NCBI GenBank assembly: GCA_021158185.1
Contig: JAGGVC010000104.1
Location: 8,992 to 72,991 of the forward strand
DNA: 64,000 nucleotides
Reading direction: 5' to 3'
Source of the DNA: a bacterium
GTDB taxonomy: Bacteria > 4484-113 > JAGGVC01
This document shows, piece by piece, positions 1 to 64,000 of this stretch. Numbering within the stretch: the first letter of the stretch is position 1; each line of letters opens with the position of its first letter. The notes beneath the pieces were generated by a model. The model worked only from the letters and a program-made list of their open reading frames with translations. It was not told where the DNA came from and made no database searches. The translations under genes and the position numbers were made by a program.

Positions 1-1
1 G

Positions 2-2302
2 CTGGTACGCGGTGCCGGTGCCTTTGTCTGCGGTGAGGAGACGGCGCTCATCCGTTCTATTGAGGGCAAGATGGGCGAGCCGAGGCAGCGCCCGCCTTAT
101 CCTGTGCAGAAAGGGATCAACGGAAGGCCAACGGCGATTAACAACGTCGAGACTTGGGCTAACATTCCAGTGATCTTTAAGCAGGGAGCAAAGGCATACG
201 CGGAAACTGGTACGAAAGGGAATTCCGGCACGAAGATCTTCAGTCTGGTAGGCAAAATCAGGAATACCGGCCTTGTAGAAGTCCCGATGGGCATGACGAT
301 CGGCGAGATTGTCTACGATATCGGCGGCGGGCCGATCGGTGATGCCAAGATCAAGGCCGTGCAGACAGGGGGGCCGTCCGGCGGATGTATTCCAGCCAGC
401 AGATTCGACCTTAAGATCGACTATGACAGTCTTGCCGAAGCCGGATCCATTATGGGATCGGGCGGCATGATCGTAATGGACGAGCACACATGCATGGTCG
501 ATCTCGCCAAGTATTTTATGGCGTTTCTGAAGGACGAATCCTGCGGCAAGTGCTTCACATGCCGCAAGGGTACGCAGCGAATGTACGAAATCCTGGATGA
601 TATCAGCAAGGGATTAGGAACACTGGAGCATTTGGATTTGCTTGAAGAGCTAGCCCATGTTGTGCAGGATACTACAATGTGCGGCCTGGGGCAGACGGCT
701 TCCAACCCTGTGTTGTCTACATTGCGCTACTTCCGTGATGAATACGAAGAGCATGTTGTTCAAAAACGGTGTCGGGCCTTCGTGTGCGCAGATCTTGTGG
801 GCGCTCCTTGTCAGGCGGCTTGCCCGGTGGGCACCGAAGCCTGGCGCTACATTGCTCAGATCGCCCATGGTGAGTACAAAGACGCCTACGATACCATCCG
901 CAGGGCGAATCCTTTCCCTTCAGTCTGTGCGCGGGTTTGCAATCATCCCTGTGAAACTCAGTGCCGCAGTGGGTTAGTGGGCAGCGATCCCATTGCCATT
1001 CGGGAATTGAAGCGCTTCATTACCGACAACGTTGACCCATCATCCTTCAAGCCGGCAAGGCAGGAAGACACATGGCAGACCAAACCGAAGGTAGCAGTAA
1101 TCGGCGCAGGCCCTGCGGGACTTGCCGCAGCACACTGCCTTTCACTTGAGGCTTGTGAGGTTACGGTCTTCGAGGCGGAAGCGGAACCAGGAGGGATGCT
1201 GCTGAGCGGTATTCCGTCGTACCGCCTGCCGCGGGATGTTATCAAGAAAGAAATCGAGTCACTGATCGATGAGAACGTCACTGTCAAATGCGGCGTTGCA
1301 CTAGGCACCGACTTCACCGTGGACAGCCTGCTAGATGACGATTACAAGGCAGTCTTCATCGCTCTGGGCGCCCACAAGAGCAAGCCGCTTAAACTTGATG
1401 GCGAGGATTATGATGGTGTTTATCCTGCACTGGAATTCCTCAAGAGATTCAACCGGCTAAATGAGAACCTTGCCAAGGGACGGGTGGGTGTTATAGGCGG
1501 CGGAAACTCGGCAATAGATGCCGCAAGAGTTGCGCTTCGGCAGAAGGATGTTGAAAGCGTAACTCTCCTTTACCGCAGGACCAGGAATGAAATGCCCGCC
1601 ATCAAAGAGGAAATTGATGCTGCCGTTGAAGAAGGCGTAAAGCTCGAAACGCTGGTTACCCCGATGAAAATCGAGGCAACGAGTGAGGGCAGGCTGGCCG
1701 CGGTTCAGTTCATTCGGAACGAACTTGGGGATGTTGACGCAAGTGGCAGGCGCAGTCCGGTTCCTGTTCAGGGAAGCGAGTTCGATATCCCATTAGATAC
1801 GCTTATCGTTGCCATTGGCGATGAACCTGATCTGGAGTGTGTTTCGGCTGCTGAAGTTGAAATTTCAAACTGGGGTACGCTGGTGGTGAACCCTGCTACC
1901 CTTGCTACGAACAAACCTGGCGTGTTTGCAGGTGGTGATGTAGTTACCGGCCCGAATACGGTAATTGACGCTATTGCTGCCGGGAAGAAGGCTGCAGTGA
2001 TGATCTGCCGCTATCTGCGCGGTGAGGTACTTGAGCAGCCCGCGCAGGTGAATTTGCCCGATTTCTATATCGAACCGATTGAGCTAAGTGATGAGGAAAT
2101 CGAGAAAGCCAGTCGTGCAGAGTCCCCGACGATTTCGATTGATAGACGAAAGACCGGCTTCGATGAAGTTGAACAGACGCTTCCCGAGGAAGCAGCGATC
2201 TGCGAAGCCCGGCGATGCCTGAGATGCGATCTGGATTTCACACGCCCGCCGGAACCGGCAGAAGAAATCAGCGTACCTGTTGAAGAGGGGCAATCTATAT
2301 GA
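2..2302 (+). CDS. Partial gene whose 5' end lies upstream of the window. It encodes the C-terminal NADH-binding/4Fe-4S region of a NuoF/HoxF-like (51 kDa) subunit fused to a glutamate-synthase-small-subunit-like (GltD/NfnB-type) FAD/NAD(P)H oxidoreductase domain.
   Basis: The reading frame is open from nt 2 and encodes AGAFVCGEETALIRSIEGKMGEP, the NuoF soluble-ligand motif. The NuoF 4Fe-4S motif ESCGKCFTCRKG follows. The GltD N-terminal Fe-S region is present (CQAACPVGTE...CARVCNHPCETQCR), then a Rossmann FAD motif KVAVIGAGPAGLAAA and a second nucleotide fold VGVIGGGNSAIDAA. Confidence 0.8.
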   Translation: MVRGAGAFVCGEETALIRSIEGKMGEPRQRPPYPVQKGINGRPTAINNVETWANIPVIFKQGAKAYAETGTKGNSGTKIFSLVGKIRNTGLVEVPMGMTIGEIVYDIGGGPIGDAKIKAVQTGGPSGGCIPASRFDLKIDYDSLAEAGSIMGSGGMIVMDEHTCMVDLAKYFMAFLKDESCGKCFTCRKGTQRMYEILDDISKGLGTLEHLDLLEELAHVVQDTTMCGLGQTASNPVLSTLRYFRDEYEEHVVQKRCRAFVCADLVGAPCQAACPVGTEAWRYIAQIAHGEYKDAYDTIRRANPFPSVCARVCNHPCETQCRSGLVGSDPIAIRELKRFITDNVDPSSFKPARQEDTWQTKPKVAVIGAGPAGLAAAHCLSLEACEVTVFEAEAEPGGMLLSGIPSYRLPRDVIKKEIESLIDENVTVKCGVALGTDFTVDSLLDDDYKAVFIALGAHKSKPLKLDGEDYDGVYPALEFLKRFNRLNENLAKGRVGVIGGGNSAIDAARVALRQKDVESVTLLYRRTRNEMPAIKEEIDAAVEEGVKLETLVTPMKIEATSEGRLAAVQFIRNELGDVDASGRRSPVPVQGSEFDIPLDTLIVAIGDEPDLECVSAAEVEISNWGTLVVNPATLATNKPGVFAGGDVVTGPNTVIDAIAAGKKAAVMICRYLRGEVLEQPAQVNLPDFYIEPIELSDEEIEKASRAESPTISIDRRKTGFDEVEQTLPEEAAICEARRCLRCDLDFTRPPEPAEEISVPVEEGQSI

Positions 2303-2976
2303 TCAACCTAACAATAAACGGCTTGCCGGTCTCGGTGGAGGAAGGATCCACGCTGCTGGAAGCCGCCCAATTCCTGGGATTCCCAATCCCGACGCTCTGC
2401 CACATGGAGGGTTTGACGCCCTACGGCGCGTGCCGGCTGTGCGTGGTTGAAATTGGCGAGGGGAAAAGATCCAAGCTCGTTACATCCTGCACTTATCCCG
2501 CTGAGGAGGGGCTTAAGGTACGCACCGCATCAGCACGCGTAGTCCGTGCTCGTAAAATGATTATTGAGCTGCTTCTCGCATCTTGCCCGCAGTCGAAGAC
2601 GATCCAGGACATCGCCGCGGCGCATGATGTACGGCAGCAGCGCTTCAAGCAGGAGTATGAGGACTGCATTCTCTGCGGTCTGTGTGTCCGAATGTGCGAG
2701 GAGCAGATGATGGCCAAGGCCATCGGTTTCAGAGGCAGGGGAGAAAAGCGGAGCATCGGCACGCCGTTCGATGTCAAATCAGATGCGTGCCGGTTCTGCG
2801 GCGGTTGCATGTATGTCTGCCCTGTAGTCGAGCTGCGGTGTACTTACAACGAGCCTGAGAAAGCGATCTGCGGTGCCTGCGCGAACCTTAGCCCACCGTG
2901 CTTGGAGAAGGAACAATTCGACGACATGATGTGCTACATGGATCCCTGTGTAGCGTGTGAGATCAAGACTGACTGA
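2299..2976 (+). CDS. Ferredoxin-like Fe-S protein with an N-terminal 2Fe-2S domain and two 4Fe-4S motifs, resembling the N-terminal electron-transfer segment of NuoG/HndD/FdhA.
   Basis: The start overlaps the upstream stop by 4 nt (ATGA), which suggests translational coupling. Cys pattern: C-x-HMEGLTPYGAC-x2-C...SC, then CILCGLCVRMC and CRFCGGCMYVCP. Confidence 0.7.
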   Translation: MINLTINGLPVSVEEGSTLLEAAQFLGFPIPTLCHMEGLTPYGACRLCVVEIGEGKRSKLVTSCTYPAEEGLKVRTASARVVRARKMIIELLLASCPQSKTIQDIAAAHDVRQQRFKQEYEDCILCGLCVRMCEEQMMAKAIGFRGRGEKRSIGTPFDVKSDACRFCGGCMYVCPVVELRCTYNEPEKAICGACANLSPPCLEKEQFDDMMCYMDPCVACEIKTD

Positions 2977-2994
2977 TTGTTTGGAGGATCTGTA

Positions 2995-4584
2995 ATGAGG
3001 AACACATTGACGCGCCTGAATACGTCGGCGGCGACGCTGACGAAGAACCGTACCGAAGGATCGGTTTCGCCCATATCCGGTATGTGCGTTACCTGCGTTG
3101 ACGGATGCATCGGCATGTGCGAGATCGGCAAATCAGCCTACCGTGGTCATGAGGTGATTTACCCACAGCCGTTCGGTGTAATCACCACAGCATCGGAGAA
3201 GATCTACCCGGTCGATTATTCGCACTTCAACATCATGGGAACCGCTGTAGGTGCGCACGGAATTGAAGCGGACAGCGACATAGCCATTTTCCCGAATGTA
3301 AACCTGGAAGTGCGATTCGGTCATGATAATGGTATCAAGTTCAAATTGCCGATTATGATCCCAGGCATCGGTTCCACCAATGTAGCTAAGAATAACTGGG
3401 AAGGCCTTGCAATCGGCTCTGCCCTGGCAGGTACCGGCTTGACAATTGGTGAGAACGTGGTGGGCATGGACACTGAATCCGTCATTAAGAATGGCCGCGT
3501 TGTTGATACCGTGGACCTTAAGCGCCGCGTGAAGCTGTTCCAAGACTACCAGCGCGACGGCTACGGTGCGACAATCGTGCAGGCCAACATCGAGGACACG
3601 CGTTTGGGCGTCCAGGAATACGCCATTGAGAAGCTAGGCATCGATATCGTCGAGCTCAAGTGGGGCCAGGGTGCCAAGGACATCGGCGGCGAGGTCAAGA
3701 TCAAGGATTTGAAGAAGGCTCAGCTTCTCTACAATCGTGGATATGTAGTGATGCCGAATCCAACGGACGAGCATGTGATCAAGGCGTTTGAGCGCGGCGC
3801 ATTCAAGGAATTCGAACGCCACTCCCGCGTTGGTATGGTGACAGAAGAGGGCTTTGCCCAGCGGGTGGAAGAACTGCGCAAAGCCGGCGCGAAATATATA
3901 TTTCTCAAGACGGGTGCCTACCGTCCGGCAGACCTGGCACGAGCGATCTACTTTTCATCAAAATACGGTGTTGACCTGCTAACAGTTGATGGCGCTGGCG
4001 GCGGAACTGGAATGAGCCCCTGGCGAATGATGAATGAGTGGGGAGTGCCCACCGTCGAGCTGCACTCACTGCTTTACCAGTACGCCAAGCGACTGTCCGA
4101 TAAAGGAGCGAAAATACCTGCCCTAGCCGTTGCCGGTGGATTCACATTCGAAGACCAGATTTTCAAGGGGCTTGCTATGGGCGCTCCCTTCGTAAAGCTC
4201 ATCGGCATGGCTCGCGGCCCGATTGCGGCAGCGATGGTTGGCAAGACAATTGGTCGCACCATAGATGAGAACCAACTGCCGGTTTACGTCGAACGTTTCG
4301 GGAACAATAAAGACGAGATTTTTGTTACAGCTGCCGAGTTGCGCAAGGAGCTGGGTGACGAGGAATTCGAGAGGCTCCCAACCGGCGCCCTTGGACTATA
4401 CACATACTATGAGCGCCTTGCAATGGGCTTGCGCCAAATGATGAGTGGCAGCCGCAAGTTTGCACTGGAACACATCTCGCGTGATGATCTGGCCGCGCTT
4501 ACGCCTGAAGCTGCCAAGATCAGCGGAATTCCATTTATCACGGATGTTGACCAGAAAGAGGTGGATTCCATTCTGGCCGGATAA
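2995..4584 (+). CDS. Standalone protein of the glutamate-synthase domain-2 family (GltB FMN-binding domain, Glu_synthase superfamily) with an N-terminal Cys cluster.
   Basis: The track ORF starts at a TTG at 2977. I prefer the ATG at 2995 because a GGAGGA Shine-Dalgarno sits 6 nt upstream. The sequence has an N-terminal CVTCVDGCIGMC cluster, then GltB-domain-2-like stretches (PIMIPGIGS, GENVVGMD, LLTVDGAGGGTGMSPW, a glycine-rich FMN/phosphate loop). Confidence 0.75.
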   Translation: MRNTLTRLNTSAATLTKNRTEGSVSPISGMCVTCVDGCIGMCEIGKSAYRGHEVIYPQPFGVITTASEKIYPVDYSHFNIMGTAVGAHGIEADSDIAIFPNVNLEVRFGHDNGIKFKLPIMIPGIGSTNVAKNNWEGLAIGSALAGTGLTIGENVVGMDTESVIKNGRVVDTVDLKRRVKLFQDYQRDGYGATIVQANIEDTRLGVQEYAIEKLGIDIVELKWGQGAKDIGGEVKIKDLKKAQLLYNRGYVVMPNPTDEHVIKAFERGAFKEFERHSRVGMVTEEGFAQRVEELRKAGAKYIFLKTGAYRPADLARAIYFSSKYGVDLLTVDGAGGGTGMSPWRMMNEWGVPTVELHSLLYQYAKRLSDKGAKIPALAVAGGFTFEDQIFKGLAMGAPFVKLIGMARGPIAAAMVGKTIGRTIDENQLPVYVERFGNNKDEIFVTAAELRKELGDEEFERLPTGALGLYTYYERLAMGLRQMMSGSRKFALEHISRDDLAALTPEAAKISGIPFITDVDQKEVDSILAG

Positions 4585-4591
4585 CAGACCA

Positions 4592-4612
4592 AGCTTCGTT
4601 ATATAAGAAGCT
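4592..4612 (+). terminator. Weak hairpin after the GltB-like gene. It is a possible terminator but lacks a U-tract.
   Basis: AGCTTC-gttatataa-GAAGCT, a 6-bp perfect stem with a 9-nt AT loop, lying 8 nt after the stop at 4584. Confidence 0.2.
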
Positions 4613-4703
4613 GCAATGTGTATGCGACGGTTGTTCGCCGGAGCCAGCCGCCGGATGGATAGAGAGAGATACGCCGGGCTGGAATGCGGGCGCAGGAAGC
4701 CGG

Positions 4704-7085
4704 ATGATTCCCGATAGAAATTTCCCTGCTATACTCGCTCCTGTGGGTTACTGGCCTTTTATCACTGTTGGCGGGAAGTACGGGACAAGTATAATCATCA
4801 GGGGCAACCTAAAAGCCCTTCCTCAATTTGCCCAGGGAATCATTCACAGGTATTTCAACCGGTGGCGCTCGCTTTACGATCCTACAAGCTTTCCCGACCT
4901 GTTGACCGAGCTAAGAGGCCTTAAACCCGCGATCAAGGTTGATAATGCGGCGGTCGAGCGCTACAACAAGTACATCGAAATACACACGATCGTTTTATCT
5001 GCTTCCGAGAGTGAAGCGAAAGAGGGGCGAAATAGCGGGATAGCGCAAGTAATGGCCAGCAAAAAAGGTGACAGGACGACTCCGCGGCTGGGTGCGATAC
5101 TGCGCGCGTTCTGCGACGAGAACGGCATTCTGCGTGAACCAGCAAGAGTCTGGGAGATGGCCGAGCGCATTCGGGAAGAGGACGGACTCGTGGAGTACGA
5201 TGCAAGGTTCACTTCCGCATTCAGGAAACTTGCGGTAGAAACTGTTGTGTTTCTTCCATCGGTATACTTCAAATATCAAATTGAAGTTGGATATCACCCG
5301 AAAATCCTCAAGCCGAAATTTCTGGAGATATTGAATCCCCACCTCGAAAAATGGCCATTTATCGAGCGGGGCGGCAGGCAGTCCGCGCGCTGGCTGCTCA
5401 AGTCGGCGGCGGCGGTTACCGAACTTGCGGGGAATCTCAGGCAGGCTGGCTGCAATGTTTACCTTTATTACGAGGCATGGGGAAACGTACGCCGGGAATT
5501 CCTGCTTGCAGGCGAAGCGCCTCCCGATGCTCCTGTTCCAACTGTTAAGCCCGTTCGGGTAAGCGATTCGGATTATGGTAAGCGCGCGTATTCAACAAAG
5601 GCAATCATGGAAGATGATTTGAGCGCCTGCACATCGGCGACGCTTTATCCGTTCCAGCAAATCGGAGTGAGGCATCTTGTTCATACGGGGCAGGCGATGC
5701 TGGCGGACGATATGGGGCTTGGCAAAAGCGTGCAGGCAATCGCTGCCATACGCTTACTTGCGGAAAGAGAAAGGCTGTATCGTGCGCTTATCATCTGTCC
5801 GGCGTCGCTCAAGTACCAGTGGAAAAACGAAATCGAGCGGTTCACGGATCTTTCACCCACGGTCGTCGAAGGCGACAAGGATACGCGGGTGGCTCTCTAT
5901 CGCCATCAGGCGCAGCACAGGTACGAGCTAGAAAGATGGCCGATGAAGAAGTTACCGCAAGTCTTCATCGTCAACTACGAGCTTTCCTTTCGGGACGAGA
6001 AAGGCCTGCGTGAGCTTAAGCCAGATGCGATTATTCTCGATGAGGCGCAACGAATAAAAAACTGGCAGAGCAAGACGCACCAGGCAATCGTGAATCTACC
6101 TGCCAGGTTCAGGTTCGTACTCTCAGGTACGCCGCTCGAAAACGAGCTTATGGAGCTTTTCAATGTGCTTCAATTTGTAGACAAGGGCGTACTCGGTGCA
6201 AATCCTATAGAAGCACGAAAACGGTATACGGTATTCGATAAATTCGGTGGAATTGACGGCTACCAGAATCTCCGAGAAGCGAGCCGCAGGATCAGCGGTG
6301 TGAGCCTCAGACGTACGCGAGAGGAAGCGCTGGAAGAACTGCCGGAGCTTATCGAAAGCCACTACTGGCTCGAACTGGAAACTGACCAGCGAAAGATCTA
6401 CAACGATCTCGAAGAACGCGCGCGCGATTACCTTTCGGTGAAGGAATGGGATCGTGTTGCATACGATAACGCACTCACAACGGTGCAGCGCCTTCGAGAA
6501 GTCTGCGATACTCCGGAAATGCTGTTTCCGGAGCACAAGCAGAGCGCGAAGCTCAAGGAGCTCAAAGTAATCCTCGGCGAACAGGTGGGCGAAATGCGAA
6601 GGCAGGCGATAGTGTTCACACAATGGACGCGTATGGCCGAGATTCTCGAACGCGAGCTTACGAGCTGGGGGCTTACCTATCGATACATGCACGGTGGTTT
6701 GAATGCAAAAACGCGCACACAAATCTGTGAAGAGTTTAACCAGGGCGATGCAGATATTTTCCTTTCGACCGATGCGGGCAGCGCTGGCATAAACCTGCAG
6801 GCGGCAAGCATCGTAGTCAATTTCGATCTACCGTTCAACCCCGCGATCGTGGATCAGCGCGTGGCGCGCGCGCATCGCCACGGTCAGAAATCGAGCGTGA
6901 ACGCTTGGCATCTCGTCGTCCGAGGTACGATCGAGGAGAATCTTGTCAGGATTCTCAGAAGGCGCAGGACGCTCTTCCAGGATATTTTCAGCGAAGTTGG
7001 CGACGGAACTGCTCATTTGTCTGCATCAAGCAAGGGAAAAACATTCCTGATTGAGCTTCTCGGCAAGAGGGTACCCGCGCTTTAG
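4704..7085 (+). CDS. SNF2/SWI2-family DNA-dependent ATPase/helicase with a roughly 310-aa N-terminal domain of unknown function.
   Basis: Helicase motif I LADDMGLGKS, motif II DEAQRIKN, motif III LSGTPLEN, and C-terminal helicase motifs (FLSTDAGSAGINLQ, QRVARAHRHGQ). The N-terminal 310 aa show no motif I recognise. Confidence 0.85.
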   Translation: MIPDRNFPAILAPVGYWPFITVGGKYGTSIIIRGNLKALPQFAQGIIHRYFNRWRSLYDPTSFPDLLTELRGLKPAIKVDNAAVERYNKYIEIHTIVLSASESEAKEGRNSGIAQVMASKKGDRTTPRLGAILRAFCDENGILREPARVWEMAERIREEDGLVEYDARFTSAFRKLAVETVVFLPSVYFKYQIEVGYHPKILKPKFLEILNPHLEKWPFIERGGRQSARWLLKSAAAVTELAGNLRQAGCNVYLYYEAWGNVRREFLLAGEAPPDAPVPTVKPVRVSDSDYGKRAYSTKAIMEDDLSACTSATLYPFQQIGVRHLVHTGQAMLADDMGLGKSVQAIAAIRLLAERERLYRALIICPASLKYQWKNEIERFTDLSPTVVEGDKDTRVALYRHQAQHRYELERWPMKKLPQVFIVNYELSFRDEKGLRELKPDAIILDEAQRIKNWQSKTHQAIVNLPARFRFVLSGTPLENELMELFNVLQFVDKGVLGANPIEARKRYTVFDKFGGIDGYQNLREASRRISGVSLRRTREEALEELPELIESHYWLELETDQRKIYNDLEERARDYLSVKEWDRVAYDNALTTVQRLREVCDTPEMLFPEHKQSAKLKELKVILGEQVGEMRRQAIVFTQWTRMAEILERELTSWGLTYRYMHGGLNAKTRTQICEEFNQGDADIFLSTDAGSAGINLQAASIVVNFDLPFNPAIVDQRVARAHRHGQKSSVNAWHLVVRGTIEENLVRILRRRRTLFQDIFSEVGDGTAHLSASSKGKTFLIELLGKRVPAL

Positions 7086-7158
7086 GTAAACAGCACTTTC
7101 CTGAGTAGCGGCTTGTTCATTGAGCAAGTGATTAACTCCTGAAGCGTTGAACAATGAG

Positions 7159-9222
7159 CTAACCTGCGGTTACATTGATTGTACGCGCAACGGTGCTGCG
7201 GCTGTCGGATACCTGGAAGTTGACTCTGTATGTTCCAGGCGTGTCATAGGTGTGAACAGGATTCTGTCCGTTGGAATCGAACTTCCAGTCGCCGTTGAAA
7301 TCCCAGTAGAACACCGGATTTATTACATCCGCATTCATAACCTCAGCCTTGAAGATAAACTGCAAGGGATTTTTCGGATTGTGCTGGGCGGAAATTGTAG
7401 CGGTGAAAGGGCTCATAATCGAAAATGTTCGTGCTTCAATCCGCTCCTGGCCTGCTGCATCCTTGAACGCGATCGTTACGGGATAATTACCTACTTCCTC
7501 GTAGATGTGGCTGAAGACGCCCGTTCCAAATTGTGAGAATCCTGCAGGGCCTGGCGGGAAGCTTGTGCCGTCGCCCCATTCTATGCGCACAGTATAAGGC
7601 TTTGTTCCTCCGTTGACCGTTGTGTAGACATAAATGCTTGTATAAACAGTTCCGTTTTTGCCCTGGTCAGGATTCGTTATTACCTGAGCTATTCTGAGCG
7701 GTCGCGGTACATTGACCTGTGCATATGCCCGAACTGCTGCAAGGTTGATGTTCAGCCGTCCCGGCCCGACGAGAGGATCGGACACACCGAGATCGCCCCA
7801 GGTGTCGACTGCGCCGAGCATTATTTCACGAACTGCGTCTATCTGAAAGAGCTGCTCGCCCATCGCATCGGCGACGAGGGCACCTGCACCTGCTGCAAGA
7901 GCTGCGCTCATTGCCGTGCCGTTAGCATAGACGTAACCGGTGATGGGTGGGTTTGCTTCAGGGTCCTCCGGTCGTGAATCTGTAGTGATCAGCGCAAAGC
8001 CAGGCGTTGCGAAATCGATGGTTCCGCCTTCTGCATCGAAGTTGGATGTAAACAGGCGAATTGTCGTTGGAAGGTGCAGACCGCCGACTGCAATAACGTT
8101 TTCGCGCGCGCTGTTTGCGGGGTAAATTGTTGATGCGTCTACCGGAGTTTCACCGTCGCCGGCAGGAACAACGACGAGCGTGTCATTTGTCTCGCAGTAC
8201 GTTAGCGCACCTTCAATTACCGGTTCATCAGCGGGGATCGAAACTACAGCAACAGGCAAGAGAACCACACTTACGTCGATATCCGCTGCATATCGCAGGG
8301 CCGCGTTGATTTCCAGGTCATTCATAGCCCAAGTCGGAGCCGAAATGTTCTCGATGTGACCGGTCTTGAGGATTACAAGCTCGCATTCGGGCGCTATACC
8401 CGCGAGTCCCAGTTCGTTGTTGATGTTAGCCGCAACGATGCCTGCAAGGTACGTTCCTATGGCACCGGTTACGATGTAGGATTCATCTGAAATATCCGCG
8501 CCTTCAACGACATCACCATTATCTTCGGAGAAGCTTTTCGAAAGCCCGCTTATCCTTCCAGCGAGATCGGGATGTGCTTCGTATACACCGCTCGAAATTA
8601 TCGCTACTTTGATGCCCGTTCCGCGTGCGATATCCCACGCGCCTTCTGCGCTGACGGGCTCGAGCGTCGTCTTCTGATAGGGGATCAGCGTGGGAGGTTC
8701 GGTCGTATCGTCGGTTTCCGCTTCTACATAAAAAGGGTCGTCGGGAAGGAAACTCGGTGATCTCGCGGGTGATGTAGTGACCGAAAGCGCGGGGTAGGTC
8801 TTTCTAGGTGATACGAAATAAACGCCTTCAAGCAATTCAGCGGCGAGAATGTGCGCCTGTTCGTTCGTTGTAATTTCAACCAGGCTTGCAGGTGGCAACA
8901 CGTTATCCGGATTTTCTGATGATGGCGTTGCGTCTGCATCTACAAGTTCGGCTTCGATATTCCTCTGCTCCGCCCACGAAAATAATGTGTCGGGGCTTGA
9001 AGTGAAGGCGAGATAGCGACCGGGAATGGGCTGTGGCTTAAGCGACGCATCCGGGAACCCGGATGGAATTTGCGTATTTGCGGGGAAATCGGGTGAAGCG
9101 CTGCCGTTGTAAGGCGGTTGGCTTGGTGGCGATGTGTATTTGGCTGGTGCATGACCGCAGGAAAGAGCGAAAATGATTATTGCGGCAAGTATGAAGGCAA
9201 TCGCCTTTGAGTTCGAGCACAT
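7159..9222 (-). CDS. Subtilase (peptidase S8)-like lipoprotein with every catalytic residue substituted, so it is predicted to be a pseudo-protease. It carries C-terminal PKD-like domains.
   Basis: The track ORF extends to 9303. I prefer the Met at 9222, which gives a signal peptide MCSNSKAIAFILAAIIIFALSCG with a lipobox Cys. The S8 fold motifs are recognisable but altered: VAIISSGV (the D of the DTG motif becomes S), IGTYLAG (catalytic H becomes I), PAGDGE (oxyanion N becomes D), GTAMSAA (catalytic S becomes A). The C-terminal WGDGT and WDFNGDW motifs are typical of PKD domains. Confidence 0.7.
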   Translation of the reverse strand: MCSNSKAIAFILAAIIIFALSCGHAPAKYTSPPSQPPYNGSASPDFPANTQIPSGFPDASLKPQPIPGRYLAFTSSPDTLFSWAEQRNIEAELVDADATPSSENPDNVLPPASLVEITTNEQAHILAAELLEGVYFVSPRKTYPALSVTTSPARSPSFLPDDPFYVEAETDDTTEPPTLIPYQKTTLEPVSAEGAWDIARGTGIKVAIISSGVYEAHPDLAGRISGLSKSFSEDNGDVVEGADISDESYIVTGAIGTYLAGIVAANINNELGLAGIAPECELVILKTGHIENISAPTWAMNDLEINAALRYAADIDVSVVLLPVAVVSIPADEPVIEGALTYCETNDTLVVVPAGDGETPVDASTIYPANSARENVIAVGGLHLPTTIRLFTSNFDAEGGTIDFATPGFALITTDSRPEDPEANPPITGYVYANGTAMSAALAAGAGALVADAMGEQLFQIDAVREIMLGAVDTWGDLGVSDPLVGPGRLNINLAAVRAYAQVNVPRPLRIAQVITNPDQGKNGTVYTSIYVYTTVNGGTKPYTVRIEWGDGTSFPPGPAGFSQFGTGVFSHIYEEVGNYPVTIAFKDAAGQERIEARTFSIMSPFTATISAQHNPKNPLQFIFKAEVMNADVINPVFYWDFNGDWKFDSNGQNPVHTYDTPGTYRVNFQVSDSRSTVARTINVTAG

Positions 9223-9427
9223 CTTTTCGGTCTGTGCCATTTCCATTCGTCTACACACTTTGAGAAGCGGAAAAGCCATAAACACGTGAAAATTATACCC
9301 CATTCAGGCTCGGCAGACAGGAAACATGGGCGTTTCAACAAGGCGGATTGTGCAAAAACGCGCTGCAATGGTGGAATATCGCTGCGAATGAAATATAATC
9401 AGTGCAGCTTTGTCGAGGTGGGAACGA

Positions 9428-9883
9428 ATGGAGCGTACATTTGTGATGGTAAAGCCGGACGGTGTTGCTCGTGCTCTCGTTGGCAGAATCATTGGTGTGT
9501 TCGAGGAGAAAGGCATGACGCTCAAGGCGATGAAACTGTTGGACGTTACGCCGGAGCTTGCGAAGAAGCATTACGCCGAGCACGAGGGCAAATCGTTTTA
9601 CCCCAGTCTGATCGAATATATCCAAAGCGGGCCCGTGGTGGTCATGTGTTGGGAAGGGCCAAACGCGGTATCGCAGGTGCGCGCGCTCGTTGGTTCAACC
9701 CATCCGAAGGACGCCGCGCCGGGTACGATTCGGGGAGATCTCGCGCTTGATATCTCTAATAATCTTGTGCATGCGAGCGATAAGCCTGAGACCGCGGAAA
9801 GGGAGCTTGAGATATATTTTTCCGATGATGATTATGTTAAGGAATGGCGCAGAGCGGACGCGAGGTGGCTTTTAGAGCGGTAG
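9428..9883 (+). CDS. ndk: Nucleoside diphosphate kinase.
   Basis: MERTFVMVKPDGV..., GSTHPKDAAPGTIRGDLA, NLVHASD (active-site His). The track ORF starts 18 nt earlier, at 9410. Confidence 0.9.
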   Translation: MERTFVMVKPDGVARALVGRIIGVFEEKGMTLKAMKLLDVTPELAKKHYAEHEGKSFYPSLIEYIQSGPVVVMCWEGPNAVSQVRALVGSTHPKDAAPGTIRGDLALDISNNLVHASDKPETAERELEIYFSDDDYVKEWRRADARWLLER

Positions 9884-10056
9884 AATATGCGAAAGATCAG
9901 GCTCTTCCATGAGCGGATTTTCAGATTATTGCATTAGGCTTATGTGCTGATAGGTGTAAAATGTGTACGTTTGTTCAGGAAATCCTTCCGGGATTCACAA
10001 TTCGGTTCCATCGCCTTGATTGAGCTGGCCGAGCCGATCATTCGGAGGAAGGCAAA

Positions 10057-11196
10057 ATGCACCGTTATTATTTGACTCGCCATTTCGTTAGAACTGTTTT
10101 TCTATGGCTCGTGCTCTTCGCGTTCGCTCCTGCATCATCCGCACTCGCACAGGAGGCGGATGATGTCGAGGAAAGCGCAAATGAGACGGCGATGTCGGTA
10201 GACGGCCTGCTCGGCTTTAGGCTTGGTGAAGCTACAGGTGCTGAGGCGCTGACGACTGTACTTGACAAGCCGGAAACGGAACGCAGCACGTACCGTCTTG
10301 AGGAGAATCTCGTTCTCTATACGTTCAACGTTGAAAACTGGATGGGCGATCTCGATCTCGAACTCCCGGTGGAAGCGACCTGTACGTTGTTCGTTTTCAA
10401 GGGGATCGTTGCTGCTTTCAGGATGGATATCGATTTCGGCTCGCTCGACAGCTCCGTTCGGGAGGAATTCAAGGCGCATTTCAAATCCAGGCTCGGATGG
10501 GAGCCGGGCGTTACGAGGAGCGAGAATTTTCATCTGTTGCAGTGGATAGATGAATCGGAAGGTATTTGCAGGTTTTATGAACTTGCAGGTGGCAGGGACA
10601 TTATCTGCTGGGCAATCGGCGACAAGGCGCGTGATCGCATCAAGTACTTGAGGCTTCTCAATTACGCAGATGGCGTGCTCGAAAAACCTGACTGGTTTCC
10701 CAATGACGAAATACTGGGATTCGGGGATTTTATCCTTGGATCGGACATAATGACGGCGCAAGGCGAACACGGAGGCTACAAGTTCCTCGGAATTCGGAAG
10801 GAACGAAACGGCAGATTCGATGCTCTTTGCTTCCAATCGCCGTCGTCCCCAATCAGCACGATTAAAGTTGATCCTGAACAGGGGGCATTCATCTTTGTAC
10901 TGATCGGTGCGGGCAAGATCCGCGAAATAAGCCTGGTTTTTCTTCACGGTACGTATGATCCCGGTCAGCTTGAAGATACGAAATTGCTGTACGAGCAGAA
11001 GTATGGCGCTCCCTTGTACAACGACGCGGGACTTCCGTACTGGATCGATCTCTGGAATGCGACAGAAATAGAATTCAAGGAATCCAGTGTTTTTAACTGG
11101 ATTGAATATTCCGATCTTACTTACATAGACGTAAGCATAATCGAGGTTTTCGGTCAAGGTGCGGTTGGAATGTCGGCGGATGTCGATCGGATTTAG
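10057..11196 (+). CDS. Hypothetical secreted protein of 379 aa with an N-terminal signal peptide.
   Basis: A GGAGGAAGG Shine-Dalgarno precedes the ATG. The N-terminus has a hydrophobic h-region, FLWLVLFAFAPASSALA. I recognise no motif. An equally long antisense ORF (10135..11274) is judged spurious because it is Arg-rich and has no Shine-Dalgarno. Confidence 0.55.
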   Translation: MHRYYLTRHFVRTVFLWLVLFAFAPASSALAQEADDVEESANETAMSVDGLLGFRLGEATGAEALTTVLDKPETERSTYRLEENLVLYTFNVENWMGDLDLELPVEATCTLFVFKGIVAAFRMDIDFGSLDSSVREEFKAHFKSRLGWEPGVTRSENFHLLQWIDESEGICRFYELAGGRDIICWAIGDKARDRIKYLRLLNYADGVLEKPDWFPNDEILGFGDFILGSDIMTAQGEHGGYKFLGIRKERNGRFDALCFQSPSSPISTIKVDPEQGAFIFVLIGAGKIREISLVFLHGTYDPGQLEDTKLLYEQKYGAPLYNDAGLPYWIDLWNATEIEFKESSVFNWIEYSDLTYIDVSIIEVFGQGAVGMSADVDRI

Positions 11197-11363
11197 GTGA
11201 TTGCTACGAAGCGCTGTTGGTCGCGAATGCTCCGTGATAAAACCGCAGTGTGCTCGATAAGTTAATTTGCACATGTTCGTTTCTATAAGGGGTATAATTA
11301 ATCGTGGGAACTCGCAAATTTACTGTGGTCATTATTACATTGTGTTCTTCAGAATCGAATAAT

Positions 11364-11444
11364 TGGGCGAGGGGGGATTCGAACCCCCACACCTTGCGGC
11401 ACAAGATCCTAAATCTTGCGTGTCTGCCATTCCACCACTCGCCC
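11364..11444 (-). tRNA. tRNA-Leu, anticodon UAG. This is a class II tRNA with a long variable arm.
   Basis: Reverse complement: GGGCGAG-T-GGTGGAATGGCAGACAC-G-CAAGA-TTTAGGA-TCTTG-TGCCGCAAGGTGT-GGGGG-TTCGAAT-CCCCC-CTCGCCC-A. It has a 7-bp acceptor stem, a 5-bp anticodon stem, loop UU-UAG-GA, a 13-nt variable arm and a GTTCGAAT T-loop. CCA is not encoded. Confidence 0.85.
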
Positions 11445-11460
11445 TTGCTTCCCTTGGAAA

Positions 11461-11466
11461 ATTATA
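11461..11466 (-). promoter_or_regulatory. Candidate -10 box (TATAAT) for tRNA-Leu, about 17 nt upstream of the mature 5' end.
   Basis: Reverse complement reads ctgtTATAATtttccaagggaagcaag-GGGCGAG. No convincing -35 box. Confidence 0.3.
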
Positions 11467-11601
11467 ACAGAAAGGGCAGTACTGGAAAGGCCTTTGCCGG
11501 CGCGCAGAATTGATTGAACCAGTTGTTTGCCTGTGAGGAGGGGCAAATGCCGCATCCCGTTTTCGTAATCCAAAGTCTGATTGGCAGGATAACCTGATCT
11601 G

Positions 11602-12867
11602 CTATTTTGTTTTTCCGCGTTTGATGGCCAGTTCGCCATCCCAGGTGCCCGAAGTGTCGATTCGATGGACGACAACAGGATTGAGTCGTCCGGGCAGTAC
11701 GATTTCTTCCTTACTGCTGAATTCAACGTTTTTCAATTCTGCTTTGGCAAGGCGATGAGATTCCTGGGAAACGATGATTCTATTGTTGCGCTCGTAGTTG
11801 GCAAGTCTGCTGGCGACATTTACCGTGTCACCGATTACCGTGCTGTTCATAACCTGCCCGGACACGCCTACGTTTCCGAACATTACTTCGCCGCTGTCGA
11901 TACCGATTCCGATGTAGAATTCCTCCGCAAGCCACCGTGCGCGATCCCTGTTGATCTCCCTTAATTCCTTCATGATGTCGATCGAGGCGCGTATAGCATT
12001 GGCCGCGTTGGCGCGCTTGCCGCTATCGCGGCGGAAGACAGCCATAAGGCCATCCCCTGTGAACTTATCCACCGCTCCTCTGTGTCGGCTAATAATCGTG
12101 CTGAACCGTCCGAGCATCTTGTTCAGCTCTTCTAGAACAAGGTCCGGATCGTGCATTTCCGCGAAGATCGTGTAATGCCGGATATCCAGAAAGAGCACGG
12201 TCAACCATTCTCGGCGCGCAGTTTCAATCGCCTTCATATTGCCTCGCAGCGCGTGTACCACGAGGTCGGTTGGAAGGAAATGCCAAATGCTCTGAACGTT
12301 TATGAATCGCTTATAGAAGAATTCGATTTCCTCCAGCATCTGGCGTATCTGGAAAAGGTTGTTATTGCTTAATCGGTCGGTACTGATCTTGAAGATACGG
12401 TAGAAGATGCTTGAATAGCGGTCCATGAAATCAAGGAGTACATCGCCGCTGACAGTGAAAACCACAAGATCGCGCCTTGCTCTGACCGTTGCGGTTGCTG
12501 CGGAGTGGAGAATTATGCCGATCTCGCCGAAGAAGTCTCCTCTTGAAAGACTTGCGATCTTGATTCTGCGTGTGCCAACTGATTTGAAAACATCAGCCTT
12601 CCCGCGATAGATGAAGTAAATGCTTCTGCTTGCTTGTCCCTCGTGAATCAGGTATTCGCCCTCGGTGGGCGCGATGACTTCTACCTTTTCAACGAGATCC
12701 CTGAGGTCTTCGCCGGTAAGATCCGCAAAGATGTCGAAGTTAAGCAGTTCACGCGCTATGTCCCGCTCAGTAAGATCGGTCAGTTTCTTCAGAGTCATTC
12801 CTACCTCCGAAATGATCCGTAAGCTGGAACTGATTATAGTCTTAACACAAGCGATGTGCAAAAGCAC
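11602..12867 (-). CDS. Cyclic-nucleotide-binding (CAP-type cNMP) domain fused to a class III adenylate/guanylate cyclase catalytic domain.
   Basis: The N-terminal half has the cNMP-binding signature (FGEIGIILHSAATATVRA, a phosphate-binding cassette). The C-terminal half has cyclase motifs: FLDIRHYT (metal Asp), FTGDGLMAVF, GIGIDSGEVMFGNVG. Confidence 0.8.
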   Translation of the reverse strand: MLLHIACVKTIISSSLRIISEVGMTLKKLTDLTERDIARELLNFDIFADLTGEDLRDLVEKVEVIAPTEGEYLIHEGQASRSIYFIYRGKADVFKSVGTRRIKIASLSRGDFFGEIGIILHSAATATVRARRDLVVFTVSGDVLLDFMDRYSSIFYRIFKISTDRLSNNNLFQIRQMLEEIEFFYKRFINVQSIWHFLPTDLVVHALRGNMKAIETARREWLTVLFLDIRHYTIFAEMHDPDLVLEELNKMLGRFSTIISRHRGAVDKFTGDGLMAVFRRDSGKRANAANAIRASIDIMKELREINRDRARWLAEEFYIGIGIDSGEVMFGNVGVSGQVMNSTVIGDTVNVASRLANYERNNRIIVSQESHRLAKAELKNVEFSSKEEIVLPGRLNPVVVHRIDTSGTWDGELAIKRGKTK

Positions 12868-12951
12868 CCTTCGCGAACCAGGATGCGTCGAATTTGATAT
12901 TGCCGGTTTAGGAGATCAGGACTTGATAAATGTGAGGAATACCATTTAATC

Positions 12952-13344
12952 CTACGCACTCTCGATGGAGATTTCAAATCCGTCCTTGATCGCATGTGTC
13001 ACCGCACACTTTTTTAAGAACCTGTCGAATACAGGATATAGTGATTTCTGAAGCTCAGTTGGATATGACACCGTCATCTTCAGCGATTGAACCTGTGTTG
13101 TCTTCGGTTCTTGTGTGTAATCCATCTCGATCTTGAAACCTTTCGAGCTGATTTTGTACCTTTCACAGAACAAATCGGCGTACATTGCGGTGCAGGTGCC
13201 GATCGAAATAATGAGTAATTGCGAGGGAGCAGGCCCGGCATCAGGCCCGCCTATCTTTTCAGGTTCACTTACAACGATGGTGTGACCATCCATTACCGCT
13301 TTGAACGTTAGTTTCCCAACAGGACTAATCGTAATTTTTCCCAT
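12952..13344 (-). CDS. OsmC/Ohr-family peroxiredoxin-like protein.
   Basis: About 130 aa with two Cys (IGTCTAMY...C) in OsmC-like context, and an OsmC-like sequence overall (GGPDAGPAPSQLLIISIGTC). Confidence 0.75.
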   Translation of the reverse strand: MGKITISPVGKLTFKAVMDGHTIVVSEPEKIGGPDAGPAPSQLLIISIGTCTAMYADLFCERYKISSKGFKIEMDYTQEPKTTQVQSLKMTVSYPTELQKSLYPVFDRFLKKCAVTHAIKDGFEISIESA

Positions 13345-13369
13345 GTCAACTCCAGAAATGAGTATTTGG

Positions 13370-13381
13370 TTGCAGCTGCAA
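13370..13381. promoter_or_regulatory. Perfect 12-bp palindrome TTGCAGCTGCAA, 26 nt upstream of the OsmC-like start. Candidate operator.
   Basis: Read directly from the sequence. It lies in the 53-nt gap between the hypothetical gene's stop (13398) and the osmC-like start (13344). Confidence 0.35.
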
Positions 13382-13397
13382 TTGTTGCCAAGAAAAC

Positions 13398-13946
13398 CTA
13401 TATGACCTTAATGATCCGCTTTTCTCCGTTAGGATCGGTTTCGATCAGATAGATATCGCCTCGCACGAACTTGGTGTCTTCCGGTATTTGAAGAATGTTG
13501 CAGAGAAGATCCTTTCTCAGGAAGCGTTTTCGTGCATTCTGGTATTTAACCGCATTGACCACGCTTACTTCCAAAAGGTCACCAAGCTTTCCCTCGATCA
13601 TCATCATTTCGAGGTTTGGTCTATCGGCGAAGTTGATTTTCAGAACGGCCTCGCGCGCACTCTCGGAGCGTTTGGACAGTTCTTTGACTTTATCCTTGGC
13701 GCTTTCGATCTGAGTCGAGAATTTTCGGAGAATAATTTCAAGGTTGTTTACGCTAGGATCGGCCGCGCTGAACACAGCGAAATCGTTCGGACAGTGCCAT
13801 ATCCCGCCATACTTGCGCAAAAGCTGGATTACGCTAAAACCGGACTCCTCGTAATAGTCAGCCCAGATTTCCGACATTCCCTTTGTAGTCCAATCGGGCA
13901 GTGATTCGATGTACTCCATTGGATTACTGCAGATAGGGCAGTTCAT
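13398..13946 (-). CDS. Hypothetical protein of 182 aa with an N-terminal Cys/His zinc-ribbon-like motif and a central coiled-coil-like region.
   Basis: MNCPICSNPM...WHCPNDF, followed by a charged helical segment (ESAKDKVKELSKRSESAREAV). No known domain recognised. Confidence 0.5.
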   Translation of the reverse strand: MNCPICSNPMEYIESLPDWTTKGMSEIWADYYEESGFSVIQLLRKYGGIWHCPNDFAVFSAADPSVNNLEIILRKFSTQIESAKDKVKELSKRSESAREAVLKINFADRPNLEMMMIEGKLGDLLEVSVVNAVKYQNARKRFLRKDLLCNILQIPEDTKFVRGDIYLIETDPNGEKRIIKVI

Positions 13947-14061
13947 ACGCGCACCTCGAAAGCTTGTACCGGCGAAATTCTAGCATAGTTATACTCTACA
14001 GGTATCATAAGTAACTTTATTGCGGATTTGCCCGGCAACGAAAAGGGAGAGCGATTTGTCC

Positions 14062-14090
14062 TTGACGTGCTCATTTCGCTTTGCTAGGAT
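14062..14090 (+). promoter_or_regulatory. Sigma-70-type promoter for mutL: TTGACG, 17-nt spacer, TAGGAT. The -10 box ends 6 nt before the ATG, which predicts a leaderless or near-leaderless transcript.
   Basis: cTTGACGtgctcatttcgctttgcTAGGATgcacctATG. There is no Shine-Dalgarno. Confidence 0.45.
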
Positions 14091-14096
14091 GCACCT

Positions 14097-16058
14097 ATGG
14101 CCTCAATTCTGAAGCTTCCTCAGTCGGAAATCGACAAAATCTGTGCCGGTGAAGTCGTTGAGCGGCCCGCAAGCGTCGTCAAGGAACTCATCGAGAATTC
14201 GCTGGACGCGGGTGCAACGCGGATCGGCATTGCAATTGAAGATGGTGGAAAGCGGATGATTTCCGTTATGGATAATGGATGCGGAATCAATCCGAATGAA
14301 CTTGAATCTGCCCTTTCCGCACATTGTACGAGCAAGATAAGGAGTGCGGATGAGCTTTACGTCAAGCATTCGCTGGGCTTTCGGGGAGAAGCTCTATACA
14401 GCATAGCGTCGATAAGCAAGCTCAAGATTGCATCACGTCGAGCAGAGGATCAGGCAGGTGCGGAAATCGCTGTTGAAGCCGGTGAAGTTGTTGAAAAGCG
14501 GATAATTGCACTCAATAAAGGAACCTCAATCGAGGTTCGCGAGCTTTTTCTGAACACACCGGTTAGGCGTAAGTTCCTTCGCGCCAAGGGCACGGAAGTC
14601 AATTTCATTACTTCGATGGTTCTCGATTATTCTCTCTGCTATCCCGAAATTGCTTGGCGGCTCGAAAGTGACGGGAAGGAGAGCTTCGCAACCCGCGGCG
14701 ACGGCGATTTGACACCAATTCTTAAGAGAGTATTTGACGCAGAGATCGCACAGAGCATAATCAAAGTTGATTATCGTCACTCAAGTGATCTTCAGCAAGG
14801 CACTGATGTTGGGTCCTTTGCAGCAGGCATCAGCATCTCAGGCGTTGTCGCTCACCCGCAATATTACCGCAGTAACAGGATTGGCCAGCATTTCTTTGTG
14901 AATCGAAGGCCGGTGCGTAACAGGATTTTTTACCGCGCCGTGGACGATGCGTGTAGGGAATATATGAGTGCCGGTAAGCACGCGCTCTGTGTGCTTATGC
15001 TGGATATTCCCCCTTCGGATATTGATGTGAATATTCATCCGGCGAAACAGGAGGTCAGTTTCAGCGAACCTCAGCAGATCTACGCGCTGATAACGATCGG
15101 GGTCAAGCGCGCGATCTCTGTTGCTGCTGCGGAACAGCAGGCCACGCTTGCTCGCGATCTTGCGAGCGACGAAATGCCACCTTCCCCCGTTAATGGAATC
15201 GATGACAGGGCGAGACCGGATGAAAGCGATGATCGGGAGGATTATGTTAAGGAAGCGGTTACTTCGACACCTGATAATAAGATAGCAGGACCTCACATCG
15301 ATAAGGAAATTTCGCCGGAACAACGAAATACCAGATCGATTCCCTTGTACACTGAATCGAAGACTTTACCCAAGCCCAAACGTCCTGTGCTTTCCATCGC
15401 GGAGTTCGCCAGCGAAGCGGATGATAAGGCATTGATCAGTGCGGAAACTGTAGGAGAGATAACACCGGAGGACCTGTCCGACTCGCAAATCATGGGGCAG
15501 ATCGGCAGAACCTTCATCGTGTTTATCAAAAACGATGCTCTCTACCTGCTCGACCAACATTCGGCTCATGAGAGGATTGTATTTGAAGGTATCTACCGTA
15601 ACGCAATAAATAGAGAATCATCTCCCCCCAGACAAGGTCTCGTATTCCCGATTCTTCTTTCGCTCAGGCCCGACCAAGTGGATGGAATCAAAATGTACAT
15701 TCCAGTGATGAACAGGCTCGGCTTTCAGATTGAGGTTTTTGGCGAAGACACGCTTCTTCTGCGTGAAGTGCCGGCTTCGATCGCAGAGAGAATAAATATT
15801 GAAGTGTTTCGCTCGATTATAGAAGGTTTTCTTGTTACTGGAACGGAAAAAAGCTATAATGAAATGGTTAAGCACGTTGCGGCAACTACGGCATGCAAAT
15901 GTGCAATAAAGGCTGGCGATGAACTCTCCGAAGCTGAAATGCGCTGGCTTGTGAAATCGTTAACAAGACTTGAGAGCAGTTTCACATGTCCTCATGGAAG
16001 GCCTACTTTGGTTAAGTTGGGCGTTAGAGATGTTGGCAAACTGTTTCAAAGAGCTTGA
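14097..16058 (+). CDS. mutL: DNA mismatch repair protein MutL.
   Basis: GHKL ATPase N-terminus (RPASVVKELIENSLDAGAT, DNGCGI), a transducer region, and the C-terminal dimerisation domain with FTCPHGRPT. Confidence 0.95.
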   Translation: MASILKLPQSEIDKICAGEVVERPASVVKELIENSLDAGATRIGIAIEDGGKRMISVMDNGCGINPNELESALSAHCTSKIRSADELYVKHSLGFRGEALYSIASISKLKIASRRAEDQAGAEIAVEAGEVVEKRIIALNKGTSIEVRELFLNTPVRRKFLRAKGTEVNFITSMVLDYSLCYPEIAWRLESDGKESFATRGDGDLTPILKRVFDAEIAQSIIKVDYRHSSDLQQGTDVGSFAAGISISGVVAHPQYYRSNRIGQHFFVNRRPVRNRIFYRAVDDACREYMSAGKHALCVLMLDIPPSDIDVNIHPAKQEVSFSEPQQIYALITIGVKRAISVAAAEQQATLARDLASDEMPPSPVNGIDDRARPDESDDREDYVKEAVTSTPDNKIAGPHIDKEISPEQRNTRSIPLYTESKTLPKPKRPVLSIAEFASEADDKALISAETVGEITPEDLSDSQIMGQIGRTFIVFIKNDALYLLDQHSAHERIVFEGIYRNAINRESSPPRQGLVFPILLSLRPDQVDGIKMYIPVMNRLGFQIEVFGEDTLLLREVPASIAERINIEVFRSIIEGFLVTGTEKSYNEMVKHVAATTACKCAIKAGDELSEAEMRWLVKSLTRLESSFTCPHGRPTLVKLGVRDVGKLFQRA

Positions 16059-16797
16059 AAATTTGGCGGGGAATCGCTTGGAGTACGTGAAACAAGATTT
16101 GTTTGTGAAAGACTTGTTTGATGGTCTGGCGCGTAGATACGATCTTGGAAACGCGCTTATCAGCTTCGGTCTTCATATGAAATGGAAAAGGGCGATGCTC
16201 GATTACTCCGGGAAGCTTTGCGAAGGATGTATGATGATCGATGGCGCAACAGGTACAGGTGATATTGCGATACTCGCCAAGAGCCGGTGTTCGGGCGCGA
16301 AGGTAGCAGGAATCGATTTTTCAGAAACTATGCTTGATATAGCCCGAATAAGAGCGACAAGGCTTTTCGGTGACTCGGTCATTGATTTTGTGTGTGGTGA
16401 TCTGACGGAGCAGGCCAACTATTCACGCAGAAAATGTGATCTTTATACTATAGGATTCGGGCTGCGAAACATATTCGAGCGCAGAAAGGCAATGCGCGTC
16501 ATCAGGGGGTTGATGGATTCCCGTGGAGTGCTGATGATTCTTGATCTTGCCAAGCCGTTTCCTTGGTATGCAGGCTTGATTGCATGGTTTTATCTTTGGA
16601 TTGTGATGCCGATTTTCTCATTGTTCTTTCGTGGGCGGCTGGCGGATTATCTTTGGCTTGCACGTTCACACAGGAATTATCCGAGCTTTTCCGTGCTCAG
16701 AGAGGAGCTTGAAACTGAAGGTTTTGCTAATGTTACGCGCAAGCTTGTTGGTTTTGGTATGATTGCGATTGTTAGAGCCGAGGCGGGCAACTTGTGA
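16030..16797 (+). CDS. ubiE: UbiE/MenG-family SAM-dependent C-methyltransferase (demethylmenaquinone/ubiquinone methyltransferase).
   Basis: LARRYDLGNALISFGLHMKWKR (UbiE signature), SAM motif I IDGATGTGD, and post-I IGFGLRNI. The start is ambiguous: Mets at 15970, 15994 and 16030 all overlap the mutL 3' end in another frame. 16030 was chosen by N-terminal length comparison. Confidence 0.8.
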   Translation: MLANCFKELENLAGNRLEYVKQDLFVKDLFDGLARRYDLGNALISFGLHMKWKRAMLDYSGKLCEGCMMIDGATGTGDIAILAKSRCSGAKVAGIDFSETMLDIARIRATRLFGDSVIDFVCGDLTEQANYSRRKCDLYTIGFGLRNIFERRKAMRVIRGLMDSRGVLMILDLAKPFPWYAGLIAWFYLWIVMPIFSLFFRGRLADYLWLARSHRNYPSFSVLREELETEGFANVTRKLVGFGMIAIVRAEAGNL

Positions 16798-16895
16798 TTT
16801 CCCAAGTGTGCCTTCTCGGCTGCACAAATCAGCAGAATTCTTCGCTTCAGAAATGTGTGTCTCTTGTTAAGATGATCTGAGCGGACAACTGGGAG

Positions 16896-17606
16896 TTGGC
16901 AATTATGGAAAGGAAAGCTGTTTCACGAATTCCCCGGAAGAAAGATATCGCGCCGAAGCAAATTCCATACAGTACTATCGTAAGACTCACTCAGTACTTG
17001 CGCGTTGTAGAGAAGCTGAACGACCTCGGCATAAGCGGGATTTCAAGCGCTGAGTTATGCGAAGAAACACGGATCAACAGCTTTTTGGTTCGCAAGGATC
17101 TCTCGTATTTTGGTGAATTCGGTACGCGCGGAGTTGGCTACGATATTCCATCGCTACGCCTCGAACTCGAGAAGATACTCGGGCTTACGGAGGCTCACAG
17201 GACAGTAATCGTAGGCGCTGGAAATCTGGGAACTGCTCTTGTGCATTACGACGGATTCAAGGAAAAGGGATTCAAAATTGTTGCCGTCTTCGACTCCGAT
17301 CCATCCAAAATTGATAAGAAGATCGGAGATTTCGTTATCGAAAGCGTTTTTATGCTTGAGGAATATCTGAATACCAACAAAGATGTTACGATTGGCATAA
17401 TTGCAGTGCCTGCATCGGGCGCGCAATTTATCGCAAATCTACTTATAGCGAGCGGCATCAAGGGTATATTGTGTTTCGCCCCGATCCAGCTAATGGTTCC
17501 GGATGACGTTGTTTATTCTGCGGTTGACCTGACCACATATCTTGAAATCATCAGTTACTACATTACCAATCCAGACGCCCGCCGCACCGGTGATATGCAC
17601 TACTGA
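16896..17606 (+). CDS. rex: Redox-sensing transcriptional repressor Rex.
   Basis: N-terminal winged helix (RLTQYLRVV), KDLSYFGEFGTRGVGY (the Rex signature), and a Rossmann NADH site VIVGAGNLGTAL. Confidence 0.85.
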   Translation: MAIMERKAVSRIPRKKDIAPKQIPYSTIVRLTQYLRVVEKLNDLGISGISSAELCEETRINSFLVRKDLSYFGEFGTRGVGYDIPSLRLELEKILGLTEAHRTVIVGAGNLGTALVHYDGFKEKGFKIVAVFDSDPSKIDKKIGDFVIESVFMLEEYLNTNKDVTIGIIAVPASGAQFIANLLIASGIKGILCFAPIQLMVPDDVVYSAVDLTTYLEIISYYITNPDARRTGDMHY

Positions 17607-17622
17607 GTTCTGGAAAAGAGGC

Positions 17623-18540
17623 TCAAAGTGGATTTTCGCCGACGCCAATGATATCGAGCAGGCGTTCGAGGTCTTCATCGGAGTAAAACCTGAGTACGAT
17701 TGTGCCGCCTTCCTTCATCTGTTTAAGGACGGTCCTGGTGCCGAAGTACTTCGTCAATTCTTCGGCAATGGCATCATAGTAGGGATTCTTCTTGCTCTCG
17801 AGATCCGCATTTCTTACGTCCTCTGTTTTGCTCGAAGCTTGTTTGTCTGCTCGATCGAGAATTTTCCTTACAAGAACTTCGACCTGCCTTACGGAAAAGC
17901 CGTCGTTGACGACCTGCAGAGCAGTTTGCGCGATTAACCCATCGGGGAGAGACAGGAGTGCTCGTGCAGCTCCTGCGGGAAGTGTTTCGTTCAGAACCAG
18001 TTCGCGCACCTTATCGGGAAGATCAAGGAGCCGGAGTGTGTTGGCGACATTTGAGCGCGACATTCCAAGTTCCTCTGCGATCTCAGCCTGAGTTATTTTG
18101 AGTCGTACCTGCATCGTATGGATTCCTATCGCGAGTTCAATCGGATTCAAATCCTCACGCTGTAGATTTTCGATCAACGAGGCAGCTATCCGTCCTCGCT
18201 CGTCCCGCTCGCTTACTATGCAAGGCACACTTGTAAAGCCAGCCATTTTGGCTGCTCGAAGTCGTCTCTCGCCTGCAACAAGCTCGTATCCCGTGAGCGT
18301 TCGCTGAACGATCAGCGGTTGCAGGAGCCCCTGGGTTTTTATCGACGCGGCAAGACCGTGAAGCGATTCCTCGGGAAATAGCGTTCTAGGCTGGTCTGGA
18401 CTGGGTGAAATCTTATCTATGGAAATGTGCATTATGCTGCGCTCATCAGAGCCTTCCAGGAGGGCACTCAGCCCCTGTCCGAGAGCGCGTTTCGCGCGCT
18501 TCTGCTTAGGGGAATTTGCTTTCTGTTCAGGATTGTCCAA
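17623..18540 (-). CDS. parB: Chromosome partitioning protein ParB/Spo0J.
   Basis: LGQGLSALL, the ParB box GERRLRAAKMAG, and an HTH region. Confidence 0.9.
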   Translation of the reverse strand: MDNPEQKANSPKQKRAKRALGQGLSALLEGSDERSIMHISIDKISPSPDQPRTLFPEESLHGLAASIKTQGLLQPLIVQRTLTGYELVAGERRLRAAKMAGFTSVPCIVSERDERGRIAASLIENLQREDLNPIELAIGIHTMQVRLKITQAEIAEELGMSRSNVANTLRLLDLPDKVRELVLNETLPAGAARALLSLPDGLIAQTALQVVNDGFSVRQVEVLVRKILDRADKQASSKTEDVRNADLESKKNPYYDAIAEELTKYFGTRTVLKQMKEGGTIVLRFYSDEDLERLLDIIGVGENPL

Positions 18541-18592
18541 TTCAAATGCCTCCTGACGGCTGGGATAAAACCGTGCGTAATCCTACTAGGAA

Positions 18593-19360
18593 TTATTTTT
18601 CAAGAACTTCTCGTGTGAGGTCCATGTAGGCCTTTGCACCTGCGCTTGACGGCGCGTATTCCACGATTGGAAGTCCATAACTCGGTGCTTCGGCCATCTT
18701 AACCGAACGCGGAACGACGGTTGAAAAAAGCAAATCAGGGAAGTGATTTGCAAGATCGTTTGTGACTTCGCGTGAGAGTTTCGTGCGGGAATCGAACATC
18801 GTGGCCAAAACACCGCATACTTTTAGATACGGGTTGTCGCCTTTCTGGACCGCTCGTACGATGTTGAGCAGGCGAGCAAGGCCCGAAAGGCTTAGAAACT
18901 CGCATTGTACCGGTATGATCACTTCATCCGCAGCAACAAGGCAGTTCAGCGTCAAAAGGCCAAGCGAAGGAGGTGTGTCGATTATCACGAACTCGGCATC
19001 GGTGCTCGAAGCGTTCATTGATACTCTAAGGCGGCTTTCGCGGTCCTCGAAGGATACAAGTTCGATTTCGATCCCGACGAGGTGCTTTGTGCCGCGAACG
19101 ATGGAAAGACCAGGGAATTGGGTGGGAATTGCTACATCCTCAAGCTTGGCGGAATCGGAAAACAGCCGGTAGCATGTATCCATGAACGGATCTGAGATGT
19201 CGGACTCGAAAAAGCCGAGAGCGGTGGATGCGTTTGCCTGCGGGTCGCAGTCTATAACGATGCTTTTGTGTCCAAGCTGCGCCAGGCCTGCTGCAAGATT
19301 GACGGCAGACGTGGTTTTGCCGACTCCTCCTTTCTGATTGGCTAAAGCGATGACGCGCAC
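18593..19360 (-). CDS. parA: Chromosome partitioning ATPase ParA/Soj.
   Basis: Deviant Walker A KGGVGKTT near the N-terminus, and ParA family sequence throughout. Confidence 0.9.
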   Translation of the reverse strand: MRVIALANQKGGVGKTTSAVNLAAGLAQLGHKSIVIDCDPQANASTALGFFESDISDPFMDTCYRLFSDSAKLEDVAIPTQFPGLSIVRGTKHLVGIEIELVSFEDRESRLRVSMNASSTDAEFVIIDTPPSLGLLTLNCLVAADEVIIPVQCEFLSLSGLARLLNIVRAVQKGDNPYLKVCGVLATMFDSRTKLSREVTNDLANHFPDLLFSTVVPRSVKMAEAPSYGLPIVEYAPSSAGAKAYMDLTREVLEK

Positions 19361-19403
19361 GGTCGGGATTATACCATCAGGTGTTTTTGGGATGATGAAA
19401 CCA

Positions 19404-20063
19404 TTAGCTGTTTTTGAGCAGATAAGCCAAGCCCTTGTTGCCGGTTGCTGTGCGGTAATCCAATTTTTTTTCGATACGATAATTATGCCTGGATGATTCT
19501 ATGCGTGAAGAGATGCCGGATCCGAATCCTGCGATGAAATGAGTTTCCGATCCTAGAAACGCTGATAATTCGATAACCCTTCCCAGTCTGGCAAATCCCC
19601 GGTGGCTGATCAAATGGTATCTCTCCGTATGTTCAGGAGGCGGCGTGCCCAAATGAACATTAACGACCGTTGCGTTGCCGATCTTCATTGCAGCGATGCA
19701 TTCGAGAAGATACGCAGAGCGGTTCCTGCCGGATTCAAACAGAGCGAAGCTCGCATTGGGTAATAGCGCTGCGAGAGCGAGGCCGGGAAATCCGTTGCCT
19801 GTTCCAAGATCGCATGCCTCACCTGAAAAATCGTCACCGACAAGCAGCGCAAGGATTGCAGCCTCCCATACATGCTTGGCGCAGATTTGATCAGGCTTGC
19901 AGTGGCTGGTCAGACCGAGAATCGGAGCATAGCGTACAAGCTCGTTAATGAGGATATTAATCTGTTTATCCGGCCATACCCCTTGCCACCCGAGTTGTTC
20001 CAGGGAGCGGCCAACTGAAACGCTGTTCTTCGGCGCATCAAAGTCGATGCTGATCGTTTCCAC
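19404..20063 (-). CDS. rsmG: 16S rRNA (guanine527-N7)-methyltransferase RsmG (GidB).
   Basis: DLGTGNGFPGLALAAL SAM motif, typical length, and position upstream of parAB. Confidence 0.85.
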   Translation of the reverse strand: METISIDFDAPKNSVSVGRSLEQLGWQGVWPDKQINILINELVRYAPILGLTSHCKPDQICAKHVWEAAILALLVGDDFSGEACDLGTGNGFPGLALAALLPNASFALFESGRNRSAYLLECIAAMKIGNATVVNVHLGTPPPEHTERYHLISHRGFARLGRVIELSAFLGSETHFIAGFGSGISSRIESSRHNYRIEKKLDYRTATGNKGLAYLLKNS

Positions 20064-20196
20064 GTTTCGATTTTACCAGTATCCGGGCTTTACCCTGCAC
20101 CGTGCGTCGTGTTGAGGAATCTATAGTGGTAATAATCGTTTTCTCGATGCATCACTTTTTGAATGAGTCACCGATAAGGTATAATTAAGTTTCAAT

Positions 20197-21171
20197 ATGG
20201 CGAAAGAGCAGAAAGCCGTTGTATCGCGCGATGTTGAGGATGCATCTGTTGATCTCGACCGCGTGATCGCTAGTGTGGAGAGCGTGATATTCGGCAAGAG
20301 ACGGGTAATCGAATACCTGCTGATTGCGTTACTTGCAGACGGACACGTTCTCATCGAGGATGTGCCGGGTGTCGGAAAGACGATGCTCGGCCGTGCTCTT
20401 GCTCGAAGCCTGGAGCTTGATTTCAAGCGCATTCAGTTCACGCCCGATCTCCTGCCTAGCGACTTGACCGGAAGCATGATTTTCAATCAGAAAAGCGGCG
20501 ATTTTTATTTCAAGCCTGGGCCGGTATTCGCGAGCGTTGTACTTGCCGACGAAATCAACCGTACCAGCCCCCGTACTCAGTCAGCGCTCCTTGAGGCGAT
20601 GGAAGAGCGCCAGGTTACGGTTGACGGCGTTCCTCACGAGCTTCAAGTTCCATTTTTCGTAATTGCGACGCAGAATTCAATCGAGCATCAGGGAACATAT
20701 CCGCTCCCAGAAGCGCAGCTTGACCGCTTTCTATTGAAAATCAGGGTCGGGTATCCGTCCGATTCGGAAGAAATCGCAATCCTGGAAAGCCAGCAGATTC
20801 GACATCCGATCGAAGATGTCCAATCGGTTATCAGTCCTGATCGGATAAGGAAACTTCGAGACTTGGTTCGCAACATTCATATAACGCCCTCGATTCGCAG
20901 GTACGTTGTGCGGATCGTAAATGAAACGCGCAGCCATCCCGATGTTCTTGTCGGTTGCAGTCCACGCGGTTCGTTGGGGCTTGCGCGCGCGTCGCAGGCA
21001 GCGGCCTTGATTGCTCGTCGAGATTACGTTGTTCCCGACGATGTTCAGGAGATGGCGCCCATCGTTCTCGGTCACAGGTTGTTCTTGCTTGCGGAATCGC
21101 AGCTTTCGGGCGTAAGTTCGCGGCGCGTAATTGATGACATCATCTCACGGTTACCGGTACCAACCGAGTAG
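20197..21171 (+). CDS. MoxR-family AAA+ ATPase.
   Basis: Walker A GVGKTML, MoxR-type Walker B LADEINR, and a sensor region. Confidence 0.9.
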   Translation: MAKEQKAVVSRDVEDASVDLDRVIASVESVIFGKRRVIEYLLIALLADGHVLIEDVPGVGKTMLGRALARSLELDFKRIQFTPDLLPSDLTGSMIFNQKSGDFYFKPGPVFASVVLADEINRTSPRTQSALLEAMEERQVTVDGVPHELQVPFFVIATQNSIEHQGTYPLPEAQLDRFLLKIRVGYPSDSEEIAILESQQIRHPIEDVQSVISPDRIRKLRDLVRNIHITPSIRRYVVRIVNETRSHPDVLVGCSPRGSLGLARASQAAALIARRDYVVPDDVQEMAPIVLGHRLFLLAESQLSGVSSRRVIDDIISRLPVPTE

Positions 21172-22599
21172 GTGAGGAGCGTGTTCAGTCCCGCCTTCAT
21201 TATCCTCTTTGTGCTCGACCTTCTTTTTCTCGCATTTGCCTTGATAAAAGCGGAACCCGTTCTGATGACCTACTCAATCATTGCGCTTTTCCTCTTGATA
21301 ATATGGGCGTTCATCTGGAGATTTCTCTCGATTCGCCTGGGCATCCAGCGAATTATGCTCAGCAAAACTTCTATCGCCGTGATGCTCCTTGCGGCATTCA
21401 GCGCGACCGTGAGCATAATTTTTAGTACTCACTTGCTTGTCTTTACTGCGGTATTCATTTTCACAAGCATCGTGCTCATATTTATCTGGTCGCTCATATC
21501 AAGCATAGGGCTGACAATTAGGCGAGAACATCACAGGATCGCGCTCATAGGACAGCCTCTCGAAGTGAGCATTACACTTGTCAATAACAGCCGTTGGCCC
21601 CGTTTCACTGTTATCGGGTTTGATTATTTTCCGGCAGCAAGTCACGAAGCGGGATACCAGGAAATGTGTTTTGTGAGTGTGCGCGGAAAAAGCGAAGTCA
21701 GCCTGAAGTACGAGGCACTTCCTTCGCTCAGAGGGGATTGGCGGATCGGCCCGTTTTATTTCTGGGGGGGCGATCCCTTCGGCTTCTTCAAGCATGAGCG
21801 TCTCGTTGAAATTTATACAGAGCTTATTGTTGTCCCTGTTCCGTTCAGAATCCGAATGAATGCTCTTGATAGCATCAGCAGAAGGCCTAAGGACGAAGCC
21901 GCAACAATCTCGAAAGCTGGTGAATCCGTCGAGTTTCTTGGCGTCAGAGAGTATCGTGAAGGCGACAGTATGCGGAAAATCCACTGGATATCGAGCGCGC
22001 GCACAGGGGAGCTTATAACAAAGCAGTTCGAGCTTAACGTGGCTAGTACGCTATCGTTTCTTCTTGTAAATACACCTGAAATGAGCGTTGGTATGGAGCC
22101 TGAAAAAACGCCGCTCGAAGATTCGCTCAGAATCATTATCTCACTAGCCCAGGGTGCAATCCGAGCGGGATATGAAGCGAGCTTCACGGAGCTTGGCGGA
22201 GAGAAAGAGCGGGATGCTTGGAGTGGCACAGGCCGTCAATTCCTGTCTGATCTGTCGGTGCGTCTCGCGCGGATCGGCGAAGGTGCGGATGTGAAATTAT
22301 CCGAAGAACTCAGATGGATTGTAGAGCTTGTTCCAGAAGGAAGCAATCTCTTCCTCTTTGTATCTTCCTGTGATGAAGCGGATCAAAAGCTTTATTCTCA
22401 TCTAACGCAGCGATTCAGGCGGCTTGTGGTAGTCCACTTCGATCTTGGAAGCTACGAAACCGGTGAAAGCTCGATACCTGCACCTAGAACTGTAGGTTCA
22501 GGTAAGCACCTTGTTTACAGGATCGAATACGGCGATGACCTGAAGAGGGTGACTGAGCGGATTCTCAGGCAGCTTCAAAAGGAGGTAGCCCTTGCATAA
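21172..22599 (+). CDS. DUF58-domain protein with an N-terminal multi-transmembrane region.
   Basis: GTG start immediately after the moxR stop. An alternative GTG at 21181 has a GGAGG Shine-Dalgarno. About 130 aa of hydrophobic segments are followed by DUF58-like GESVEFLGVREYREGDSMRKIHW. Confidence 0.8.
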   Translation: MRSVFSPAFIILFVLDLLFLAFALIKAEPVLMTYSIIALFLLIIWAFIWRFLSIRLGIQRIMLSKTSIAVMLLAAFSATVSIIFSTHLLVFTAVFIFTSIVLIFIWSLISSIGLTIRREHHRIALIGQPLEVSITLVNNSRWPRFTVIGFDYFPAASHEAGYQEMCFVSVRGKSEVSLKYEALPSLRGDWRIGPFYFWGGDPFGFFKHERLVEIYTELIVVPVPFRIRMNALDSISRRPKDEAATISKAGESVEFLGVREYREGDSMRKIHWISSARTGELITKQFELNVASTLSFLLVNTPEMSVGMEPEKTPLEDSLRIIISLAQGAIRAGYEASFTELGGEKERDAWSGTGRQFLSDLSVRLARIGEGADVKLSEELRWIVELVPEGSNLFLFVSSCDEADQKLYSHLTQRFRRLVVVHFDLGSYETGESSIPAPRTVGSGKHLVYRIEYGDDLKRVTERILRQLQKEVALA

Positions 22600-25045
22600 A
22601 GGATCGAGCGAGTTTTTTCCAGCGGAGGTTTTCGCTCGCATTCGAGGGGTACCTGGCCGTAAGTGGCTATATGTTTTTACTGCGATCGCAACGGTAATCG
22701 GCGTCCAGCTTCTTTATCTCACGAACGACGATTTTAATCTTAATGCCGGCTTGAGCGTTGCAGTGATCATCGGTTTTGTCTTCAGCTATTATCTCAACGC
22801 GGCCTATCAGAGATTTATGATTGTTGTTCTCGATATCGTTGCCATATCGATTTTCATTTTCTATATCACAAAAGTCGCTTCAAATCCCGTTACCTGGGGT
22901 AATGAGCTGGGGATTCTTCTTGGTCTTCTGATATCGATTTATAGTTTTCGCGCATACACGGAACGAGACCACAGGATGATCCTTGCATCGTGTCTCGTGA
23001 TAATGCTGCTTGCGAGCGTCGCGAGCTACGACGTGAAGTTGATGTTCGTTCTTCCTTTGTTCGTATTCTGCGGATTTGCAAGTCTTTATGTAGCGAATAA
23101 TCTTAGTTTATCGGACAGAATCCCGTATCTCGCGAGCGAAGTGGGAGCCGGTAGCGCCATTGTGTATCTTGCCGGACGCGCCACGATTGCAGTGCTTGTA
23201 GTGAGCATTCTGTTCTACATGTTAGTTCCTCACAGCGCAACCGTGAGGAATCCACGATTCAGGCTTCCCACAAGCACAATTATTACAGGGGATGATGAAG
23301 AAGATATCCCGCTCGAAGAACGTGAACAGATTACTGAACAAAGCAGCATAAGCGGATTCAGTGACGAGTTCGACCTGAAAGGGGGAAGAATCGAACTGGA
23401 GGATGAGCCTGTACTGCTCGTCAGAAGCACGTTGAACGATTATCTTCGAGGCAAGGTTTTCGACGTATATAACGGGAAAGGCTGGTCGCAATCGGAACTT
23501 TCGAAGGAAAAGAACAGGCCGGTGTTTTCTGAAGATGTTCTCGGCACACTTAAAAAGAAGTTTCCAGAATCCTCGATTATGGGCAATGTTCAAGTTTTAC
23601 CGCTTGTGGATTTCCCGTCGAGAAAGCTTGAGGAGAAGTTTCTAAAGGACAAGCTGATTTTTGTCGCGAAGGACAACACGTATTCAACTCAGGGAATGGA
23701 TGATAATCCTGATCTTAAGTATTCCATTCACCCGCTTGAAATCACGTTCCTGAAAAACGATGTCGCAATTTTCTTTTCACCTTATCAACCTTACAGGATC
23801 GAAGATGTAACTGGAAGGAATCCGTCCACCAGCACGGAGCGTTACGCCGATCCGGTTGTTGATTCCTTCAGCGTGATTAACGCATATAGAAGCGGAAGAC
23901 GGATGAGCTACTTCCCCAAGGGCATTCATTACAAGTTTTTCGTCCTGAAACCTTCCATCATTCCGATAAAGCTCAAGGAAGCTCCAAACAATTATCCTGC
24001 TGGATTACTTGAGCATTACACACAGCTTCCTCCGACAATCGACAGAAACAATCCGAACGATGCCCTTGCCAGGTTCGCCATCACGGTTGCAAACGGTGGC
24101 ACCGAGGATGCGGGACTTATCCCCTACGAGAAGGTGCTCAATATTTACGACCACTTCGTTAATTCGGGTGAATACGAGTATTCCCTGGAATATCCTGAGC
24201 TTCCCACCAAGAAGATCATGCGGGTTGACCCCGAAAGCGGAGAAACGTACGAAGAAGAGGTTGCGAAGGTTGACGCTGCATATCATTTTGTTTTTGTAAC
24301 GAAGAAAGGATATTGCGAGTTCTTTGCCAATGCATTTGCGGTTTTCTGCCGGATTAACAGCATCCCATCGCGTATCGTCACAGGATTTGCGCCCGGCAGG
24401 TATGATTTCATGAAAAACGGCTATGTCGTGTCGACAAGAAATGCACATTCCTGGGTTGAAGTTTATTTCGACGGGTTCGGCTGGGTATCGTTCGACCCGA
24501 CACCCGCGTCATCCGACTTTCTGAGTGCAAGCGAGATCAGGAGCTTTTTCAGTCAGACGTTCGATTATATCCAGAATCTCTTTGTTATCGACCCGCAGGG
24601 AGTGCAGCGCGTAACGGTCAGATTCTTTGCGACTCTCAGCCGAAGGGTATACGAAGTTGCAGTCGAAAACAGCGTAACAAGTACGCTGATCCTTGCAGTT
24701 CTTTCCGGCTTTTTGATCTTCAGCATCTGGCGTCGAAGACCCAGGAGGGAGCCGCCGCATATTCCGAAGAACGCGGTTGTCGCTTCGTATTACGGTCTGG
24801 AGAGCGCTCTTGCGGAAAACGGTTACATGCGGCCGGAGCATATGACGGGTAAGGCGTTCTTAAGAGGAGTAGCGTCTTCGGTAAACGAGCTCTCGTCCGT
24901 CCTTAATGAAATCGCAAATACATACTATGTGTATGCATACAGTTTGAAGGAGCCTGACGCGCGCGATGCCGAACGCGCGCGCGCGATTTTAACCGTTGTT
25001 CGCGAGTATTTTGCAAAGCGGGAAAAACGTGATGGAAGATCATAG
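22592..25045 (+). CDS. Transglutaminase-like (TGc) domain membrane protein. It is the third member of the MoxR, DUF58, TGase triad.
   Basis: Its start overlaps the DUF58 gene's stop by 8 nt. It has N-terminal transmembrane helices, the TGase core CEFFANAFAVFCR...HSWVEVYFDGFGWVSFDPT (Cys-His-Asp triad context), and a C-terminal transmembrane helix. Confidence 0.8.
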   Translation: MHKGSSEFFPAEVFARIRGVPGRKWLYVFTAIATVIGVQLLYLTNDDFNLNAGLSVAVIIGFVFSYYLNAAYQRFMIVVLDIVAISIFIFYITKVASNPVTWGNELGILLGLLISIYSFRAYTERDHRMILASCLVIMLLASVASYDVKLMFVLPLFVFCGFASLYVANNLSLSDRIPYLASEVGAGSAIVYLAGRATIAVLVVSILFYMLVPHSATVRNPRFRLPTSTIITGDDEEDIPLEEREQITEQSSISGFSDEFDLKGGRIELEDEPVLLVRSTLNDYLRGKVFDVYNGKGWSQSELSKEKNRPVFSEDVLGTLKKKFPESSIMGNVQVLPLVDFPSRKLEEKFLKDKLIFVAKDNTYSTQGMDDNPDLKYSIHPLEITFLKNDVAIFFSPYQPYRIEDVTGRNPSTSTERYADPVVDSFSVINAYRSGRRMSYFPKGIHYKFFVLKPSIIPIKLKEAPNNYPAGLLEHYTQLPPTIDRNNPNDALARFAITVANGGTEDAGLIPYEKVLNIYDHFVNSGEYEYSLEYPELPTKKIMRVDPESGETYEEEVAKVDAAYHFVFVTKKGYCEFFANAFAVFCRINSIPSRIVTGFAPGRYDFMKNGYVVSTRNAHSWVEVYFDGFGWVSFDPTPASSDFLSASEIRSFFSQTFDYIQNLFVIDPQGVQRVTVRFFATLSRRVYEVAVENSVTSTLILAVLSGFLIFSIWRRRPRREPPHIPKNAVVASYYGLESALAENGYMRPEHMTGKAFLRGVASSVNELSSVLNEIANTYYVYAYSLKEPDARDAERARAILTVVREYFAKREKRDGRS

Positions 25046-25772
25046 ACTGCTTATTATTAATGCCGATGACTTTGGACGAACACCTGAGATTTCGAAAGGA
25101 GTACTCGAATGCGCTGCAACCGGAATCGTCAGAAGCTCGACAATTATGTCCAATTTCGTTTCGGAGAGCGATATCAGTGCGCTTGCCGATTCAGACCTTT
25201 CCGCAGGGCTTCACTTCAATCTGACGAGCGGCAGTCCGATTGCTTTGTGGCCGAAAGATCTTATCGGTAAAAACGGGTATTTCAAGAAGGATATCGCTTC
25301 AGATTTACCGCGTGAACTCATCGAAGATGAGATTTATGCACAGTGGGATTATCTTGTATCGAGGGGAATTCGTCCGACACACATTGACAGCCACCATCAT
25401 GTACATGCCTTTGCAACTGTTTTTGCCGTTGTCGCGGAATTTGCGCTTAGACGCGGCGTATCCGTAAGACCTTGCAACAAAGATGTCGCAATGCTGCTTG
25501 TACATTTGGGCATAACGGCACCTGCAGAATTTTCGGATAGCTTCTTCGGCCTCGAAAATCTGTCAAAAGAGGGTTTCCTAAAGATTCTTGACGCTTGCAG
25601 TTCTGACTCGCTCGAAATAATGTGCCACCCGGGATATTCATCGCGCGAACTGGCTCTTTCAAGCACGTACGCGGAGGAACGCGAGGCTGAGCTTGGGATT
25701 CTCAGTGATTCCAGCCTTCTGTCCGAGATCGAAGACCGCGGATGGCGGATCGGGACATATCTCGATCTTTAA
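25032..25772 (+). CDS. YdjC/ChbG/HpnK-family carbohydrate deacetylase.
   Basis: LIINADDFG (family signature) and HIDSHHHVH. The start was chosen at MEDHRLL; the track ORF starts at 24996. Confidence 0.75.
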   Translation: MEDHRLLIINADDFGRTPEISKGVLECAATGIVRSSTIMSNFVSESDISALADSDLSAGLHFNLTSGSPIALWPKDLIGKNGYFKKDIASDLPRELIEDEIYAQWDYLVSRGIRPTHIDSHHHVHAFATVFAVVAEFALRRGVSVRPCNKDVAMLLVHLGITAPAEFSDSFFGLENLSKEGFLKILDACSSDSLEIMCHPGYSSRELALSSTYAEEREAELGILSDSSLLSEIEDRGWRIGTYLDL

Positions 25773-25865
25773 TTACGCAATATGGATACCTGGAAGCTCT
25801 AGTGGATAATCCGTGCGGCGTAGTCAACGGACGCTTTCGATTCGTGAGGGTATAATCTAATCGTT

Positions 25866-28800
25866 TTGAAGATGCAAGGGCTTATGTACAGAAGCAAGGG
25901 AAGCATATCGGCTCCAGCGGTTCGCGTCTGCATAGTCGTTGTCGCTTTCGTGCTTGCAGTTGGCGTTGTCGGTTCCTGTCGTGCAGGTAAACCGGTTTCA
26001 TCTGCCAGTTTCCCAGGATCCGAATCTGCTCCCGACAAGCCAAGCGGTGACAGCGAAAGCTATATCGTTAACGATTCCTTCGGGCTTGCATTGCTGGATC
26101 GCTACGATAAAGCACTTTCGCATCCCGATCGAGTTGTCTCGCTTGATAAACTCGATAAAGAAGACAGCGCTTTACTGACAATTACCTCAAAGGCCGGTCG
26201 GCTTCCGGACGATCTATTTATGGCTGTTAATTATGATTCCAGCCAATGGAGTTTCAAAGGTGCATCCTATGGCGGAGCAATGGGCGATAATGCGATTCAC
26301 ATAGAGTGCATTGCCTCATCAGGCGTTCTGAACCTCGGCGTTGCCCGGATGAAGGACGAGCGGGGGGTGAAGAACGGCGATGGAGCCGAGGCGGACAGAG
26401 TAATCTACACTCTTTTGTTTGCCAAGGGTGCCGAATCGGCGATGCGGGCGGTATGTAGCGCGCCGGTTGAAGAGCACAACAAAGTTGTCGATCTATCAGG
26501 GGAAGACCTGGGCAACAATACTGTTCGGCTGACGTGGACGGAAATCAATATCGGCGATTACGACAACAGTGGCGAAGTCGGCGTGCCGGATATCACTCCC
26601 ATCGCCGTTCATTTCCTTGAAACTCCTGCAACAGCCGATAATCCTGAACTGTTCATTCTGATTGACGGTGACAACAGCGATGAAATCGGCATATCCGACA
26701 TAACTCCCATCGCCAACAATTACCTGAATCTCATTTCGGGCTACCTTGTTTTCAGGGATGATCTGGGCGACGAGCCGATTGCACCGGGCAGTGAACTGCA
26801 GCCGACGATAGCGCGCCCGGAGCCGTCTCCAGATCATGGGCGGTTGCTATGTACGTTTTCAGACAGGCCGACCGCATCCGGAACGTATACCTACACTGTT
26901 AGACCTTTCAGTCTTCCTGATGATGAAGTACCTGTAGGTATTGAAAGCGATCCCGCCGCGGTCGAATTCACGGTGCATGGCATAGACGATGTAACGCCGC
27001 CAGTCTGGGACGACGATTCGGTAAAGTTGTCCGTAACCGGCGGAGAATCAAGCGTTTTTGTCGAATGGGGCAGGGCGGTCGACGCTGAAAGCTCGCCTGT
27101 AGATTATCTGATCTACGTATCCGAAGGCGATTCGGTTGAATACGAGACGCCTCACCGAACCATTGGAGCGGGAGATCCCGATCCTGACGAGCACTCGCTC
27201 GCTATCTCAGATCTGCCTTCCGGTACGAGATTCACGATAGCAGTCCGTGCGCGGGACAATGCGTTAAACCCGAATATTGATCAGAATACAGAGACGGTCA
27301 CGGTTGATCTCGTCAAGAACCTTGGCTGGCTCGACTTCAGGGGCGGCCCCGGAAGAACAGGCTCGATTCTGTCCACGCTCTATCCGCCGCTGACACTGTC
27401 ATTTGAGTTTTCGAAAGATCCTCCGGGAACCTGGTTCGTATCAACGCCTTCTATCGTCGGAAGCGATCTTGCTTCGCCTGATATCGCCGTTTGCGCGATA
27501 GACGAGGTTGTTTTTGCACTCGATATTTCCGATCCAGACAACATTCAGGAAATATGGACCTATCCCACGGGCGATCTCATTGACGGAAGCCCGACTGTCG
27601 CGGCGGACCGCGTGTTCGTCGGAAGCCGCGATCACAATTTCTACTGCCTGGATCTTGCAGATGGGGCTTTTATCTGGTCGTTCCCTATAACGGGAAATTG
27701 CGCGACCAGTCCGGCCGTTGTGGATGACGTTGTTTTCTTCGGCACAACGAGCGGCGATTTGTACGGTTTGTCCATCTTCGACGGAGAAGCGGTTCACGCG
27801 CACAGTGTGGATGCGACGATGTCTAGCAGTCCAGCGGTGGTTGACGGATATGTTTATGGTGGAAGCGGGAACAGCCCGTCTGTTCCTGCCAAGATTATCT
27901 GCTACGACACAGTTTTGAAGACGAGGAAATGGGAGTATCCGACAGATGCGGGCGTGTTCGGAACTCCTGCCGTTGCTGACGATCTTGTAATGGTTGGCGA
28001 CTTGGCAGGGAACTTGTATATTCTCTCGACTTCCGGAGCTGAACTTTACAAGATTCCATTGGGCGCAGGGATAAACGCGAGCCCTGCATACGGCGATGGC
28101 ATCGTGTACGCTGCGACACTCGACAGCAAAGTCTATGCAATTAACACGGCGACCGGCGAGGAAATATGGCCTGCACCTGCGACAATCCCGGGTGCTGCAG
28201 GGATTTTCTCAAGCCCGCTCTTGACAGGGAATTACCTTTATGTTGCCGGAAGCAACGGGCATCTTTACGCACTTGAAGCTGCAACAGGCGAAATCGTATG
28301 GGAGTGGGGAGGTTCATCTATACCGGTTACATCGAGCCCTGTAACTTGGGGCGGGCAAATCTTTCTTCAGGGCGGCGACAACACGCTACGAGCTTTTATT
28401 TCCAACAGCGATTACATACCTCCAGCGTGGACATCGCACATCGGTATATATTCCGCTTCATGGACAGGAGAGATAGGAAATCCTTTTCTCAGGCTTATAG
28501 CGGGTGATGCAACTGAATCGAAAACGCCGCCTGTCAAATGGATGTTCTATATGAGTCGCGCTGATGAAGTTGATTTCATCGATGCCGATCTTCCAAGTTC
28601 ACAAACAATAACACTCGGCCCAGTACTCGCGCCGGATTACACGCTGAATCCGGCCGGTATGGCGATCGCGCGCGCACAGTGGAACGCGCATCGCGCGTGG
28701 TACGCCGCGCGCGTGCTCGACAGCGCGATCCCCGCCAATTACGATTCAAACGAAGAAATAATCGACTACACATTTCCATGGTATGGCTTCGAGCGTGGAA

Positions 28801-29990
28801 TTGACACCGATGATGGTGAGACGATTTACCAGTTCGACGCCGCATACGATTCGGACCGTGATTCGTTTCTGATTGCAGCATACAATTACATTGAGGACGG
28901 TGCAATCTGGAAGCTGAATCAGTACGAGATCGGAACAGCTGTCTCGCAGGAATTTGAGCTGATGCCACTGACTGAAAAGGCGAGTGCGGGATATGTCGAT
29001 CTGGCAAAGGCTCCGGGTGAATCGGGAGCGTTTTTCATGGCTACAGCCGTACCGATTTCAGGGGATCCGGTTCGGCGCGAGCTTCATGTCGGCTCGACCG
29101 CTAATGCCGGAAGCGATTTTTCATTCGAGAAAATCGATCCGAGCGACCATAACTGGGGCGAAGTTGCAATAGCTATCGACGATAGAGGGCTTCCTGCCGT
29201 CGCCAATACTTATATGGAAGACATTACGAGTGAACTGCTTTTCGCGACGTTCTGGCCGCAGTATCATTACCTCGATGATAACGATCCTCAAGCATGGCAC
29301 AGAGAATTCATCGATCTGTCGGGCGTTCAGACCTGGTACATCGACCTTGAATTCAAGACTGACGGCACGCCTGTGGTTGCATACAGCAAAAGCAACAAGA
29401 CAACGGGCGGTAATACGGGTCTTTTCGTGGCAGAGCGCAGGGGAGCTGACGACTGGGCTATTACCGAGGTCGAGGGCGGCGATCTGGCGGGTATCACGGG
29501 CAAACATCTTTCGATGGCGCTCGATGAAAACGACAGGCCGGTTATTGTTTTTTCAGACCTCGTTTCAGAACTTGTGAATCTAGCCTTGCCGACGGGTGAT
29601 GGAACATGGGATATCGTTGAGCTTGGGAGCATAAACAGCCAGGGCCGGACGATTCACCACGGAACAGACATCCTTAGGAATGTAACGGACGGGCAGGAAG
29701 GTTACACGTATGCGCTTGCACATTTCTCGCAGGTCGGCACGAGCGATACGCTTCAGAATGTTTTCGTCCGAGGTTTCAGAAAGGTCGATGGAAGTTGGTT
29801 TGTGCCGGATAACAACGACTACTGGATTGGCGAAGTCGAGCAGCCTATGAGCGACAGCGGGAATATTGTACTTGTCGAGCATGATGACGCCGCGCTGCCA
29901 AACGGAGCCGTTTTATTTGCGCTGTGCCTGGACGAATGGGGGCAGACACTCCTGATAAACAGCGTTGAATCCGAGAATTTTCTCAGGTAG
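25866..29990 (+). CDS. Giant predicted lipoprotein of 1374 aa. Its order is: signal/lipobox, N-terminal region, dockerin-like double Ca-binding loop module, fibronectin type III domain, PQQ/BamB-type beta-propeller, and a roughly 540-aa C-terminal region of unknown function.
   Basis: Signal peptide ending in VGSC. The dockerin-like repeats are IGDYDNSGEVGVPDITPIAVHFL and DGDNSDEIGISDITPIANNYL, of the EF-hand-like DxDxxGxVxxxD type. The FN3-like segment is TPPVWDDDSVKLSVTGGESSVFVEWG. The repeated beta-propeller blades are VFVGSRDHNFYCLDLADGAFIW, VVFFGTTSGDLYGLSIFDGE, YLYVAGSNGHLYALEAATGEIVW. Confidence 0.75.
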   Translation: MKMQGLMYRSKGSISAPAVRVCIVVVAFVLAVGVVGSCRAGKPVSSASFPGSESAPDKPSGDSESYIVNDSFGLALLDRYDKALSHPDRVVSLDKLDKEDSALLTITSKAGRLPDDLFMAVNYDSSQWSFKGASYGGAMGDNAIHIECIASSGVLNLGVARMKDERGVKNGDGAEADRVIYTLLFAKGAESAMRAVCSAPVEEHNKVVDLSGEDLGNNTVRLTWTEINIGDYDNSGEVGVPDITPIAVHFLETPATADNPELFILIDGDNSDEIGISDITPIANNYLNLISGYLVFRDDLGDEPIAPGSELQPTIARPEPSPDHGRLLCTFSDRPTASGTYTYTVRPFSLPDDEVPVGIESDPAAVEFTVHGIDDVTPPVWDDDSVKLSVTGGESSVFVEWGRAVDAESSPVDYLIYVSEGDSVEYETPHRTIGAGDPDPDEHSLAISDLPSGTRFTIAVRARDNALNPNIDQNTETVTVDLVKNLGWLDFRGGPGRTGSILSTLYPPLTLSFEFSKDPPGTWFVSTPSIVGSDLASPDIAVCAIDEVVFALDISDPDNIQEIWTYPTGDLIDGSPTVAADRVFVGSRDHNFYCLDLADGAFIWSFPITGNCATSPAVVDDVVFFGTTSGDLYGLSIFDGEAVHAHSVDATMSSSPAVVDGYVYGGSGNSPSVPAKIICYDTVLKTRKWEYPTDAGVFGTPAVADDLVMVGDLAGNLYILSTSGAELYKIPLGAGINASPAYGDGIVYAATLDSKVYAINTATGEEIWPAPATIPGAAGIFSSPLLTGNYLYVAGSNGHLYALEAATGEIVWEWGGSSIPVTSSPVTWGGQIFLQGGDNTLRAFISNSDYIPPAWTSHIGIYSASWTGEIGNPFLRLIAGDATESKTPPVKWMFYMSRADEVDFIDADLPSSQTITLGPVLAPDYTLNPAGMAIARAQWNAHRAWYAARVLDSAIPANYDSNEEIIDYTFPWYGFERGIDTDDGETIYQFDAAYDSDRDSFLIAAYNYIEDGAIWKLNQYEIGTAVSQEFELMPLTEKASAGYVDLAKAPGESGAFFMATAVPISGDPVRRELHVGSTANAGSDFSFEKIDPSDHNWGEVAIAIDDRGLPAVANTYMEDITSELLFATFWPQYHYLDDNDPQAWHREFIDLSGVQTWYIDLEFKTDGTPVVAYSKSNKTTGGNTGLFVAERRGADDWAITEVEGGDLAGITGKHLSMALDENDRPVIVFSDLVSELVNLALPTGDGTWDIVELGSINSQGRTIHHGTDILRNVTDGQEGYTYALAHFSQVGTSDTLQNVFVRGFRKVDGSWFVPDNNDYWIGEVEQPMSDSGNIVLVEHDDAALPNGAVLFALCLDEWGQTLLINSVESENFLR

Positions 29991-30084
29991 GATTTGCCGG
30001 GTGATACAGTCTGTAACGTGAAGTCAGAAGTTGAATCGAGTCGGTACGCTATAGGGTTGTTGCTTAGGGCTCGCGAAGGAGGGG

Positions 30085-32679
30085 ATGGTGCGTAATCATC
30101 ATCATTGTGTTCTGATAATAGGAATTGCCGTGCTGCTTTTAACGGCCTGCGGTCGCGAGAGCATCACCGATGTTACAGCGAAAAAAGATCCGCTCACTTC
30201 TTCTATCGAGATCGTTTCGTTTAACGATGCCGAACCGCACAAATACGACCTGGAAATACTTGATGATGCCGATTCGGTAAGCGTGCGCATTTCATCGGCG
30301 ATTCCCGTTGAATCCGGGCATCTTCTGCATATCACATTCCCCGCGGATAGACTTACTCCCGAAAGCGTTGATTTTGCACCTGAGCTTTTGGGTAGCGATG
30401 TAATCCGCCTTGCAGTTACGAGCAAGCCTGGGATTATCGCAATCGGCGCTGTTCCGATAGGCGATGAACCGCTTTCATCAGGCGAAGTCGCGACGATTAC
30501 CTTCGACAGGCATCCCTCTGTTATCCGCGTGACGGGCAAGGCACCTGTTGGCAATGAAAATCGAGTGACAGACCTTGGCGTGGAAGTGCTCGATTCAACA
30601 AATGTACGATTGACTTGGCATGGTCGGCTTATCGGCGATTACGACACAAAAGGAGATGTCGGTGTTCCCGATATCACTCCGATAGCCATAAACTACCTTG
30701 CAATTCCTGGCGACGGAGAGGGCGACGACACCTGGGAAGCGATTATCGACGGGGATAAAAGCGACGAGGTCGGAGTATCGGATATTTCGATAATCGCCCA
30801 GCATTATCTCGAAATGCTTGCCGGATACCACGTGTATGTTGGTGTTCCGGATGATCCCGGCAATCCTGATACAAGTGTTTCATGGTCGGAAACTCCGCTG
30901 GATATGGGAGCCGAAGGCGATGATCCTTGTCTTGTTCCATACAGCGGTGAAAGACACGAGAGCTACGGGTTCTACTGGTTTGAAGAAACCGTAACGGTTG
31001 ATCCATCGGTTCTCCTGGACTCAAGCGCCTGGATGGTTGTGCCGACCGACGGGGAATCCGAAGGGATCGAAAGCGTTCCGGCAATTCTCGTTTCCGGTGC
31101 AGATACGACTCCGCCTTCCTGGCAGGGCGGGATCAGCATTGTTTCCGCGGAGCCTGGCGACGGGCAGGTAACCGTAACCTGGGGAATGGCTGAAGATGTG
31201 GAAAATCCGCCGGTTGGATACCGTGTTTACTATGCTTTGCGCGATGAATTCAGTTTTGAAACAGCCGACACAGATGGTCCGTTTGATGAAACGACTCATT
31301 CAGCCGTCGTGGACGACCTGACGAATGACTTTGCCTATACGTTTGCCGTGCGTGCTACCGACAGTGCGCCTGAGCCTAACGAGGATCGGAACACTAACAC
31401 GATCGATGCAACGCCATCCGCTTCATCCGGAATCATTGCAGATGTCCCTCCAACGGGGTCGAGTCAAATCGGGACGGACGATGTCGTAAACGCCGATATA
31501 GCGCTCGCGCCGGGGGCTGGCAGTCCGAATCCTCTATATGAAAACGGCGCGCCGTTTGTCGTCTACCGTGATACGGAGAATGCACTCGTTCTAGCGTATT
31601 ACCTTGATGGATGGCAGATGCAGGATATCGTGAGTGATGCAGGCTCGATCGGGCCGCATAAAGCGGCTGTTATCTGCGGGAATATCGTCGTTGCGATTCC
31701 GAGCCGCGCCCAGAATTCCATTGACGTTATCTGGGGGCAGCCGGGCGGAAGCTTCGAATCCGCGACCGTAAGCGACGCGCTCGCGGAATCGCCCTCATTC
31801 GTGGATATAGGCTATTCAGAAACTGCTGGCCAGATGATGATTGCCTACGCGTTCGATTCAGACAGCTCTGATGCTGAAATTGAGTTTGTGTTCGCCGATT
31901 ACGCAGGCGGATCGATTGCAGACCTTGTTTGGACTACTGAATCTGTAGATTCCGCTCCCACGGTAGCAGGTCTCGATATGGTCGTCGATGGTGTGCAGCC
32001 ATATATCGCATTCAGCGCAGGCCTGACCGATATTGAGAACATGCAGTTCGATACATCGCTTTTCATCGCGGCGCGCAACGGCGCGGACGACTGGCAGGTT
32101 GATGATCTCTCTGCGCAGATCGGAAACTCGATGCCGCTTCTCGTAAGCGCAGGTATTGTTGACGGCGATCTTGAAATCATTTACCAGAGCGTAACTATTT
32201 TCACGATTCCGATTCTTAACTACGATGTTCCGATATTCCACCTCAAGGCATACCGCGGTGGTTCATCGCCGATAGACGCGGTCGTTTACGAAGGAACGAT
32301 CAGCTTCAACATATTTACGCAGACGGCTGATATTGATTATGCGCTCGAACCGCTATTGGTACCTTTGCCGCCCTCGTCAGGGAAGGACGCTTTCGTCGGA
32401 TTATCAGCCTGCACGGGCGAAATCGCACTCTCGAATTACCCCGACCTTTCAGGAACAATCGATCTGCTGCTTTACGGCGCGACTCAGACAGGATCGAGCA
32501 TAACAGACACTGCAGGATTCGGGCTGGGCATCGGGCGCGATATTTCCGGAGTGTATAACGAATCAGGCGGCTACATTGCAGTATCCAAGATTCAGACCGA
32601 ACAGATGAATATTGACGATATGGGCGATTTGTCCAATCTTCCTGCGGGGCCGCTTTATTACCGTACGATCGATCCGTAA
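30085..32679 (+). CDS. Paralogous large lipoprotein of 864 aa: lipobox, the same dockerin-like module plus an FN3 domain, then a roughly 430-aa C-terminal region of unknown function.
   Basis: GGAGGGG Shine-Dalgarno. Lipobox LLTAC. IGDYDTKGDVGVPDITPIAINYL and DGDKSDEVGVSDISIIAQHYL are collinear with the upstream paralogue, as is the FN3-like TTPPSWQGGISIVSAEPGDGQVTVTWG. The paralogy is visible at nucleotide level (atcggcgattacgaca shared). Confidence 0.75.
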   Translation: MVRNHHHCVLIIGIAVLLLTACGRESITDVTAKKDPLTSSIEIVSFNDAEPHKYDLEILDDADSVSVRISSAIPVESGHLLHITFPADRLTPESVDFAPELLGSDVIRLAVTSKPGIIAIGAVPIGDEPLSSGEVATITFDRHPSVIRVTGKAPVGNENRVTDLGVEVLDSTNVRLTWHGRLIGDYDTKGDVGVPDITPIAINYLAIPGDGEGDDTWEAIIDGDKSDEVGVSDISIIAQHYLEMLAGYHVYVGVPDDPGNPDTSVSWSETPLDMGAEGDDPCLVPYSGERHESYGFYWFEETVTVDPSVLLDSSAWMVVPTDGESEGIESVPAILVSGADTTPPSWQGGISIVSAEPGDGQVTVTWGMAEDVENPPVGYRVYYALRDEFSFETADTDGPFDETTHSAVVDDLTNDFAYTFAVRATDSAPEPNEDRNTNTIDATPSASSGIIADVPPTGSSQIGTDDVVNADIALAPGAGSPNPLYENGAPFVVYRDTENALVLAYYLDGWQMQDIVSDAGSIGPHKAAVICGNIVVAIPSRAQNSIDVIWGQPGGSFESATVSDALAESPSFVDIGYSETAGQMMIAYAFDSDSSDAEIEFVFADYAGGSIADLVWTTESVDSAPTVAGLDMVVDGVQPYIAFSAGLTDIENMQFDTSLFIAARNGADDWQVDDLSAQIGNSMPLLVSAGIVDGDLEIIYQSVTIFTIPILNYDVPIFHLKAYRGGSSPIDAVVYEGTISFNIFTQTADIDYALEPLLVPLPPSSGKDAFVGLSACTGEIALSNYPDLSGTIDLLLYGATQTGSSITDTAGFGLGIGRDISGVYNESGGYIAVSKIQTEQMNIDDMGDLSNLPAGPLYYRTIDP

Positions 32680-32862
32680 TCTATCAGGCACAAGGCAACG
32701 GGTTTGAAAATGATATTCCGATGTCCTTGCGCAATATTATCGCCAAAGCTATACTTCCATTGCTTCTGAATCCCAAGAGAAACACCGGTACGTTCTCTGC
32801 TGGCTTGTGTTTTACGAGGTTTTTTTCGGTTACAAGCGCTTCGTTACCTCGGGAGGAAATGA

Positions 32863-34176
32863 ATGGATAGCTTTGTTAAAATGGTTGAGCGCCGTGAGTT
32901 GAAGATAGGTGTAATTGGACTCGGATATGTTGGATTGCCTCTCGCCATGGAATTTGCATCGGCAGGATTCGATGTGGTCGGGTTCGAAATAAGTGAAAGT
33001 AAAATTGAGCGGATCAATCGCGGTGAAAACTACATAAAGGATGTTGATAACGACAAACTTGCGAGGTTCGTTGAAAGCGGCAAACTTACTGCCACATCCG
33101 ATTTTTCAAGAATTACCGATTGCAATGCGATAAGCGTATGTGTACCGACTCCGCTTTCGAAAATGCAGGAGCCGGACATAAGCTACATCCTTTCCGCGAC
33201 TAGCGAGATTGCGAAGTATTTGAGCCCCGGAACACTCGTAGTCCTCGAAAGTACGACATATCCGGGCACAACCGATGAAATTTTATTACCCGCGCTTTCG
33301 CAGAACGGACGTAAGGTTGGCGTTGATTTCTTTTTGGCTTTCAGTCCTGAGCGTGTGGATCCGGGTAATGACAAGTTCTTCACGCGCAATACTCCAAAAG
33401 TTATAGGGGGAGTGACGGAGGAATGCAGGAAGCGCGCGGTGTATCTTTACACGCAGGTTATTTCGGAGATCGTGCAGGTAAGCTCGACAACTGCGGCCGA
33501 GATGGTCAAGCTCGTCGAGAACACGTTTCGCGCGGTAAACATCGCCAGTGTCAACGAAATCGCCCTCATCTGCCATAAGCTGGGGCTTGACGTGTGGGAG
33601 ATAATTGACGCCGCTGCAACCAAGCCTTTCGGGTTCGTGCCGTTTTATCCGGGGCCGGGGCTTGGCGGTCACTGCATTCCGATTGATCCGCTATATCTTT
33701 CGTGGAAAATGAAATCGCTAGATTTCCACACTCAGTTCATTGAGCTTGCAAGCGAGATAAACCGCGGGATGCCTCTCTGGGTCGTCAGCCGCGTTGAAGG
33801 GCTTTTGAACAAGTGCTTGAAGAACATTACAGGCAGTACCATCCTCGTGCTCGGTGTAGCGTACAAGCGCAACATTGATGATGTGCGCGAATCACCCGCG
33901 CTAGAAGTGATCAAGCATTTGAGATCGCTCGGAGCGAATGTTTGCTATCACGATCCATATATTCCGTCTTGTATCATCGGTAAGTTCGAGAATGACGAAA
34001 CAGAGCTTTCGTCACAGGAACTTACTCAGGAACTCCTCAATAGCGCGGATGTTGTAGTATGCACGACCGATCATGACGATTTCGACTGGAGTTTTATTCT
34101 TGAGCATGCAAATCGCGTGTTTGACGCGCGAAACGCAACGAAGGGATTCGAGAGCGACAAAATCGAAAGACTGTGA
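32863..34176 (+). CDS. UDP-sugar 6-dehydrogenase family enzyme, closest by eye to the UDP-GlcNAc/UDP-ManNAc dehydrogenase type (TviB/WecC/WbpA).
   Basis: N-terminal Rossmann IGVIGLGYVGLP, a catalytic Cys in the GGHCIPID-like context, and about 437 aa. Confidence 0.85.
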   Translation: MDSFVKMVERRELKIGVIGLGYVGLPLAMEFASAGFDVVGFEISESKIERINRGENYIKDVDNDKLARFVESGKLTATSDFSRITDCNAISVCVPTPLSKMQEPDISYILSATSEIAKYLSPGTLVVLESTTYPGTTDEILLPALSQNGRKVGVDFFLAFSPERVDPGNDKFFTRNTPKVIGGVTEECRKRAVYLYTQVISEIVQVSSTTAAEMVKLVENTFRAVNIASVNEIALICHKLGLDVWEIIDAAATKPFGFVPFYPGPGLGGHCIPIDPLYLSWKMKSLDFHTQFIELASEINRGMPLWVVSRVEGLLNKCLKNITGSTILVLGVAYKRNIDDVRESPALEVIKHLRSLGANVCYHDPYIPSCIIGKFENDETELSSQELTQELLNSADVVVCTTDHDDFDWSFILEHANRVFDARNATKGFESDKIERL

Positions 34177-34220
34177 TGGCAGCAGTTCGTCATTGACTTA
34201 TTGTCTCAGGGGAACGTGAT

Positions 34221-35165
34221 ATGGCGCATTATCTTGTAACAGGCGGCGCAGGATTCATAGGAAGCAACATTGTTGAGGAGTTGCTTCGTCTAGGCGAAAA
34301 AGTGCGTGTACTCGATGATTTTTCGACCGGTCGCCGCGAGAACCTCGCAGGCCTTTCGGGATTCGAGCTTGTCGAAGGCTCGATAACCGATGAGGCAACG
34401 TGCAGATCCGCTTGTGACGGGATCGATTTTGTGCTTCATCAGGCAGCACTGCCGTCCGTACCGCGGAGCGTCAAAGATCCAGTCGCCAGCAACAAAGTAA
34501 ACGTGGATGGAACCGTTAATCTGCTATGGGCGGCAAAAAATGCAGATGTACAGCGTTTCGTTTTCGCGGCATCCTCAAGTGCGTACGGCGATACGCCGAC
34601 TCTGCCCAAGCATGAAGGTATGACTCCGAATCCGCTTTCACCGTACGCGGTTTCCAAGCTTGCGGGGGAGAATTACTGCAGGGCGTTTTATGCTTGTTAC
34701 GGGCTTGAAACCGTTGTATTGCGCTATTTCAACATATACGGGCCAAGGCAGGATCCCGAAAGCCAGTATGGAGCGGTGATTCCCATCTTTTGCCGCGATA
34801 TAATCAAAGGCAATTCACCTCCGATTTTCGGTGACGGCGAGCAGACGCGCGATTTTACGTTCGTGTTGGACGCGGTGCAGGCAAACCTGAAGGCATGTAC
34901 TGCGCCACCGGAATGTTCGGGAAGAACGATGAACATCGGTGCAGGCGCTCAGACGAGCATAATTTCGCTTTTCAGAAAGCTGCGCAGCCTTCTGAATCGT
35001 ACAGAGATCGAGCCGGTATTCGAAGCACCCAGGGAAGGCGATGTTCGCGACAGTTTTGCCACAATTGAGTTGGCGCGCGATCTGATCGGGTACGAGCCGC
35101 GTTATAACATTGACAGCGGACTTGAGCTTGCGATTGAATACTACATCGAGGCTTGCTCTGAATAA
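34221..35165 (+). CDS. NAD-dependent nucleotide-sugar 4-epimerase of the extended SDR family (TviC/WbpP-like UDP-GlcNAc(A) 4-epimerase).
   Basis: VTGGAGFIGSN, the catalytic YxxxK (YAVSKLAGE), and family-wide similarity. Confidence 0.85.
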   Translation: MAHYLVTGGAGFIGSNIVEELLRLGEKVRVLDDFSTGRRENLAGLSGFELVEGSITDEATCRSACDGIDFVLHQAALPSVPRSVKDPVASNKVNVDGTVNLLWAAKNADVQRFVFAASSSAYGDTPTLPKHEGMTPNPLSPYAVSKLAGENYCRAFYACYGLETVVLRYFNIYGPRQDPESQYGAVIPIFCRDIIKGNSPPIFGDGEQTRDFTFVLDAVQANLKACTAPPECSGRTMNIGAGAQTSIISLFRKLRSLLNRTEIEPVFEAPREGDVRDSFATIELARDLIGYEPRYNIDSGLELAIEYYIEACSE

Positions 35166-35231
35166 ATCGGCTTTCCTTGAATATGCTTAATCCCGGGGGT
35201 GAATCTTAATTCACAGGTTCAGCAGCGTACT

Positions 35232-36197
35232 CTAGTACTTCCCGCGCGCTCCAAGGTAAATAACTTCGCGGACAAGCTTGATTCCGAATTTATCAAGCAC
35301 TTTCTCTGTGGCAAGCTCGATCAGCGCGCGTACGTCGGATGCCTTTGCATTGCCGAGGTTGATTATGAAATTGGCGTGTTCATCGCTTATCATCGCGCCG
35401 CCGATGCGCGCTTTTTTAAGACCCGCGCGCTCTATGAAAAAACCTGCACTAAAAGCGCCTACATTCCCGCGTTCCAGCCAGAGCTTTGCATCTTCGGGAC
35501 TGACGCGCTTGAAGACACTGCCGCAGTTCGGATAATCTAGCGGGAATTTGGACGCGCGCGCGGCGCGCACTTCATTCATTTCAGCCTGTATTTGCCCGGA
35601 TGATCTTTCTTCAGTCAATTTCAACGTAATTTCCGTAATGATCCTTGAAGTGCCCGAAAACTCGCTTTCCCTGTAGCCCATGGTAATTTCGCTTCTTGGC
35701 TTCGAAACGACCGATCCGTCAGTTTCAACCCAGGTGACATCGACAATCAGGTCTCCGAGCGACACTCCGCTGCAACCCGCGTTCATATACGCCCCACCGC
35801 CGAGCGTACCCGGTATGTCGCAAATTTGTATCAAATCCGAAAGTCCCCGCTCTGCAGATAAGTTCGCAAGGTTGGGCAGCGTTACACCTGCTCCACAGCG
35901 TACAGTCCATCGATCAAATTCGATATGAGTGAGGTTGAATGTAGAAATTATGAGTCCCTCCCAGCCTTCATCGTCGACTAGGATGTTCGATCCCGCGCCC
36001 AGGGTGACAAAGTCAATGCCCAGCTCGTTCGCCGCCTTTACAGTGTTCGCAACATCGTGAGTATCGGATGGGGAGGCAAGAAGACCGGCAGGGCCGCCGA
36101 TTTTGAACGTTGTTAGAGCGGAAAGCGGCGCGTCCGTCTGAAAGGCGATTCCTGCCTTCGATAAATCACTTGCAAGCGTCTTTATCGAATTATTCAA
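35232..36197 (-). CDS. murB: UDP-N-acetylenolpyruvoylglucosamine reductase MurB.
   Basis: FAD-binding N-terminus FKIGGPAGLLASP, and C-terminal MurB motifs (GCSGVS, NFIINLG). Confidence 0.9.
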   Translation of the reverse strand: MNNSIKTLASDLSKAGIAFQTDAPLSALTTFKIGGPAGLLASPSDTHDVANTVKAANELGIDFVTLGAGSNILVDDEGWEGLIISTFNLTHIEFDRWTVRCGAGVTLPNLANLSAERGLSDLIQICDIPGTLGGGAYMNAGCSGVSLGDLIVDVTWVETDGSVVSKPRSEITMGYRESEFSGTSRIITEITLKLTEERSSGQIQAEMNEVRAARASKFPLDYPNCGSVFKRVSPEDAKLWLERGNVGAFSAGFFIERAGLKKARIGGAMISDEHANFIINLGNAKASDVRALIELATEKVLDKFGIKLVREVIYLGARGKY

Positions 36198-36398
36198 GCT
36201 GATTCTCCATTAGGGAAACTCGAATGCCCTGAATTCAAAGGTTCTCTGGAAAATGCTCCACGGACTGTGAATCAATCTACAATGAAAGGTATTGGGCAGG
36301 AGTCGCGAAGATTGGCCTGTCCAGTACAGGACCAGGCACTGGCATTATAGCATTTAGCTGTTCACAATGCCTTTGTACTATCTCTGGATGAGTGTAAA

Positions 36399-36854
36399 AT
36401 GCTTGCTGTTATGAAGATATTCATAGGGAATGATCATCGCGGCGTTAACCTTAAGAAGATCATCATTGAATGGCTTGAGGCAAACGGTCATACGGTGGAG
36501 AACCTCGGCACGAACACGACGGAATCCGTTGATTACCCGGATCCAGCAGCACTAGTAGCAAAACGAGTTGCCGCGGAAACCGGGAGCATCGGCATACTGA
36601 TTTGTGGAAGCGGAGTCGGCATGCAAATGGCTGCAAACAAAATTAAGGGAATACGCGCGGCGCAGATATGGGATCCCTGGGTTGCAGAATATGCGAAGCG
36701 ACATAACGATGCAAACGTAATTACGTTTTCAAACGAGCGACAGACTCACGGCCAGATAATCGGCTTAATCGAGATATTTCTTTCTGCCGAGTTTGAAGGC
36801 GGACGGCATGGCGTGCGTGTCGACAAGATCAATAAACTTGACGAAAGAAGCTGA
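36399..36854 (+). CDS. rpiB: Ribose-5-phosphate isomerase B (RpiB/LacAB family).
   Basis: MKIFIGNDHRGV...ILICGSGVGMQMAANK. Confidence 0.9.
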   Translation: MLAVMKIFIGNDHRGVNLKKIIIEWLEANGHTVENLGTNTTESVDYPDPAALVAKRVAAETGSIGILICGSGVGMQMAANKIKGIRAAQIWDPWVAEYAKRHNDANVITFSNERQTHGQIIGLIEIFLSAEFEGGRHGVRVDKINKLDERS

Positions 36855-36900
36855 ATGGCGACTATTTGGCTTCTGTCACTCGCATTTGCCAGGATTTTAG

Positions 36901-36906
36901 TAGAAT
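36901..36906 (+). promoter_or_regulatory. TAGAAT -10-like box 9 nt upstream of the rimO ATG, consistent with a near-leaderless transcript.
   Basis: ttttagTAGAATacaacgattATG. No Shine-Dalgarno. Confidence 0.3.
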
Positions 36907-36915
36907 ACAACGATT

Positions 36916-38307
36916 ATGAACGAGATAACGTCAACTACACCAGGACCGATGCTGGAAATCGGTTTCATCAGCCTTGGCTGCCCCAAAAACCAGCTTGACC
37001 TCGAGCTGATGCTGGGGCAGACAGCCGCGTGCGGTTACAGGATCACCAGTCGAATCGAAGACGCCGATGTAATCGTTGTAAACACATGCTCGTTCATCGC
37101 ACCTGCGCTTGAAGAAGCTGATAGGAATATACGAGATGCTGCGAAATACAAAGAACACGGCAAATGCAGATTCCTTATCGTCTCAGGCTGCCTTCCGCAG
37201 TATCTGAAGGAAAAAGCGCTGAGTGAGTACCCTTTCGTGGACGCGTTTATGACACCTGATGATGTAATGAGCCTTGCGGGAGTGATACGATCGCTCGAAA
37301 GTCAAGATCATCATAGATCCGATGATCTGAAGAGCCTTCTTCTGCCGACATTTCTATATAGCGGCAAGGAGCCGCGCATTCTGAGCACACCACCTGGGAT
37401 GGCTTACGTGAAAATCGCCGAAGGATGCAGTCATCGGTGCAGCTTCTGCATCATTCCGCAGCTGCGGGGCCGTTATCGCAGCCGAAGCGTTGAGAGCATA
37501 GCAATCGAAATCGAATCTCTGGTAGAGAAGGATATAAAGGAAATTGTCCTGATAAGCCAGGATTCAACGCAATTTGGCAGGGATCGAAAGGATGCAGGAG
37601 AAAACCTGAGATCGCTTTACGAGCGCTTAATTACGATTCCGGGCGATTTCTGGATAAGAACTATGTATCTTTACCCAAACAGAGTTGTTGAATCTGTTCT
37701 TGACATCATAAAAAGCCATTCCGATCGCATCCTTCCGTATTTCGATATACCAATTCAGCATATAAGCAGCGACTTGCTCGGCTCCATGGGACGAATCGGG
37801 GATCAACATGCTATAATTAGGTGTCTTGAGCAAATTCGTCGGGATGTTCCCGGCGCTGTGATACGTACTAGCCTGATTGTCGGGTTTCCGGGTGAAACCG
37901 AGGAGCAATTTGAAGAGCTTCTTGCGTTCATCAGTCAGGGATTGATTGACCGTTTGGGCGTGTTCACGTTTTCCAATCATCCTGGCATACCCGTCTATCA
38001 GGAATTTGAACTGATTTCTGAAATGGAGAAGTCCGTACGCCGCGATTTGTTGATGAAGGAGCAGGCGAAGATCGCGCAAGTTAGAAGCAATGACCTGGTC
38101 GGACTTGAGACCAGGATACTCATTCAGGATCGAAAAAGGATTGATGGACGAAGTTATGCTTACACGGGTCGAAGCTATCGAGATGCCAATGAGATCGATG
38201 GCGTTGTGCTTATTCGATCGAAGAAGCGAAGGCCTACGGGAGAATTCGCAAACGCACGAATAACAAAGGCTCATACATACGATCTGGAGGCGTCTTTCCT
38301 TCATTAA
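36916..38307 (+). CDS. rimO: Ribosomal protein S12 methylthiotransferase RimO (radical SAM, MiaB-like).
   Basis: N-terminal MTTase domain with GCPKN, a radical-SAM CxxxCxxC (CSHRCSFC), and a C-terminal TRAM-like region. Confidence 0.85.
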   Translation: MNEITSTTPGPMLEIGFISLGCPKNQLDLELMLGQTAACGYRITSRIEDADVIVVNTCSFIAPALEEADRNIRDAAKYKEHGKCRFLIVSGCLPQYLKEKALSEYPFVDAFMTPDDVMSLAGVIRSLESQDHHRSDDLKSLLLPTFLYSGKEPRILSTPPGMAYVKIAEGCSHRCSFCIIPQLRGRYRSRSVESIAIEIESLVEKDIKEIVLISQDSTQFGRDRKDAGENLRSLYERLITIPGDFWIRTMYLYPNRVVESVLDIIKSHSDRILPYFDIPIQHISSDLLGSMGRIGDQHAIIRCLEQIRRDVPGAVIRTSLIVGFPGETEEQFEELLAFISQGLIDRLGVFTFSNHPGIPVYQEFELISEMEKSVRRDLLMKEQAKIAQVRSNDLVGLETRILIQDRKRIDGRSYAYTGRSYRDANEIDGVVLIRSKKRRPTGEFANARITKAHTYDLEASFLH

Positions 38308-38355
38308 AGGCTTCTTTGTGGTGTGCGGCACCTCCATTCAAGCGGAGGTTGCAGC

Positions 38356-38829
38356 GTGGATCTGCACTATCTTGCAGGAGAGGTGCTGGATAAGCTTTCC
38401 AAGTCCGGCCGTACACTATCAACGGCGGAGTCCTGTACAGGCGGGCTCGTCGCGTGTGAGTTAACAAACCACCCCGGCGCGAGTCAGGTATTTTTAGGCG
38501 GATTCATCACTTATTCAAACGAGCTTAAGACTGAACTCCTGAATGTGGATGACGCGCTTTTGCGCGAGTTCGGCGCGGTTGATGAGCGCGTTGCTGTCGA
38601 GATGGCGGAAGGCGCCTGCAAGGCAACCGGATCGGACTATGCTATAAGCACAACCGGCATCGCTGGTCCTTCCGGCGGAACGCCTGAGAAACCAATCGGT
38701 CTCGTATATATTGGAGTGGCAGGTCCAAGCGGTTCATTTTCGAAAAAACTCGAACTGAGCGGGGATCGTATGACAATCAGGTCGGCATCATCTGAGGCTC
38801 TTTTCAAGCTTCTCCTGAGCCGTATTTGA
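38356..38829 (+). CDS. CinA C-terminal-domain protein (PncC-type NMN deamidase domain only).
   Basis: TAESCTGGL signature. A GGAGG Shine-Dalgarno lies 7 nt before the GTG at 38356; the track ORF begins at 38323. It sits directly upstream of recA. Confidence 0.75.
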   Translation: MDLHYLAGEVLDKLSKSGRTLSTAESCTGGLVACELTNHPGASQVFLGGFITYSNELKTELLNVDDALLREFGAVDERVAVEMAEGACKATGSDYAISTTGIAGPSGGTPEKPIGLVYIGVAGPSGSFSKKLELSGDRMTIRSASSEALFKLLLSRI

Positions 38830-38859
38830 TATTTCATCTTTTTTTCATAAGGAGTGGAG

Positions 38860-39891
38860 ATGGCTACGAATTCAAACAAGGACAAGGCGCTTGAAGCAGC
38901 GAAAATGCAGATCGAGCGTCAGTTTGGCAAGGGGTCGATTATGAAGCTTGGGGATAAACCTATGGTCAGAACGGCGGTGATTTCAACTGGCAGTCTTGCT
39001 CTTGATATTGCGCTAGGTACTGGCGGGCTGCCCTGCGGACGAATCGTCGAGATCTACGGCCCTGAGGCCAGCGGAAAGACAACTCTTGGTCTTCACGTAG
39101 TTGCCGAGGCACAACAGAAGGGCGGGCGCGCGGCGATAATTGACACCGAGCATGCGATCGACCCCGAATACGCGTCGAATCTCGGTGTGGACATTGACGA
39201 GCTTCTGATTTCCCAGCCGGATACGGGCGAACAGGCTCTCGAAATATGCGAGATGCTCATTAGGAGCGGCGCAATTGACGTGATCGTAATTGACAGTGTG
39301 GCGGCGCTTGTACCCAAGGCCGAACTTGACGGTGAGATGGGTGATTCCCACATGGGTCTTCAGGCGCGCCTAATGAGTCAGGCCCTTCGAAAGCTCGCAG
39401 GCATAGTCCATAAATCCAACACGATACTGATTTTCATCAATCAGATCAGAGAGAAAATCGGCATTGTATTTGGCAATCCTGAAACAACAACGGGCGGGCG
39501 CGCACTCAAATTCTATTCGTCGGTTCGAATTGAAGTGAGAAGGTCGGACAGCGTTAAGGTCGGGGCGGATATGATCGGCAACATCGTTACTGCAAAGGTC
39601 GTGAAGAACAAGGTTGCGCCGCCTTTCAAGAAGGTTCAGTTCGACATTATCTTCGGAAAAGGCATCTCGAAAACAGGTGACCTTCTCGATCTTGCAGTCA
39701 ACATGGGAATCGTTTCGAAGAGTGGTTCCTGGTATAACTACGGTGACGTGAAGCTTGGGCAGGGCAGGGAGAATGCCAAATCAGTGTTGGGCGATGATCC
39801 CAAGATGTTTGGAGAAATCAAGTCCAAGATAATCGACAAGTCAGGTATCGAGTTTGTTTCCGGGAAAGCGACTCAGGAAGTGGAAGCGTAA
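38860..39891 (+). CDS. recA: Recombinase RecA.
   Basis: AAGGAG Shine-Dalgarno 5 nt upstream. Walker [10 protein letters not shown], RecA loop motifs, ALKFYSSVR. Confidence 0.95.
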
Positions 39892-39947
39892 TTTCGAATT
39901 TAACCGTTTCGGCAATGGTCGACGGAGGATAAAGCAGGTGATTAGGA

Positions 39948-41489
39948 ATGTCTGTTGCAGTTGTTTGGATATTGGCCGCTGTGGGGCTCGTTATCGGATC
40001 CGTAGTAGGCCACCTTGTGATTTGGCCGGCTTTATCGAGGAGCCGGGCGCAAAAGCTCCTCGAAGATACCGGGCAAAAGGCGGAATTAGAACGTGAAAGA
40101 GCAAAGGCCGATGCAAAGAAAGCTTTAGCCGATGCAAAGGAGGACGCCCAGAAAATTATCCAGGATGCTCTACGTGAAGCGAAGCATCGCGAACGTGAGA
40201 TCAAGAACAAGGAAAAGGCTTTCTATCGCCAGGAAGAGCGGCTTCAAAAGAACCAGGACAGGCTCGAACGTAAACACAGCCAGGTGGACAAGGTGATCGA
40301 GAATGCCGAAGAGCGTGAGCGAATGGCAATAGAAAGACTGGCTGAAGTCGATGCAACTCTCGAAAGAACCGCGAATATGACGACGGACGAGGCGCGCAAG
40401 GTTGTACTAGAAAAAGCTCGCGAGGAATCGGAGCACGAGATAGCCCGACTGGTTCGCGAGATCGAGGACGAAGCTCGTCAGGCTGCAATGAGTAAAGCGC
40501 GTCATATTCTCGTTGAAGCGATGCAGCGAACGACCGTGGATCACTACAGCGAAGCGATTATTTCAACGGTCGAGCTCAAGAACGACGACATGAAAGGGCG
40601 GATAATCGGTAGAGAAGGCAGAAACATCCGAGCAATCGAGGCTGCAACCGGTGTCGATGTAATAATCGACGATACACCGGGCATCGTCGTGCTTTCGTGT
40701 TTTGATCCGATTCGCAGGGAGATTGCGCGGCGCTCGCTCGAAATGCTCATTGCTGACGGGCGCATCCACCCGGCGAAGGTCGAGGAAATCGTCGAGAAGG
40801 TGACGCAGGAAATGGATGAGATCATCTGGGAAGCCGGACAGGAAGCCTGCTTCCAGACAGGGATAAGCGGACTTAATCCAGAGCTCGTCAAACTTCTCGG
40901 CAAGCTGCGCTTTCGAACGAGCTACGGGCAGAATGTGCTCAAGCACTCAATAGAAGTTGCGCACCTTGCAGGGATTATTGCTGCCGAGCTTGGAATCAGG
41001 TTGAAGAACGCCAAGCGCGGTGGTCTTCTTCATGATATTGGCAAGGCGATAGTTGCAGAGGTAGAAGGCAGTCATCCCGAGGTAGGAATGGAGATCGCTC
41101 GCAAATTCGGGGAGAACTCGGTCGTATGTAATGTCATCGGGGCTCATCACGGCGATATCGAGCAGACGCTTGAGGCTGCAATTGTCCAGGTTGCTGACGC
41201 ATTAAGCGCAAGCAGGCCTGGAGCTCGCGGAGAAGCGCTTCAGAGCTATGTCCAGCGCCTCACCAAACTTGAGGGAGTTGCATCCAAATTTGCCGGTGTT
41301 CAAAAGGTCTATGCGATTCAGGCAGGTAGAGAACTTCGAGTGCTTGTCAAACCCGAAGTTGTTGATGACGTGCTTTCCTGGGATCTCTGCCGCAAGATAG
41401 CGCATCAGATCGAAAAGGAGCTTGAATACCCCGGAATGATCAAGGTTACTCTGATCCGTGAGGTCAGAGAAGTGGAGTACGCGAAGTAG
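39948..41489 (+). CDS. rny: Ribonuclease Y.
   Basis: N-terminal transmembrane helix, a coiled-coil, a KH domain (GRIIGREGRNIRA), and an HD domain (HSIEVAHLAGIIAAE...LLHDIGK). Confidence 0.9.
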   Translation: MSVAVVWILAAVGLVIGSVVGHLVIWPALSRSRAQKLLEDTGQKAELERERAKADAKKALADAKEDAQKIIQDALREAKHREREIKNKEKAFYRQEERLQKNQDRLERKHSQVDKVIENAEERERMAIERLAEVDATLERTANMTTDEARKVVLEKAREESEHEIARLVREIEDEARQAAMSKARHILVEAMQRTTVDHYSEAIISTVELKNDDMKGRIIGREGRNIRAIEAATGVDVIIDDTPGIVVLSCFDPIRREIARRSLEMLIADGRIHPAKVEEIVEKVTQEMDEIIWEAGQEACFQTGISGLNPELVKLLGKLRFRTSYGQNVLKHSIEVAHLAGIIAAELGIRLKNAKRGGLLHDIGKAIVAEVEGSHPEVGMEIARKFGENSVVCNVIGAHHGDIEQTLEAAIVQVADALSASRPGARGEALQSYVQRLTKLEGVASKFAGVQKVYAIQAGRELRVLVKPEVVDDVLSWDLCRKIAHQIEKELEYPGMIKVTLIREVREVEYAK

Positions 41490-41499
41490 AGGGTTTGAG

Positions 41500-42252
41500 A
41501 TGAGTGGTCATAACAAGTGGAGCAGCATCAAGCATCGCAAAGGTGCGCAGGATGCAAAGCGTGGGAAGCTGTTTTCAAAGCTGATTAGGGAGATCGTTGT
41601 TGCTGTGCGCGAAGGCGGAATCGATGAGAGTTCAAACTCAACTCTTCGCGGGCTACTTGAGAAAGCCCGCGATATCAATATGCCGAAAGAAACTGTCGAA
41701 CGCGCGATTGTACGAGGAAGCGGCGAGTTGGGCGGAGAAGCATTTGAGAGGATTGTTTTTGAAGGCTACGGACCCGGCGGCGTTGCGGTCTTGGTAGAAA
41801 CGCTTACCGATAATCGCAAAAGGACAGTTTCCGATGTTCGCTATTCATTCAGCAAGTGCGGTGGAAACCTGGGCGAGAGCGGGTGTGTCGCATGGATGTT
41901 CGAAAGAAAGGGCAGGCTGGAAGTGCCTTGTGAAGGAATGGACGAGGATACGATGATGGAGCACGTCATCGAATCCCAGGCGGAGGATCTTTCAAGCGAG
42001 GACGGCTTTTATGTCGTAACCTGCTCAATAGAGGATTTCACTTCAGTCAGAGATTACTTCAAGGCGAAGGGTTTGAATCCGGAGAATGCAGACATCGTGC
42101 TTGTGCCCAAAAGCACCGTGAACATTCCAGACGAGAAAACTGCAGGACAGGTTTTTAGGCTGATAGATATGCTCGATGATCTCGATGACGTACAGAAGGT
42201 AAGCGCCAACTTCGAGATGGCGGATGAGCTAATGCAAAGGATGGCGGGATAG
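41500..42252 (+). CDS. yebC: YebC/PmpR-family transcriptional regulator.
   Basis: MSGHNKWSSIKHRKG... The track ORF starts 42 nt earlier. Confidence 0.9.
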   Translation: MSGHNKWSSIKHRKGAQDAKRGKLFSKLIREIVVAVREGGIDESSNSTLRGLLEKARDINMPKETVERAIVRGSGELGGEAFERIVFEGYGPGGVAVLVETLTDNRKRTVSDVRYSFSKCGGNLGESGCVAWMFERKGRLEVPCEGMDEDTMMEHVIESQAEDLSSEDGFYVVTCSIEDFTSVRDYFKAKGLNPENADIVLVPKSTVNIPDEKTAGQVFRLIDMLDDLDDVQKVSANFEMADELMQRMAG

Positions 42253-42734
42253 TGCGCGTATTGGGAGTTGATCCCGGCTATCATCGGATAGGTCTTGCAA
42301 TAGTGGAGTGTGCAGGCAATCGTGTTGCGCTTATTCGCAGCAGGCTTGTTGAAACAAGCAGAGAAGAGGACTTTCACCTGCGACTGCACGATCTTTTTGC
42401 TTCGGTTCAAGAAGCAATTTTGGAGTATAATCCTGATGCACTGGCGGTTGAGGAGCTTTTTTTTGCCAAGAACGTAAAAACCGCAATCGGAGTCGCGCAC
42501 GCGCGCGGGGTGATCCTCCTTGCTGCAGCCCAGGCGGGGCTTCCTCTTTTCGAATATAAGCCGTCCGTCGTCAAGCTTGCAATTACTTCGAACGGTAATG
42601 CGGATAAGGCACAGATCGAGTTTATGGTAGAGCGTCTTCTCGGCATTGATCTGAAGGGCAGAAAGGACGACGAGATAGATGCGATAGCTGTTGCGCTCTG
42701 TCATTCCTTCAAACACGGAGGCAAGAAAGGATGA
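42252..42734 (+). CDS. ruvC: Holliday junction resolvase RuvC.
   Basis: GTG start. ILGVDPGY, plus catalytic Asp/Glu positions. Confidence 0.9.
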   Translation: MRVLGVDPGYHRIGLAIVECAGNRVALIRSRLVETSREEDFHLRLHDLFASVQEAILEYNPDALAVEELFFAKNVKTAIGVAHARGVILLAAAQAGLPLFEYKPSVVKLAITSNGNADKAQIEFMVERLLGIDLKGRKDDEIDAIAVALCHSFKHGGKKG

Positions 42735-43342
42735 TTGCTTTCCTGGACGGCAAAATCGTTAGGATGAATCCTTCGGGCGTTCTGGAGCTTGCAGTGGGCT
42801 CTGTCGGTTTTGAGATTCAGACTCCGGCTTCTTACGAAAGTGCGTGGAGTCCGGGGGATGAGGTGCATATTTTCACGCATCTCGTTCTTTCCAACGAAAA
42901 ACCTACACTCTATGGCTTCGCGACTTCTGGGGAGCGGGACCTTTTCAGACTTCTACTTACAGCGACACAGGTAGGGCCAAGAATGGGCATAAGCCTGCTC
43001 GAACTAGGCGCGTTGACGATCGCGCGCGCGATCGCTTCGGGCGATTCCCGCACTCTTTCGGCAGCTCCAGGTATCGGTGCGAAGAAGTCCGAGCGAATAA
43101 TCCTTGAACTAAGGGACAAGGTTGGCGAGCTTTCGCTTTATTCAACAAGTGCGGAATTGAAGGATGCCGGTAGTGTACTCGTCATGGACGCATCTCAAGA
43201 AGCGGTCGAAGCGCTTGTGCAACTTGGTTTCACACACCAGTCAGCTTTGAAAGCAGTAGCTTCTGCTTGCGAAGATAGCGATGAGAACATTGATACAGCA
43301 GGTCTTATCAAACTTGCTTTGCGATTCGTCCGCGGCGCGTAG
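42731..43342 (+). CDS. ruvA: Holliday junction branch-migration protein RuvA.
   Basis: Its start overlaps the ruvC stop by 4 nt. MIAFLDGKI N-terminus, and an HhH region. Confidence 0.9.
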   Translation: MIAFLDGKIVRMNPSGVLELAVGSVGFEIQTPASYESAWSPGDEVHIFTHLVLSNEKPTLYGFATSGERDLFRLLLTATQVGPRMGISLLELGALTIARAIASGDSRTLSAAPGIGAKKSERIILELRDKVGELSLYSTSAELKDAGSVLVMDASQEAVEALVQLGFTHQSALKAVASACEDSDENIDTAGLIKLALRFVRGA

Positions 43343-43412
43343 GAGAACCTTTTTCCCCGGACGAACTCAGCCAGTTTGTCGAATGCTGATTTGCCATTTA
43401 ACATCGCTTGAA

Positions 43413-43440
43413 TTCAACGGTGCTTCTTTCATGTTATAAT
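43413..43440 (+). promoter_or_regulatory. Promoter for the amidohydrolase gene: TTCAAC, 16-nt spacer, TGtTATAAT (an extended -10).
   Basis: gaaTTCAACggtgcttctttcaTGtTATAATtttacg. The leader is about 25 nt. Confidence 0.4.
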
Positions 43441-43463
43441 TTTACGATTTTCCAGGCACTTTA

Positions 43464-44675
43464 GTGATGGGTACAATAATCAAAACAAGGGTGATTCTGT
43501 CTGACAGCCGTACCGTTCTTCACGGAAAGGCACTAAGATTCGCGGACGGCGTTATCGACCGAATTGCGCCGTTTGATACACTCATCCGCCGATATGCGGG
43601 GGATAAAGTCTTTGAATTCGAAAACGCTGCTCTGCTTCCCGGCTTTACAAATGCCCACTGCCACCTTGAACTTAACTGGTGCAAGGGAAAAATTAAATAC
43701 AACGGCAGTTTCATAGACTGGCTTCAGGCAATAAGGGATATCAAGTTCGGCTCAGATCCTCCTGAACCCGACCCCTTTCCATCGATCGAGGCGATGCTGA
43801 AAACCGGCACTACTACAGTCATAGACCACTATTCGATGCCGATGCCGATTGCGGCGATTCGAGCAACCGGAATTAGGTATTTTCCACTTAGGGAAATGTT
43901 TGAGTTCGATAATCACACGCCTAATGAAAAGGAAATAGCATTGCGCACTGCTTACAGTTTTGCGGTTCACTCGCCTTATACAACGTCCCGCGAAGTGGCT
44001 CTAACATGCAGGCAGCTTGCAGACCGATGGGGCCGACCGCTGAGCACTCACCTGTCCGAAATGCTGGATGAAATTGAGTTCATCAAGAAAAGCAATGAAA
44101 AGATCGAATGGCTGCTCAAGAAAGGCGATGCTTATAACGGCGGCTGGAAAGGGCAGGGAAAGACCCCTGTTGAATACTTCTTCCGAATGGGGCTTCTGAA
44201 TTCGCGTACTTACGCAGTCCACCTGAATTATTGGGAAAAGAACGACATATTCTTCCTGGTTAAGAGTGGATTGACACCTGTGTTTTGCCCAAAAAGCCAT
44301 CGCTACTTTGGTCATCCGCGCCACCCCATCGAAACGTACCAGCGCGCGGGCCTGAAGGTTGCACTTGGAACCGATTCACTGGCAAGTAACGATTCGCTGA
44401 ATATGCTTGAAGAAGCTCGGCTCGTAATGAAATCATTTCCCGACATGCCGCTTGCACGCCTGTTCGATTGCCTTACGATAAACGGTCTTCGCCCGCTCAA
44501 TCTTCACACGCGGCTTGGTACTTTGTCGGATGGGAAGGTAGCGGATCTTGCGGTCTGGCCGAATATCCAGGGCGATACCCCGGATGAGATTATCCACCAG
44601 GTCTTGAAAGGCGCAGACGAGACGCTGCTGACTGCTGTTAACGGCAAGACCGTACATTTAGTTGACGCGGTATAG
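43464..44675 (+). CDS. Amidohydrolase-superfamily metal-dependent hydrolase, in the nucleoside/aminofutalosine/guanine deaminase-like subgroup.
   Basis: N-terminal metal-binding HCHLE, and later HLSE and GTDS motifs. Confidence 0.7.
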   Translation: MMGTIIKTRVILSDSRTVLHGKALRFADGVIDRIAPFDTLIRRYAGDKVFEFENAALLPGFTNAHCHLELNWCKGKIKYNGSFIDWLQAIRDIKFGSDPPEPDPFPSIEAMLKTGTTTVIDHYSMPMPIAAIRATGIRYFPLREMFEFDNHTPNEKEIALRTAYSFAVHSPYTTSREVALTCRQLADRWGRPLSTHLSEMLDEIEFIKKSNEKIEWLLKKGDAYNGGWKGQGKTPVEYFFRMGLLNSRTYAVHLNYWEKNDIFFLVKSGLTPVFCPKSHRYFGHPRHPIETYQRAGLKVALGTDSLASNDSLNMLEEARLVMKSFPDMPLARLFDCLTINGLRPLNLHTRLGTLSDGKVADLAVWPNIQGDTPDEIIHQVLKGADETLLTAVNGKTVHLVDAV

Positions 44676-44703
44676 CATTGAGCGGAGCGTGCCCGATGGT
44701 GAG

Positions 44704-45315
44704 CTAGCACTTTCTGAAGAGCGCATATAGCTTTCCGAGAATCTTCACGTTTCTATAATCCCGGTCCGGATACTTGGGATTCCAGCTGCGCAGCGTGGTT
44801 TTAGCCTTTTTGTGCAACACCTGCTTGAGCGTGGCTTCATCATCAAGAAGGCAGGCCGCGATCTCACCTGTTTCAACATTGCTCTGTTTTCTGATAATGA
44901 CGGTGTCTCCTTCGAATATTCCCATGCCGGTCATCGAGTCGCCGCTCACGCGCAGTGCAAAGAAATCGTCCTTGTCGGGCAGATCACCCGGATAATCGAA
45001 AACGCCCTGAATGTTGCTGTCGGCGAAGATCGGCTGACCTGCCGCGATCGCGCCGAACAGCGGGACAACGCCACTCTGTCCGCGTGAAAGCTCCGCCTTG
45101 GCCCTCGGAGTAAGAAAAATTCCGCGGCTCACATGCTTGTTGCGCTCGATGTAGCCCTTACGTTCCAGTGCGAGAATATGATCGTAAGCGCCCTTGACGC
45201 TGCACTTGTACTGTGCCGCTATATCGCGGATCGTAGGCGGAAAGCCATTATCCCGTATGTAGTCGGCGACCATCTCAAGAATCAATCGCTGCTTTGCAGT
45301 TATTCCCTTGCTCAT
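44704..45315 (-). CDS. lexA: LexA repressor.
   Basis: N-terminal wHTH (RLILEMVADYIRDNGFPPTIRDIA), a C-terminal S24 peptidase with the Ser-Lys dyad (GDSM...K), and the autocleavage region AAG. The track ORF extends to a TTG at 45354; the ATG at 45315 fits LexA length. Confidence 0.9.
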   Translation of the reverse strand: MSKGITAKQRLILEMVADYIRDNGFPPTIRDIAAQYKCSVKGAYDHILALERKGYIERNKHVSRGIFLTPRAKAELSRGQSGVVPLFGAIAAGQPIFADSNIQGVFDYPGDLPDKDDFFALRVSGDSMTGMGIFEGDTVIIRKQSNVETGEIAACLLDDEATLKQVLHKKAKTTLRSWNPKYPDRDYRNVKILGKLYALFRKC

Positions 45316-45325
45316 AACATACAAT

Positions 45326-45354
45326 AGTATAGCATACAGATGTACTTTGTGCAA
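45326..45354 (-). promoter_or_regulatory. lexA promoter: TTGCAC, 17-nt spacer, TATACT. The -10 box ends 10 nt before the ATG. Its -35 box overlaps the divergent uvrC -35 box.
   Basis: Reverse complement: TTGCACaaagtacatctgtatgcTATACTattgtatgttATG. Confidence 0.4.
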
Positions 45355-45374
45355 GCCTTTCGACGCGGTATAAT
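45346..45374 (+). promoter_or_regulatory. uvrC promoter: a TTTGTG/TTGTGC -35-like box, then TATAAT ending 6 nt before the GTG start. Predicts a leaderless transcript.
   Basis: ttTGTGCaagcctttcgacgcggTATAATcccttt-GTG. Confidence 0.4.
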
Positions 45375-45380
45375 CCCTTT

Positions 45381-47510
45381 GTGACGCGCTTCAGGAAATG
45401 GCCGCATTCGCTTCTGGCAAAGATGAGGAGCCTTCCAAGGACGCCTGGTGTCTATCAGATGAAGGACAAAGACGGGCGCATCCTTTACATCGGCAAGGCG
45501 ATGTCCCTGCGCGATCGCGTCTCAAGCTATTTTAACCGCTCGCCGAAACATGGAGAGAACATCGAGTTCATGCTCTCGAAGCTCGAAGATTTCGACGTGC
45601 TTCTGACAGGTACCGAAAGCGAGGCGTTTGTGCTCGAAGCGAGCCTTGTCAAGCAGTTCAAGCCGCCGTACAACATACTTCTCAAGGATGACAAGAGCTA
45701 TCCATATATCAAGATTACGATGGCCGAGGCTTACCCGCGCTTGTTTGTCACGCGGAAGATCACCGAGGACGGCAGCCGGTATTTCGGCCCGTATACGAGC
45801 GTATCTTCCATGCGTCGCGCCCTGAGGTTCATCGCCAATCTTTTCAATCTTCGAACCTGCTCGCTCGATCTTGACGGAGAAAAGTTCATAGATAAGCCTT
45901 GTCTCGATTACCATCTTAAGCTGTGTAGCGGCCCCTGCGCAGATCTGATCAGTAGAGATGAATACGCTGAGCTCGCTCGCCAGGCAATCGATTTTTTTTC
46001 GGGAAGGGAAGAGGATGTTGTAAGACAGCTTGAAACACGGATGTACGAGTCCAGCAACAGTCAAAGGTACGAATCTGCGGCGCGCCTTCGGGATGTGCTT
46101 TTCGCCGTGAAAAAGACGCAGGATCGCCAAGTGCTGTGGGGTGAGACAGGCGACTTCTTCGATGCAATCGGCTATGCCTTCAGCGAAAATCACGCAACGG
46201 TTCTCGTTGTTCCTGTTCGGGCGGGACGGATGCTCGGTGAAACCGAATACAACCTGGAAAACGAGCTTGGCGAGGAGCCCGCCGAAATTCTCGACAGCTT
46301 CATTCAGCAGTATTATGCAAATTCCCAGCATATCCAGCCCATAATCCTTCTGCCTGAGGAAATTCCGTCGGCTGAATTTGCCGCAAAATGGCTTTCTGAC
46401 CTCTATGGCAGGAAAGTTCGTATCCATGTCCCGAAGCGCGGCCGCAAGTCCAAGCTGGTTCAGATGGCGATGGCAAACGCTCGGGAGCGTCTGCGCACAC
46501 GGCTTCTCGGTATGGAAGACGAATTCGTGCTGTCGCCGGGCATACTTCGAATTCAGGATATTTTTGGGCTCGACTTCATTCCAAGGCGTATTGAAGGGTT
46601 CGATATAAGCCACCTGCGCGGACGCGAAACCGTAGGCAGCATGGTTGTGTTTACCGACGGTAAGCCGGATAAACAGGCATATCGCAGTTTTACGGTCAAG
46701 ATAAAGGCTCGCGGTGATGACCTTGCAGCACTTAAGGAAGTGCTTCGCAGACGCCTTCTGCGGTTTCTATCCGATGATAAATGGTATTTCCCCGATTCGC
46801 TTCTGCTCATCGACGGCGGGCGAACGCAGCTCGATGCGGTTCTTCACGTTATCCGCAGCTTGAAGCTTGAGTTTCCCGCCGGGCTTCGCCACGACGGTTC
46901 AATCGAAAATGCAGAAGACCACAACGGCTCGGAAGACGGCGATGAATATGACACCGACAGTTCAAAAGCGAAAATGCTTGCTTCGGAGGAAAAGAACATC
47001 GAGGATCATCCGTTCGATCGAATTGCCGTTGCAGCGCTTGCGAAGCGCGAGGAAACCTTGTTCCATTACGACCGGTACGGCAACCTGCTCGAACACAGGC
47101 TTGAGCCGGGCGATCCGGGGCTTATGCTTTTAGTCAAAGTGCGGGACGAATCGCACAGGCGCGCGCAACGTCATCATCACGCGCGTCGTGAAAAATCGTC
47201 GAAGGCGACATCGCTCGAAAGAATACCAGGTCTCGGTGAGAAGCGCATCCATATGCTTCTGTCGAAATACAAGAGCCTCAAGCGCATAAGGGAAGCCGAT
47301 CTGGAGGAACTGGCAGCACTACCGGGGATGAACGAGGCTGTTGCGGTTACGCTGAAGAAACACCTTGTAGAGAAAGAAGGAGCGCTGGCGCGTGAATGGC
47401 GGCTGAAGGATGAAGTGAAGGAACTTCGCAGGAAACCGCGGCTCGTTAAGCAGATTGCTGAATCCGACGTAGGGAAAGATAACGACGCAGGAAGCGATAT
47501 AGAATCCTAA
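45381..47510 (+). CDS. uvrC: Excinuclease ABC subunit C (UvrC), with an acidic low-complexity insertion and a C-terminal extension.
   Basis: GIY-YIG domain (PGVYQMKDKDGRILYIGKA...RV), the UvrBC-interaction region, an RNase-H-like endonuclease domain, and a C-terminal (HhH)2 (IPGLGEKR...LPGMNEA). It is 709 aa, against roughly 600 typical. Confidence 0.9.
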   Translation: MTRFRKWPHSLLAKMRSLPRTPGVYQMKDKDGRILYIGKAMSLRDRVSSYFNRSPKHGENIEFMLSKLEDFDVLLTGTESEAFVLEASLVKQFKPPYNILLKDDKSYPYIKITMAEAYPRLFVTRKITEDGSRYFGPYTSVSSMRRALRFIANLFNLRTCSLDLDGEKFIDKPCLDYHLKLCSGPCADLISRDEYAELARQAIDFFSGREEDVVRQLETRMYESSNSQRYESAARLRDVLFAVKKTQDRQVLWGETGDFFDAIGYAFSENHATVLVVPVRAGRMLGETEYNLENELGEEPAEILDSFIQQYYANSQHIQPIILLPEEIPSAEFAAKWLSDLYGRKVRIHVPKRGRKSKLVQMAMANARERLRTRLLGMEDEFVLSPGILRIQDIFGLDFIPRRIEGFDISHLRGRETVGSMVVFTDGKPDKQAYRSFTVKIKARGDDLAALKEVLRRRLLRFLSDDKWYFPDSLLLIDGGRTQLDAVLHVIRSLKLEFPAGLRHDGSIENAEDHNGSEDGDEYDTDSSKAKMLASEEKNIEDHPFDRIAVAALAKREETLFHYDRYGNLLEHRLEPGDPGLMLLVKVRDESHRRAQRHHHARREKSSKATSLERIPGLGEKRIHMLLSKYKSLKRIREADLEELAALPGMNEAVAVTLKKHLVEKEGALAREWRLKDEVKELRRKPRLVKQIAESDVGKDNDAGSDIES

Positions 47511-47620
47511 AGCCAAATCGCCCATGTTTCGTGCTAATGCATTATTTGCAGGAAAAACGATTGATGTACAATTAGACTCCCTTCTCAAACTGGATGTGCA
47601 GATTCTCTACGCTGTGCCGT

Positions 47621-51011
<3,391 letters not shown>

Positions 51012-51043
51012 TATCGCTTTTTCGGAACTTACTCGAAAGCAGA

Positions 51044-52309
51044 TTATTTGCGGTTGCCGTCGATTCTGCCGAGCATTCCGCACGCCGCGCCTATATCGCG
51101 CCCGCGCGGTTTTCTGAGTGTCACACGCGCGCCGCATCGTTTGATGATATTTAGAAAATCCAAAATTCTATCATCTGAGGGTGACTTGAACGCACTGGCA
51201 GCACGTCCGCCAATGTCGTCATAATCGGTGTTGATCGGGTTATACGGAATCAGGTTGATCTTGAACGATTCGCGAGTAAATAGCTGCTGCATGTGCTTCC
51301 CTGATGAAAAGAAATCAACGAGGTAGTCCGGATCATTGATTTTCCGTGAGAATCCCCAGCGCGCAAGATAGCTTAGAGCGCGTGCATCGTGATTTGAGCA
51401 GTTGATACCTTCAAAAAGTACATACTCAAGCGTAACATCCGCGGATGTTATGGAATAGTAGTCTTCGAGCGCATCGAATATTGCTTGAAGCGGCTGCTTT
51501 CGCGCAACGGGGATGTACTTTTTGCGCGTTTCATCAGACGTGAATTGCAGTGAGAAGGCAATATTATATCTGTGTTTCCGGGTTGCAAGATTCCGAATTT
51601 CCCGTGGAAATCCTACGGTACTCACCGTTATTCTTCTGGAAGATAACTGCCTGCCATTCGTATGCGTAAGAATTTCGAGTGCTTTCGTCACATTTTCGAA
51701 GTTCAGCATAGGCTCGCCCATCCCCATCAGGATCACGCTCTCGATAGGCTTTTTGAGATAACGTTCTGCAAGGATGAACTGTAAAACGATTTCCCCCGCT
51801 GAAAGATTCCCTGAAAATCCCATCTGGCCGGTTTTACAAAAGCTGCATCCGACGGGACATCCAATCTGGGTTGACATACAAAGCGCGGGGCCGTATTTGG
51901 CAGGGATAATTACACCTTCGACAAGGTCTTTCGTCTTAGTCTCGAAGATAAGCTTGATTGTGCCGTCCGAGCCCTTCAGGCTACCTTTTAGCTTGAAGCT
52001 ATCGAGCGGGTATTCTTCGGTAAGGCTGTCTCTTAACGATTTTGAAATTGAAGTTGCTTCCTGCCAGGAAGAGACTGCCTGTTTATGCAGAGCCTCGAAC
52101 ACCTGCAGTCCGCGGTAGGCCGGTTCGCCGGCTTCAGCAAAGATCCGCTTCAATTCTTCCGGCAGGTAGTCGTAAGTATTGCCAATATGGGCACTTCCAT
52201 TTCCGCGGGCAAGAGCTGGTGCTTTTTTCTCGTTCAAACGCTTATCCATTCGGGTCTTGAGAAGCTTCTTTACCGTCGTCTCCAGACATTCTGCGCTTGT
52301 ATTCTGCAA
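51044..52309 (-). CDS. rlmN: Radical-SAM 23S rRNA/tRNA adenine-C2 methyltransferase RlmN.
   Basis: GCPVGCSFCKTGQMGF (CxxxCxxC with the RlmN context), a C-terminal catalytic Cys region, and an N-terminal extension or upstream overlap. Confidence 0.85.
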   Translation of the reverse strand: MQNTSAECLETTVKKLLKTRMDKRLNEKKAPALARGNGSAHIGNTYDYLPEELKRIFAEAGEPAYRGLQVFEALHKQAVSSWQEATSISKSLRDSLTEEYPLDSFKLKGSLKGSDGTIKLIFETKTKDLVEGVIIPAKYGPALCMSTQIGCPVGCSFCKTGQMGFSGNLSAGEIVLQFILAERYLKKPIESVILMGMGEPMLNFENVTKALEILTHTNGRQLSSRRITVSTVGFPREIRNLATRKHRYNIAFSLQFTSDETRKKYIPVARKQPLQAIFDALEDYYSITSADVTLEYVLFEGINCSNHDARALSYLARWGFSRKINDPDYLVDFFSSGKHMQQLFTRESFKINLIPYNPINTDYDDIGGRAASAFKSPSDDRILDFLNIIKRCGARVTLRKPRGRDIGAACGMLGRIDGNRK

Positions 52310-53771
52310 GGGCCTCCTCGATCAGACTGTCGGGCTTCCAATATTTGCCGACTGCCGTTGGATCGGGTTCAACGGGATACTCATCTACAATTTCCCCGCA
52401 TTCCCTTACAAGTCTCGGTCCGAATTTCTCTACCATTCTTCGGAGTGTTGGATTATTTCTGCGCAGCAACATCTCAAGTTCCTGCAACGGCAGCACTTTT
52501 TCATCCCAAGGATCAACACCTTCTGGGAGCCGTGTCTGCCAGTCTTTGCTTGTCGTAGCAGTGTCACGAATCCTGCGCTCAATAGCCCGAGATGAGCTGT
52601 ATAGTGTTTCCAACGCTAGAACGGCGTCATCGTTTTCGTGCAATGTATAGTATTTTTTCATAACATCCGTAATCAGCGGTGCAAGGTAGAAGAAGCTTCT
52701 GTCAAATGGGTCGGTTGCGCCCATCCTGAAAATCACTTTGAACATCACGGGAAAAACGTCCGGCCCTTCTCGCTCTGCAGCTTCGAGCAGCCCTCCTCTC
52801 GAAATGTATCTTTCGATTACGCCGTTCATGTAAAAGCCGTAATTACTTTCGATGTCGTAATGCAGATTCAGTGACTTGGTTACTATGTTTGCGGCATTGA
52901 GCCAGTTCAGTGTTTTTGCAGGCCGCGGAGGCGGCTGAACGAACTCCGGATACGTTCCAAGTTTTGAAGCTGCTTTGAATTCTCTGAAGATATCTACCGC
53001 GTCTTCACCCAGCGATATCATGATCTGGGCTCTGTAGATTCGCTCGAAGGAATTGTCAGGGTCATATTTCTGTGCCTGATCGAGCAGTTCAAACATTTCA
53101 TCGCTGAATTCTCTCAGCCGTTCCTGCGGATGGACAACGTTAAATACTGTGAACCCGTGGCTTGAAGGTGTACGATAGAGGAAATCTGCGAGAAGCCAGT
53201 AGAAACCGTAATTGCTCGGCCAAAGCTCTATTCCTTTCTTAAAATTCCTGTAAGCGAGAGCTTCGTTCCTGGACTTCAGAAACACGGCATAACTTACATA
53301 GTTGCAGGGATTATCTGGATTCTGCTCGATTGCTTTCTCGAATTTGTATCCAACACGCCAGATTCCCTTGCGCGCCCTTTCGGCTAGTGTGTCATCGTCT
53401 TCATTGCCCGGAGGCTTGATTCCTTCTCCAAGCGGTTTATACTCGGAGAAAAGAGCGCGGAGTTCATCCTGCATTTTCAGCTGTTCGTCCCTGTCGGCTG
53501 TGTTGTACTTATCGAAGAACTGTGAATGCAAACCGTCGAGCTGTCGCCAGGCATCTATGACAAGCGGGTCACAACGCTGCAAAAAGTCTTTCTTGGGAGG
53601 CGCGGTGTAATCATCCGTACCTGCAGGACTACTCTCGATGGTAGGTTTGTAACCGTTTTTGTGAGTTGCATCTCTATCGGGATTGAGTTGCAAAACGAGA
53701 AAGACTGCCAACACTACAGCAACAACAAACAAGACTATGGGAACAAACTTGCCAAACTGCATAACCAACAT
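52242..53771 (-). CDS. Hypothetical membrane-anchored protein of 509 aa. It has an N-terminal transmembrane helix and a helical-repeat (TPR-like) region.
   Basis: N-terminal FVPIVLFVVAVVLAVFLVL. The rest is predicted helical and Tyr/Phe-rich, with no motif I recognise. It overlaps the rlmN start on the same strand. Confidence 0.5.
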   Translation of the reverse strand: MLVMQFGKFVPIVLFVVAVVLAVFLVLQLNPDRDATHKNGYKPTIESSPAGTDDYTAPPKKDFLQRCDPLVIDAWRQLDGLHSQFFDKYNTADRDEQLKMQDELRALFSEYKPLGEGIKPPGNEDDDTLAERARKGIWRVGYKFEKAIEQNPDNPCNYVSYAVFLKSRNEALAYRNFKKGIELWPSNYGFYWLLADFLYRTPSSHGFTVFNVVHPQERLREFSDEMFELLDQAQKYDPDNSFERIYRAQIMISLGEDAVDIFREFKAASKLGTYPEFVQPPPRPAKTLNWLNAANIVTKSLNLHYDIESNYGFYMNGVIERYISRGGLLEAAEREGPDVFPVMFKVIFRMGATDPFDRSFFYLAPLITDVMKKYYTLHENDDAVLALETLYSSSRAIERRIRDTATTSKDWQTRLPEGVDPWDEKVLPLQELEMLLRRNNPTLRRMVEKFGPRLVRECGEIVDEYPVEPDPTAVGKYWKPDSLIEEALAEYKRRMSGDDGKEASQDPNG

Positions 53772-53884
53772 ACCCCAGTATAAAATCAGTGATAATCGAT
53801 GGATTCATCCACTTCGATGCACATCGGCGCTCAGATACTACCAGAATTGAATCTCCGGTGCACGTTTTGAATAGGACAACAGGA

Positions 53885-53893
53885 TGATATAAT
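53885..53893 (+). promoter_or_regulatory. Extended -10 element (TGaTATAAT) 6 nt upstream of the GTG start of the deacetylase gene. Predicts a leaderless transcript.
   Basis: aggaTGaTATAATcccctcGTG. Confidence 0.35.
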
Positions 53894-53899
53894 CCCCTC

Positions 53900-55702
53900 G
53901 TGTTGAGACGAAGTATTTCCTACATTGTTCGTATTACTCACGTTCGCGTGATTATCTTGAGCGCTTTATTCCTGGGGATATATACAACCATCTGCACTGC
54001 GCCCTTGTCCGCTGTTCCTGATATCGTCCAAAAGAACTGGTATGTTCTGCCTGGAAACACATCCCACATCCTTCCGGAATCTGTATCGGACGGCGATTTC
54101 AAATTCGTTTGCATTACCATTGACGATGTTCCCGACGCTGTGTACACAAAGCAGATTCTTGAAATACTATCCGAACATCGCGCGCGCGCGACTTTTTTTG
54201 TTAACGGCGCGCGCGTCAAAGCTTTTCCTCAAACCGCGCGCATGATGGCCGCGCGCGGTCACGAGATCGGCAACCATACGTGGAGCCATCCCGATATGAC
54301 AAAGCTGTCTGCGAGCAAGATGAAATCCGAATTGAGCACGACGCAGGACATCGTGAAAAAAACGTGCGGTGTAACTCCTCGCTTCTATCGGCCTCCCTAC
54401 GGGCGTTACAACGCGCAGACGAACGCAGTCGCGAGCAATCTGGGTTTGATTACGCTTCTATGGAGCATAGACACGCTCGATTGGCAGAAACCGGGTGTGG
54501 AAACCATCCGCAGACGCGTCATGCATAATTTGCACAATGGCGCCGTTGTCCTTCTGCACGGCACAAACAACCAGACCCCTCAGGCGCTCGAACTAATCCT
54601 CTCAGAGCTGTCAAAGAATGGATACATCCCCGTTACAGCGAGCGAATGGTTCCAACTTACAGGCGGAAAGGCTGCGTTCGATTTCGATTCCGAGAATCTG
54701 CCCGATTCGATCATCGATTATTACTTCGATCGGCAGACAATCATCGGGCCTAAAGGCCAGGCTGTTGAAATACTGATTCCAAGACCAAGCACGGACGGAA
54801 TAAAGCTGTCAACACTGAAGACATCAGCGGATCGCGATATGCTCAGCATCTATTCAAACCTGGATAAAGTGGAAACGGATGATGTTCCGTTCGGCCTGCG
54901 CGATAGACGCGGTAACCCGCCGAACCTTCTAAGGGTGCCGCACAACTGCGTAGAACTGCGGCTTGACGGCAACGATTACGGTTTCGAGCTTACGGATAAG
55001 CAGGGACCTGAATTCGACCGCCACTACTACCCGCGTCCGAAGCTTGTTATGTTTGCCGATGTTGCAATGATTCACTCTATCGATATGGAGCGCCTGGAGC
55101 TTCTGTACGAGTCTGCAGGTTTCGACAGGCTGATTATCCTGGTTAGCGGGGCAGGCGTGCCCGAGCCGGATTTATCGCTTATTACAGACGGCATCGAGTG
55201 CCAGGTTATTACGAACAATTCGGGGTTTCCCCCGTTTTTCCTCATACCCGGTCAAGGGCTGATGAAAGATTACATAGATGTGCTGCGTGAAAAACGCGAT
55301 ACTATTTCAGTCTATATCGATAGTAACACGTTTAGCGAAACTGCTGGAGTGCAGAATGAATTGCGTAATCTCATTGAATTCCGCCGTTTCACCGGTTCAT
55401 TTACATACGATCCCGCCGATGATCTGCGTGAACGCTGGAATTTCCCCGCGGATGTCGAAATATGCCGTTTTACGGGATACGAACGGATTGTAGTTATGCT
55501 TTTTTCTCGCACGAGCGAAACCTTCGAATTGCAGATTACTGAAGACGATGATCATTTCGAGCTTCTTTCAGGCATCGATCCTTTTAATCCGTCCTACGAA
55601 AATCTTGCTCCCGAAACTACAATTCCGATTGGCACACGGCCTGTATATCTCGTCTACAGATGGGGCGCAAGCGTGGCACAAGGACCCGAGGGGCCAGGCT
55701 AA
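53900..55702 (+). CDS. Membrane-anchored polysaccharide deacetylase (NodB/CE4 domain) with a roughly 330-aa C-terminal domain of unknown function.
   Basis: N-terminal signal anchor. NodB motifs TIDDVP (motif 1, Asp-Asp), HEIGNHTWSH (motif 2, His-His) and RPPYG (motif 3). Confidence 0.75.
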   Translation: MLRRSISYIVRITHVRVIILSALFLGIYTTICTAPLSAVPDIVQKNWYVLPGNTSHILPESVSDGDFKFVCITIDDVPDAVYTKQILEILSEHRARATFFVNGARVKAFPQTARMMAARGHEIGNHTWSHPDMTKLSASKMKSELSTTQDIVKKTCGVTPRFYRPPYGRYNAQTNAVASNLGLITLLWSIDTLDWQKPGVETIRRRVMHNLHNGAVVLLHGTNNQTPQALELILSELSKNGYIPVTASEWFQLTGGKAAFDFDSENLPDSIIDYYFDRQTIIGPKGQAVEILIPRPSTDGIKLSTLKTSADRDMLSIYSNLDKVETDDVPFGLRDRRGNPPNLLRVPHNCVELRLDGNDYGFELTDKQGPEFDRHYYPRPKLVMFADVAMIHSIDMERLELLYESAGFDRLIILVSGAGVPEPDLSLITDGIECQVITNNSGFPPFFLIPGQGLMKDYIDVLREKRDTISVYIDSNTFSETAGVQNELRNLIEFRRFTGSFTYDPADDLRERWNFPADVEICRFTGYERIVVMLFSRTSETFELQITEDDDHFELLSGIDPFNPSYENLAPETTIPIGTRPVYLVYRWGASVAQGPEGPG

Positions 55703-56376
55703 TGGTTGCACCCATATACAGAATTGGTAGACGCAAGGCATCACGCCGCATTTCAGCAGTAATCGACAGGCTCAATACCTCGTATAAAAGGCACGAGCTT
55801 GCCGAAATTTCCGGCTCTGATCCGTTTCGTGTTCTCATCTGCGGTATCCTGAGTGCGCGCGCCAAGGATACGCAGACCGCCCCCGTTTGCAGGAAACTCT
55901 TTGAACTCGCGGACAATCCAGCCTCTCTCCTGGTAATTCCTAAAGCGAAGTTGAAATCCATCATAAGGCCGATTGGCTTCTACAACCAGAAAACCGATGC
56001 ACTTCGTAAAACCTGTCGAATCCTTGTCGAGAATTACGAAGGCGATGTTCCTGAAACATTTGAGGAACTAGTGAAGCTAGCTGGTATAGGACGTAAGGTG
56101 GCAAATCTCGTTTTGTCCGTTGCTTTTGGAAAGGACGCGATCTGTGTTGATACCCACGTACACCGCATCACAAACAGACTCGGTTGGGTGGAGAGCAACG
56201 ATGTTCTCGATACCGAAAAACAGCTAATGGCACTTGTCGCAAGGAGACGCTGGCGGACACTGAATTACGTTTTCGTTCGACACGGCCAGGAGTGCTGCCA
56301 TCCATTAAGCCCCTGGTGCAGCAGATGCCCGATTGAGAAATGGTGCGCGAAGGTTGCGGTTACGAGATGCAGGTGA
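55702..56376 (+). CDS. nth: Endonuclease III (Nth), a base-excision DNA glycosylase.
   Basis: Its ATG overlaps the upstream TAA (TAATG). HhH-GPD (LVKLAGIGRKVANLV), the catalytic Lys context, and a 4Fe-4S loop CHPLSPWCSRCPIEKWC. Confidence 0.9.
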   Translation: MVAPIYRIGRRKASRRISAVIDRLNTSYKRHELAEISGSDPFRVLICGILSARAKDTQTAPVCRKLFELADNPASLLVIPKAKLKSIIRPIGFYNQKTDALRKTCRILVENYEGDVPETFEELVKLAGIGRKVANLVLSVAFGKDAICVDTHVHRITNRLGWVESNDVLDTEKQLMALVARRRWRTLNYVFVRHGQECCHPLSPWCSRCPIEKWCAKVAVTRCR

Positions 56377-56447
56377 ACAGCCAAGACTTCAACCCTATGC
56401 TCCATATATTGAAAAGATTATCGCATTTTCATTATAAAAAATCAAGT

Positions 56448-56476
56448 TGACCGTTCCTTAGCGCTTTGATAGACTC
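56448..56476 (+). promoter_or_regulatory. purA promoter: TTGACC, 17-nt spacer, TAGACT. It has a roughly 40-nt leader and a TAAGGGA Shine-Dalgarno.
   Basis: aagTTGACCgttccttagcgctttgaTAGACTcttc. Confidence 0.35.
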
Positions 56477-56513
56477 TTCTTTTTGTGTGTACTTTCAGGT
56501 GCGGCATAAGGGA

Positions 56514-57803
56514 ATGATTCGAATGGGCGTAACAGTAATTGTTGGAGCACAGTGGGGCGACGAAGGCAAGGGTAAGATTACACACCTTCTTTCTCCGAAA
56601 TTCGATGCAGTCGTAAGGTATCAGGGCGGCTCAAACGCAGGGCATACCGTCAAGACACGCGGCAGTACTTACAAGTTCCATCTTTTGCCGAGCGGGATTC
56701 TGCACGAAGGGAAGAAATGTATACTTGCGGCAGGTGTCGTCATCGATCCTACAACCCTTGCGAGAGAGATAACCGAGCTAACGGAATCGGGATATTTCAA
56801 GGGAGAACTTATCATTTCATCTGACGCGCACATCGTGGCACCGTATCACAAGCTTCTCGATGAAATGGAAGAAAAGCGTCTTGGCAAATCCGCAATCGGT
56901 ACGACCGGCCATGGCATAGGCCCTGCATATTCCGACAAATATCTCCGCATTGGGATCAAGGCGGGCGATCTGCTCGATCATGATATTCTTCGTCGCAAGG
57001 TTGAATACGCAGTCGAGACGAAGAACTCGCTTCTGACAGCTTTGTACAGCCACGAACCTCTCGATGCAGGCGAGCAGTTTGAAATGATGGTTGAAAGCGG
57101 GAAACACATCGTTCCCTTCATCAAGAATACAATACCCATCATCCGTGATCTTCTCGCGAACGGAAGCGAGCTTCTTCTCGAAGGTGCGCAAGGCACTCTT
57201 CTCGACATAGATTACGGAACTTATCCATTCGTAACATCCAGCCATCCGGTGACTGCGGGAGCATGCCTCGGCACCGGCATATCTCCCTTGAAGCTGAACC
57301 GCGTCATTGCAGTATCGAAGGCATACGCAACCAGGGTGGGAAACGGCAGTTTCCCGACCGAACAGCGAAACGATCTAGGTGACAGGATGCGGGAGGCTGG
57401 ACGGGAGTATGGCACTACGACCGGTCGCAAGCGCCGCTGTGGCTGGCTAGATCTCGTCCTTCTCAAGTATGCGATCCTGATAAACGGTGCAACCGATATC
57501 GCACTGACCAAGATCGACGTCCTCAACGAATTCGATTCGATCAATGTTTGTGTTGGTTATATGTACAAGGGCGAACGAATCGACGAAGTCGATCTCGACG
57601 ACAGCATCCTGTCCAAATGCAAGCCGATCTACGAGGAATTTCCGGGCTGGAAGGAGGAAATCGGCTATATGCGAAGTCCTGATGAACTTCCGGAAAAACT
57701 GATGAGCTTCATCGGCTTTGTCGAAGGAAAACTCGGCATACCCGCAAGCATTCTGAGCGTGGGCCCCGACCATGATCAGACCATCTTCAGAAACGGCATT
57801 TAG
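56514..57803 (+). CDS. purA: Adenylosuccinate synthetase.
   Basis: GAQWGDEGKGK P-loop, and the GTTGRGIGP-like stretch TTGHGIGPAY. The track ORF begins at 56466. The preferred starts are MIRMG at 56514, or 56523. Confidence 0.9.
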   Translation: MIRMGVTVIVGAQWGDEGKGKITHLLSPKFDAVVRYQGGSNAGHTVKTRGSTYKFHLLPSGILHEGKKCILAAGVVIDPTTLAREITELTESGYFKGELIISSDAHIVAPYHKLLDEMEEKRLGKSAIGTTGHGIGPAYSDKYLRIGIKAGDLLDHDILRRKVEYAVETKNSLLTALYSHEPLDAGEQFEMMVESGKHIVPFIKNTIPIIRDLLANGSELLLEGAQGTLLDIDYGTYPFVTSSHPVTAGACLGTGISPLKLNRVIAVSKAYATRVGNGSFPTEQRNDLGDRMREAGREYGTTTGRKRRCGWLDLVLLKYAILINGATDIALTKIDVLNEFDSINVCVGYMYKGERIDEVDLDDSILSKCKPIYEEFPGWKEEIGYMRSPDELPEKLMSFIGFVEGKLGIPASILSVGPDHDQTIFRNGI

Positions 57804-57861
57804 GCCTAGTCATTTGCGGCATATTATCCGCGGGTCAACCTATAATGCGTGCTGACTGGAG

Positions 57862-59148
57862 TTAACCTGATTTCAGAAATAGCCACAAAACGAGTATCAG
57901 AACAAGTACGGCGATAGAATTCACGATTATATAAACGAGGGGAATCGCCGGATTCGACGCTATCCTCCCCGTGCGCTTGAGTTCGTTGAAAAACTCGGAG
58001 CGTTTAAGGAGTTTTAGCCCGCAGCGTACGCAGTATTCATCCTTCTGGGAATTCTCCATTCCGCATTCTGTACAGTAAACCGGCTTGCCCAGGTCATACC
58101 CCGCAGCCGGTCTTCCTTCCGGCAAATCTGGAACAGCCCCGACTTCACCCTTGGCCTGCTGCCTTTTAATATAAAGAGGGATTCGCTCGCCGTCGCCGGC
58201 AGCATCTGCCGTTAACCCGCCAGTTCCCGCATCGGCTGATACTTGCCCACCCAGAGCACCGCCAATCGTTATGTTCTTGATGCGCTCTTCCTGCTCGATC
58301 CTTGCAAGCGCGGTCGAAAAATCAGTCGCGCGCTCGTATCTGTTTTCAGGTTTCTTTGATAGCGATCTAAAAAGAATCGGCTCTATCGCCCGCGGAAGTT
58401 CTGGATTGTATATCAGCGGGCTTGCCGGATGAACGTGCGTGATGTTGTACATCGTCTGCGCGATATCCTTGCCCTCAAACGGCTTCCTGCGCGTAAGAAG
58501 CTCGTATGTGACAACGCCCAGGCTGAAAATATCCGACTGCGAGCCGATTCTTGCCTTGTGGCTTCCCAAAATCTGCTCCGGCGACATGTAGTTGGGCGTC
58601 CCTACGATGCTTCCTTCCTGCGAAAGCGTTGCATCCTCGGATATTTTCACGATTCCGAAGTCGGTGATGAATATCCGCCCCTCAGCGGTTCGCACGATGT
58701 TCGCAGGCTTAATGTCCCTGTGCACGATACCGAGCGAATGTATCGCATCGAGCCCCTCCGCGACCTGGAGGACGATATCGGAAACATCCGCGAGCGTAAA
58801 ATGCGTTCCGAGTTCGAGAAGCTCCTTCAGGTTCGTTCCCTCGATGAACTCCATCGCGATGAAATGACGCCCGGCGTCATCTCCCGCGTCGTATATGTCG
58901 ATAACGTGGCGATTGTCGATGCGGGATGCAGCCTTTGCTTCGGTTTCAAACCTGAGAAGAAGCTCTTTTATCTGTCCATCTGCAAGGTCAGCCTCGGCTT
59001 CCGGTCGGAAAACTTTCACGGCAACACGCCGGTTATGTGCGGCATCCCAAGCGTCATAGACAACGGCCATTGCACCCCGGCCTACAATTCCCCTAACTTC
59101 GTAAGAGCCGATTCGCGAGGGCAAACTGTCCTTGCTGATACTCATCAT
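57862..59148 (-). CDS. Serine/threonine protein kinase (Hanks-type) with a C-terminal zinc-ribbon and a transmembrane anchor.
   Basis: GRGAMAVVY (Gly loop), VAVK, HRDIKPANI, DFG, the APE-like SPEQ, then CTECG...CVRCG, and a terminal hydrophobic helix. Confidence 0.85.
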   Translation of the reverse strand: MMSISKDSLPSRIGSYEVRGIVGRGAMAVVYDAWDAAHNRRVAVKVFRPEAEADLADGQIKELLLRFETEAKAASRIDNRHVIDIYDAGDDAGRHFIAMEFIEGTNLKELLELGTHFTLADVSDIVLQVAEGLDAIHSLGIVHRDIKPANIVRTAEGRIFITDFGIVKISEDATLSQEGSIVGTPNYMSPEQILGSHKARIGSQSDIFSLGVVTYELLTRRKPFEGKDIAQTMYNITHVHPASPLIYNPELPRAIEPILFRSLSKKPENRYERATDFSTALARIEQEERIKNITIGGALGGQVSADAGTGGLTADAAGDGERIPLYIKRQQAKGEVGAVPDLPEGRPAAGYDLGKPVYCTECGMENSQKDEYCVRCGLKLLKRSEFFNELKRTGRIASNPAIPLVYIIVNSIAVLVLILVLWLFLKSG

Positions 59149-59262
59149 GCCATTATATCGCTCTTAGGAATTGGCGCGTTGCTTTGGGTTAATAGATGTG
59201 CATCTGACTATTGAGAATTAAGCAGAATCGCGCGGAAAACACTGTGGCAAGTTAGAAGATAA

Positions 59263-59335
<73 letters not shown>

Positions 59336-59433
59336 AGGCGGAACAATTATAACAGAATACAATTTTTGAAAAACCTAATCAAGCGCAAAGGCAAATTACT
59401 TTGCTCACAAGAAATGGAGATTTGCGAAATTAC

Positions 59434-59457
59434 CGTTATGAGCATATACTCATAACG
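59434..59457. promoter_or_regulatory. Perfect 9-bp inverted repeat with a 6-bp spacer (CGTTATGAG-catata-CTCATAACG), in the divergent region between the tRNA-Lys/kinase genes and the DUF134 gene. Candidate operator.
   Basis: Read directly from the sequence. It lies 118 nt upstream of the DUF134-NifX-like ATG and about 45 nt upstream of a TTGACA -35-like box (59503..59508). Confidence 0.4.
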
Positions 59458-59574
59458 TGGCTCGGTGGATGCCACCATTGAATCAGCGTGTAAAAGTTGG
59501 TTTAACTTGACAGTAAGGAATCGGGCTATATTCAATCAGAAATGAGTTATAGCATCTGTAAATAGGGCACACGT

Positions 59575-60435
59575 ATGGCGAGACCAAAACTGCCTAGAAG
59601 GATTTCTGGAAGCTTCGGATGTCGCAGATTCGCGATTCCGGGGCGCGCGGTCGGTGCAGTGCCGCGTGTCACGCTGACGCCAGGCGAGGTCGAGGCGATG
59701 CGACTTGCTGATGTTGAGGGCTTGTGTCACGAGAAGGCCGGGGCGTCAATGAGGGTAAGCAGGGCTACATTCGGAAGGATTCTATCCGTAGCCCGAAACA
59801 AGGTTGCGCTCGCGATAGTTGAGGGATTTGCAATCGAAATCTCCGATGTGCAAGTCAGAGAAAGGAACACTACGCCGTCAACGGGCGGTATCAGGAGGAA
59901 AAAAATGAGAAGAATTGCTGTTGCAACGAACGACGGGAAAACCGTGGCTTTTCATGTAGGCCGCGCCAAGATGTTCGCCATCTATACGGTGGATGAAGGA
60001 AAAGCTGTGAAGCTAGAGAATATTGCCAATACGTTCACGATGCACGGTCAAGGCGCAGGTGGACACGGACACGGCGGGGAACGCGCTGGTCAGGGACTCG
60101 GGCTTGGTGCTGGAAGAGGGCAAGGAGCAAGCGCAGGATCGTGGCGTGGCGCCGGGCGCGGCCAGACTTCTGAAGGCATCAAGGGAGTTGGGCAGGAAAG
60201 TCATACCGGAAGCCACGGCGGGCTTTTTGCGGTTCTCAAGGATCATGACTGCGAGGCGCTAATCACCCGCGGGCTGGGGCCGCGCATCGTGCAGAACCTT
60301 AACGCAGCAGGCATCACGCCAATAATCTGTGCCGAGGAGAGCATTGAAGACGCCGCAGACCATTATGCGCAGGGCACGCTTGAAGAGGGCGATCTTGAAG
60401 ATGCCTACAAAGAGTATGGGGACGACGACGAATAA
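59575..60435 (+). CDS. Fusion protein: an N-terminal DUF134 (UPF0251) predicted DNA-binding domain plus a C-terminal NifX/NifB-type (dinitrogenase FeMo-cofactor-binding fold) domain that contains a roughly 55-aa Gly/His/Arg/Gln-rich insertion.
   Basis: The DUF134 part reads MARPKLPRRISGSFGCRRF...LTPGEVEAMRLADVEGL...RVSRATFGRILSVARNKVALAIVEG. The NifX-like part reads MRRIAVATNDGKTVAFHVGRAKMFAIYTV...LITRGLGPRIVQNLNAAGITPII. Between them lies HGQGAGGHGHGGERAGQGLGLGAGRGQGASAGSWRGAGRGQ...HTGSHGG. Confidence 0.75.
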   Translation: MARPKLPRRISGSFGCRRFAIPGRAVGAVPRVTLTPGEVEAMRLADVEGLCHEKAGASMRVSRATFGRILSVARNKVALAIVEGFAIEISDVQVRERNTTPSTGGIRRKKMRRIAVATNDGKTVAFHVGRAKMFAIYTVDEGKAVKLENIANTFTMHGQGAGGHGHGGERAGQGLGLGAGRGQGASAGSWRGAGRGQTSEGIKGVGQESHTGSHGGLFAVLKDHDCEALITRGLGPRIVQNLNAAGITPIICAEESIEDAADHYAQGTLEEGDLEDAYKEYGDDDE

Positions 60436-60487
60436 GCAGGAAACGCAGGCTGTCTGCCGGTTTGCAGATTTAGAGAATGGCGCTATG

Positions 60488-61594
60488 TCACTGCAGGAAG
60501 ACCTTTAAAGGTTTGACGCGCCAAAGACCGGGGCGGTTCTGCCATTCGGAGGCAGTGCATTTTGCAACCAGTCGCCCGTTATCGAGAACAGCGAAAACGT
60601 CTTCAGGGGGCAACTGGTTATCTAGGATATTATCCGGCAAGCGGTGTGCAAGTACATTGACGTAATTCCCACTTGAGAGCGCTCTGGCTTCCTCCAGGTA
60701 CACGTTAAGCCGCATCGCATCCGGGATTACAGTTGACATTGGCAAAAGATACTTATCGAGCGCGGCGGTTCGATCATTCTCCAGTGCGCAAGCAAGTTCA
60801 TCCAGCGACACTGCGTCCGCGTATCCAAACGGCCCCACGCGCGTTCTCGTCAGGCTTGCGATAAGCCCGCCTGTTTCAACTATGTTTCCAATGTCGCGCG
60901 CGATCGCGCGCACGTACGTTCCGGTTTCGCAATCAAGATAAATCTCGGCGATGAGAACAGCATCGTTGGTTTCAATCGGCGTATCGAGCGAAAGCGCAGG
61001 AAGGCCAAAATCCTCTGAAGCGTTCACATTCGGTAGAGCGGGATCATCCAGCACTTCAAGGTCACCGTTGTGAATAAGCATAAACCGAGTGAATTCAAAC
61101 CTGTGAACGAAGACCTTGCGCGGCTTAAGCTCCACTTTTTCCTGTTCGAGTTCATAGCGATAGAGTTCCTTGCCATCGATCTTGATATTCGAATACGCCG
61201 GTGGAATCTGTTCGATTTCACCTGTGAATTCAGAAGCGGATTCGAGAGCGCGGCGCGCGATGTCAAGAGATGTTTTCCTGTCGGTAGGCATGTTTACGAT
61301 CTTAGTTTCACTGCCGAGATCGAGCGTGGGACTGGTTATTCCAAGCGCGATCCACGCGAAGTAGTCTTTCGAATAACTTGAAAGAACATCAAACAGTTTC
61401 GTTGCCTTTCCGATTCCGAGCGGCAGTACTCCTCGCGCGGGCTTGTCGATTACGCCCGCGTGTCCGATTCTCGTTTTTTTGCCGAGAAGCGGCCTGATCC
61501 GCCGAATCACGTCATAACTCGTGATATATGGCGGCTTGATTACGTTGAAAAAACCATCGCCCAGAATATTCATGGAAGCCGGATTATACAGCAT
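60488..61594 (-). CDS. truB: tRNA pseudouridine(55) synthase TruB with a C-terminal PUA-like extension.
   Basis: NVIKPPYITSYDVIRRIR...GHAGVIDKPARGVLPLGIGKATKL (catalytic Asp), IPPAYSNIKIDGKELY, CETGTYVRAIARDIG. Confidence 0.85.
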   Translation of the reverse strand: MLYNPASMNILGDGFFNVIKPPYITSYDVIRRIRPLLGKKTRIGHAGVIDKPARGVLPLGIGKATKLFDVLSSYSKDYFAWIALGITSPTLDLGSETKIVNMPTDRKTSLDIARRALESASEFTGEIEQIPPAYSNIKIDGKELYRYELEQEKVELKPRKVFVHRFEFTRFMLIHNGDLEVLDDPALPNVNASEDFGLPALSLDTPIETNDAVLIAEIYLDCETGTYVRAIARDIGNIVETGGLIASLTRTRVGPFGYADAVSLDELACALENDRTAALDKYLLPMSTVIPDAMRLNVYLEEARALSSGNYVNVLAHRLPDNILDNQLPPEDVFAVLDNGRLVAKCTASEWQNRPGLWRVKPLKVFLQ

Positions 61595-61741
61595 TATATG
61601 CCAAGCGGTGATGTGTGTGAGCTTTATCGAAAAGGCATTCTGTTAGGCTTGAGCATTATCGGTCTGCAATCCCGTATCACCATTTCCCAAGCTTTGTTAC
61701 AATCATTGCGTCAGCATAATCCATGTAAGGAGCGTTTGCCA

Positions 61742-62815
61742 ATGACAGGATTCACTCCGCCCGGCGGAATGCCCGTTGATTTAAGAAGCGATACCGTAAC
61801 CAAGCCCGTGCCCGCGATGTACGAGGCAATGATGAACGCGTCTATAGGCGATGATGTTCTTGGGGATGACCCGACCACAATCGAGCTTCAGGAACGCGTT
61901 TCAGCGCTTCTCGGCAAAGAAGCGGCGCTGTTTACGCCAAGCGGTACGATGGCAAACCAGATTGCGCTGAAGGTTCACACGAGACCCGGCGATGCCGTAA
62001 TCTGCGAAGAAGGCTGCCATATCCTCAACTACGAAGGCGGGGCGCCTGCGGCCGTAAGCGGCGTTATCTTGCGAACCATTCCCGGCAATCACGGTATGAT
62101 TACTGCAGAACAAGTCAGAGACAAAATGACGCCGCAAGACAGTCACTTTCCCCGCATCTCCCTCGTCGAAATCGAGAACACACACAACAGGGCAGGCGGG
62201 GCGATTTTTCCGCAGTCGGAGGTACTGGCCATCAGGGATTTGTGCAATGAACAGGGGATGATGCTTCATCTCGACGGCGCGCGCATATGGAACGCGCATA
62301 TCGCAACCGGAATTCCGCTCGATGAACTTGCAGCGCCCGCGGATACGGTCATTGTCTGTCTTTCAAAGGGGCTTGGCTGTCCCGTCGGGTCGGTCCTGGC
62401 AGGCACGAAGGATCACATGAAGTACGCTCACCGAATCAGAAAATATCTTGGCGGCGGGATGCGGCAGGTCGGAATTCTCGCAGGAGCAGGGCTTTTTGCA
62501 TTAGAAAACCACATCGAAAGGCTTGCGGAGGATCACGAACGTGCACGGTTACTATACAAGGCGTTTACAGAGTTTCCAGGCGTATTCCCTATCGAGCCGG
62601 ATACCAGTATTCTCATAGTCGAGTTCGATAAATTGATGTACGATCCTGAACTCATTCGCCAGGCGCTCGAAAGACGCTCTGTGCGCTGCCTTGCGATAAG
62701 CCCGACTCGTATTCGCCTTGTAACACATCTCGATATAAGCTGGGAGCAGGCGGTGTATGCAGGCGATATGATCAGGGACGTTCTAGGCGGGATGAGCGAG
62801 ACTGCATCCGATTAG
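61742..62815 (+). CDS. ltaE: Low-specificity L-threonine aldolase (PLP-dependent).
   Basis: VDLRSDTVTKP, GDDVLGDDPTT, TPSGTMANQ, and a Lys in the SKGLGCPVGS context. The track ORF begins at 61460, inside truB on the other strand. I took the ATG at 61742, which has a TAAGGAG Shine-Dalgarno. Confidence 0.85.
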   Translation: MTGFTPPGGMPVDLRSDTVTKPVPAMYEAMMNASIGDDVLGDDPTTIELQERVSALLGKEAALFTPSGTMANQIALKVHTRPGDAVICEEGCHILNYEGGAPAAVSGVILRTIPGNHGMITAEQVRDKMTPQDSHFPRISLVEIENTHNRAGGAIFPQSEVLAIRDLCNEQGMMLHLDGARIWNAHIATGIPLDELAAPADTVIVCLSKGLGCPVGSVLAGTKDHMKYAHRIRKYLGGGMRQVGILAGAGLFALENHIERLAEDHERARLLYKAFTEFPGVFPIEPDTSILIVEFDKLMYDPELIRQALERRSVRCLAISPTRIRLVTHLDISWEQAVYAGDMIRDVLGGMSETASD

Positions 62816-62838
62816 CCTCGAATAATCGGCTGGTAATA

Positions 62839-64000
62839 ATGATTCGATACCGGGTAAGCATTACAGGAATTGTACAGGGCGTGGGTTTTCGGCCACACGT
62901 TCACAAGCTCGCTGAGGAATTCGGCATTTTCGGCTGGGTGCTCAATAATTCGAGCGGTGTAACGATGGAGATCGAACCGCCGTCCGGTCAGGGCAGGGCG
63001 CATCTGGACAGGTTTCTTTCTGCTCTGGTTGATGATAAACCACCGCTTTCAAGGATTCTGACGCTCGAAATATCCGAGCTTCCGCCGGTCGGATTCACTG
63101 AATTCGGGATAAGGAAAAGTGAGCGAATTGCAGGGGAATTGACGCTTATTAGCCCCGATGTTGCTATCTGTGATGACTGCAAGCGCGAGCTGTTTGACGA
63201 GAGCGACCGACGTTACGAATATCCTTTCATAAACTGCACGAACTGCGGACCGAGATATACGATCATTAGGAACATTCCGTATGACCGAGCGATGACCACG
63301 ATGGCGTCCTTCGAGATGTGCCCCGACTGTGAAAGGGAATATCGGGACGTGGAAGACAGGAGATACCACGCACAGCCGGATTGCTGTTGGGATTGCGGCC
63401 CGCACGTCGAATATTTGCGGGTTGAGAGCATGAATTGCGCTGACGAAAAAGACGCGATGACGCAAGCGTCATATGATTTGAGCCGCGGCCTGATCGTCGG
63501 AATCAAAGGGCTTGGCGGGTTTCATCTGGCCTGCGATGCAAAGAATGCAGATGCCATCGAGACGCTTCGTAAAAGGAAGCGGCGTGCATTCTCGAAGCCG
63601 TTTGCGATTATGGTAAGGGATATCAGTGCTGCAAAAGCGATCTGCGATGTGAACGATGCCGAGGCGAAGCTTCTCGAATCCGGCGCATCGCCGATTGTTC
63701 TGCTTCGGCGGAAAGCTCTCAACCCTCATCTTGTATGTTCGGAAGTTGCGCCTGGGCAGAACAGACTTGGCGTGATGCTTGCTTACACCCCGCTTCACCT
63801 CGTGCTTTTCAAGAAACTCGAAGAAATGAACAACAAAGATGCAGGCAACATGCCGGTGCTTGTTATGACGAGCGGGAATATCAGCGAAGAGCCGCTTGTT
63901 GCCAACAATGATGAAGCGATAGAGAAGTTGTCGGAGCTTGCTGACGGCTTTCTCGTTCACAACCGCGAGATTCATGCCAAGTGCGATGATTCGGTGGCGC
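62839..64000 (+). CDS. hypF: [NiFe]-hydrogenase maturation carbamoyltransferase HypF. The N-terminal roughly 387 aa are present and the gene runs off the 3' end of the window.
   Basis: This gene is not in the ORF track because it has no stop within the window. The translation gives an acylphosphatase domain (VQGVGFRPHVHKLAEEFGIFGWVLNNSSGV), two Zn-finger CxxC pairs (CDDC...CTNCGPRY, CPDC...CWDCGP), and a YrdC-like domain (GIKGLGGFHLACDA). Confidence 0.9.
   Translation, partial: MIRYRVSITGIVQGVGFRPHVHKLAEEFGIFGWVLNNSSGVTMEIEPPSGQGRAHLDRFLSALVDDKPPLSRILTLEISELPPVGFTEFGIRKSERIAGELTLISPDVAICDDCKRELFDESDRRYEYPFINCTNCGPRYTIIRNIPYDRAMTTMASFEMCPDCEREYRDVEDRRYHAQPDCCWDCGPHVEYLRVESMNCADEKDAMTQASYDLSRGLIVGIKGLGGFHLACDAKNADAIETLRKRKRRAFSKPFAIMVRDISAAKAICDVNDAEAKLLESGASPIVLLRRKALNPHLVCSEVAPGQNRLGVMLAYTPLHLVLFKKLEEMNNKDAGNMPVLVMTSGNISEEPLVANNDEAIEKLSELADGFLVHNREIHAKCDDSVA

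Follow-up and report, generated by a model that had tools for sequence, protein, structure and literature searches.

The 64-kb stretch of DNA analysed here (the window) opens inside a four-gene operon encoding, in order, a NuoE-like protein, a NuoF–GltD fusion, a ferredoxin and a GltB-FMN-like protein, which raises the question of what enzyme these genes specify and on what substrate it acts. The gene content, domains and conserved cofactor ligands are established (Table 1); that the proteins form a complex, how electrons move through it, what it acts on and whether it bifurcates are all inferred, there being no experimental data. The enzyme is uncharacterised, combining the NADH-oxidising core of electron-bifurcating hydrogenases with a protein only very distantly related to the FMN domain of glutamate synthase, and no description of such a complex was found in the literature searched. 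An initial annotation, made from sequence alone, had proposed a three-gene operon for an NADH-linked Fe-S flavoenzyme, as yet uncharacterised and distinct from canonical glutamate synthase. Its reading of the enzyme is supported and its three genes are all present, but the operon has four. The same annotation held that a complete gltA/gltB or a nuo operon upstream, or loss of the FMN-binding residues from the third reading frame, would refute it. On identical longer contigs the DNA upstream contains no gltB amidotransferase and no nuo operon but does carry the NuoE-like gene it had proposed looking for and then a divergent M3 peptidase, and the third protein retains the GltB FMN-domain motifs. 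Its placement of hypF at the other end of the window and of rex in the middle also held.

Table 1. Features of the operon and two further genes (nucleotide positions in the window unless stated).
Feature	Position	Strand	Basis
NuoE-like gene, 282 aa	55 nt upstream of gene 1, outside window		2Fe-2S_thioredx, 160 bits
Gene 1, NuoF–GltD fusion (BfuB-like), C-terminal 766 of 1060 aa	2–2302	+	Pfam, NCBIfam, identical contigs
NADH_4Fe-4S domain (aa 167–251)	500–754	+	Pfam, 114 bits
CGKCFTC, part of NuoF-type [4Fe-4S] site (B1/N3 equivalent)	542–562	+	Within NADH_4Fe-4S
GltD-type Fer4_20 region	770–964	+	Pfam Fer4_20, 85 bits
GltD-like FAD/NAD(P)H domain	1088–1984	+	Pfam Pyr_redox_2, 117 bits
GAGPAG motif of GltD-like domain	1103–1120	+	Motif located in sequence
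GGGNSAID motif of GltD-like domain	1496–1519	+	Motif located in sequence
YRR motif of GltD-like domain	1571–1579	+	Motif located in sequence
C-terminal CLRC (CxxC), invariant among fused homologues	2216–2227	+	Conservation across homologues
ATGA overlap of genes 1 and 2, TATATGATCA	2296–2305	+	
Gene 2, BfuA/NuoG-N-terminal-like ferredoxin subunit, 225 aa	2299–2976	+	Pfam Fer2_4, Fer4_7
Two CxxCxxCxxxC motifs of ferredoxin subunit	2665–2697 and 2788–2820	+	
GGAGG ribosome-binding site, 7 nt before gene 3 ATG	2983–2987	+	Read from sequence
Gene 3, FMN TIM-barrel protein, 529 aa, remote Glu_synthase (PF01645) member	2995–4584	+	Pfam, AF2, Foldseek
CVTCVDGCIGMC, CxxCxxxCxxxC (aa 31–42)	3085–3120	+	Four invariant Cys
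GQGAK, collinear with GltB AQGAK	3664–3678	+	hhalign sub-optimal segment 215–232 vs E. coli GltB; conservation
DGAGGGTGMSP ... AGGFTFEDQ, FMN-phosphate-binding strands	3988–4158	+	hhalign vs GltB
rex	16896–17606		
hypF, 5' part	62830–64000		

The window edge truncates gene 1: its reading frame is already under way at base 2 (LVRGAGAFVCGEETALIRSIEG...), and position 71 holds an internal ATG rather than a start. On identical contigs it encodes 1060 aa (6126–9308 of contig L001); the first 294, which span a thioredoxin-like domain at the N-terminus and the beginning of the FMN/NADH domain, lie outside the window. The part within the window matches the end of Complex1_51K, SLBB and the three domains scored in Table 1, together with nuoF_fam (282 bits) and GltD-like families of NCBIfam. 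The cysteines of CGKCFTC are 100% conserved among 38 fused homologues, as are eight cysteines of the Fer4_20 region (CX4CX7CX3CP followed by CX3CX3CX3C), which suffice for two [4Fe-4S] clusters; this region sits where BfuB has its C-terminal ferredoxin domain. The YRR motif is a mark of NADPH use in GltD/NfnB-type proteins. Among solved structures, the NuoF part is most similar to BfuB (7t2r_B, 661 bits) and to HydB, NfnB and Stn proteins (c. 560–620 bits), with the non-bifurcating FdsB and Nqo1 at 363 and 352 bits, and the GltD part to the NADPH modules of StnC/NfnA-Bfu (9bov_A, 359 bits; 9n5u_A, 354 bits).

The neighbouring subunits complete a recognisable core. The NuoE-like protein ends in a zinc-ribbon tail of 130 aa with eight conserved cysteines. 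The ferredoxin subunit carries, besides its two 4Fe-4S motifs, a [2Fe-2S] site (C34, C45, C48, C64) and eight further invariant cysteines (C96, C181–C220); all 20 of its cysteines are at least 98% conserved in 61 homologues, and its partial NCBIfam matches are to FeFe hydrogenase A6, HoxU and NuoG N-termini. The initial annotation's 2Fe-2S plus 2x[4Fe-4S] ferredoxin with an ATGA overlap was thus confirmed, the overlap coupling genes 1 and 2 translationally. The operon shares with the Bfu (HydABC-type) bifurcating enzymes (Schut et al., 2022, PMC9304861; structures 7t2r, 7q4v, 8a6t, 9n5u) a NuoE-like C subunit with a CX4C...CX3C [2Fe-2S] site, a B subunit with an N-terminal thioredoxin-like domain, FMN/NADH site and [4Fe-4S] cluster, and, as in the 'Type 2/3' layout, a small A-type subunit, bearing [2Fe-2S] and 4Fe-4S clusters, that connects to an additional catalytic subunit. 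It differs in the tail of its C subunit, in an A subunit that lacks the His-ligated cluster motif and has eight extra cysteines, and in the GltD FAD/NADPH module that replaces the ferredoxin-binding 2x[4Fe-4S] domain of BfuB. Moreover, the third-substrate modules listed in that study include no FMN barrel of the Glu_synthase family, and its text and supplement mention neither 'glutamate' nor 'GltB'. We infer that the operon product is a soluble multi-subunit Fe-S flavoenzyme of the HydABC/Bfu type; the tiny spacings between the genes (in gene order 55 nt, a 4-nt overlap and 18 nt) favour a single complex.

How widely is this arrangement kept? The gltB-like protein is 79–86% identical in at least 592 species genomes, the best 80 of which formed our synteny sample. 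The order nuoE, nuoF, fd, gltB-like is retained, across many phyla, in each of these 80 loci for which the upstream DNA is present, every listed carrier being a MAG. Protein identity across loci is c. 80% for the gltB-like and fd products and 60–65% for nuoE and nuoF; no gene of the operon is better conserved than that for the FMN protein, which is present throughout. The GltD domain, by contrast, is optional. In 15 of the 80 loci the other genes are kept and a shorter NuoF ends in a canonical 2x[4Fe-4S] Fer4 domain as in bifurcating HydB/BfuB, with CxxCxxCxxxCP twice where the fused form has Fer4_20. The short operon satisfies every element of the domain definition of BfuB, and a tree of the NuoF core intermingles the fused and short forms. 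There are two interchangeable NuoF variants within a strict synteny, and the NuoF–GltD fusion described in the initial annotation held with two amendments: the gene is cut by the window edge, and the GltD domain that it stressed is an exchangeable accessory, swapped for a ferredoxin-type domain.

These observations bear on whether the first three genes encode an NADH:NADP+ transhydrogenase of the Stn/Nfn-Bfu kind, the FMN protein being an accessory acceptor or an independent co-transcribed enzyme. NuoE, NuoF, NuoG N-terminus and GltD-like NADPH/FAD are indeed the four modules of StnABC of Sporomusa ovata and NfnABC of Thermococcus sibiricus and Caldicellulosiruptor (PMC7483475, PMC12018979, PMC11829005), to which the GltD part is most similar. 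In those enzymes, however, the GltD-like module forms an insertion within the A subunit, and B keeps its ferredoxin domain. In the window's operon the module instead extends the C-terminus of B and takes the place of the ferredoxin domain, which the Stn reaction needs; an additional FMN subunit is, moreover, always present. Since 15 of 80 loci lack GltD, transhydrogenation cannot be the conserved function, and the constancy of the FMN gene also speaks against this alternative, which we regard as very unlikely.

We instead propose that NADH would be oxidised at the FMN of the NuoF module, beside the [4Fe-4S] cluster of that module and the [2Fe-2S] cluster carried by the NuoE-like protein. A second nucleotide site, placed where bifurcating BfuB carries its ferredoxin-binding 2x[4Fe-4S] domain, would be provided by the GltD-like FAD/NADPH domain, which has two [4Fe-4S] clusters of its own; NADP(H) would therefore take the role that ferredoxin has in the short variant. 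The ferredoxin subunit may then connect this core to the TIM-barrel protein by way of the latter's four-Cys cluster and FMN; the barrel protein is inferred to be the catalytic subunit, where a substrate would be reduced or oxidised. The putative reaction is reductive amination of 2-oxoglutarate with free ammonia to glutamate by a glutaminase-less glutamate synthase, possibly driven by NADH and NADPH (or reduced ferredoxin) jointly, in a confurcating manner. Our preferred reading is thus an oxidoreductase of the Bfu type that uses NADH together with NADPH (or ferredoxin) and is probably a glutamate synthase dependent on ammonia; we give it slightly less than even odds, the substrate and any bifurcation being inferred.

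The energetics count against glutamate. The 2-oxoglutarate + NH4+/glutamate couple lies at c. −130 mV under standard conditions, much higher than typical Bfu third substrates, which lie at roughly −400 mV, a range that the couple approaches only at low ammonium. A plain, non-bifurcating dehydrogenase is a further alternative, in which NADH and NADPH are alternative donors into one wire to the FMN subunit, much as NuoEF-type modules serve NAD-dependent formate dehydrogenases and Hox hydrogenases. In its favour, the window's B subunit lacks the ferredoxin-type B3/B4 domain that defines BfuB, its N-terminal domain has only two to three cysteines, and the standard potential of the proposed couple lies far above that of NAD(P)H, which would make coupling unnecessary. 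Against it, bifurcating BfuB outscores FdsB and Nqo1 by a wide margin as a match to the NuoF core, the sister variant has the full BfuB architecture, and the repeated swap of ferredoxin and NADPH domains points to an obligatory second partner more than to a redundant donor; we consider it unlikely.

The substrate itself depends on gene 3, whose start is most likely the ATG at 2995, preceded by the ribosome-binding site at 2983–2987, rather than the TTG at 2977. The initial annotation's solitary GltB-domain-2 protein, with an N-terminal CxxCxxxCxxxC and no amidotransferase, held, with the refinement that it is only a remote GltB relative; its barrel is inferred, from synteny, to be the terminal catalytic module. 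Glu_synthase is matched at 63.6 bits (cut-off 20.4; best stretch aa 287–408), with no NCBIfam matches. Three collinear segments link the protein to GltS, including QGAK and GGTGxSP...GG: GltB has AQGAK, the residues of which we take to be Q969/K972 of its 2-oxoglutarate/FMN site, and DGGTGASP ... DGGLKTGVD, with 33% identity over residues 323–412 (hhalign, E 1.8e-5). The cysteines of CVTCVDGCIGMC are the only conserved ones in the protein and are inferred to form a [4Fe-4S] entry cluster standing in for the GltB 3Fe-4S loop (CX5CX4C), which is missing from the aligned region. Similarity to GltB is nevertheless near the detection limit, and this protein is very far from a real GltB: phmmer found no match in the PDB, tblastn with E. 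coli GltB did not recover it, and its family profile reaches GltS only at E 0.06. An AF2 model (pLDDT 85) matched FMN TIM barrels in Foldseek, with the highest query TM-score for GltS (1ofd) and lactate monooxygenase, glycolate oxidase and IDI-2 scoring as high (E c. 1e-9 to 1e-10, TM c. 0.43–0.48). Given this parity and the remoteness from GltB, the substrate is not settled.

It remains possible that the complex and wiring are as proposed but the barrel acts on a different small substrate. Other 2-oxo acids or imino acids are candidates, as are 2-hydroxy acids (2-hydroxyglutarate, or lactate on the pattern of bifurcating Ldh-Etf) and activated C=C or C=N bonds, the glutamate link then being mere metabolic neighbourhood. 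Besides the Foldseek parity and marginal similarity, no glutaminase partner is present (GltB amidotransferase, central and GXGXG domains are absent from the whole window and c. 98 related loci by tblastn). A GltB arginine binds the distal carboxylate of 2-oxoglutarate; by eye it falls on Leu245, with Arg248 close by but not aligned. Against this alternative stand the GltS-type catalytic-site motifs, the absence of the His/Arg motif of alpha-hydroxy-acid oxidases from the equivalent strand, which reads DGAGGGTGMSP, and the genomic neighbourhood. Glutamate dehydrogenase genes of two subfamilies adjoin the operon, in differing arrangements, in nine of the 80 loci, the only metabolic gene to do so repeatedly, and a further one, accompanied by genes for an aminotransferase and a decarboxylase, is found close to a standalone relative of 55% identity; this gene link is firm.

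Regulation likewise supports the preferred reading: sigma-54 promoters are enriched 58-fold upstream of the operon (25 of 56 loci), in a context of adjacent NtrC-type regulator and kinase genes, and the Rex box that the initial annotation had suggested seeking upstream is represented here by a Rex-like box and is perfect in a related locus (L046). Weighing against that reading, beyond energetics, are the distance from GltB, the missing 3Fe-4S loop and the lack of the BfuB ferredoxin-type domain.

Partial precedents exist for such combinations. NADPH-glutamate synthase GltBD (E. coli, Azospirillum; structures 1ea0, 2vdc, 6s6x) likewise has a GltD-type NADPH/FAD/2x[4Fe-4S] module feeding a PF01645 FMN TIM barrel, with collinear QGAK, GGTGxSP and GG..G.D motifs and C-terminal helix; the operon enzyme lacks the glutaminase, central and GXGXG domains and 3Fe-4S loop and adds the N-terminal four-Cys cluster, NuoEF NADH module and ferredoxin subunit. 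Archaeal hybrid [FeFe]/[NiFe] hydrogenases also fuse a NuoF/HydB-type subunit to a glutamate-synthase-small-subunit-like (GltA/GltD-like) domain, at which the second, low-potential partner is proposed to react (Greening et al., 2024, PMC11216029), but with a hydrogenase rather than an FMN barrel; this likeness is at domain level, without sequence comparison. Putative F420-dependent glutamate synthases (FGltS), predicted to use glutamine (Susanti and Mukhopadhyay, 2012, PMC3448663), couple a glutamate-synthase-type subunit to a different non-canonical electron-input module and are equally uncharacterised; P0262, a relative of gene 3 at 38% identity, itself carries a fused FrhB/FdhB F420 module.

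Because the operon is kept at c. 80% protein identity in hundreds of uncultured anaerobes, its as yet unidentified reaction is likely to be an overlooked part of anaerobic nitrogen and redox metabolism.

The operon at the left edge of the window encodes what we regard as a modular Fe-S flavoenzyme of the Bfu type (the HydABC-type electron-bifurcating family, with subunits BfuA, BfuB and BfuC), which carries an undescribed catalytic module and has an NADPH module at the ferredoxin position. This architecture and its conservation are well supported; the substrate and bifurcation are hypotheses. The initial annotation, made from sequence alone, had described three genes (a NuoF-GltD fusion, a ferredoxin coupled to it by an ATGA overlap, and a GltB-FMN-like protein), and this was correct by Pfam, NCBIfam and sequence; the HMM searches it proposed were run and matched the expected NuoF, GltD-like, Fer2_4 and Glu_synthase families. 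The Pfam domains of gene 1, the fusion, are in order the end of Complex1_51K, SLBB, NADH_4Fe-4S, Fer4_20 and Pyr_redox_2, and its NCBIfam matches are NuoF (TIGR01959, 282 bits) and several GltD-like families (best PRK12771, 469 bits). Gene 2, the ferredoxin, matches Fer2_4 (62.8 bits) and Fer4_7 (34.7 bits), while the sole family match of gene 3 is Pfam Glu_synthase (PF01645; 63.6 bits, cut-off 20.4), NCBIfam being empty.

Exact-sequence look-up of genes 2 and 3 recovered contigs, from JGI sample 3300016457 and from a Logan assembly, that reach beyond the window edge and carry these genes in identical surroundings. On these, gene 1 has its full length of 1060 aa, with an N-terminal thioredoxin-like domain and a complete FMN/NADH domain (PF01512, 151 bits; PF10589, 114 bits; SLBB, at 24.5 bits, falls just below its cut-off of 27). 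The upstream NuoE-like gene that the initial annotation had suggested looking for is present, 55 nt before gene 1 and outside the window. Its 282-aa product matches 2Fe-2S_thioredx (PF01257, 160 bits) and ends in a 130-aa tail with zinc-ribbon Pfam matches and eight fully conserved Cys in four pairs. We have seen no description of such a Cys-paired tail for HydC or BfuC; one relative (locus L039) has an extra, separate copy of the tail alone upstream. Beyond the NuoE-like gene lies a divergently transcribed M3 peptidase gene; on the upstream side the operon's neighbours are this peptidase together with queuosine synthesis genes and GidA, and on the downstream side an SNF2 helicase. That the genes are a fragment of complex I (NuoEFG with NuoA-D and NuoH-N) was rejected on these neighbouring genes; neither an amidotransferase nor a nuo operon lies upstream, where a conventional GOGAT or nuo operon would have refuted the initial annotation. 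A promoter was read by eye before the operon, which the promoter scan (requiring T at the last -10 position) omits, and no intrinsic terminator was found after gene 3.

Features of the operon, of its relatives and of the rest of the window. Positions are in window numbering unless an L-number is given (L001, a longer contig carrying the same operon; other L-numbers, contigs of relatives with the homologous operon).
Feature	Position	Strand	Description	Conserved ligands
NuoE-like gene	L001 5222-6070		just outside the window	[2Fe-2S] C76, C81, C117, C121; eight tail Cys in four pairs
Gene 1, NuoF-GltD	2-2302	+	frame open from window edge; last 766 residues of the fusion	C68, C72 (C35 in 63%), NuoF [4Fe-4S] Cys, eight GltD Cys, C-terminal CxxC
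Gene 2, ferredoxin	2299-2976	+	Fer2_4 and two CxxCxxCxxxC motifs; ATG overlaps gene 1 TGA	20 Cys, all >=98% conserved: one [2Fe-2S], two [4Fe-4S], eight more
Gene 3, FMN subunit	2995-4584	+	529 aa; ATG 2995 the most plausible start, seven bases past GGAGG	four Cys
Four-Cys motif of gene 3	residues 31-42		CVTCVDGCIGMC	
Promoter read by eye	L001 5104-5132		TTGACA-N17-TATGTA	
Small Cys protein	L012 4108-4449; L016 2733-3188; L026 2832-3185; plus 36 loci		directly upstream of nuoE	
Kinase and NtrC-type regulator	L016 6-2556; L026, L012, others		upstream in relatives	
PEP/pyruvate-binding-like proteins	L010 6554-9802; L037 9665-12664		flank some loci	
Extra NuoE tail	L039 2245-2598		upstream	
Partial gltB-like copy	L064 12363-12917		residues 344-528, 78% identity	
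Short ferredoxin ORF	L060 7283-7879		198 aa	
S8 peptidase	7159-9303	-	subtilisin-like, with PKD domains	
ORF, no Pfam match	10057-11196		conserved on sister contigs	
Cyclase	11602-12867	-	cNMP-binding adenylate/guanylate cyclase	
ORF, no Pfam match	13398-13946	-		
Rex box TTGTGAAATCGTTAACAA	15949-15966		at the mutL 3' end	
ubiE/menG-type gene, then rex	15970-17606		rex at 16896-17606	
MoxR-to-PQQ gene row	20197-29990		four genes	
ORF, no Pfam match	30085-32679		864 aa	
ORF, no Pfam match	52242-53771	-		
DUF134 protein	59575-60435		286 aa	
hypF, 5' part	62830-64000		runs off window end	
ORF, no Pfam match	63469-63975	-		

The relationship of gene 3 to GltB is genuine but remote. A phmmer search of its protein against all PDB sequences gave no match, and the family profile reaches GltS (glutamate synthase) only at E 0.06. 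AlphaFold2 models the protein as a TIM barrel whose C-terminal part is helical (pLDDT 85, pTM 0.87), the N-terminal 70 residues around the Cys motif being poorly defined. With this model, Foldseek against the PDB retrieved FMN-dependent barrels at E-values of about 1e-9 to 1e-10, namely lactate monooxygenase, glycolate oxidase, IDI-2 and Synechocystis GltS, the last with the highest query TM-score (0.48, 16% identity). Alignment to the E. coli GltB FMN domain by hhalign gave three collinear segments: GIDIVELKWGQGAKDIGG of gene 3 with NADVIQIKVAQGAKPGEG; residues 323-412 with the DGGTGASP...DGGLKTGVD region (33% identity over 84 columns); and, in a C-terminal helix, LYTYYERLA...ISRDDLA with VTNYFEFIA...IGRTDLL. 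The GltB-type FMN and active-site motifs are thus aligned, so that the FMN-binding synthase domain (PF01645) is present, if remotely, and the loss of FMN-binding residues that would have refuted the initial annotation is not seen. The Gln and Lys of the QGAK motif are kept (Q225, K228). In an alignment made only by eye, the position of GltB Arg992 is Leu245, with a mostly conserved Arg248 three residues on; in GltB, Lys972, Arg992 and others bind 2-oxoglutarate. Where GltB has its 3Fe-4S Cys loop (CX5CX4C) between the last two aligned segments, however, the gene 3 protein has no Cys at aa 412-468, and its sole conserved Cys are C31, C34, C38 and C42. Because the GltB segments are collinear, yet the Cys only N-terminal, we place it as a distant relative within the FMN-domain family of GltS that has its cluster arranged differently.

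Two other readings of gene 3 can be set against this. The first is a canonical GOGAT. Pfam detects no Ntn glutamine amidotransferase domain in gene 3, and tblastn with GltB 1-430 was empty in the window and about 98 loci; nor did Pfam match the GltB central or GXGXG domains, for which tblastn with residues 431-800 and 1251-1486 was likewise empty. All four E. coli GltB domains gave empty tblastn results in the window and those loci, E. coli GltD alone matching, at the fusion. The canonical enzyme is rejected, as the amidotransferase, central and GXGXG domains are missing from the window and from every locus, and the 3Fe-4S loop from gene 3. The second, catalysis of the alpha-hydroxy-acid oxidase type, was raised by the Foldseek ranks but is disfavoured since the motifs are GltS-like; the active-site motif of alpha-hydroxy-acid oxidases is not present at the equivalent strand of the gene 3 protein. 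The initial reading of the operon as an uncharacterized, non-canonical NADH-linked flavoenzyme is supported and extended. From the conserved ligands, we infer that FMN in NuoF, FAD in GltD, FMN in the barrel and the clusters would form a long wire from two nucleotide sites to the substrate site.

The predicted complex fits the Bfu family, as defined by Schut et al. (2022), in all but one of the domain features compared. The NuoE-like protein, with its four conserved Cys, satisfies the BfuC definition (IPR002023/PF01257), gene 1 has the FMN/SLBB/NADH_4Fe-4S domains of BfuB, and gene 2 has the 2Fe-2S and 4Fe-4S ferredoxin-type domains of BfuA. The NuoF part scores 661 bits against 7t2r_B (subunit B of NiFe-HydABCSL) and about 560-620 bits against several HydB, NfnB and Stn B subunits, versus 363 bits against the non-bifurcating FdsB (6vw7_B) and 352 bits against Nqo1 (2fug_1). 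The exception is the ferredoxin-type 2x[4Fe-4S] domain of BfuB (IPR017896; clusters B3/B4), for which gene 1 of the window has no Fer4-type match. This domain is found instead in a short form of the same operon (e.g. L009 and L060): in 15 of the 80 best-matching loci NuoF is only about 616-630 aa and ends in RCPAGVCKEL...CTGCTACVRVCP...CIKCGACKTVC, a canonical 2x[4Fe-4S] Fer4 domain and the architecture that defines the B subunit of the bifurcating Bfu family (Schut et al., PMC9304861). The remaining loci, and the window, have in its place a GltD module with eight conserved Cys in Fer4_20 and the motifs GAGPAG, GGGNSAID and YRR. Fused and short forms are intermixed in a neighbour-joining tree built on the NuoF core that both have: the fused L013, for instance, is nested among short forms, and the short L060 and L017 among fused ones; the tree has no support values, and several switches of form are needed whatever the rooting. 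Our inference is that, at this position, the ferredoxin-binding domain and the NADPH/FAD module can take each other's place in function.

The GltD part finds its top scores among the GltD-like inserts of A-type subunits (9bov, 359 bits; 9n5u, 354 bits), and a transhydrogenase like Stn could be envisaged. In Stn/Nfn-Bfu enzymes, however, the GltD-like NADPH module is inserted in the A subunit, B keeps its ferredoxin domain, and there are three subunits in all, whereas here GltD is fused to B, the A-type subunit is merely 225 aa, and a fourth, FMN subunit is always there. An Stn-like transhydrogenase as the conserved function is rejected, the GltD domain being missing in 15 of the 80 loci. The NuoF-GltD fusion as such has precedent, since hybrid hydrogenases of archaea are reported to include a HydB subunit that carries a GltA (GltD-like) domain (PMC11216029).

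Homologues of the FMN protein are very numerous: all 8000 candidates scored passed the E-value threshold, such that more than 8000 protein clusters is a lower bound. At least 120 of them are 82-99% identical and come from sources named as Ignavibacteriae, Deltaproteobacteria, Calditrichota, Phycisphaerae, Latescibacterota, Armatimonadota, Planctomycetota, KSB1 and Bacteroidetes. With one genome per GTDB species, the protein is encoded in at least 592 stretches, the best 80 of which are 79-86% identical, every one a MAG, and include Candidatus Scalindua, Smithella, Zixibacteria, Acidobacteriota, Verrucomicrobiota and Hydrogenedentes. Gene order is identical in every one of these 80 loci that holds the DNA (tblastn, four operon proteins), with identities of 73-88% for the ferredoxin, 47-71% for NuoE and 58-69% over the full length of fused NuoF. 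Because the NuoF tree mixes phyla, horizontal transfer of the operon as a unit is very likely. Outside this tight, isolated clade, a search of 1.84 billion 50%-identity representatives yielded about a dozen full-length clusters at 30-55% identity; the ones inspected, which come from Thermoleophilia, Asgard archaea, Clostridiales and one groundwater organism, stand alone and have no NuoEF partners, and one relative is fused to an F420-type FrhB/FdhB module. A Candidatus Eisenbacteria genome (L064) has a second, partial gltB-like copy 2.8 kb downstream of the complete gene, and in Candidatus Scalindua rubra (L060) the ferredoxin ORF stops early and loses its C-terminal Cys-rich tail, possibly through a frameshift or an assembly error.

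Many relatives, from many phyla, carry before the operon a HisKA/HATPase sensor kinase, a sigma-54-dependent NtrC-type response regulator and a small Cys protein. The last, of about 110-150 aa and without a Pfam match, occurs in 39 loci and has two CxxCx5C...CEE[FY] repeats (CxxCx5C...PV..CEEF and GLCxxCx5C...GGVWxCEEY); it is absent from the window and L001, and might be a fifth subunit, an Fe-S/zinc chaperone or a regulator. The N-terminal module of the kinase (ELxCLYxI...PPxWQYPE) is common to PEP/pyruvate-binding-like proteins of about 1000 aa that also flank some loci. In 25 of 56 loci the 900 nt preceding nuoE contain a sigma-54 element (TGGCAC-N5-TTGCW, at most one mismatch, coding strand), a density of 0.52 per kb there versus 0.009 per kb elsewhere (58-fold). 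Neither this promoter nor the kinase/regulator module was found in the window organism. The initial annotation had suggested a Rex box of the form TTGTGAA-N6-TTCACAA, which gave only a three-mismatch match, at chance level. The 18-bp form (TTGTGAA-N4-TTCACAA) gave a candidate, TTGTGAATAGGCTAACAA, in the 540-nt upstream region of the window organism; with two mismatches, it is the sole match to the consensus in 21.6 kb (0.06 expected). It shares a TAACAA half-site with TTGTGAAATCGTTAACAA, which precedes the window's rex upstream of ubiE, and in a relative from the Ignavibacteriales a perfect Rex box stands 96 nt before nuoE. NADH-responsive control of the operon by Rex is thus plausible in the window organism but not shown. 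In its own right, TTGTGAAATCGTTAACAA is a near-perfect Rex box directly before a ubiE/menG-type methyltransferase gene and then rex, a position suggesting that ubiE-rex could be an autoregulated unit.

Elsewhere in the window, the S8 peptidase and cyclase genes lie near the operon with no sign of a link to it. The hypF part encodes the acylphosphatase, two HypF zinc fingers and Sua5/YrdC, and no hydrogenase structural gene was seen among about 40 Pfam-scanned window ORFs of at least 150 aa. Genes for a MoxR AAA ATPase, a DUF58 protein, a transglutaminase/TgpA-like protein and a 1374-aa PQQ/beta-propeller protein stand in a row, followed by an 864-aa ORF without a Pfam match; four further ORFs, of 168-509 aa, have no Pfam match at E 1e-5. 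Another protein combines DUF134 with a dinitrogenase FeMo-cofactor-binding (NifX/NifB-C-like) domain.

What might the complex act on? When all neighbouring ORFs were clustered, the sole recurring metabolic gene was glutamate dehydrogenase (gdh), found in nine of the 80 loci, in two different GDH subfamilies and in two copies in one locus. In seven loci it shares the operon's strand, at a distance of 172-732 nt to one side or the other; in two it is 3.2 kb off on the other strand. Because the taxa (Phycisphaerales, Zixibacteria, Coatesbacteria, Chlorobiaceae, Bacteroidetes and Scalindua) and the arrangements differ, a single accident of inheritance does not account for this adjacency. The standalone relative with 55% identity likewise has a gdh at 2.4 kb, next to genes for an aminotransferase and an Orn/DAP/Arg decarboxylase. 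Mainly on this adjacency we propose 2-oxoglutarate and glutamate as the substrate pair, a hypothesis with only indirect support that is slightly more likely wrong than right. Electron bifurcation by the complex, which in the Bfu family runs between NAD(H), ferredoxin and a third substrate, is likewise inferred, as a possibility only. The couple of 2-oxoglutarate plus free ammonium with glutamate has a standard potential of about -130 mV; a rough Nernst estimate at millimolar or lower ammonium and high glutamate puts it at about -290 to -350 mV. The couple would thus fall between the NAD and NADP/ferredoxin pools, and a two-donor, confurcating design would therefore be thermodynamically sensible, by inference only. 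A bolder reading, which we consider unlikely, is a reversible confurcating glutamate synthase needing neither glutamine nor ATP. NADH would be paired with another donor of lower potential, which would be ferredoxin for the short form and NADPH for the fused form of the window, to drive 2-oxoglutarate + NH3 to glutamate, or the reaction would run in reverse in amino-acid fermentation.

In metagenomes, gene 3 is currently annotated merely as an 'FMN-binding glutamate synthase family protein', with no function assigned. A NuoEF/Bfu core with a Glu_synthase-family subunit is undescribed in the literature we searched, which included the paper on the Bfu family, structural work on Nfn-Bfu and Stn, and a Hydrogenedentota Bfu survey; description elsewhere is not excluded. 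Whatever the substrate, the operon adds a new catalytic module to the Bfu family, and the repeated replacement of the ferredoxin-binding domain of BfuB by an NADPH/FAD module offers a natural experiment on how Bfu-type bifurcation builds its low-potential branch. If the bolder reading were true, the complex would represent a new third-substrate class of Bfu enzymes and would add to GDH and GS-GOGAT a third way of assimilating ammonium, one widespread among uncultured anaerobes of the Planctomycetota, Zixibacteria, Latescibacterota, Ignavibacteria, Acidobacteriota and Desulfobacterota. Should the inferred reaction be correct, many uncultured anaerobes of sediment and groundwater would have an enzyme forming or oxidizing glutamate that is tied directly to the NADH, NADPH and ferredoxin pools, and metagenome-based models of their nitrogen assimilation and redox balancing would change.

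Follow-up and report, generated by a model that had tools for sequence, protein, structure and literature searches.

A conserved pseudo-subtilase family of uncultured bacteria that has lost the catalytic triad and the oxyanion asparagine

The gene described here lies on the reverse strand of a 64,000-nucleotide window (the whole stretch of DNA that was analysed), and encodes a subtilase (S8) homologue whose longest reading runs without interruption over 714 aa to a TAG stop. The original prediction had paired this uninterrupted ORF, which stands, with the coordinates 7159-9222, which do not belong to it: the end at 9222 corresponds to Met28 and to a product of 687 aa, so that the two figures denote two different start codons. 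Judging from sequence comparison, translation probably begins at M20, M22 or M28 and not at M1: the N-termini of the orthologues line up at the M20/M22/M28 region of the window copy, and a TATAAT motif is present at 9289-9294, within codons 4-5 of the long ORF. The features of the gene and of its product are collected in Table 1.

The gene is chromosomal and stands among housekeeping genes. The order ndk, pseudo-S8, SNF2 is kept across orthologues that are 51-57% identical, in one branch of the family only; in another branch (L001, L085 and L089) a radical-SAM gene is found upstream of the pseudo-S8 gene, and the context of the distant member P0040 is different again. No conserved operon or functional linkage was found across the family loci, the neighbourhoods varying by branch. 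The 73-nt convergent gap between the pseudo-S8 and SNF2 genes contains no terminator and no unusual RNA structure. In the window as a whole, the Rfam matches consist of two tRNAs only.

Table 1. Positions of the pseudo-S8 gene and of the features of its product in the window.
Feature	Positions	Strand	Details and basis
Pseudo-subtilase gene, longest possible reading	7159..9303	-	714 codons + TAG
Candidate start codons	9220..9246	-	M20 9244-9246; M22 9238-9240; M28 9220-9222 (start in the original prediction)
Putative signal peptide, M28-C49	9157..9222	-	putative lipobox Cys49 codon 9157-9159
Pro/Ser-rich low-complexity tether, residues 50-90	9034..9156	-	sequence; modelled disordered, pLDDT <50
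N-terminal prodomain-like beta-alpha-beta-beta-alpha-beta domain, residues 91-179	8767..9033	-	models, weak fold matches
Prodomain/S8 junction, residues 180-227	8623..8766	-	PS[FY]LPNDP...PPTLIPYQKTTLEPVSAEGAWD; pN, consensus, alignment
S8A thermitase-like pseudo-catalytic domain, residues 228-530	7714..8622	-	profile, alignments, fold
S237, at catalytic Asp32	8593-8595	-	codon TCG; relatives S or G; P0040 D
I282, at catalytic His64	8458-8460	-	codon ATA; relatives I, T or N
Rewritten substrate-pairing strands, residues 313-356	8236..8367	-	sequence alignment
D383, at oxyanion-hole Asn155	8155-8157	-	codon GAC
Family-specific conserved insertion D442-T455, just before the former Ser motif	7939..7980	-	DSRPEDPEANPPIT; alignment
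A464, at nucleophile Ser221	7912-7914	-	codon GCA; relatives A, P, V or L
First PKD-type beta-sandwich, residues about 537-630	7414..7695	-	WGDG motif; profiles, model
Second PKD, residues about 633-714	7162..7407	-	WDFNGD...QNPVHTY...GTY motif; profiles, model

The product is likely a cell-envelope lipoprotein composed of a lipobox signal, a Pro-rich tether, a putative prodomain, a dead S8 domain and a pair of PKD domains. The lipoprotein signal claimed earlier finds support in a hydrophobic stretch that precedes Cys49, a residue which is invariant in the eight relatives (8/8) with a complete N-terminus; the claim needs qualification in that the A-L-S-C lipobox of the window copy is non-canonical, while several relatives carry the canonical [LVI][ASTVI][GAS]C form. 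The S8 domain is recognised by the Pfam profile PF00082 (Peptidase_S8) over residues 228-499 with an E-value of 2.7e-19 and 70 bits (cutoff 21.8), which covers profile positions 1-273 of 288. The C-terminal PKD-like repeats of the original prediction turn out to be two PKD domains above the Pfam gathering score, PKD_4 (PF18911, 47.8 bits, cutoff 27) and PKD (PF00801, 46.2 bits, cutoff 23.5) each matching two stretches with E-values of about 1e-12, and the same regions also match the ColH PKD structures.

The AlphaFold (AF2) model of the protein reaches a pLDDT of 79.3 and adopts with confidence the subtilisin fold: the Foldseek comparison with thermitase (1thm) gives a TMt of 0.84 and an E-value of 3e-17, and 192 PDB chains are matched at E <= 1e-3, the top-ranked ones being all subtilases. 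The best PDB matches of the model also include the multidomain pro-forms fervidolysin, ProN-Tk-SP and EpiP. The N-terminal domain, whose topology is b-a-b-b-a-b, has as its best PDB fold matches the prodomains of PCSK9, site-1 protease, fungal Alp1 and furin/PC1; these matches are weak (E 0.009-0.1, TM 0.5-0.58), ACT-like ferredoxin folds score similarly, and the Pfam family Inhibitor_I9, sought in this domain of seven members, gave no match at E <= 10. Within the protein, conservation is lowest in this domain (pN 0.49-0.65). The most conserved segment is the junction (residues 180-227), with a pN of 0.08-0.14 and 91% consensus in the block 208-222; its residues 182-215 are modelled at low pLDDT. 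In an active subtilase, the position of this junction would be the autoprocessing site.

The assignment of the catalytic columns combines the Pfam HMM, phmmer comparisons with the solved proteases 7xr8, 7y6m and thermitase 1thm, a thermitase profile alignment and a MAFFT alignment that includes 10 active homologues; intracellular subtilisins are among the proteins compared. All four independent alignments agree in placing S237 at Asp32, I282 at His64, D383 at Asn155 and A464 at Ser221, and they thereby uphold the initial claim that an S8 scaffold carries substitutions at its four catalytic positions. The active motif vaviDtG is replaced by IISSGV, the first His of HGTHvAG by the Ile of IGTYLAG, aaGN by PAGDGE and GTSMA by GTAMSAA. 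Position 383 is the sole conserved site of the four, since D or E is found there in every relative. A search for a substitute triad among the family-invariant residues came up empty. The family has a single invariant His, the generic, non-catalytic one of HPDL, and a single invariant Cys, Cys49 of the putative lipobox, which leaves no room for another Asp/His/Ser triad; nor do the alignments relocate an intact triad elsewhere in the protein.

What distinguishes an active S8 peptidase is thus missing at several levels: the triad, Asn155 and the substrate-pairing strands (SGSG, 100-104; SLGG, 125-128) are all absent. HIENISAPTW stands in place of VLxxSGSG, with an insertion of 7-8 residues (family pattern SGSG to xPxPxW), and VLLPVAVVS in place of (I/M)N(L/M/A)S(L/W)GG (family pattern NxSLGG to LLPxAVVS). 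A conserved 10-residue insertion (DSRPEDPEANPP) is located directly ahead of the former Ser; by established subtilisin numbering, we infer that the segment D442-T455 would correspond to the 209-217 hairpin on the prime side of the cleft. These alignments indicate a substrate cleft that is remodelled and not retained.

Ten further copies of the gene were collected: P0002-P0007, L004, L089, P0040 and the disrupted L088 copy. The further copies are 35-58% identical, P0040 being more distant, and all come from uncultured bacteria, two of them labelled Planctomycetia. The loss of His64, Asn155 and Ser221 is common to the ten, and P0040 alone retains Asp32. Among the nearest S8 matches outside the family (n=57), every complete protein retains the D/H/S motifs. 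The family is extremely rare: about 10 clusters out of 5.8 billion belong to it, and it occurs in 2 of the 185,579 GTDB species representatives. A full-length profile search of 1.84 billion representatives gave one new member, P0040, and was swamped by giant multi-PKD proteins because the PKD domains had been left in the query; a metagenome scan added one partial member, L089. A word-indexed search with P0040 gave neither closer relatives nor an active sister of the same architecture; the candidate P0207, which combines S8 and PKD domains, was rejected in that role as an ordinary active S8.

The substitution pattern points to constraint on the protein. The dN/dS ratio is 0.095 between L003 and L086 (0.09 for the S8 domain) and 0.18 between the window copy and L088 (45 synonymous and 26 non-synonymous changes), values well below 1; in the other pairs the synonymous sites are saturated, yet pN is no more than 0.25 across the S8 domain and 0.08 across the junction. 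Strain-level comparisons with L083 and L084 are uninformative, with 1-2 substitutions only. In the comparison with L088, the pseudo-S8 ratio is above those of its neighbours SNF2 (0.046) and ndk (0.10). The L088 copy, 96.5% identical, has lost 60 nt in frame, which removes the most conserved block, and a further 16 nt, which shifts the frame, and therefore either the gene is dispensable in at least one population or the L088 contig is misassembled. Taken together, the alignments, the loss shared by the orthologues, the low dN/dS, the fold model and the lack of an alternative triad support the original reading of a conserved, non-catalytic and non-decaying protein, and we hold the product to be a conserved pseudoprotease with a probability of about 0.9. 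The loss at the four sites is old, and purifying selection has preserved this state within a small lineage of uncultured bacteria.

Among known proteins, thermitase (1THM), fervidolysin (1R6V) and ProN-Tk-SP (3AFG) are the best sequence and fold matches. Fervidolysin is laid out in the same way overall, with a prodomain, a catalytic domain and two beta-sandwich domains, and the PNDPxY...AW motif of the mature N-terminus is common to the pseudo-S8 family and to the active thermitase-type subtilases. However, the latter are proteases possessing the D-H-S triad and Asn155, all of which the pseudo-S8 protein lacks, and they are without the insertions, specific to its family, that it carries in segments 100-104 and 209-217. 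PCSK9, whose prodomain is the top fold match of the N-terminal domain, likewise has a subtilase fold; its prodomain stays bound, and it acts on the LDL receptor by binding and not by cleavage. Its triad is nevertheless intact and it autoprocesses once, and as PCSK9 is only a distant homologue, the likeness is one of functional analogy only. The NCBIfam labels were rejected because their scores are far under the cutoffs: the Type VII secretion mycosin model (TIGR03921) gives the best score, 105.8 bits against a cutoff of 278.75, which reflects only general S8 similarity, and PamR also falls far below its own cutoff.

The closest analogues are CspC and CspA of Clostridioides difficile (S8A), which share with the pseudo-S8 protein a bacterial subtilase fold, a degenerate triad and conservation, the non-proteolytic role being in our case a prediction. 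In CspC, an uncleaved prodomain is threaded across the degenerate site and the protein acts non-catalytically (PMC6636752). Csp proteins given back their triad do not regain activity, since drift has reached other parts of the site too (PMC7200643), and the rewritten substrate strands of the pseudo-S8 family parallel this drift. The pseudo-S8 protein is not, however, a member of the Csp family: it gives 11.2 bits with the NCBIfam model CspC_non_triad (cutoff 675) and 12 bits with CspBA (cutoff 1250), and Csp structures are absent from the best 60 of the 141 PDB sequence matches at E <= 0.001. While CspC loses two of the three triad residues and keeps the Asp, the pseudo-S8 protein has lost all three together with the oxyanion Asn. 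The Csp subtilase domain carries an inserted jelly-roll of about 130 aa (PMC6636752), whereas the pseudo-S8 domain, of about 300 aa, has no inserted beta-barrel in its modelled secondary structure. It is moreover no spore protein; it carries a probable lipoprotein signal and, at the C-terminus, two PKD domains, and it comes from uncultured bacteria labelled Planctomycetia and not from Peptostreptococcaceae. The protein fits the definition of the 'non-peptidase homologues' of family S8, the formal MEROPS category for homologues without catalytic residues (PMC5753285); in the literature searched, no described S8 non-peptidase homologue has the predicted lipoprotein-prodomain-S8-PKD-PKD architecture.

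The function we favour, with somewhat better than even odds, is that of a tethered binding or scaffold protein. Because the nucleophile is missing, the prodomain would not be auto-cleaved and the protein would remain a permanent 'pro-form', whose functional surface would be made up of the remodelled cleft and, lying within it, the junction peptide with its exceptional conservation. Such a protein would bind instead of cutting, as a scaffold or receptor tethered to the envelope, and the PKD domains might serve as spacers or as additional binding modules; a search for a ligand or partner of the protein found none. A bolder version, which we consider doubtful, is that the dead S8 domain, the attached prodomain and the junction form a new envelope-anchored module for ligand sensing or reception, in which a cleft made of the acidic D/E383, the DxRPEDPxxNPP loop and the xPxPxW strand would bind an external or periplasmic ligand. 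If true, the CspC germinant receptor would have a Gram-negative-type counterpart of independent origin in a Planctomycetia-like lineage.

It is unlikely, if conceivable, that the protein is instead the regulatory partner or sensor of an active protease encoded elsewhere, as CspC and CspA are for CspB, and binds a signal or the active subtilase. The Csp proteins, the only well-studied bacterial pseudo-subtilases, do operate in this way (PMC7200643, PMC6636752), and the conserved remodelled cleft with its acidic residue 383 could make a site for a small ligand; but phmmer found no S8 paralogue or partner protease among all six-frame ORFs of the 64-kb window, no conserved neighbouring protease occurs at the seven loci examined, and the Csp model scores and the missing jelly-roll noted above speak against it. 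There is very little likelihood that the protein is still an enzyme, with a new active site (around D383, Y285 and the D442/R444/E446 insertion, for example) and a non-proteolytic or atypical hydrolytic chemistry. The acidic residue at 383 in every member, the invariant charged residues clustered in the insertion beside the former nucleophile and the precedent of pseudoenzymes with migrated catalytic residues, mentioned in PMC10211241, would fit such a site, but any invariant His, Ser or Cys is generic or structural, small or hydrophobic residues replace one another freely at positions 237, 282 and 464, and the Pfam and NCBIfam profiles reveal no likeness to any other enzyme family. Finally, the idea that the gene is decaying or has recently died, as a former protease heading for loss, is highly improbable and already largely refuted, for although the deletions in the close relative L088 and the extreme rarity of the family would suit it, full-length ORFs of the same architecture are intact across lineages only 35-58% identical, dN/dS is 0.1-0.18, the junction and the insertion hardly vary, and the loss of His, Asn and Ser predates the whole family, P0040 included.

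In conclusion, our observations correct the annotation of a protein which, with its relatives, is labelled 'S8 family serine peptidase' in the public records, since the classical serine-peptidase mechanism is closed to every member. Pseudo-proteases of this kind are already known elsewhere, and the family opens no long-standing question. It constitutes a second, independently evolved and cleanly delimited family of bacterial pseudo-subtilases beside the Csp proteins. The loss is complete, encompassing the triad, the oxyanion residue and the substrate strands, and a partial intermediate survives in P0040, which has kept the Asp; the family is therefore a tidy natural case for the repurposing of a protease scaffold.

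On every alignment the catalytic columns of the pseudo-subtilase are occupied by residues other than those of an active S8 protease (residue numbers follow the 714-codon ORF, Table). Pfam places a Peptidase_S8 domain at residues 228-499 (E 2.7e-19, 70 bits for a gathering score of 21.8) and detects two PKD domains (E about 1e-12), in agreement with the C-terminal repeats reported at first reading. The columns were set residue by residue against the solved proteases 7xr8, 7y6m and thermitase 1thm, through the family profile aligned to thermitase, and in a multiple alignment to which ten active homologues contributed. The same four residues, those named in the original prediction, fall on the columns in all these alignments, and the HMM alignment revealed no intact triad elsewhere. 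The HGTH motif has lost its second His as well, with Y285 in its place. We consider the protein to be a conserved pseudoprotease, with a probability of about 0.9.

Table. Coordinates of the features discussed (window coordinates unless a locus is named; catalytic residues in subtilisin numbering).
Feature	Position	Strand	Remark
Pseudo-subtilase ORF	7159..9303	-	714 codons and TAG stop, uninterrupted
Upper coordinate originally predicted (7159-9222)	9222	-	Met28
Perfect TATAAT	9289-9294	-	Within 9289-9303; falls in codons 4-5 of the longest reading frame
Asp32 to S237	8593-8595	-	KVAIISSGV
His64 to I282	8458-8460	-	GAIGTYLAG
Asn155 to D383	8155-8157	-	VVPAGDGE
Ser221 to A464	7912-7914	-	NGTAMSAA
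SNF2-family helicase gene	4704..7085		Convergent with the pseudo-subtilase
ndk	9410..9883		Divergent from the pseudo-subtilase
379-aa ORF	10057..11196	+	Signal-peptide-like N-terminus, no Pfam family; also called in L083 and L084
379-aa ORF	10135..11274	-	Mirrors the equally long + strand ORF
tRNA-Leu	11364..11444		Just downstream of the cyclase gene
Adenylate/guanylate cyclase fused to cyclic-nucleotide-binding domain	11602-12867	-	3' end overlaps a spurious-looking ORF
Region of the MoxR AAA ATPase / DUF58 / transglutaminase-like (TgpA) cluster	20197-32679		Within the region the cluster precedes YdjC, after which come proteins of 1374 aa (PQQ/BamB-type beta-propellers) and 864 aa (no Pfam family)
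MiaB/RimO-type radical-SAM gene	36916..38307		About 28 kb from the pseudo-subtilase
Radical-SAM gene, P0005 and P0007 branches	L001:6958-7869; L085:4362-5288; L089:536-1627		Just upstream of the pseudo-subtilase, opposite strand
215-aa gene	L003:9940-10587		Between pseudo-subtilase and SNF2 helicase; 57%-identical orthologous locus
Disrupted copy	L088:1279-3347		JGI 3300033153, contig Ga0366824_1048753
P0040 locus	L087:6001-8004		Logan SRR22388033; adjoins AbiEii/AbiEi pair and CsgG-like gene

The family to which the protein belongs is very small. A word-indexed search of 5.8 billion clusters returned six orthologues, with identities of 35-58%, beside the protein itself, whose public annotation is 'S8 family serine peptidase [bacterium]'; a profile search for relatives gave only a fragment. 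P0040, a single more distant member, came from an exhaustive comparison with 1.84 billion representatives, and L089, a single partial copy, from a metagenome scan. Two members, L003 and L004, turned up among 185,579 genomes representing species; both are MAGs titled 'uncultured Planctomycetia bacterium' by their submitters, from which titles the taxonomic label is taken. The relatives share the loss of the active site: His64 is replaced by I, T or N, Asn155 by D or E and Ser221 by A, P, V or L, the original residue being absent from every member. Asp32 is replaced by S or G except in P0040, the most distant member, which looks like a surviving intermediate in the loss because it retains the Asp (VAVIDSGV) while His, Asn and Ser are gone. 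Read from these columns, His, Asn and Ser had gone before the whole family arose, and Asp went later. Among the 57 nearest hits outside the family, all complete proteins retain the D/H/S motifs.

At the N-terminus, the uninterrupted reading frame announced in the original prediction stands, and its upper coordinate corresponds to an internal methionine of a longer ORF. The true start is probably M20, M22 or M28, because the N-termini of the orthologues line up with M20-M28 and codons 4-5 contain a perfect TATAAT; the first 19-27 codons are thus probably not translated. The hydrophobic stretch terminates at Cys49, the sole invariant cysteine of the family, present in 8/8 relatives with complete N-termini, which supports the putative lipoprotein signal noticed earlier; the box of the window's protein reads A-L-S-C, in contrast with the canonical lipoboxes of several relatives (V-S-G-C, I-A-S-C, L-V-S-C, V-I-S-C). 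The AlphaFold model (17-sequence alignment, pLDDT 79.3, pTM 0.66) consists of a Pro/Ser-rich tether after Cys49, which is disordered, a b-a-b-b-a-b(-b) domain (residues 91-179), a poorly modelled linker (182-215), a subtilisin fold and two beta-sandwiches. Foldseek against the PDB matches it to subtilases, namely thermitase (TMt 0.84), AprV2, StmPr1 and intracellular subtilisins, and to multidomain pro-forms of the same layout (fervidolysin 1r6v, ProN-Tk-SP 3afg, EpiP 3t41). Modelled by itself (pLDDT 82), the N-domain finds as top matches the prodomains of PCSK9, site-1 protease, A. fumigatus Alp1 and PC1/3, at weak scores (E 0.009-0.1, TM 0.5-0.58) to which ACT-type ferredoxin folds come near, and Pfam Inhibitor_I9 was not detected in it. 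Its place directly in front of the S8 domain leads us to read it, tentatively, as a divergent prodomain.

The gene, which seems monocistronic and passed on by vertical inheritance, lies on the chromosome among housekeeping genes (glutamate-synthase-like Fe-S proteins, mutL, ubiE, rex, parAB, gidB, murB, recA, rny, ruvA, lexA, uvrC), with no terminator or RNA element of note. The order ndk / pseudo-S8 / SNF2 recurs in L003, L004 (ndk 73% identical), L083, L084, L086 and L088, and is absent from the P0005, P0007 and P0040 branches. At L086 a 259-aa gene without Pfam family separates pseudo-subtilase and SNF2, a place where the window has no gene. In L085 and L089 the radical-SAM gene and the pseudo-subtilase are separated by a phosphoribosyltransferase gene; in the window no radical-SAM gene stands beside the pseudo-subtilase. 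No paralogue or other protease was found within the window, nor any partner gene conserved across the family. That the protein would regulate or sense an active protease encoded at an unlinked site is, in our opinion, unlikely.

Conservation along the protein is very uneven. It is lowest in the putative prodomain (pN about 0.5-0.65) and highest in the junction PS[FY]LPNDP...PPTLIPYQKTTLEPVSAEGAWD, whose block 208-222 reaches 91% consensus; TPGFALITTDSRPEDPEANPPITGYVYANG, directly before the former Ser, comes second. Homology links the junction to PNDPxY..QW.L..I.A..AW, the segment with which mature thermitase-type enzymes begin; the junction differs by about 15 inserted residues. Besides the four catalytic positions, three cleft elements are altered: the equivalent of the subtilisin 100-104 strand passes from VLxxSGSG to G(R/H)VxNxPxPxW, plus 7-8 residues, that of the 123-128 strand from (I/M)N(L/M/A)S(L/W)GG to LLPxAVVS, and that of the 209-217 hairpin is longer by an insertion, conserved and about 10 residues in length (D442, R444, P445, E446, N451, P452, P453). 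Since these elements line the S4-S2' cleft in subtilisins, the predicted cleft would be rebuilt with new, strongly conserved residues and not just switched off. The new acidic and basic residues could be thought to endow the protein with another enzymatic activity, and position 383 is the only substituted catalytic position conserved in itself, always D or E; the family was searched for an invariant His, Ser or Cys that could form a new triad, and none is available. Such a neo-enzyme seems to us very improbable.

Purifying selection, at the strength usual for an envelope protein, acts on the gene. Between L003 and L086 (76% amino acid identity) dN/dS is 0.095 (S8 domain 0.09, PKD 0.10, dS 1.8), and between the window and L088 (96.5% nucleotide identity) it is 0.18, from 45 synonymous and 26 non-synonymous changes, the neighbouring SNF2 and ndk genes giving 0.046 and 0.10. 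In more distant pairs the synonymous sites are saturated (pS at least 0.75), with pN at 0.25 in the S8 domain and 0.08-0.14 in the junction. One fact speaks against conservation: the L088 gene is split in two by a 60-nt in-frame deletion, which removes codons 201-220, the most conserved block of the family, and a 16-nt frameshifting deletion at codon 314. Either the gene was recently lost in that population or this 8.8-kb metagenomic contig is faulty or misassembled. A decaying gene is the least credible explanation of all, and the original view of a conserved, non-catalytic protein holds as far as computation can test it.

The sequence describes a subtilase homologue that lacks the nucleophile, the base, the acid and the oxyanion residue. 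Its substrate-pairing strands are rewritten, its gene is maintained by purifying selection, and it carries two PKD domains and a putative export signal in which the Cys is invariant. Because it could not process itself, it would keep its prodomain covalently bound; the functional surface would be made up of the remodelled cleft together with the junction, which is unusually conserved, and the protein would act by binding, as an envelope-tethered scaffold or receptor, a role towards which we lean by a little. The structure of CspC offers a direct precedent: the prodomain lies uncleaved across a degenerate site, the protein works without catalysis, and restoration of its triad does not restore activity (PMC6636752, PMC7200643). 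The likeness to CspC/CspA would lie in the mode of action, that to PCSK9 being looser. Membership in the Csp family was rejected (NCBIfam CspC and CspBA models, 11-12 bits for cutoffs of 675 and 1250); the protein has no jelly-roll insertion, and no Csp structure was among the best 60 of 141 PDB sequence matches past threshold. Mycosin, the best NCBIfam score (105.8 for a cutoff of 278.75), reflects general S8 similarity only.

In conclusion, the protein is of the type that MEROPS classes as a 'non-peptidase homologue' of family S8 (PMC5753285). No pseudo-subtilase combining a lipoprotein signal, a prodomain, a dead S8 domain and two PKD domains is described in the literature searched, and the protein and its relatives therefore constitute an undescribed small family. 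Pseudoenzymes, which by one estimate account for 10-15% of a typical genome (PMC7200643), are well known as such, and this family adds one more case.

Follow-up and report, generated by a model that had tools for sequence, protein, structure and literature searches.

Two tandem paralogous lipoproteins with a divergent dockerin predicted inside an FN3 domain, members of a large family and candidates for a cohesin-dockerin assembly system

Pairing of cohesins with dockerins is the textbook bacterial route to extracellular multi-protein machines and is much used in synthetic biology; the partners as a rule associate with nM affinity and in an EDTA-sensitive way. In type II X-module-dockerin dyads, an Ig-like beta-sandwich is closely coupled to the dockerin, presumably as a stabilising element. 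A cellulosome-like, non-cellulolytic cohesin-dockerin assembly with peptidases, the 'planctosome', has been hypothesised for uncultured aquatic Planctomycetes (Andrei et al., ISME J 2019, PMC6461901), and its model comprises separate, Pfam-detectable cohesin and dockerin domains and a lamin-tail-anchored scaffold (PMC6461901).

Here we analysed a tandem gene pair, W1 and W2, in a 64,000-nucleotide stretch of bacterial DNA (the window). The genes, their N-terminal signals and their conserved neighbours are located as follows.

24996..25772, + strand: YdjC-family gene, conserved neighbour upstream of W1 (Pfam YdjC, 160.9 bits)
25884..29990, + strand: W1 gene, 1368-aa lipoprotein (ORF list and translation; the ATG at 25884 is that of the public gene calls)
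25866..29990, + strand: W1 ORF from the alternative TTG start at 25866, giving 1374 aa
25884..25979, + strand: W1 signal peptide and lipobox (…VVGS-C32; sequence, the Cys aligning with the family lipobox Cys)
30085..32679, + strand: W2 gene, 864-aa lipoprotein (ORF list and translation)
30085..30150, + strand: W2 signal peptide and lipobox (LLTA-C22; sequence)
32863..35165, + strand: UDP-glucose/GDP-mannose dehydrogenase and NAD-dependent epimerase, conserved downstream of W2 (Pfam)

BLASTP aligned W1 and W2 collinearly over 410 aa with 34% identity (E 5e-43); as judged by this alignment they are paralogues whose similarity extends beyond low-complexity sequence, and a paralogy limited to such sequence is ruled out. 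Both carry an SPase II lipobox of the pattern [LVI][ASTVIG][GAS]C after a hydrophobic h-region (VGSC at C32 of W1 and LTAC at C22 of W2), in agreement with the original prediction of tandem giant paralogous lipoproteins; the lipoprotein assignments of W1, W2 and their relatives were made by pattern match alone. A TATAAT-like hexamer lies upstream of W1 (25850-25855) and a GGAGG Shine-Dalgarno sequence immediately 5′ of W2, and a promoter/terminator scan gave no signal exceeding shuffled expectation. Public contigs encode a protein identical to W2.

The pair is syntenic in four of the five related genomes, each time beside the UDP-sugar genes, and the order of dehydrogenase and epimerase is the same in loci L001, L003 and L051/L052. 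The YdjC neighbour recurs in L003 and L050, and in one genome the synteny also takes in Wzx, Wzy and a pair of GT4 genes; the most distant genome has a W1-like gene without an adjacent W2. Both the glycan-modifying flanks claimed for the pair (YdjC upstream, UDP-glucose/GDP-mannose dehydrogenase and NAD-epimerase downstream, by Pfam) and its co-conservation among orthologues are thus borne out. That the pair keeps its place near MurB, Wzx/Wzy and UDP-sugar genes points to a possible function in the envelope or a surface-polysaccharide layer. An origin of the locus as a mobile element or as an island gained by horizontal transfer was rejected because GC content is flat, the neighbours are housekeeping genes (parAB, gidB, murB, recA, uvrC and ligA) and synteny is conserved.

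Downstream of the lipobox, each protein carries an FN3 domain interrupted by a predicted dockerin.

26460..26969, + strand: W1 FN3 domain hosting the dockerin insert (aa about 193-362; module HMM 149.7 bits, BLASTP collinearity with W2)
26553..26726, + strand: W1 dockerin insert with F-hand Ca loops DYDNSGEVGVPD and DGDNSDEIGISD, a helix after each (sequence, loop conservation, hhalign)
30541..31104, + strand: W2 FN3 domain hosting the dockerin insert (aa about 153-340)
30634..30819, + strand: W2 dockerin insert (aa 184-245), comprising DYDTKGDVGVPD and helix, linker helix, DGDKSDEVGVSD and helix (sequence, model, profiles)

The Ca-loop motifs quoted in the original prediction of a double dockerin-type module were found in W1 (GDYDNSGEVGVPDITPIAVHFL and DGDNSDEIGISDITPIANNYL) and in W2 (GDYDTKGDVGVPDITPIAINYL and DGDKSDEVGVSDISIIAQHYL). 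The insert consists of two Ca2+ loops of 12 residues, whose positions 1, 3 and 12 are Asp in W1 and W2, and three helices in all (aa 194-202, 215-221 and 231-239 in the predicted model of W2), a helix following each Ca loop in the pLDDT-90 model. Both proteins conform to the type I dockerin loop pattern (D1, D/N3, D/N/S5, G6, hydrophobic 8, D12, then helix), and the pattern is kept in loop 1/loop 2 of 191 family segments (D1 100%/94%, D/N/S3 96%/92%, N/S/D5 95%/93%, G6 92%/83%, V/I8 92%/93%, D12 100%/95%). When the family profile was compared with the PDB, dockerins 4fl4, 4dh2, 2ccl and 4u3s ranked top with both repeats aligned (E 0.055-0.84), and the family insert aligned by hhalign to dockerins of known structure (4fl4/4dh2) with 96.6% probability and E 5e-10 over 61 columns covering both repeats. 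The Dockerin_1 HMM check proposed earlier divided: PF00404 matched 7 of 36 relatives (best E 5.6e-6) and gave no match to W1 or W2, either at E<=10 on isolated 80-aa segments or with the whole proteins, and homology is therefore established via relatives and profiles. By profile and fold only, the W1/W2 repeats, called dockerin-like in the original prediction, are a true but divergent dockerin. FG-GAP, thrombospondin-type-3 and generic EF-hand repeats were rejected as the identity of the DxDxxG loops because a helix follows each loop, the three-helix order is dockerin-like and dockerins are the best profile matches.

In the structural model the dockerin sits between FN3 strands B and C, i.e. 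in the B-C loop. This predicted placement, within FN3 and ~100-190 aa into a lipoprotein chain, is unlike that of the usual free-standing and mostly C-terminal dockerin. The insertion inside FN3 had been missed in the original prediction.

Immediately before this module lies a domain that had been noted earlier as conserved.

26073..26483, + strand: W1 cohesin-fold N-domain (aa about 64-200)
30196..30564, + strand: W2 cohesin-fold N-domain (aa 38-160)

That a domain precedes the Ca loops in both proteins is confirmed, and its identity can now be given as a cohesin fold. The N-domain has the cohesin beta-sandwich (PF00963) in shortened form (length about 105-125 aa; 85-93 residues can be aligned with ~140-residue cohesins), and the top Foldseek match of the W2 N-terminal cassette was the cohesin-FN3 of Clostridium perfringens GH84C/NagJ (2w1n, E 3e-6). 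Neither W1 nor W2 matched Pfam Cohesin; weak matches came from 2 of 16 N-domains, with a best E of 0.0016, and from 5 of 36 cassettes, with a best E of 0.0089. Searched as a profile against PDB sequences, the N-domain returned no match, so the cohesin assignment rests on the fold and these weak matches. Among the MAG loci the domain was present in ~25 of 62 module ORFs, each time immediately 5′ of the module, and in ~60% of members a helical linker replaces it. Its mean column identity is 30%, against 53% for the dockerin; given its short length and low conservation, it could be a plain spacer. The search for cohesin-like partners suggested earlier thus yielded the single cohesin-fold domains of these ~25 ORFs and no multi-cohesin scaffoldin in ~0.7 Mb of loci, every cohesin-fold match being single-copy. 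The idea that W1 and W2 are unique scaffoldins was rejected because the domain recurs in ~25 of the 62 family ORFs.

The remainder of each protein was assigned to FN3 domains, propellers and a beta-rich C-terminus.

26973..27302, + strand: W1 second FN3 (aa 364-473; Pfam fn3 19.9 bits, under threshold; jackhmmer FN3 profile 104 bits)
27336..28373, + strand: W1 PQQ_2/BamB-type beta-propeller (aa about 485-830; Pfam PQQ_2 123.7 bits)
28359..28778, + strand: W1 third FN3-like domain (aa 826-965; BLASTP to W2 FN3, E 5e-7)
28779..29987, + strand: W1 C-terminal propeller with ~50-aa blades, BNR_4-like (aa 966-1368; jackhmmer)
31084..31413, + strand: W2 second FN3 (aa 334-443; Pfam fn3 22.8 bits, under threshold; FN3 profile 118.5 bits; strands in the model)
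31450..32676, + strand: W2 C-terminal beta-rich domain (aa 456-864; AlphaFold2 strands and homologue search)

FN3 domains, expected in both proteins, were recovered with the seven-strand sandwich of PF00041, by jackhmmer FN3 profile (104 bits for W1, 118.5 for W2) and at sub-threshold Pfam scores, and jackhmmer also ties W1 aa 826-965 to the W1 (364-473) and W2 FN3 domains. The PQQ/BamB-like propeller anticipated in W1 is supported by a PQQ_2 (PF13360) score of 123.7 bits, well above the 27.6-bit gathering threshold, by Pfam Beta-prop_ACSF4 at 137.5 bits and by alignment of ~280 residues with PDB BamB structures (E about 1e-16). Its identity as BamB or a PQQ dehydrogenase was rejected, the scores falling far short of the NCBIfam cut-offs (104.9 against 285.2 bits for BamB TIGR03300, 65 against 480 for PQQ-dehydrogenase TIGR03075); unlike BamB, the W1 propeller lies in the interior of a 1368-aa chain. 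The roughly 540-aa region of W1 originally taken to lack any known motif instead comprises the third FN3 (826-965) and a ~400-aa BNR_4-like propeller, which jackhmmer connects to repeated blades in many family payloads. These linked payloads of relatives score 33-37 bits with Pfam BNR_4, above the 27.3-bit gathering score, and W1 aa 956-1368 scores 15 bits (PF15892), under it; BLASTP between the W1 C-terminus and the P0008 propeller was not significant, the link coming from jackhmmer only. By these scores the W1 domain is BNR_4-like and outside BNR_4 membership proper.

The C-terminus of W2 (~430 aa), described earlier as being of no recognised type, indeed had no Pfam match, and jackhmmer found it solely in the orthologues P0002, P0003 and P0066 and in an L003 ORF. 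AlphaFold2 modelled strands at aa 490-675 with pLDDT 70-87 and the rest of the domain at low confidence (aa 676-864 below 40) in a whole-W2 model that is mediocre (pLDDT 58.8), and Foldseek with the latter returned generic FN3/Ig chains only. hhalign of the W2 C-terminal domain to the W1 C-terminus gave 75% over one blade. The propellers of W1/W2 probably serve as platforms for binding and have no catalytic role.

No Pfam or NCBIfam model matched the N-terminal FN3::dockerin module of W1/W2. A homologue search with the module profile gave only 15 short fragments, and the family was sized by exhaustive representative search, which found 2100 cluster representatives at E<=1e-3, a number that falls to 1603 at the stricter E<=1e-10 (clusters at 50% identity). 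A genome scan with W2 alone found nothing and a 9-sequence alignment contained no stretch conserved enough to search; the scan succeeded with a 4-sequence alignment, and two MAGs carry no fewer than 29 and 31 genes, respectively, often as tandem arrays. The proposed search for further paralogues with the same N-terminal module therefore returned at least 1600 clusters and dozens of copies per genome. This membership in a large family had escaped the original prediction, and the pair is no one-off. Three of the four module-bearing MAGs carry the record label Planctomycetia or Planctomycetales.

Among 168 retrieved proteins the module lies a median of 106 aa from the N-terminus and a lipobox-like signal is present in 120; at least 90% of 61 aligned sequences keep the lipobox Cys, making it nearly invariant. 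The module occurs once per protein in most members and twice in P0025 (144-237 and 999-1105). In a Pfam payload census of 61 relatives, the best 25 of 28 families included PKD (20), fn3 (10), S8 (3), Ig, PQQ, C11, M10, BACON and BNR_4, with no GH or CBM among them. Other family members occupy unrelated gene neighbourhoods.

We propose, at about even confidence, a lipoprotein-anchored, non-cellulolytic cohesin-dockerin assembly system whose binding step we infer. W1 and W2, each ordered from lipobox to shortened cohesin-fold sandwich, FN3 with dockerin in the B-C loop, and further FN3s and beta-propellers, are in this view ancient paralogues; they are the members whose synteny is conserved in a large family of envelope proteins with an N-terminal lipid anchor, found in a deep-branching uncultured lineage. 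The Ca2+-loaded dockerin insert may dock on cohesin-fold domains in trans (on other members) or in cis, which would knit the dozens of lipoproteins of the lineage (PKD/Ig binders, S8/C11/M10 peptidases, propellers) into membrane-tethered assemblies, a lipoprotein-based, non-cellulolytic analogue of the cellulosome. Both partner folds occur in ~40% of family members from the MAG loci, W1 and W2 included; such members could thus serve as adaptors or form head-to-tail polymers. Varied payloads under one module, as in dockerin-bearing secretomes, support such an assembly. Against it weigh the near-invariant dockerin helices, which could reflect packing on FN3 rather than a partner interface, the short and poorly conserved cohesin-fold domain, the lack of a multi-cohesin scaffoldin in ~0.7 Mb, the failure of W1 and W2 to score with Pfam Dockerin_1 or Cohesin, and the absence of W2 beside the W1-like gene of the most distant genome. 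Because the cohesin fold and dockerin lie at the membrane-proximal end in ~40% of MAG-loci members, the family may also be read as a self-assembling, Ca2+-dependent surface lattice or chain, S-layer-like and needing no dedicated scaffoldin, with W1/W2 as a conserved core tied to surface polysaccharide; we regard this as unlikely.

A rival is a purely structural role, in which the cohesin-fold sandwich and FN3::dockerin would form a rigid, Ca-stabilised pedestal spacing payloads from the membrane without partner binding, W1 and W2 acting independently via their propellers. We hold this to be somewhat unlikely. It would account for a module that adjoins the lipid anchor and is single in most proteins, for dockerin helices almost invariant family-wide, as expected of an intramolecular packing surface, and for a cohesin-fold domain that is poorly conserved and gives way to a helical linker in ~60% of members; but both folds of a well-known binding pair recur together in one family, the two dockerin halves are near-identical, mirroring dual-binding-mode dockerins, and dozens of varied payloads per genome stand under one module, like dockerin secretomes. 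More doubtful still is a sorting or anchoring tag, whereby lineage-specific machinery would read the N-terminal module and flip the lipoproteins to the surface or fix them to wall or polysaccharide (cf. Bacteroidota lipoprotein export signals and T9SS C-terminal domains). A ~190-aa Ca-binding composite domain differs from the known tags, which are either short peptides or beta-sandwiches of simple build, no candidate transporter is co-conserved across the five loci, and the two distant modules of some members (P0025) are odd for a sorting signal, against which stand the fixed module position just after the lipobox in most retrieved members, its presence on unrelated cargo and the conservation of W1-W2 near surface-polysaccharide genes.

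The original prediction had joined W1, W2, YdjC and the UDP-sugar enzymes in a polysaccharide-processing complex, which we now consider very improbable. BNR_4-type propellers are often carbohydrate-related, the pair stands beside the UDP-sugar dehydrogenase/epimerase in four genomes (with Wzx, Wzy and two GT4 in one) and YdjC adjoins it in three. However, neither W1 nor W2 is matched by a profile for glycoside hydrolases, lyases, esterases or CBMs, the PQQ-type propeller of W1 scores far under all enzyme-level models, and neither the two proteins nor the best 25 of 28 payload families of the 61 relatives yielded a catalytic glycan-active domain. The glycan neighbourhood is restricted to this pair, other members lying elsewhere; it is therefore specific to W1-W2 and is no evidence of catalysis.

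If the proposed assembly is correct, it would represent a new architecture combining a dockerin inserted in FN3, a same-chain mini-cohesin and a lipid anchor, provide a parts list for testing the 'planctosome' idea of non-cellulolytic bacteria assembling peptidases and adhesins, and set a structural precedent for a dockerin tolerating loop insertion, useful in protein engineering. The lattice reading, if true, would add a third distinct cohesin-dockerin deployment after cellulosomes and Clostridium perfringens toxin complexes. Were the module no more than a Ca-stabilised stalk, it would still be a new domain family that merits inclusion in Pfam, and the family is large (at least 1600 clusters) and unannotated, its members being labelled 'hypothetical' by annotation pipelines.

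Compared with type I dockerins (PF00404; 4fl4, 4dh2, 2ccl, 1ohz chain B), the W1/W2 insert shares the duplicated F-hand, in which a 12-residue Ca2+ loop whose position 12 is Asp leads into a helix, the three-helix order, the strong internal two-fold sequence symmetry and the use of one module across many unrelated payloads. Unlike cellulosomal dockerins, which are C-terminal on secreted enzymes, it is predicted in an FN3 B-C loop near a lipoprotein N-terminus, W1 and W2 fall under the Pfam reporting level, and the listed payloads include no glycoside hydrolases or CBMs; the cellulosome likewise differs in its dockerin-bearing GH/CBM payloads (none here in the best 25 of 28 families) and its multi-cohesin scaffoldin (none in ~0.7 Mb). 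Set against cohesins (PF00963; 6kgc_A, 2vn5_A, 1ohz_A and the non-cellulosomal Archaeoglobus 2xdh_A), the predicted N-domain is shorter, occurs in one copy per protein and always lies just before the dockerin in the same chain. C. perfringens NagJ (2w1n) resembles W1/W2 in having a non-cellulosomal cohesin followed by FN3, but it is a secreted glycosidase whose FN3 has no dockerin, whereas the W1/W2 FN3 hosts one in a lipoprotein without a catalytic domain. Unlike the planctosome, the W1/W2 family is lipobox-anchored, with a dockerin embedded in FN3 and largely invisible to Pfam. W1/W2 resemble the X-module dyads in coupling an Ig-like sandwich to a dockerin; the X module, however, precedes its dockerin, whereas the W1/W2 dockerin is predicted to interrupt the sandwich between strands B and C.

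The two neighbouring paralogous lipoprotein genes W1 and W2 are a real feature of the window. They, the genes immediately upstream and the downstream parts of the two proteins are as follows:

20197-25772: MoxR AAA+ ATPase, DUF58, TgpA-type transglutaminase (817 aa) and YdjC, immediately upstream of W1
25866-29990: W1, from a TTG start, same strand as W2 (public gene calls: ATG at 25884, giving 1368 aa)
30085-32679: W2, 864 aa, adjacent to W1 on the same strand
W1 aa 364-473: second FN3 domain
W1 aa about 485-830: PQQ_2 propeller
W1 aa 826-965: third, FN3-like domain, paralogous to the other FN3s
W1 C-terminal domain: roughly 400 aa, in blades of about 50 aa each
W2 aa 456-864: beta-rich C-terminus

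BLASTP aligned W1 and W2 over 410 collinear residues (34% identity, E 5e-43), confirming tandem paralogy and excluding low-complexity sequence as its source; a second match linked W1 aa 835-969 to the W2 FN3 domain, together with a short C-terminal match. Both proteins carry a lipobox after a hydrophobic stretch (VVGS-C in W1, LLTA-C in W2), and the Ca-loop motifs quoted in the original prediction were found verbatim in both. The 94-nt gap between the genes contained no convincing terminator on scanning, a GGAGG ribosome-binding site lies ahead of W2, and from the sequence co-transcription is plausible. The start of W1 is ambiguous (TTG 25866, ATG 25872 or ATG 25884), and the region 25850-25884 includes a TATAAT hexamer at 25850-25855.

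The element with two Ca loops is a dockerin set into the N-terminal FN3 domain; dockerin and host domain together are called the module here. Its predicted dockerin character was borne out by relatives and profiles but not by direct matching, as neither W1, W2 nor their excised segments hit Pfam Dockerin_1 even at E<=10, and homology was therefore shown by an indirect route. When a 9-sequence module profile was compared with all PDB sequences, dockerins ranked first (4fl4, 4dh2, 2ccl and 4u3s) with both repeats aligned, followed by calmodulin and centrin, at E-values of only 0.055-0.84. A family insert profile aligned by hhalign to two solved dockerins gave 96.6% probability (E 5e-10) over 61 columns across both repeats, and Dockerin_1 was the commonest match when 36 relatives were scanned singly against Pfam (7, best E 5.6e-6), ahead of Cohesin (5) and EF-hand_1 (3). 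Across 191 family segments, the ligand positions of EF-hands and dockerins are conserved nearly throughout in both 12-residue loops (loop 1: D1 100%, D/N3 96%, N/S/D5 95%, G6 92%, V8 92% and D12 100%; loop 2, same positions in order: 94%, 92%, 93%, 83%, 93% and 95%), and behind each loop comes a conserved I-T-P-I-A-x-N-Y-L stretch, helical in the AlphaFold2 model of W2. This model (aa 36-345, mean pLDDT 90.3, 36-sequence alignment) places two beta-strands, three helices (aa 194-202, 215-221 and 231-239) and five further strands after the preceding domain. Pfam FN3 matches were sub-threshold in both proteins.

In the model, the conserved domain ahead of the dockerin (the N-domain) has a cohesin fold. 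The cassette of N-domain and module had as its top Foldseek match 2w1n, a cohesin-FN3 construct of C. perfringens GH84C (E 3e-6), and sequence support was weak but consistent: among Pfam families, Cohesin alone matched several N-domains (2 of 16; best E 0.0016), and it also matched 5 of 36 cassettes. A PDB sequence-profile search with the N-domain found nothing, and in length the domain falls short of canonical cohesins, with conservation far below that of the dockerin. Since W1 and W2 each carry this candidate partner fold, the earlier statement that the window lacks a cohesin partner is not supported. The N-domain occurred in about 25 of 62 module ORFs of the MAG loci, always directly upstream of the module. 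Members without it (e.g. P0004 aa 75-125, P0026 and P0031) have a conserved helical linker just before the module instead (consensus …I-x-E-I-E-x-Y-E-P-P-x-x-V-D-x-x-V-F-E-M-L-R-x-E-F-I-R-Q…), which might occupy the same dockerin surface or be a different adaptor.

The predicted W1 propeller was recovered by Pfam (PQQ_2, 123.7 bits; Beta-prop_ACSF4, 137.5 bits), and W1 aa 564-843 aligned to BamB structures in the PDB. Its identification as BamB or a PQQ dehydrogenase was rejected because every NCBIfam score fell far under its cut-off. The C-terminal blades of W1 recur as multi-blade payloads, the variable domains downstream of the module, in many family members; such payloads in relatives score 33-37 bits with Pfam BNR_4, above its threshold of 27.3, and W1 itself reaches only 15 bits, so its domain is termed BNR_4-like rather than a member. 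The W2 C-terminus had no Pfam match and was confined to W2 orthologues among the sequences compared; AlphaFold2 rendered it beta-rich, with confidence in part only, and hhalign related it to one W1 blade at 75% probability.

W1 and W2 are members of a very large family, the module region of both being without a Pfam or NCBIfam model match. Queried singly against 5.8 billion clusters, W2 found no more than 8 relatives; several of these had just the module in common with it, fused to Peptidase_C11 or to PKD and propellers. When 1.84 billion cluster representatives were searched exhaustively with an HMM of the module, 2100 proteins were retrieved at E<=1e-3, 1603 of them at E<=1e-10. In 168 retrieved sequences the module started at a median of 106 aa from the N-terminus, and 120 had a lipobox-like signal. 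P0024, P0025, P0027, P0028 and about 20 others contain two modules, near each other in P0024 (93-193 and 262-361) and towards opposite ends in P0025 (144-237 and 999-1105). Scanning of species-representative genomes gave 44 loci, 42 of them in just two MAGs, and six-frame HMM searches of those loci revealed at least 29 distinct module genes in one MAG and at least 31 in the other; most have a lipobox, and tandem groups of two or three are frequent. Payloads in 61 ORFs included, among the families listed, PKD (20), fn3 (10), Peptidase_S8 (3) and PQQ propellers (3), and further Ig, BACON, BNR_4, Peptidase_C11, M10, AhpC-TSA and cytochrome c; glycoside hydrolases and CBMs were absent from the best 25 of the 28 payload families. 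Within the 64-kb window neither the module nor the N-domain occurs outside W1 and W2. A 714-aa secreted-type subtilase (Peptidase_S8 + PKD; 7159-9303, minus strand) has family-typical payload types without the module.

The surroundings of W1-W2 are chromosomal core, in the order parB-parA-gidB, MoxR-DUF58-TgpA-YdjC, W1-W2, UDP-sugar dehydrogenase, epimerase and murB (opposite strand), with rpiB, recA, rny, uvrC, ligA, purA and others also encoded and GC flat throughout. The flanking genes were as predicted, with YdjC upstream and a UDP-glucose/GDP-mannose dehydrogenase and NAD-epimerase downstream. Comparison of synteny across loci found the pair co-conserved in four of five genomes, so the lack of co-conservation among orthologues that would have counted against the original prediction was not seen. 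One MAG (L003) has DUF58-TgpA-YdjC-W1-W2, a 268-aa ORF (11813-12619) absent from the window and without a Pfam match, then the dehydrogenase and murB. In GCA_964602075.1 (L001), W1 precedes W2 and the dehydrogenase as two ORFs (5869-7974 and 8118-9956; stop-to-stop 5836-7971 and 7806-9953), divided inside the PQQ propeller, which reflects a frameshift or assembly error or else a truly split gene. In GCA_039961635.1 (L051/L052), the upstream genes differ, and W1-W2-dehydrogenase-epimerase is separated from murB by genes for a Wzx flippase, a Wzy polymerase, two GT4 glycosyltransferases and a 458-aa protein (14934-21423), unlike the window, where murB directly follows the epimerase. A more distant genome (L050) keeps TgpA-YdjC and a W1-like gene without W2. 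The TgpA-YdjC-W1 order common to L003 and L050 hints that W1 may be linked to the transglutaminase module.

The window MutL (14097-16058) has six relatives at 50-56% identity, then a fall to 42% or lower, and by this sequence measure the source looks like a deep-branching, sparsely sampled, poorly classified uncultured lineage. The module-rich MAGs are labelled 'uncultured Planctomycetia', 'Planctomycetales bacterium' or 'bacterium', and the 'Planctomycetia' labels may be unreliable. An anaerobic lifestyle would fit the gene row at 71-4584, which encodes an NfnB/GltD-like NAD(P)H Fe-S oxidoreductase, a ferredoxin-like protein (2Fe-2S/4Fe-4S) and a protein with a glutamate-synthase domain, and the Rex-type repressor at 16896-17606. 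A pair of ORFs of 379 aa each overlaps on opposite strands (10057-11196, plus; 10135-11274, minus); the plus-strand one and a 509-aa ORF (52242-53771, minus) had no Pfam match.

We infer, at about even chances, that the family assembles through its own cohesin-fold domains and dockerins: Ca2+ would load the dockerin insert, which would then bind cohesin-fold domains of its own family, in trans or in cis, to build lipid-anchored multi-protein arrays. This is suggested by the co-occurrence of the two partner folds of the classic pair, by dozens of unrelated payloads per genome carrying one module, and by the near-identity of the two dockerin halves, which resembles dual-binding-mode dockerins. 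Against it count the short, poorly conserved cohesin-like domain, its absence from about 60% of MAG-locus members, the failure to see a scaffoldin in the MAG loci searched, and the chance that the invariant dockerin helices may simply pack on FN3. The module could instead be a purely structural, Ca-stabilised stalk, which we consider rather unlikely, and its use as a sorting or anchoring tag appears more doubtful. The polysaccharide-processing complex originally proposed is improbable; searches of W1, W2 and the best 25 of the 28 payload families found no catalytic domain acting on glycans.

Cohesins and dockerins outside cellulosomes are already known. For freshwater Planctomycetes, a hypothetical 'planctosome' bearing peptidases has been put forward on the basis of modules that Pfam detects (PMC6461901). 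A full-text literature search of incomplete coverage, by which absence is unproven, found no description of the present architecture. The original framing of unknown function stands only in part: the components (cohesin, dockerin, FN3 and propellers) are more ordinary, and what is unusual is how they combine and the size of the family behind W1 and W2. Compared with the planctosome and known cohesin-dockerin systems, this family is lipid-anchored, has its dockerin inserted in FN3 within an N-terminal module, carries a mini-cohesin in the same chain and mostly escapes current profile libraries.
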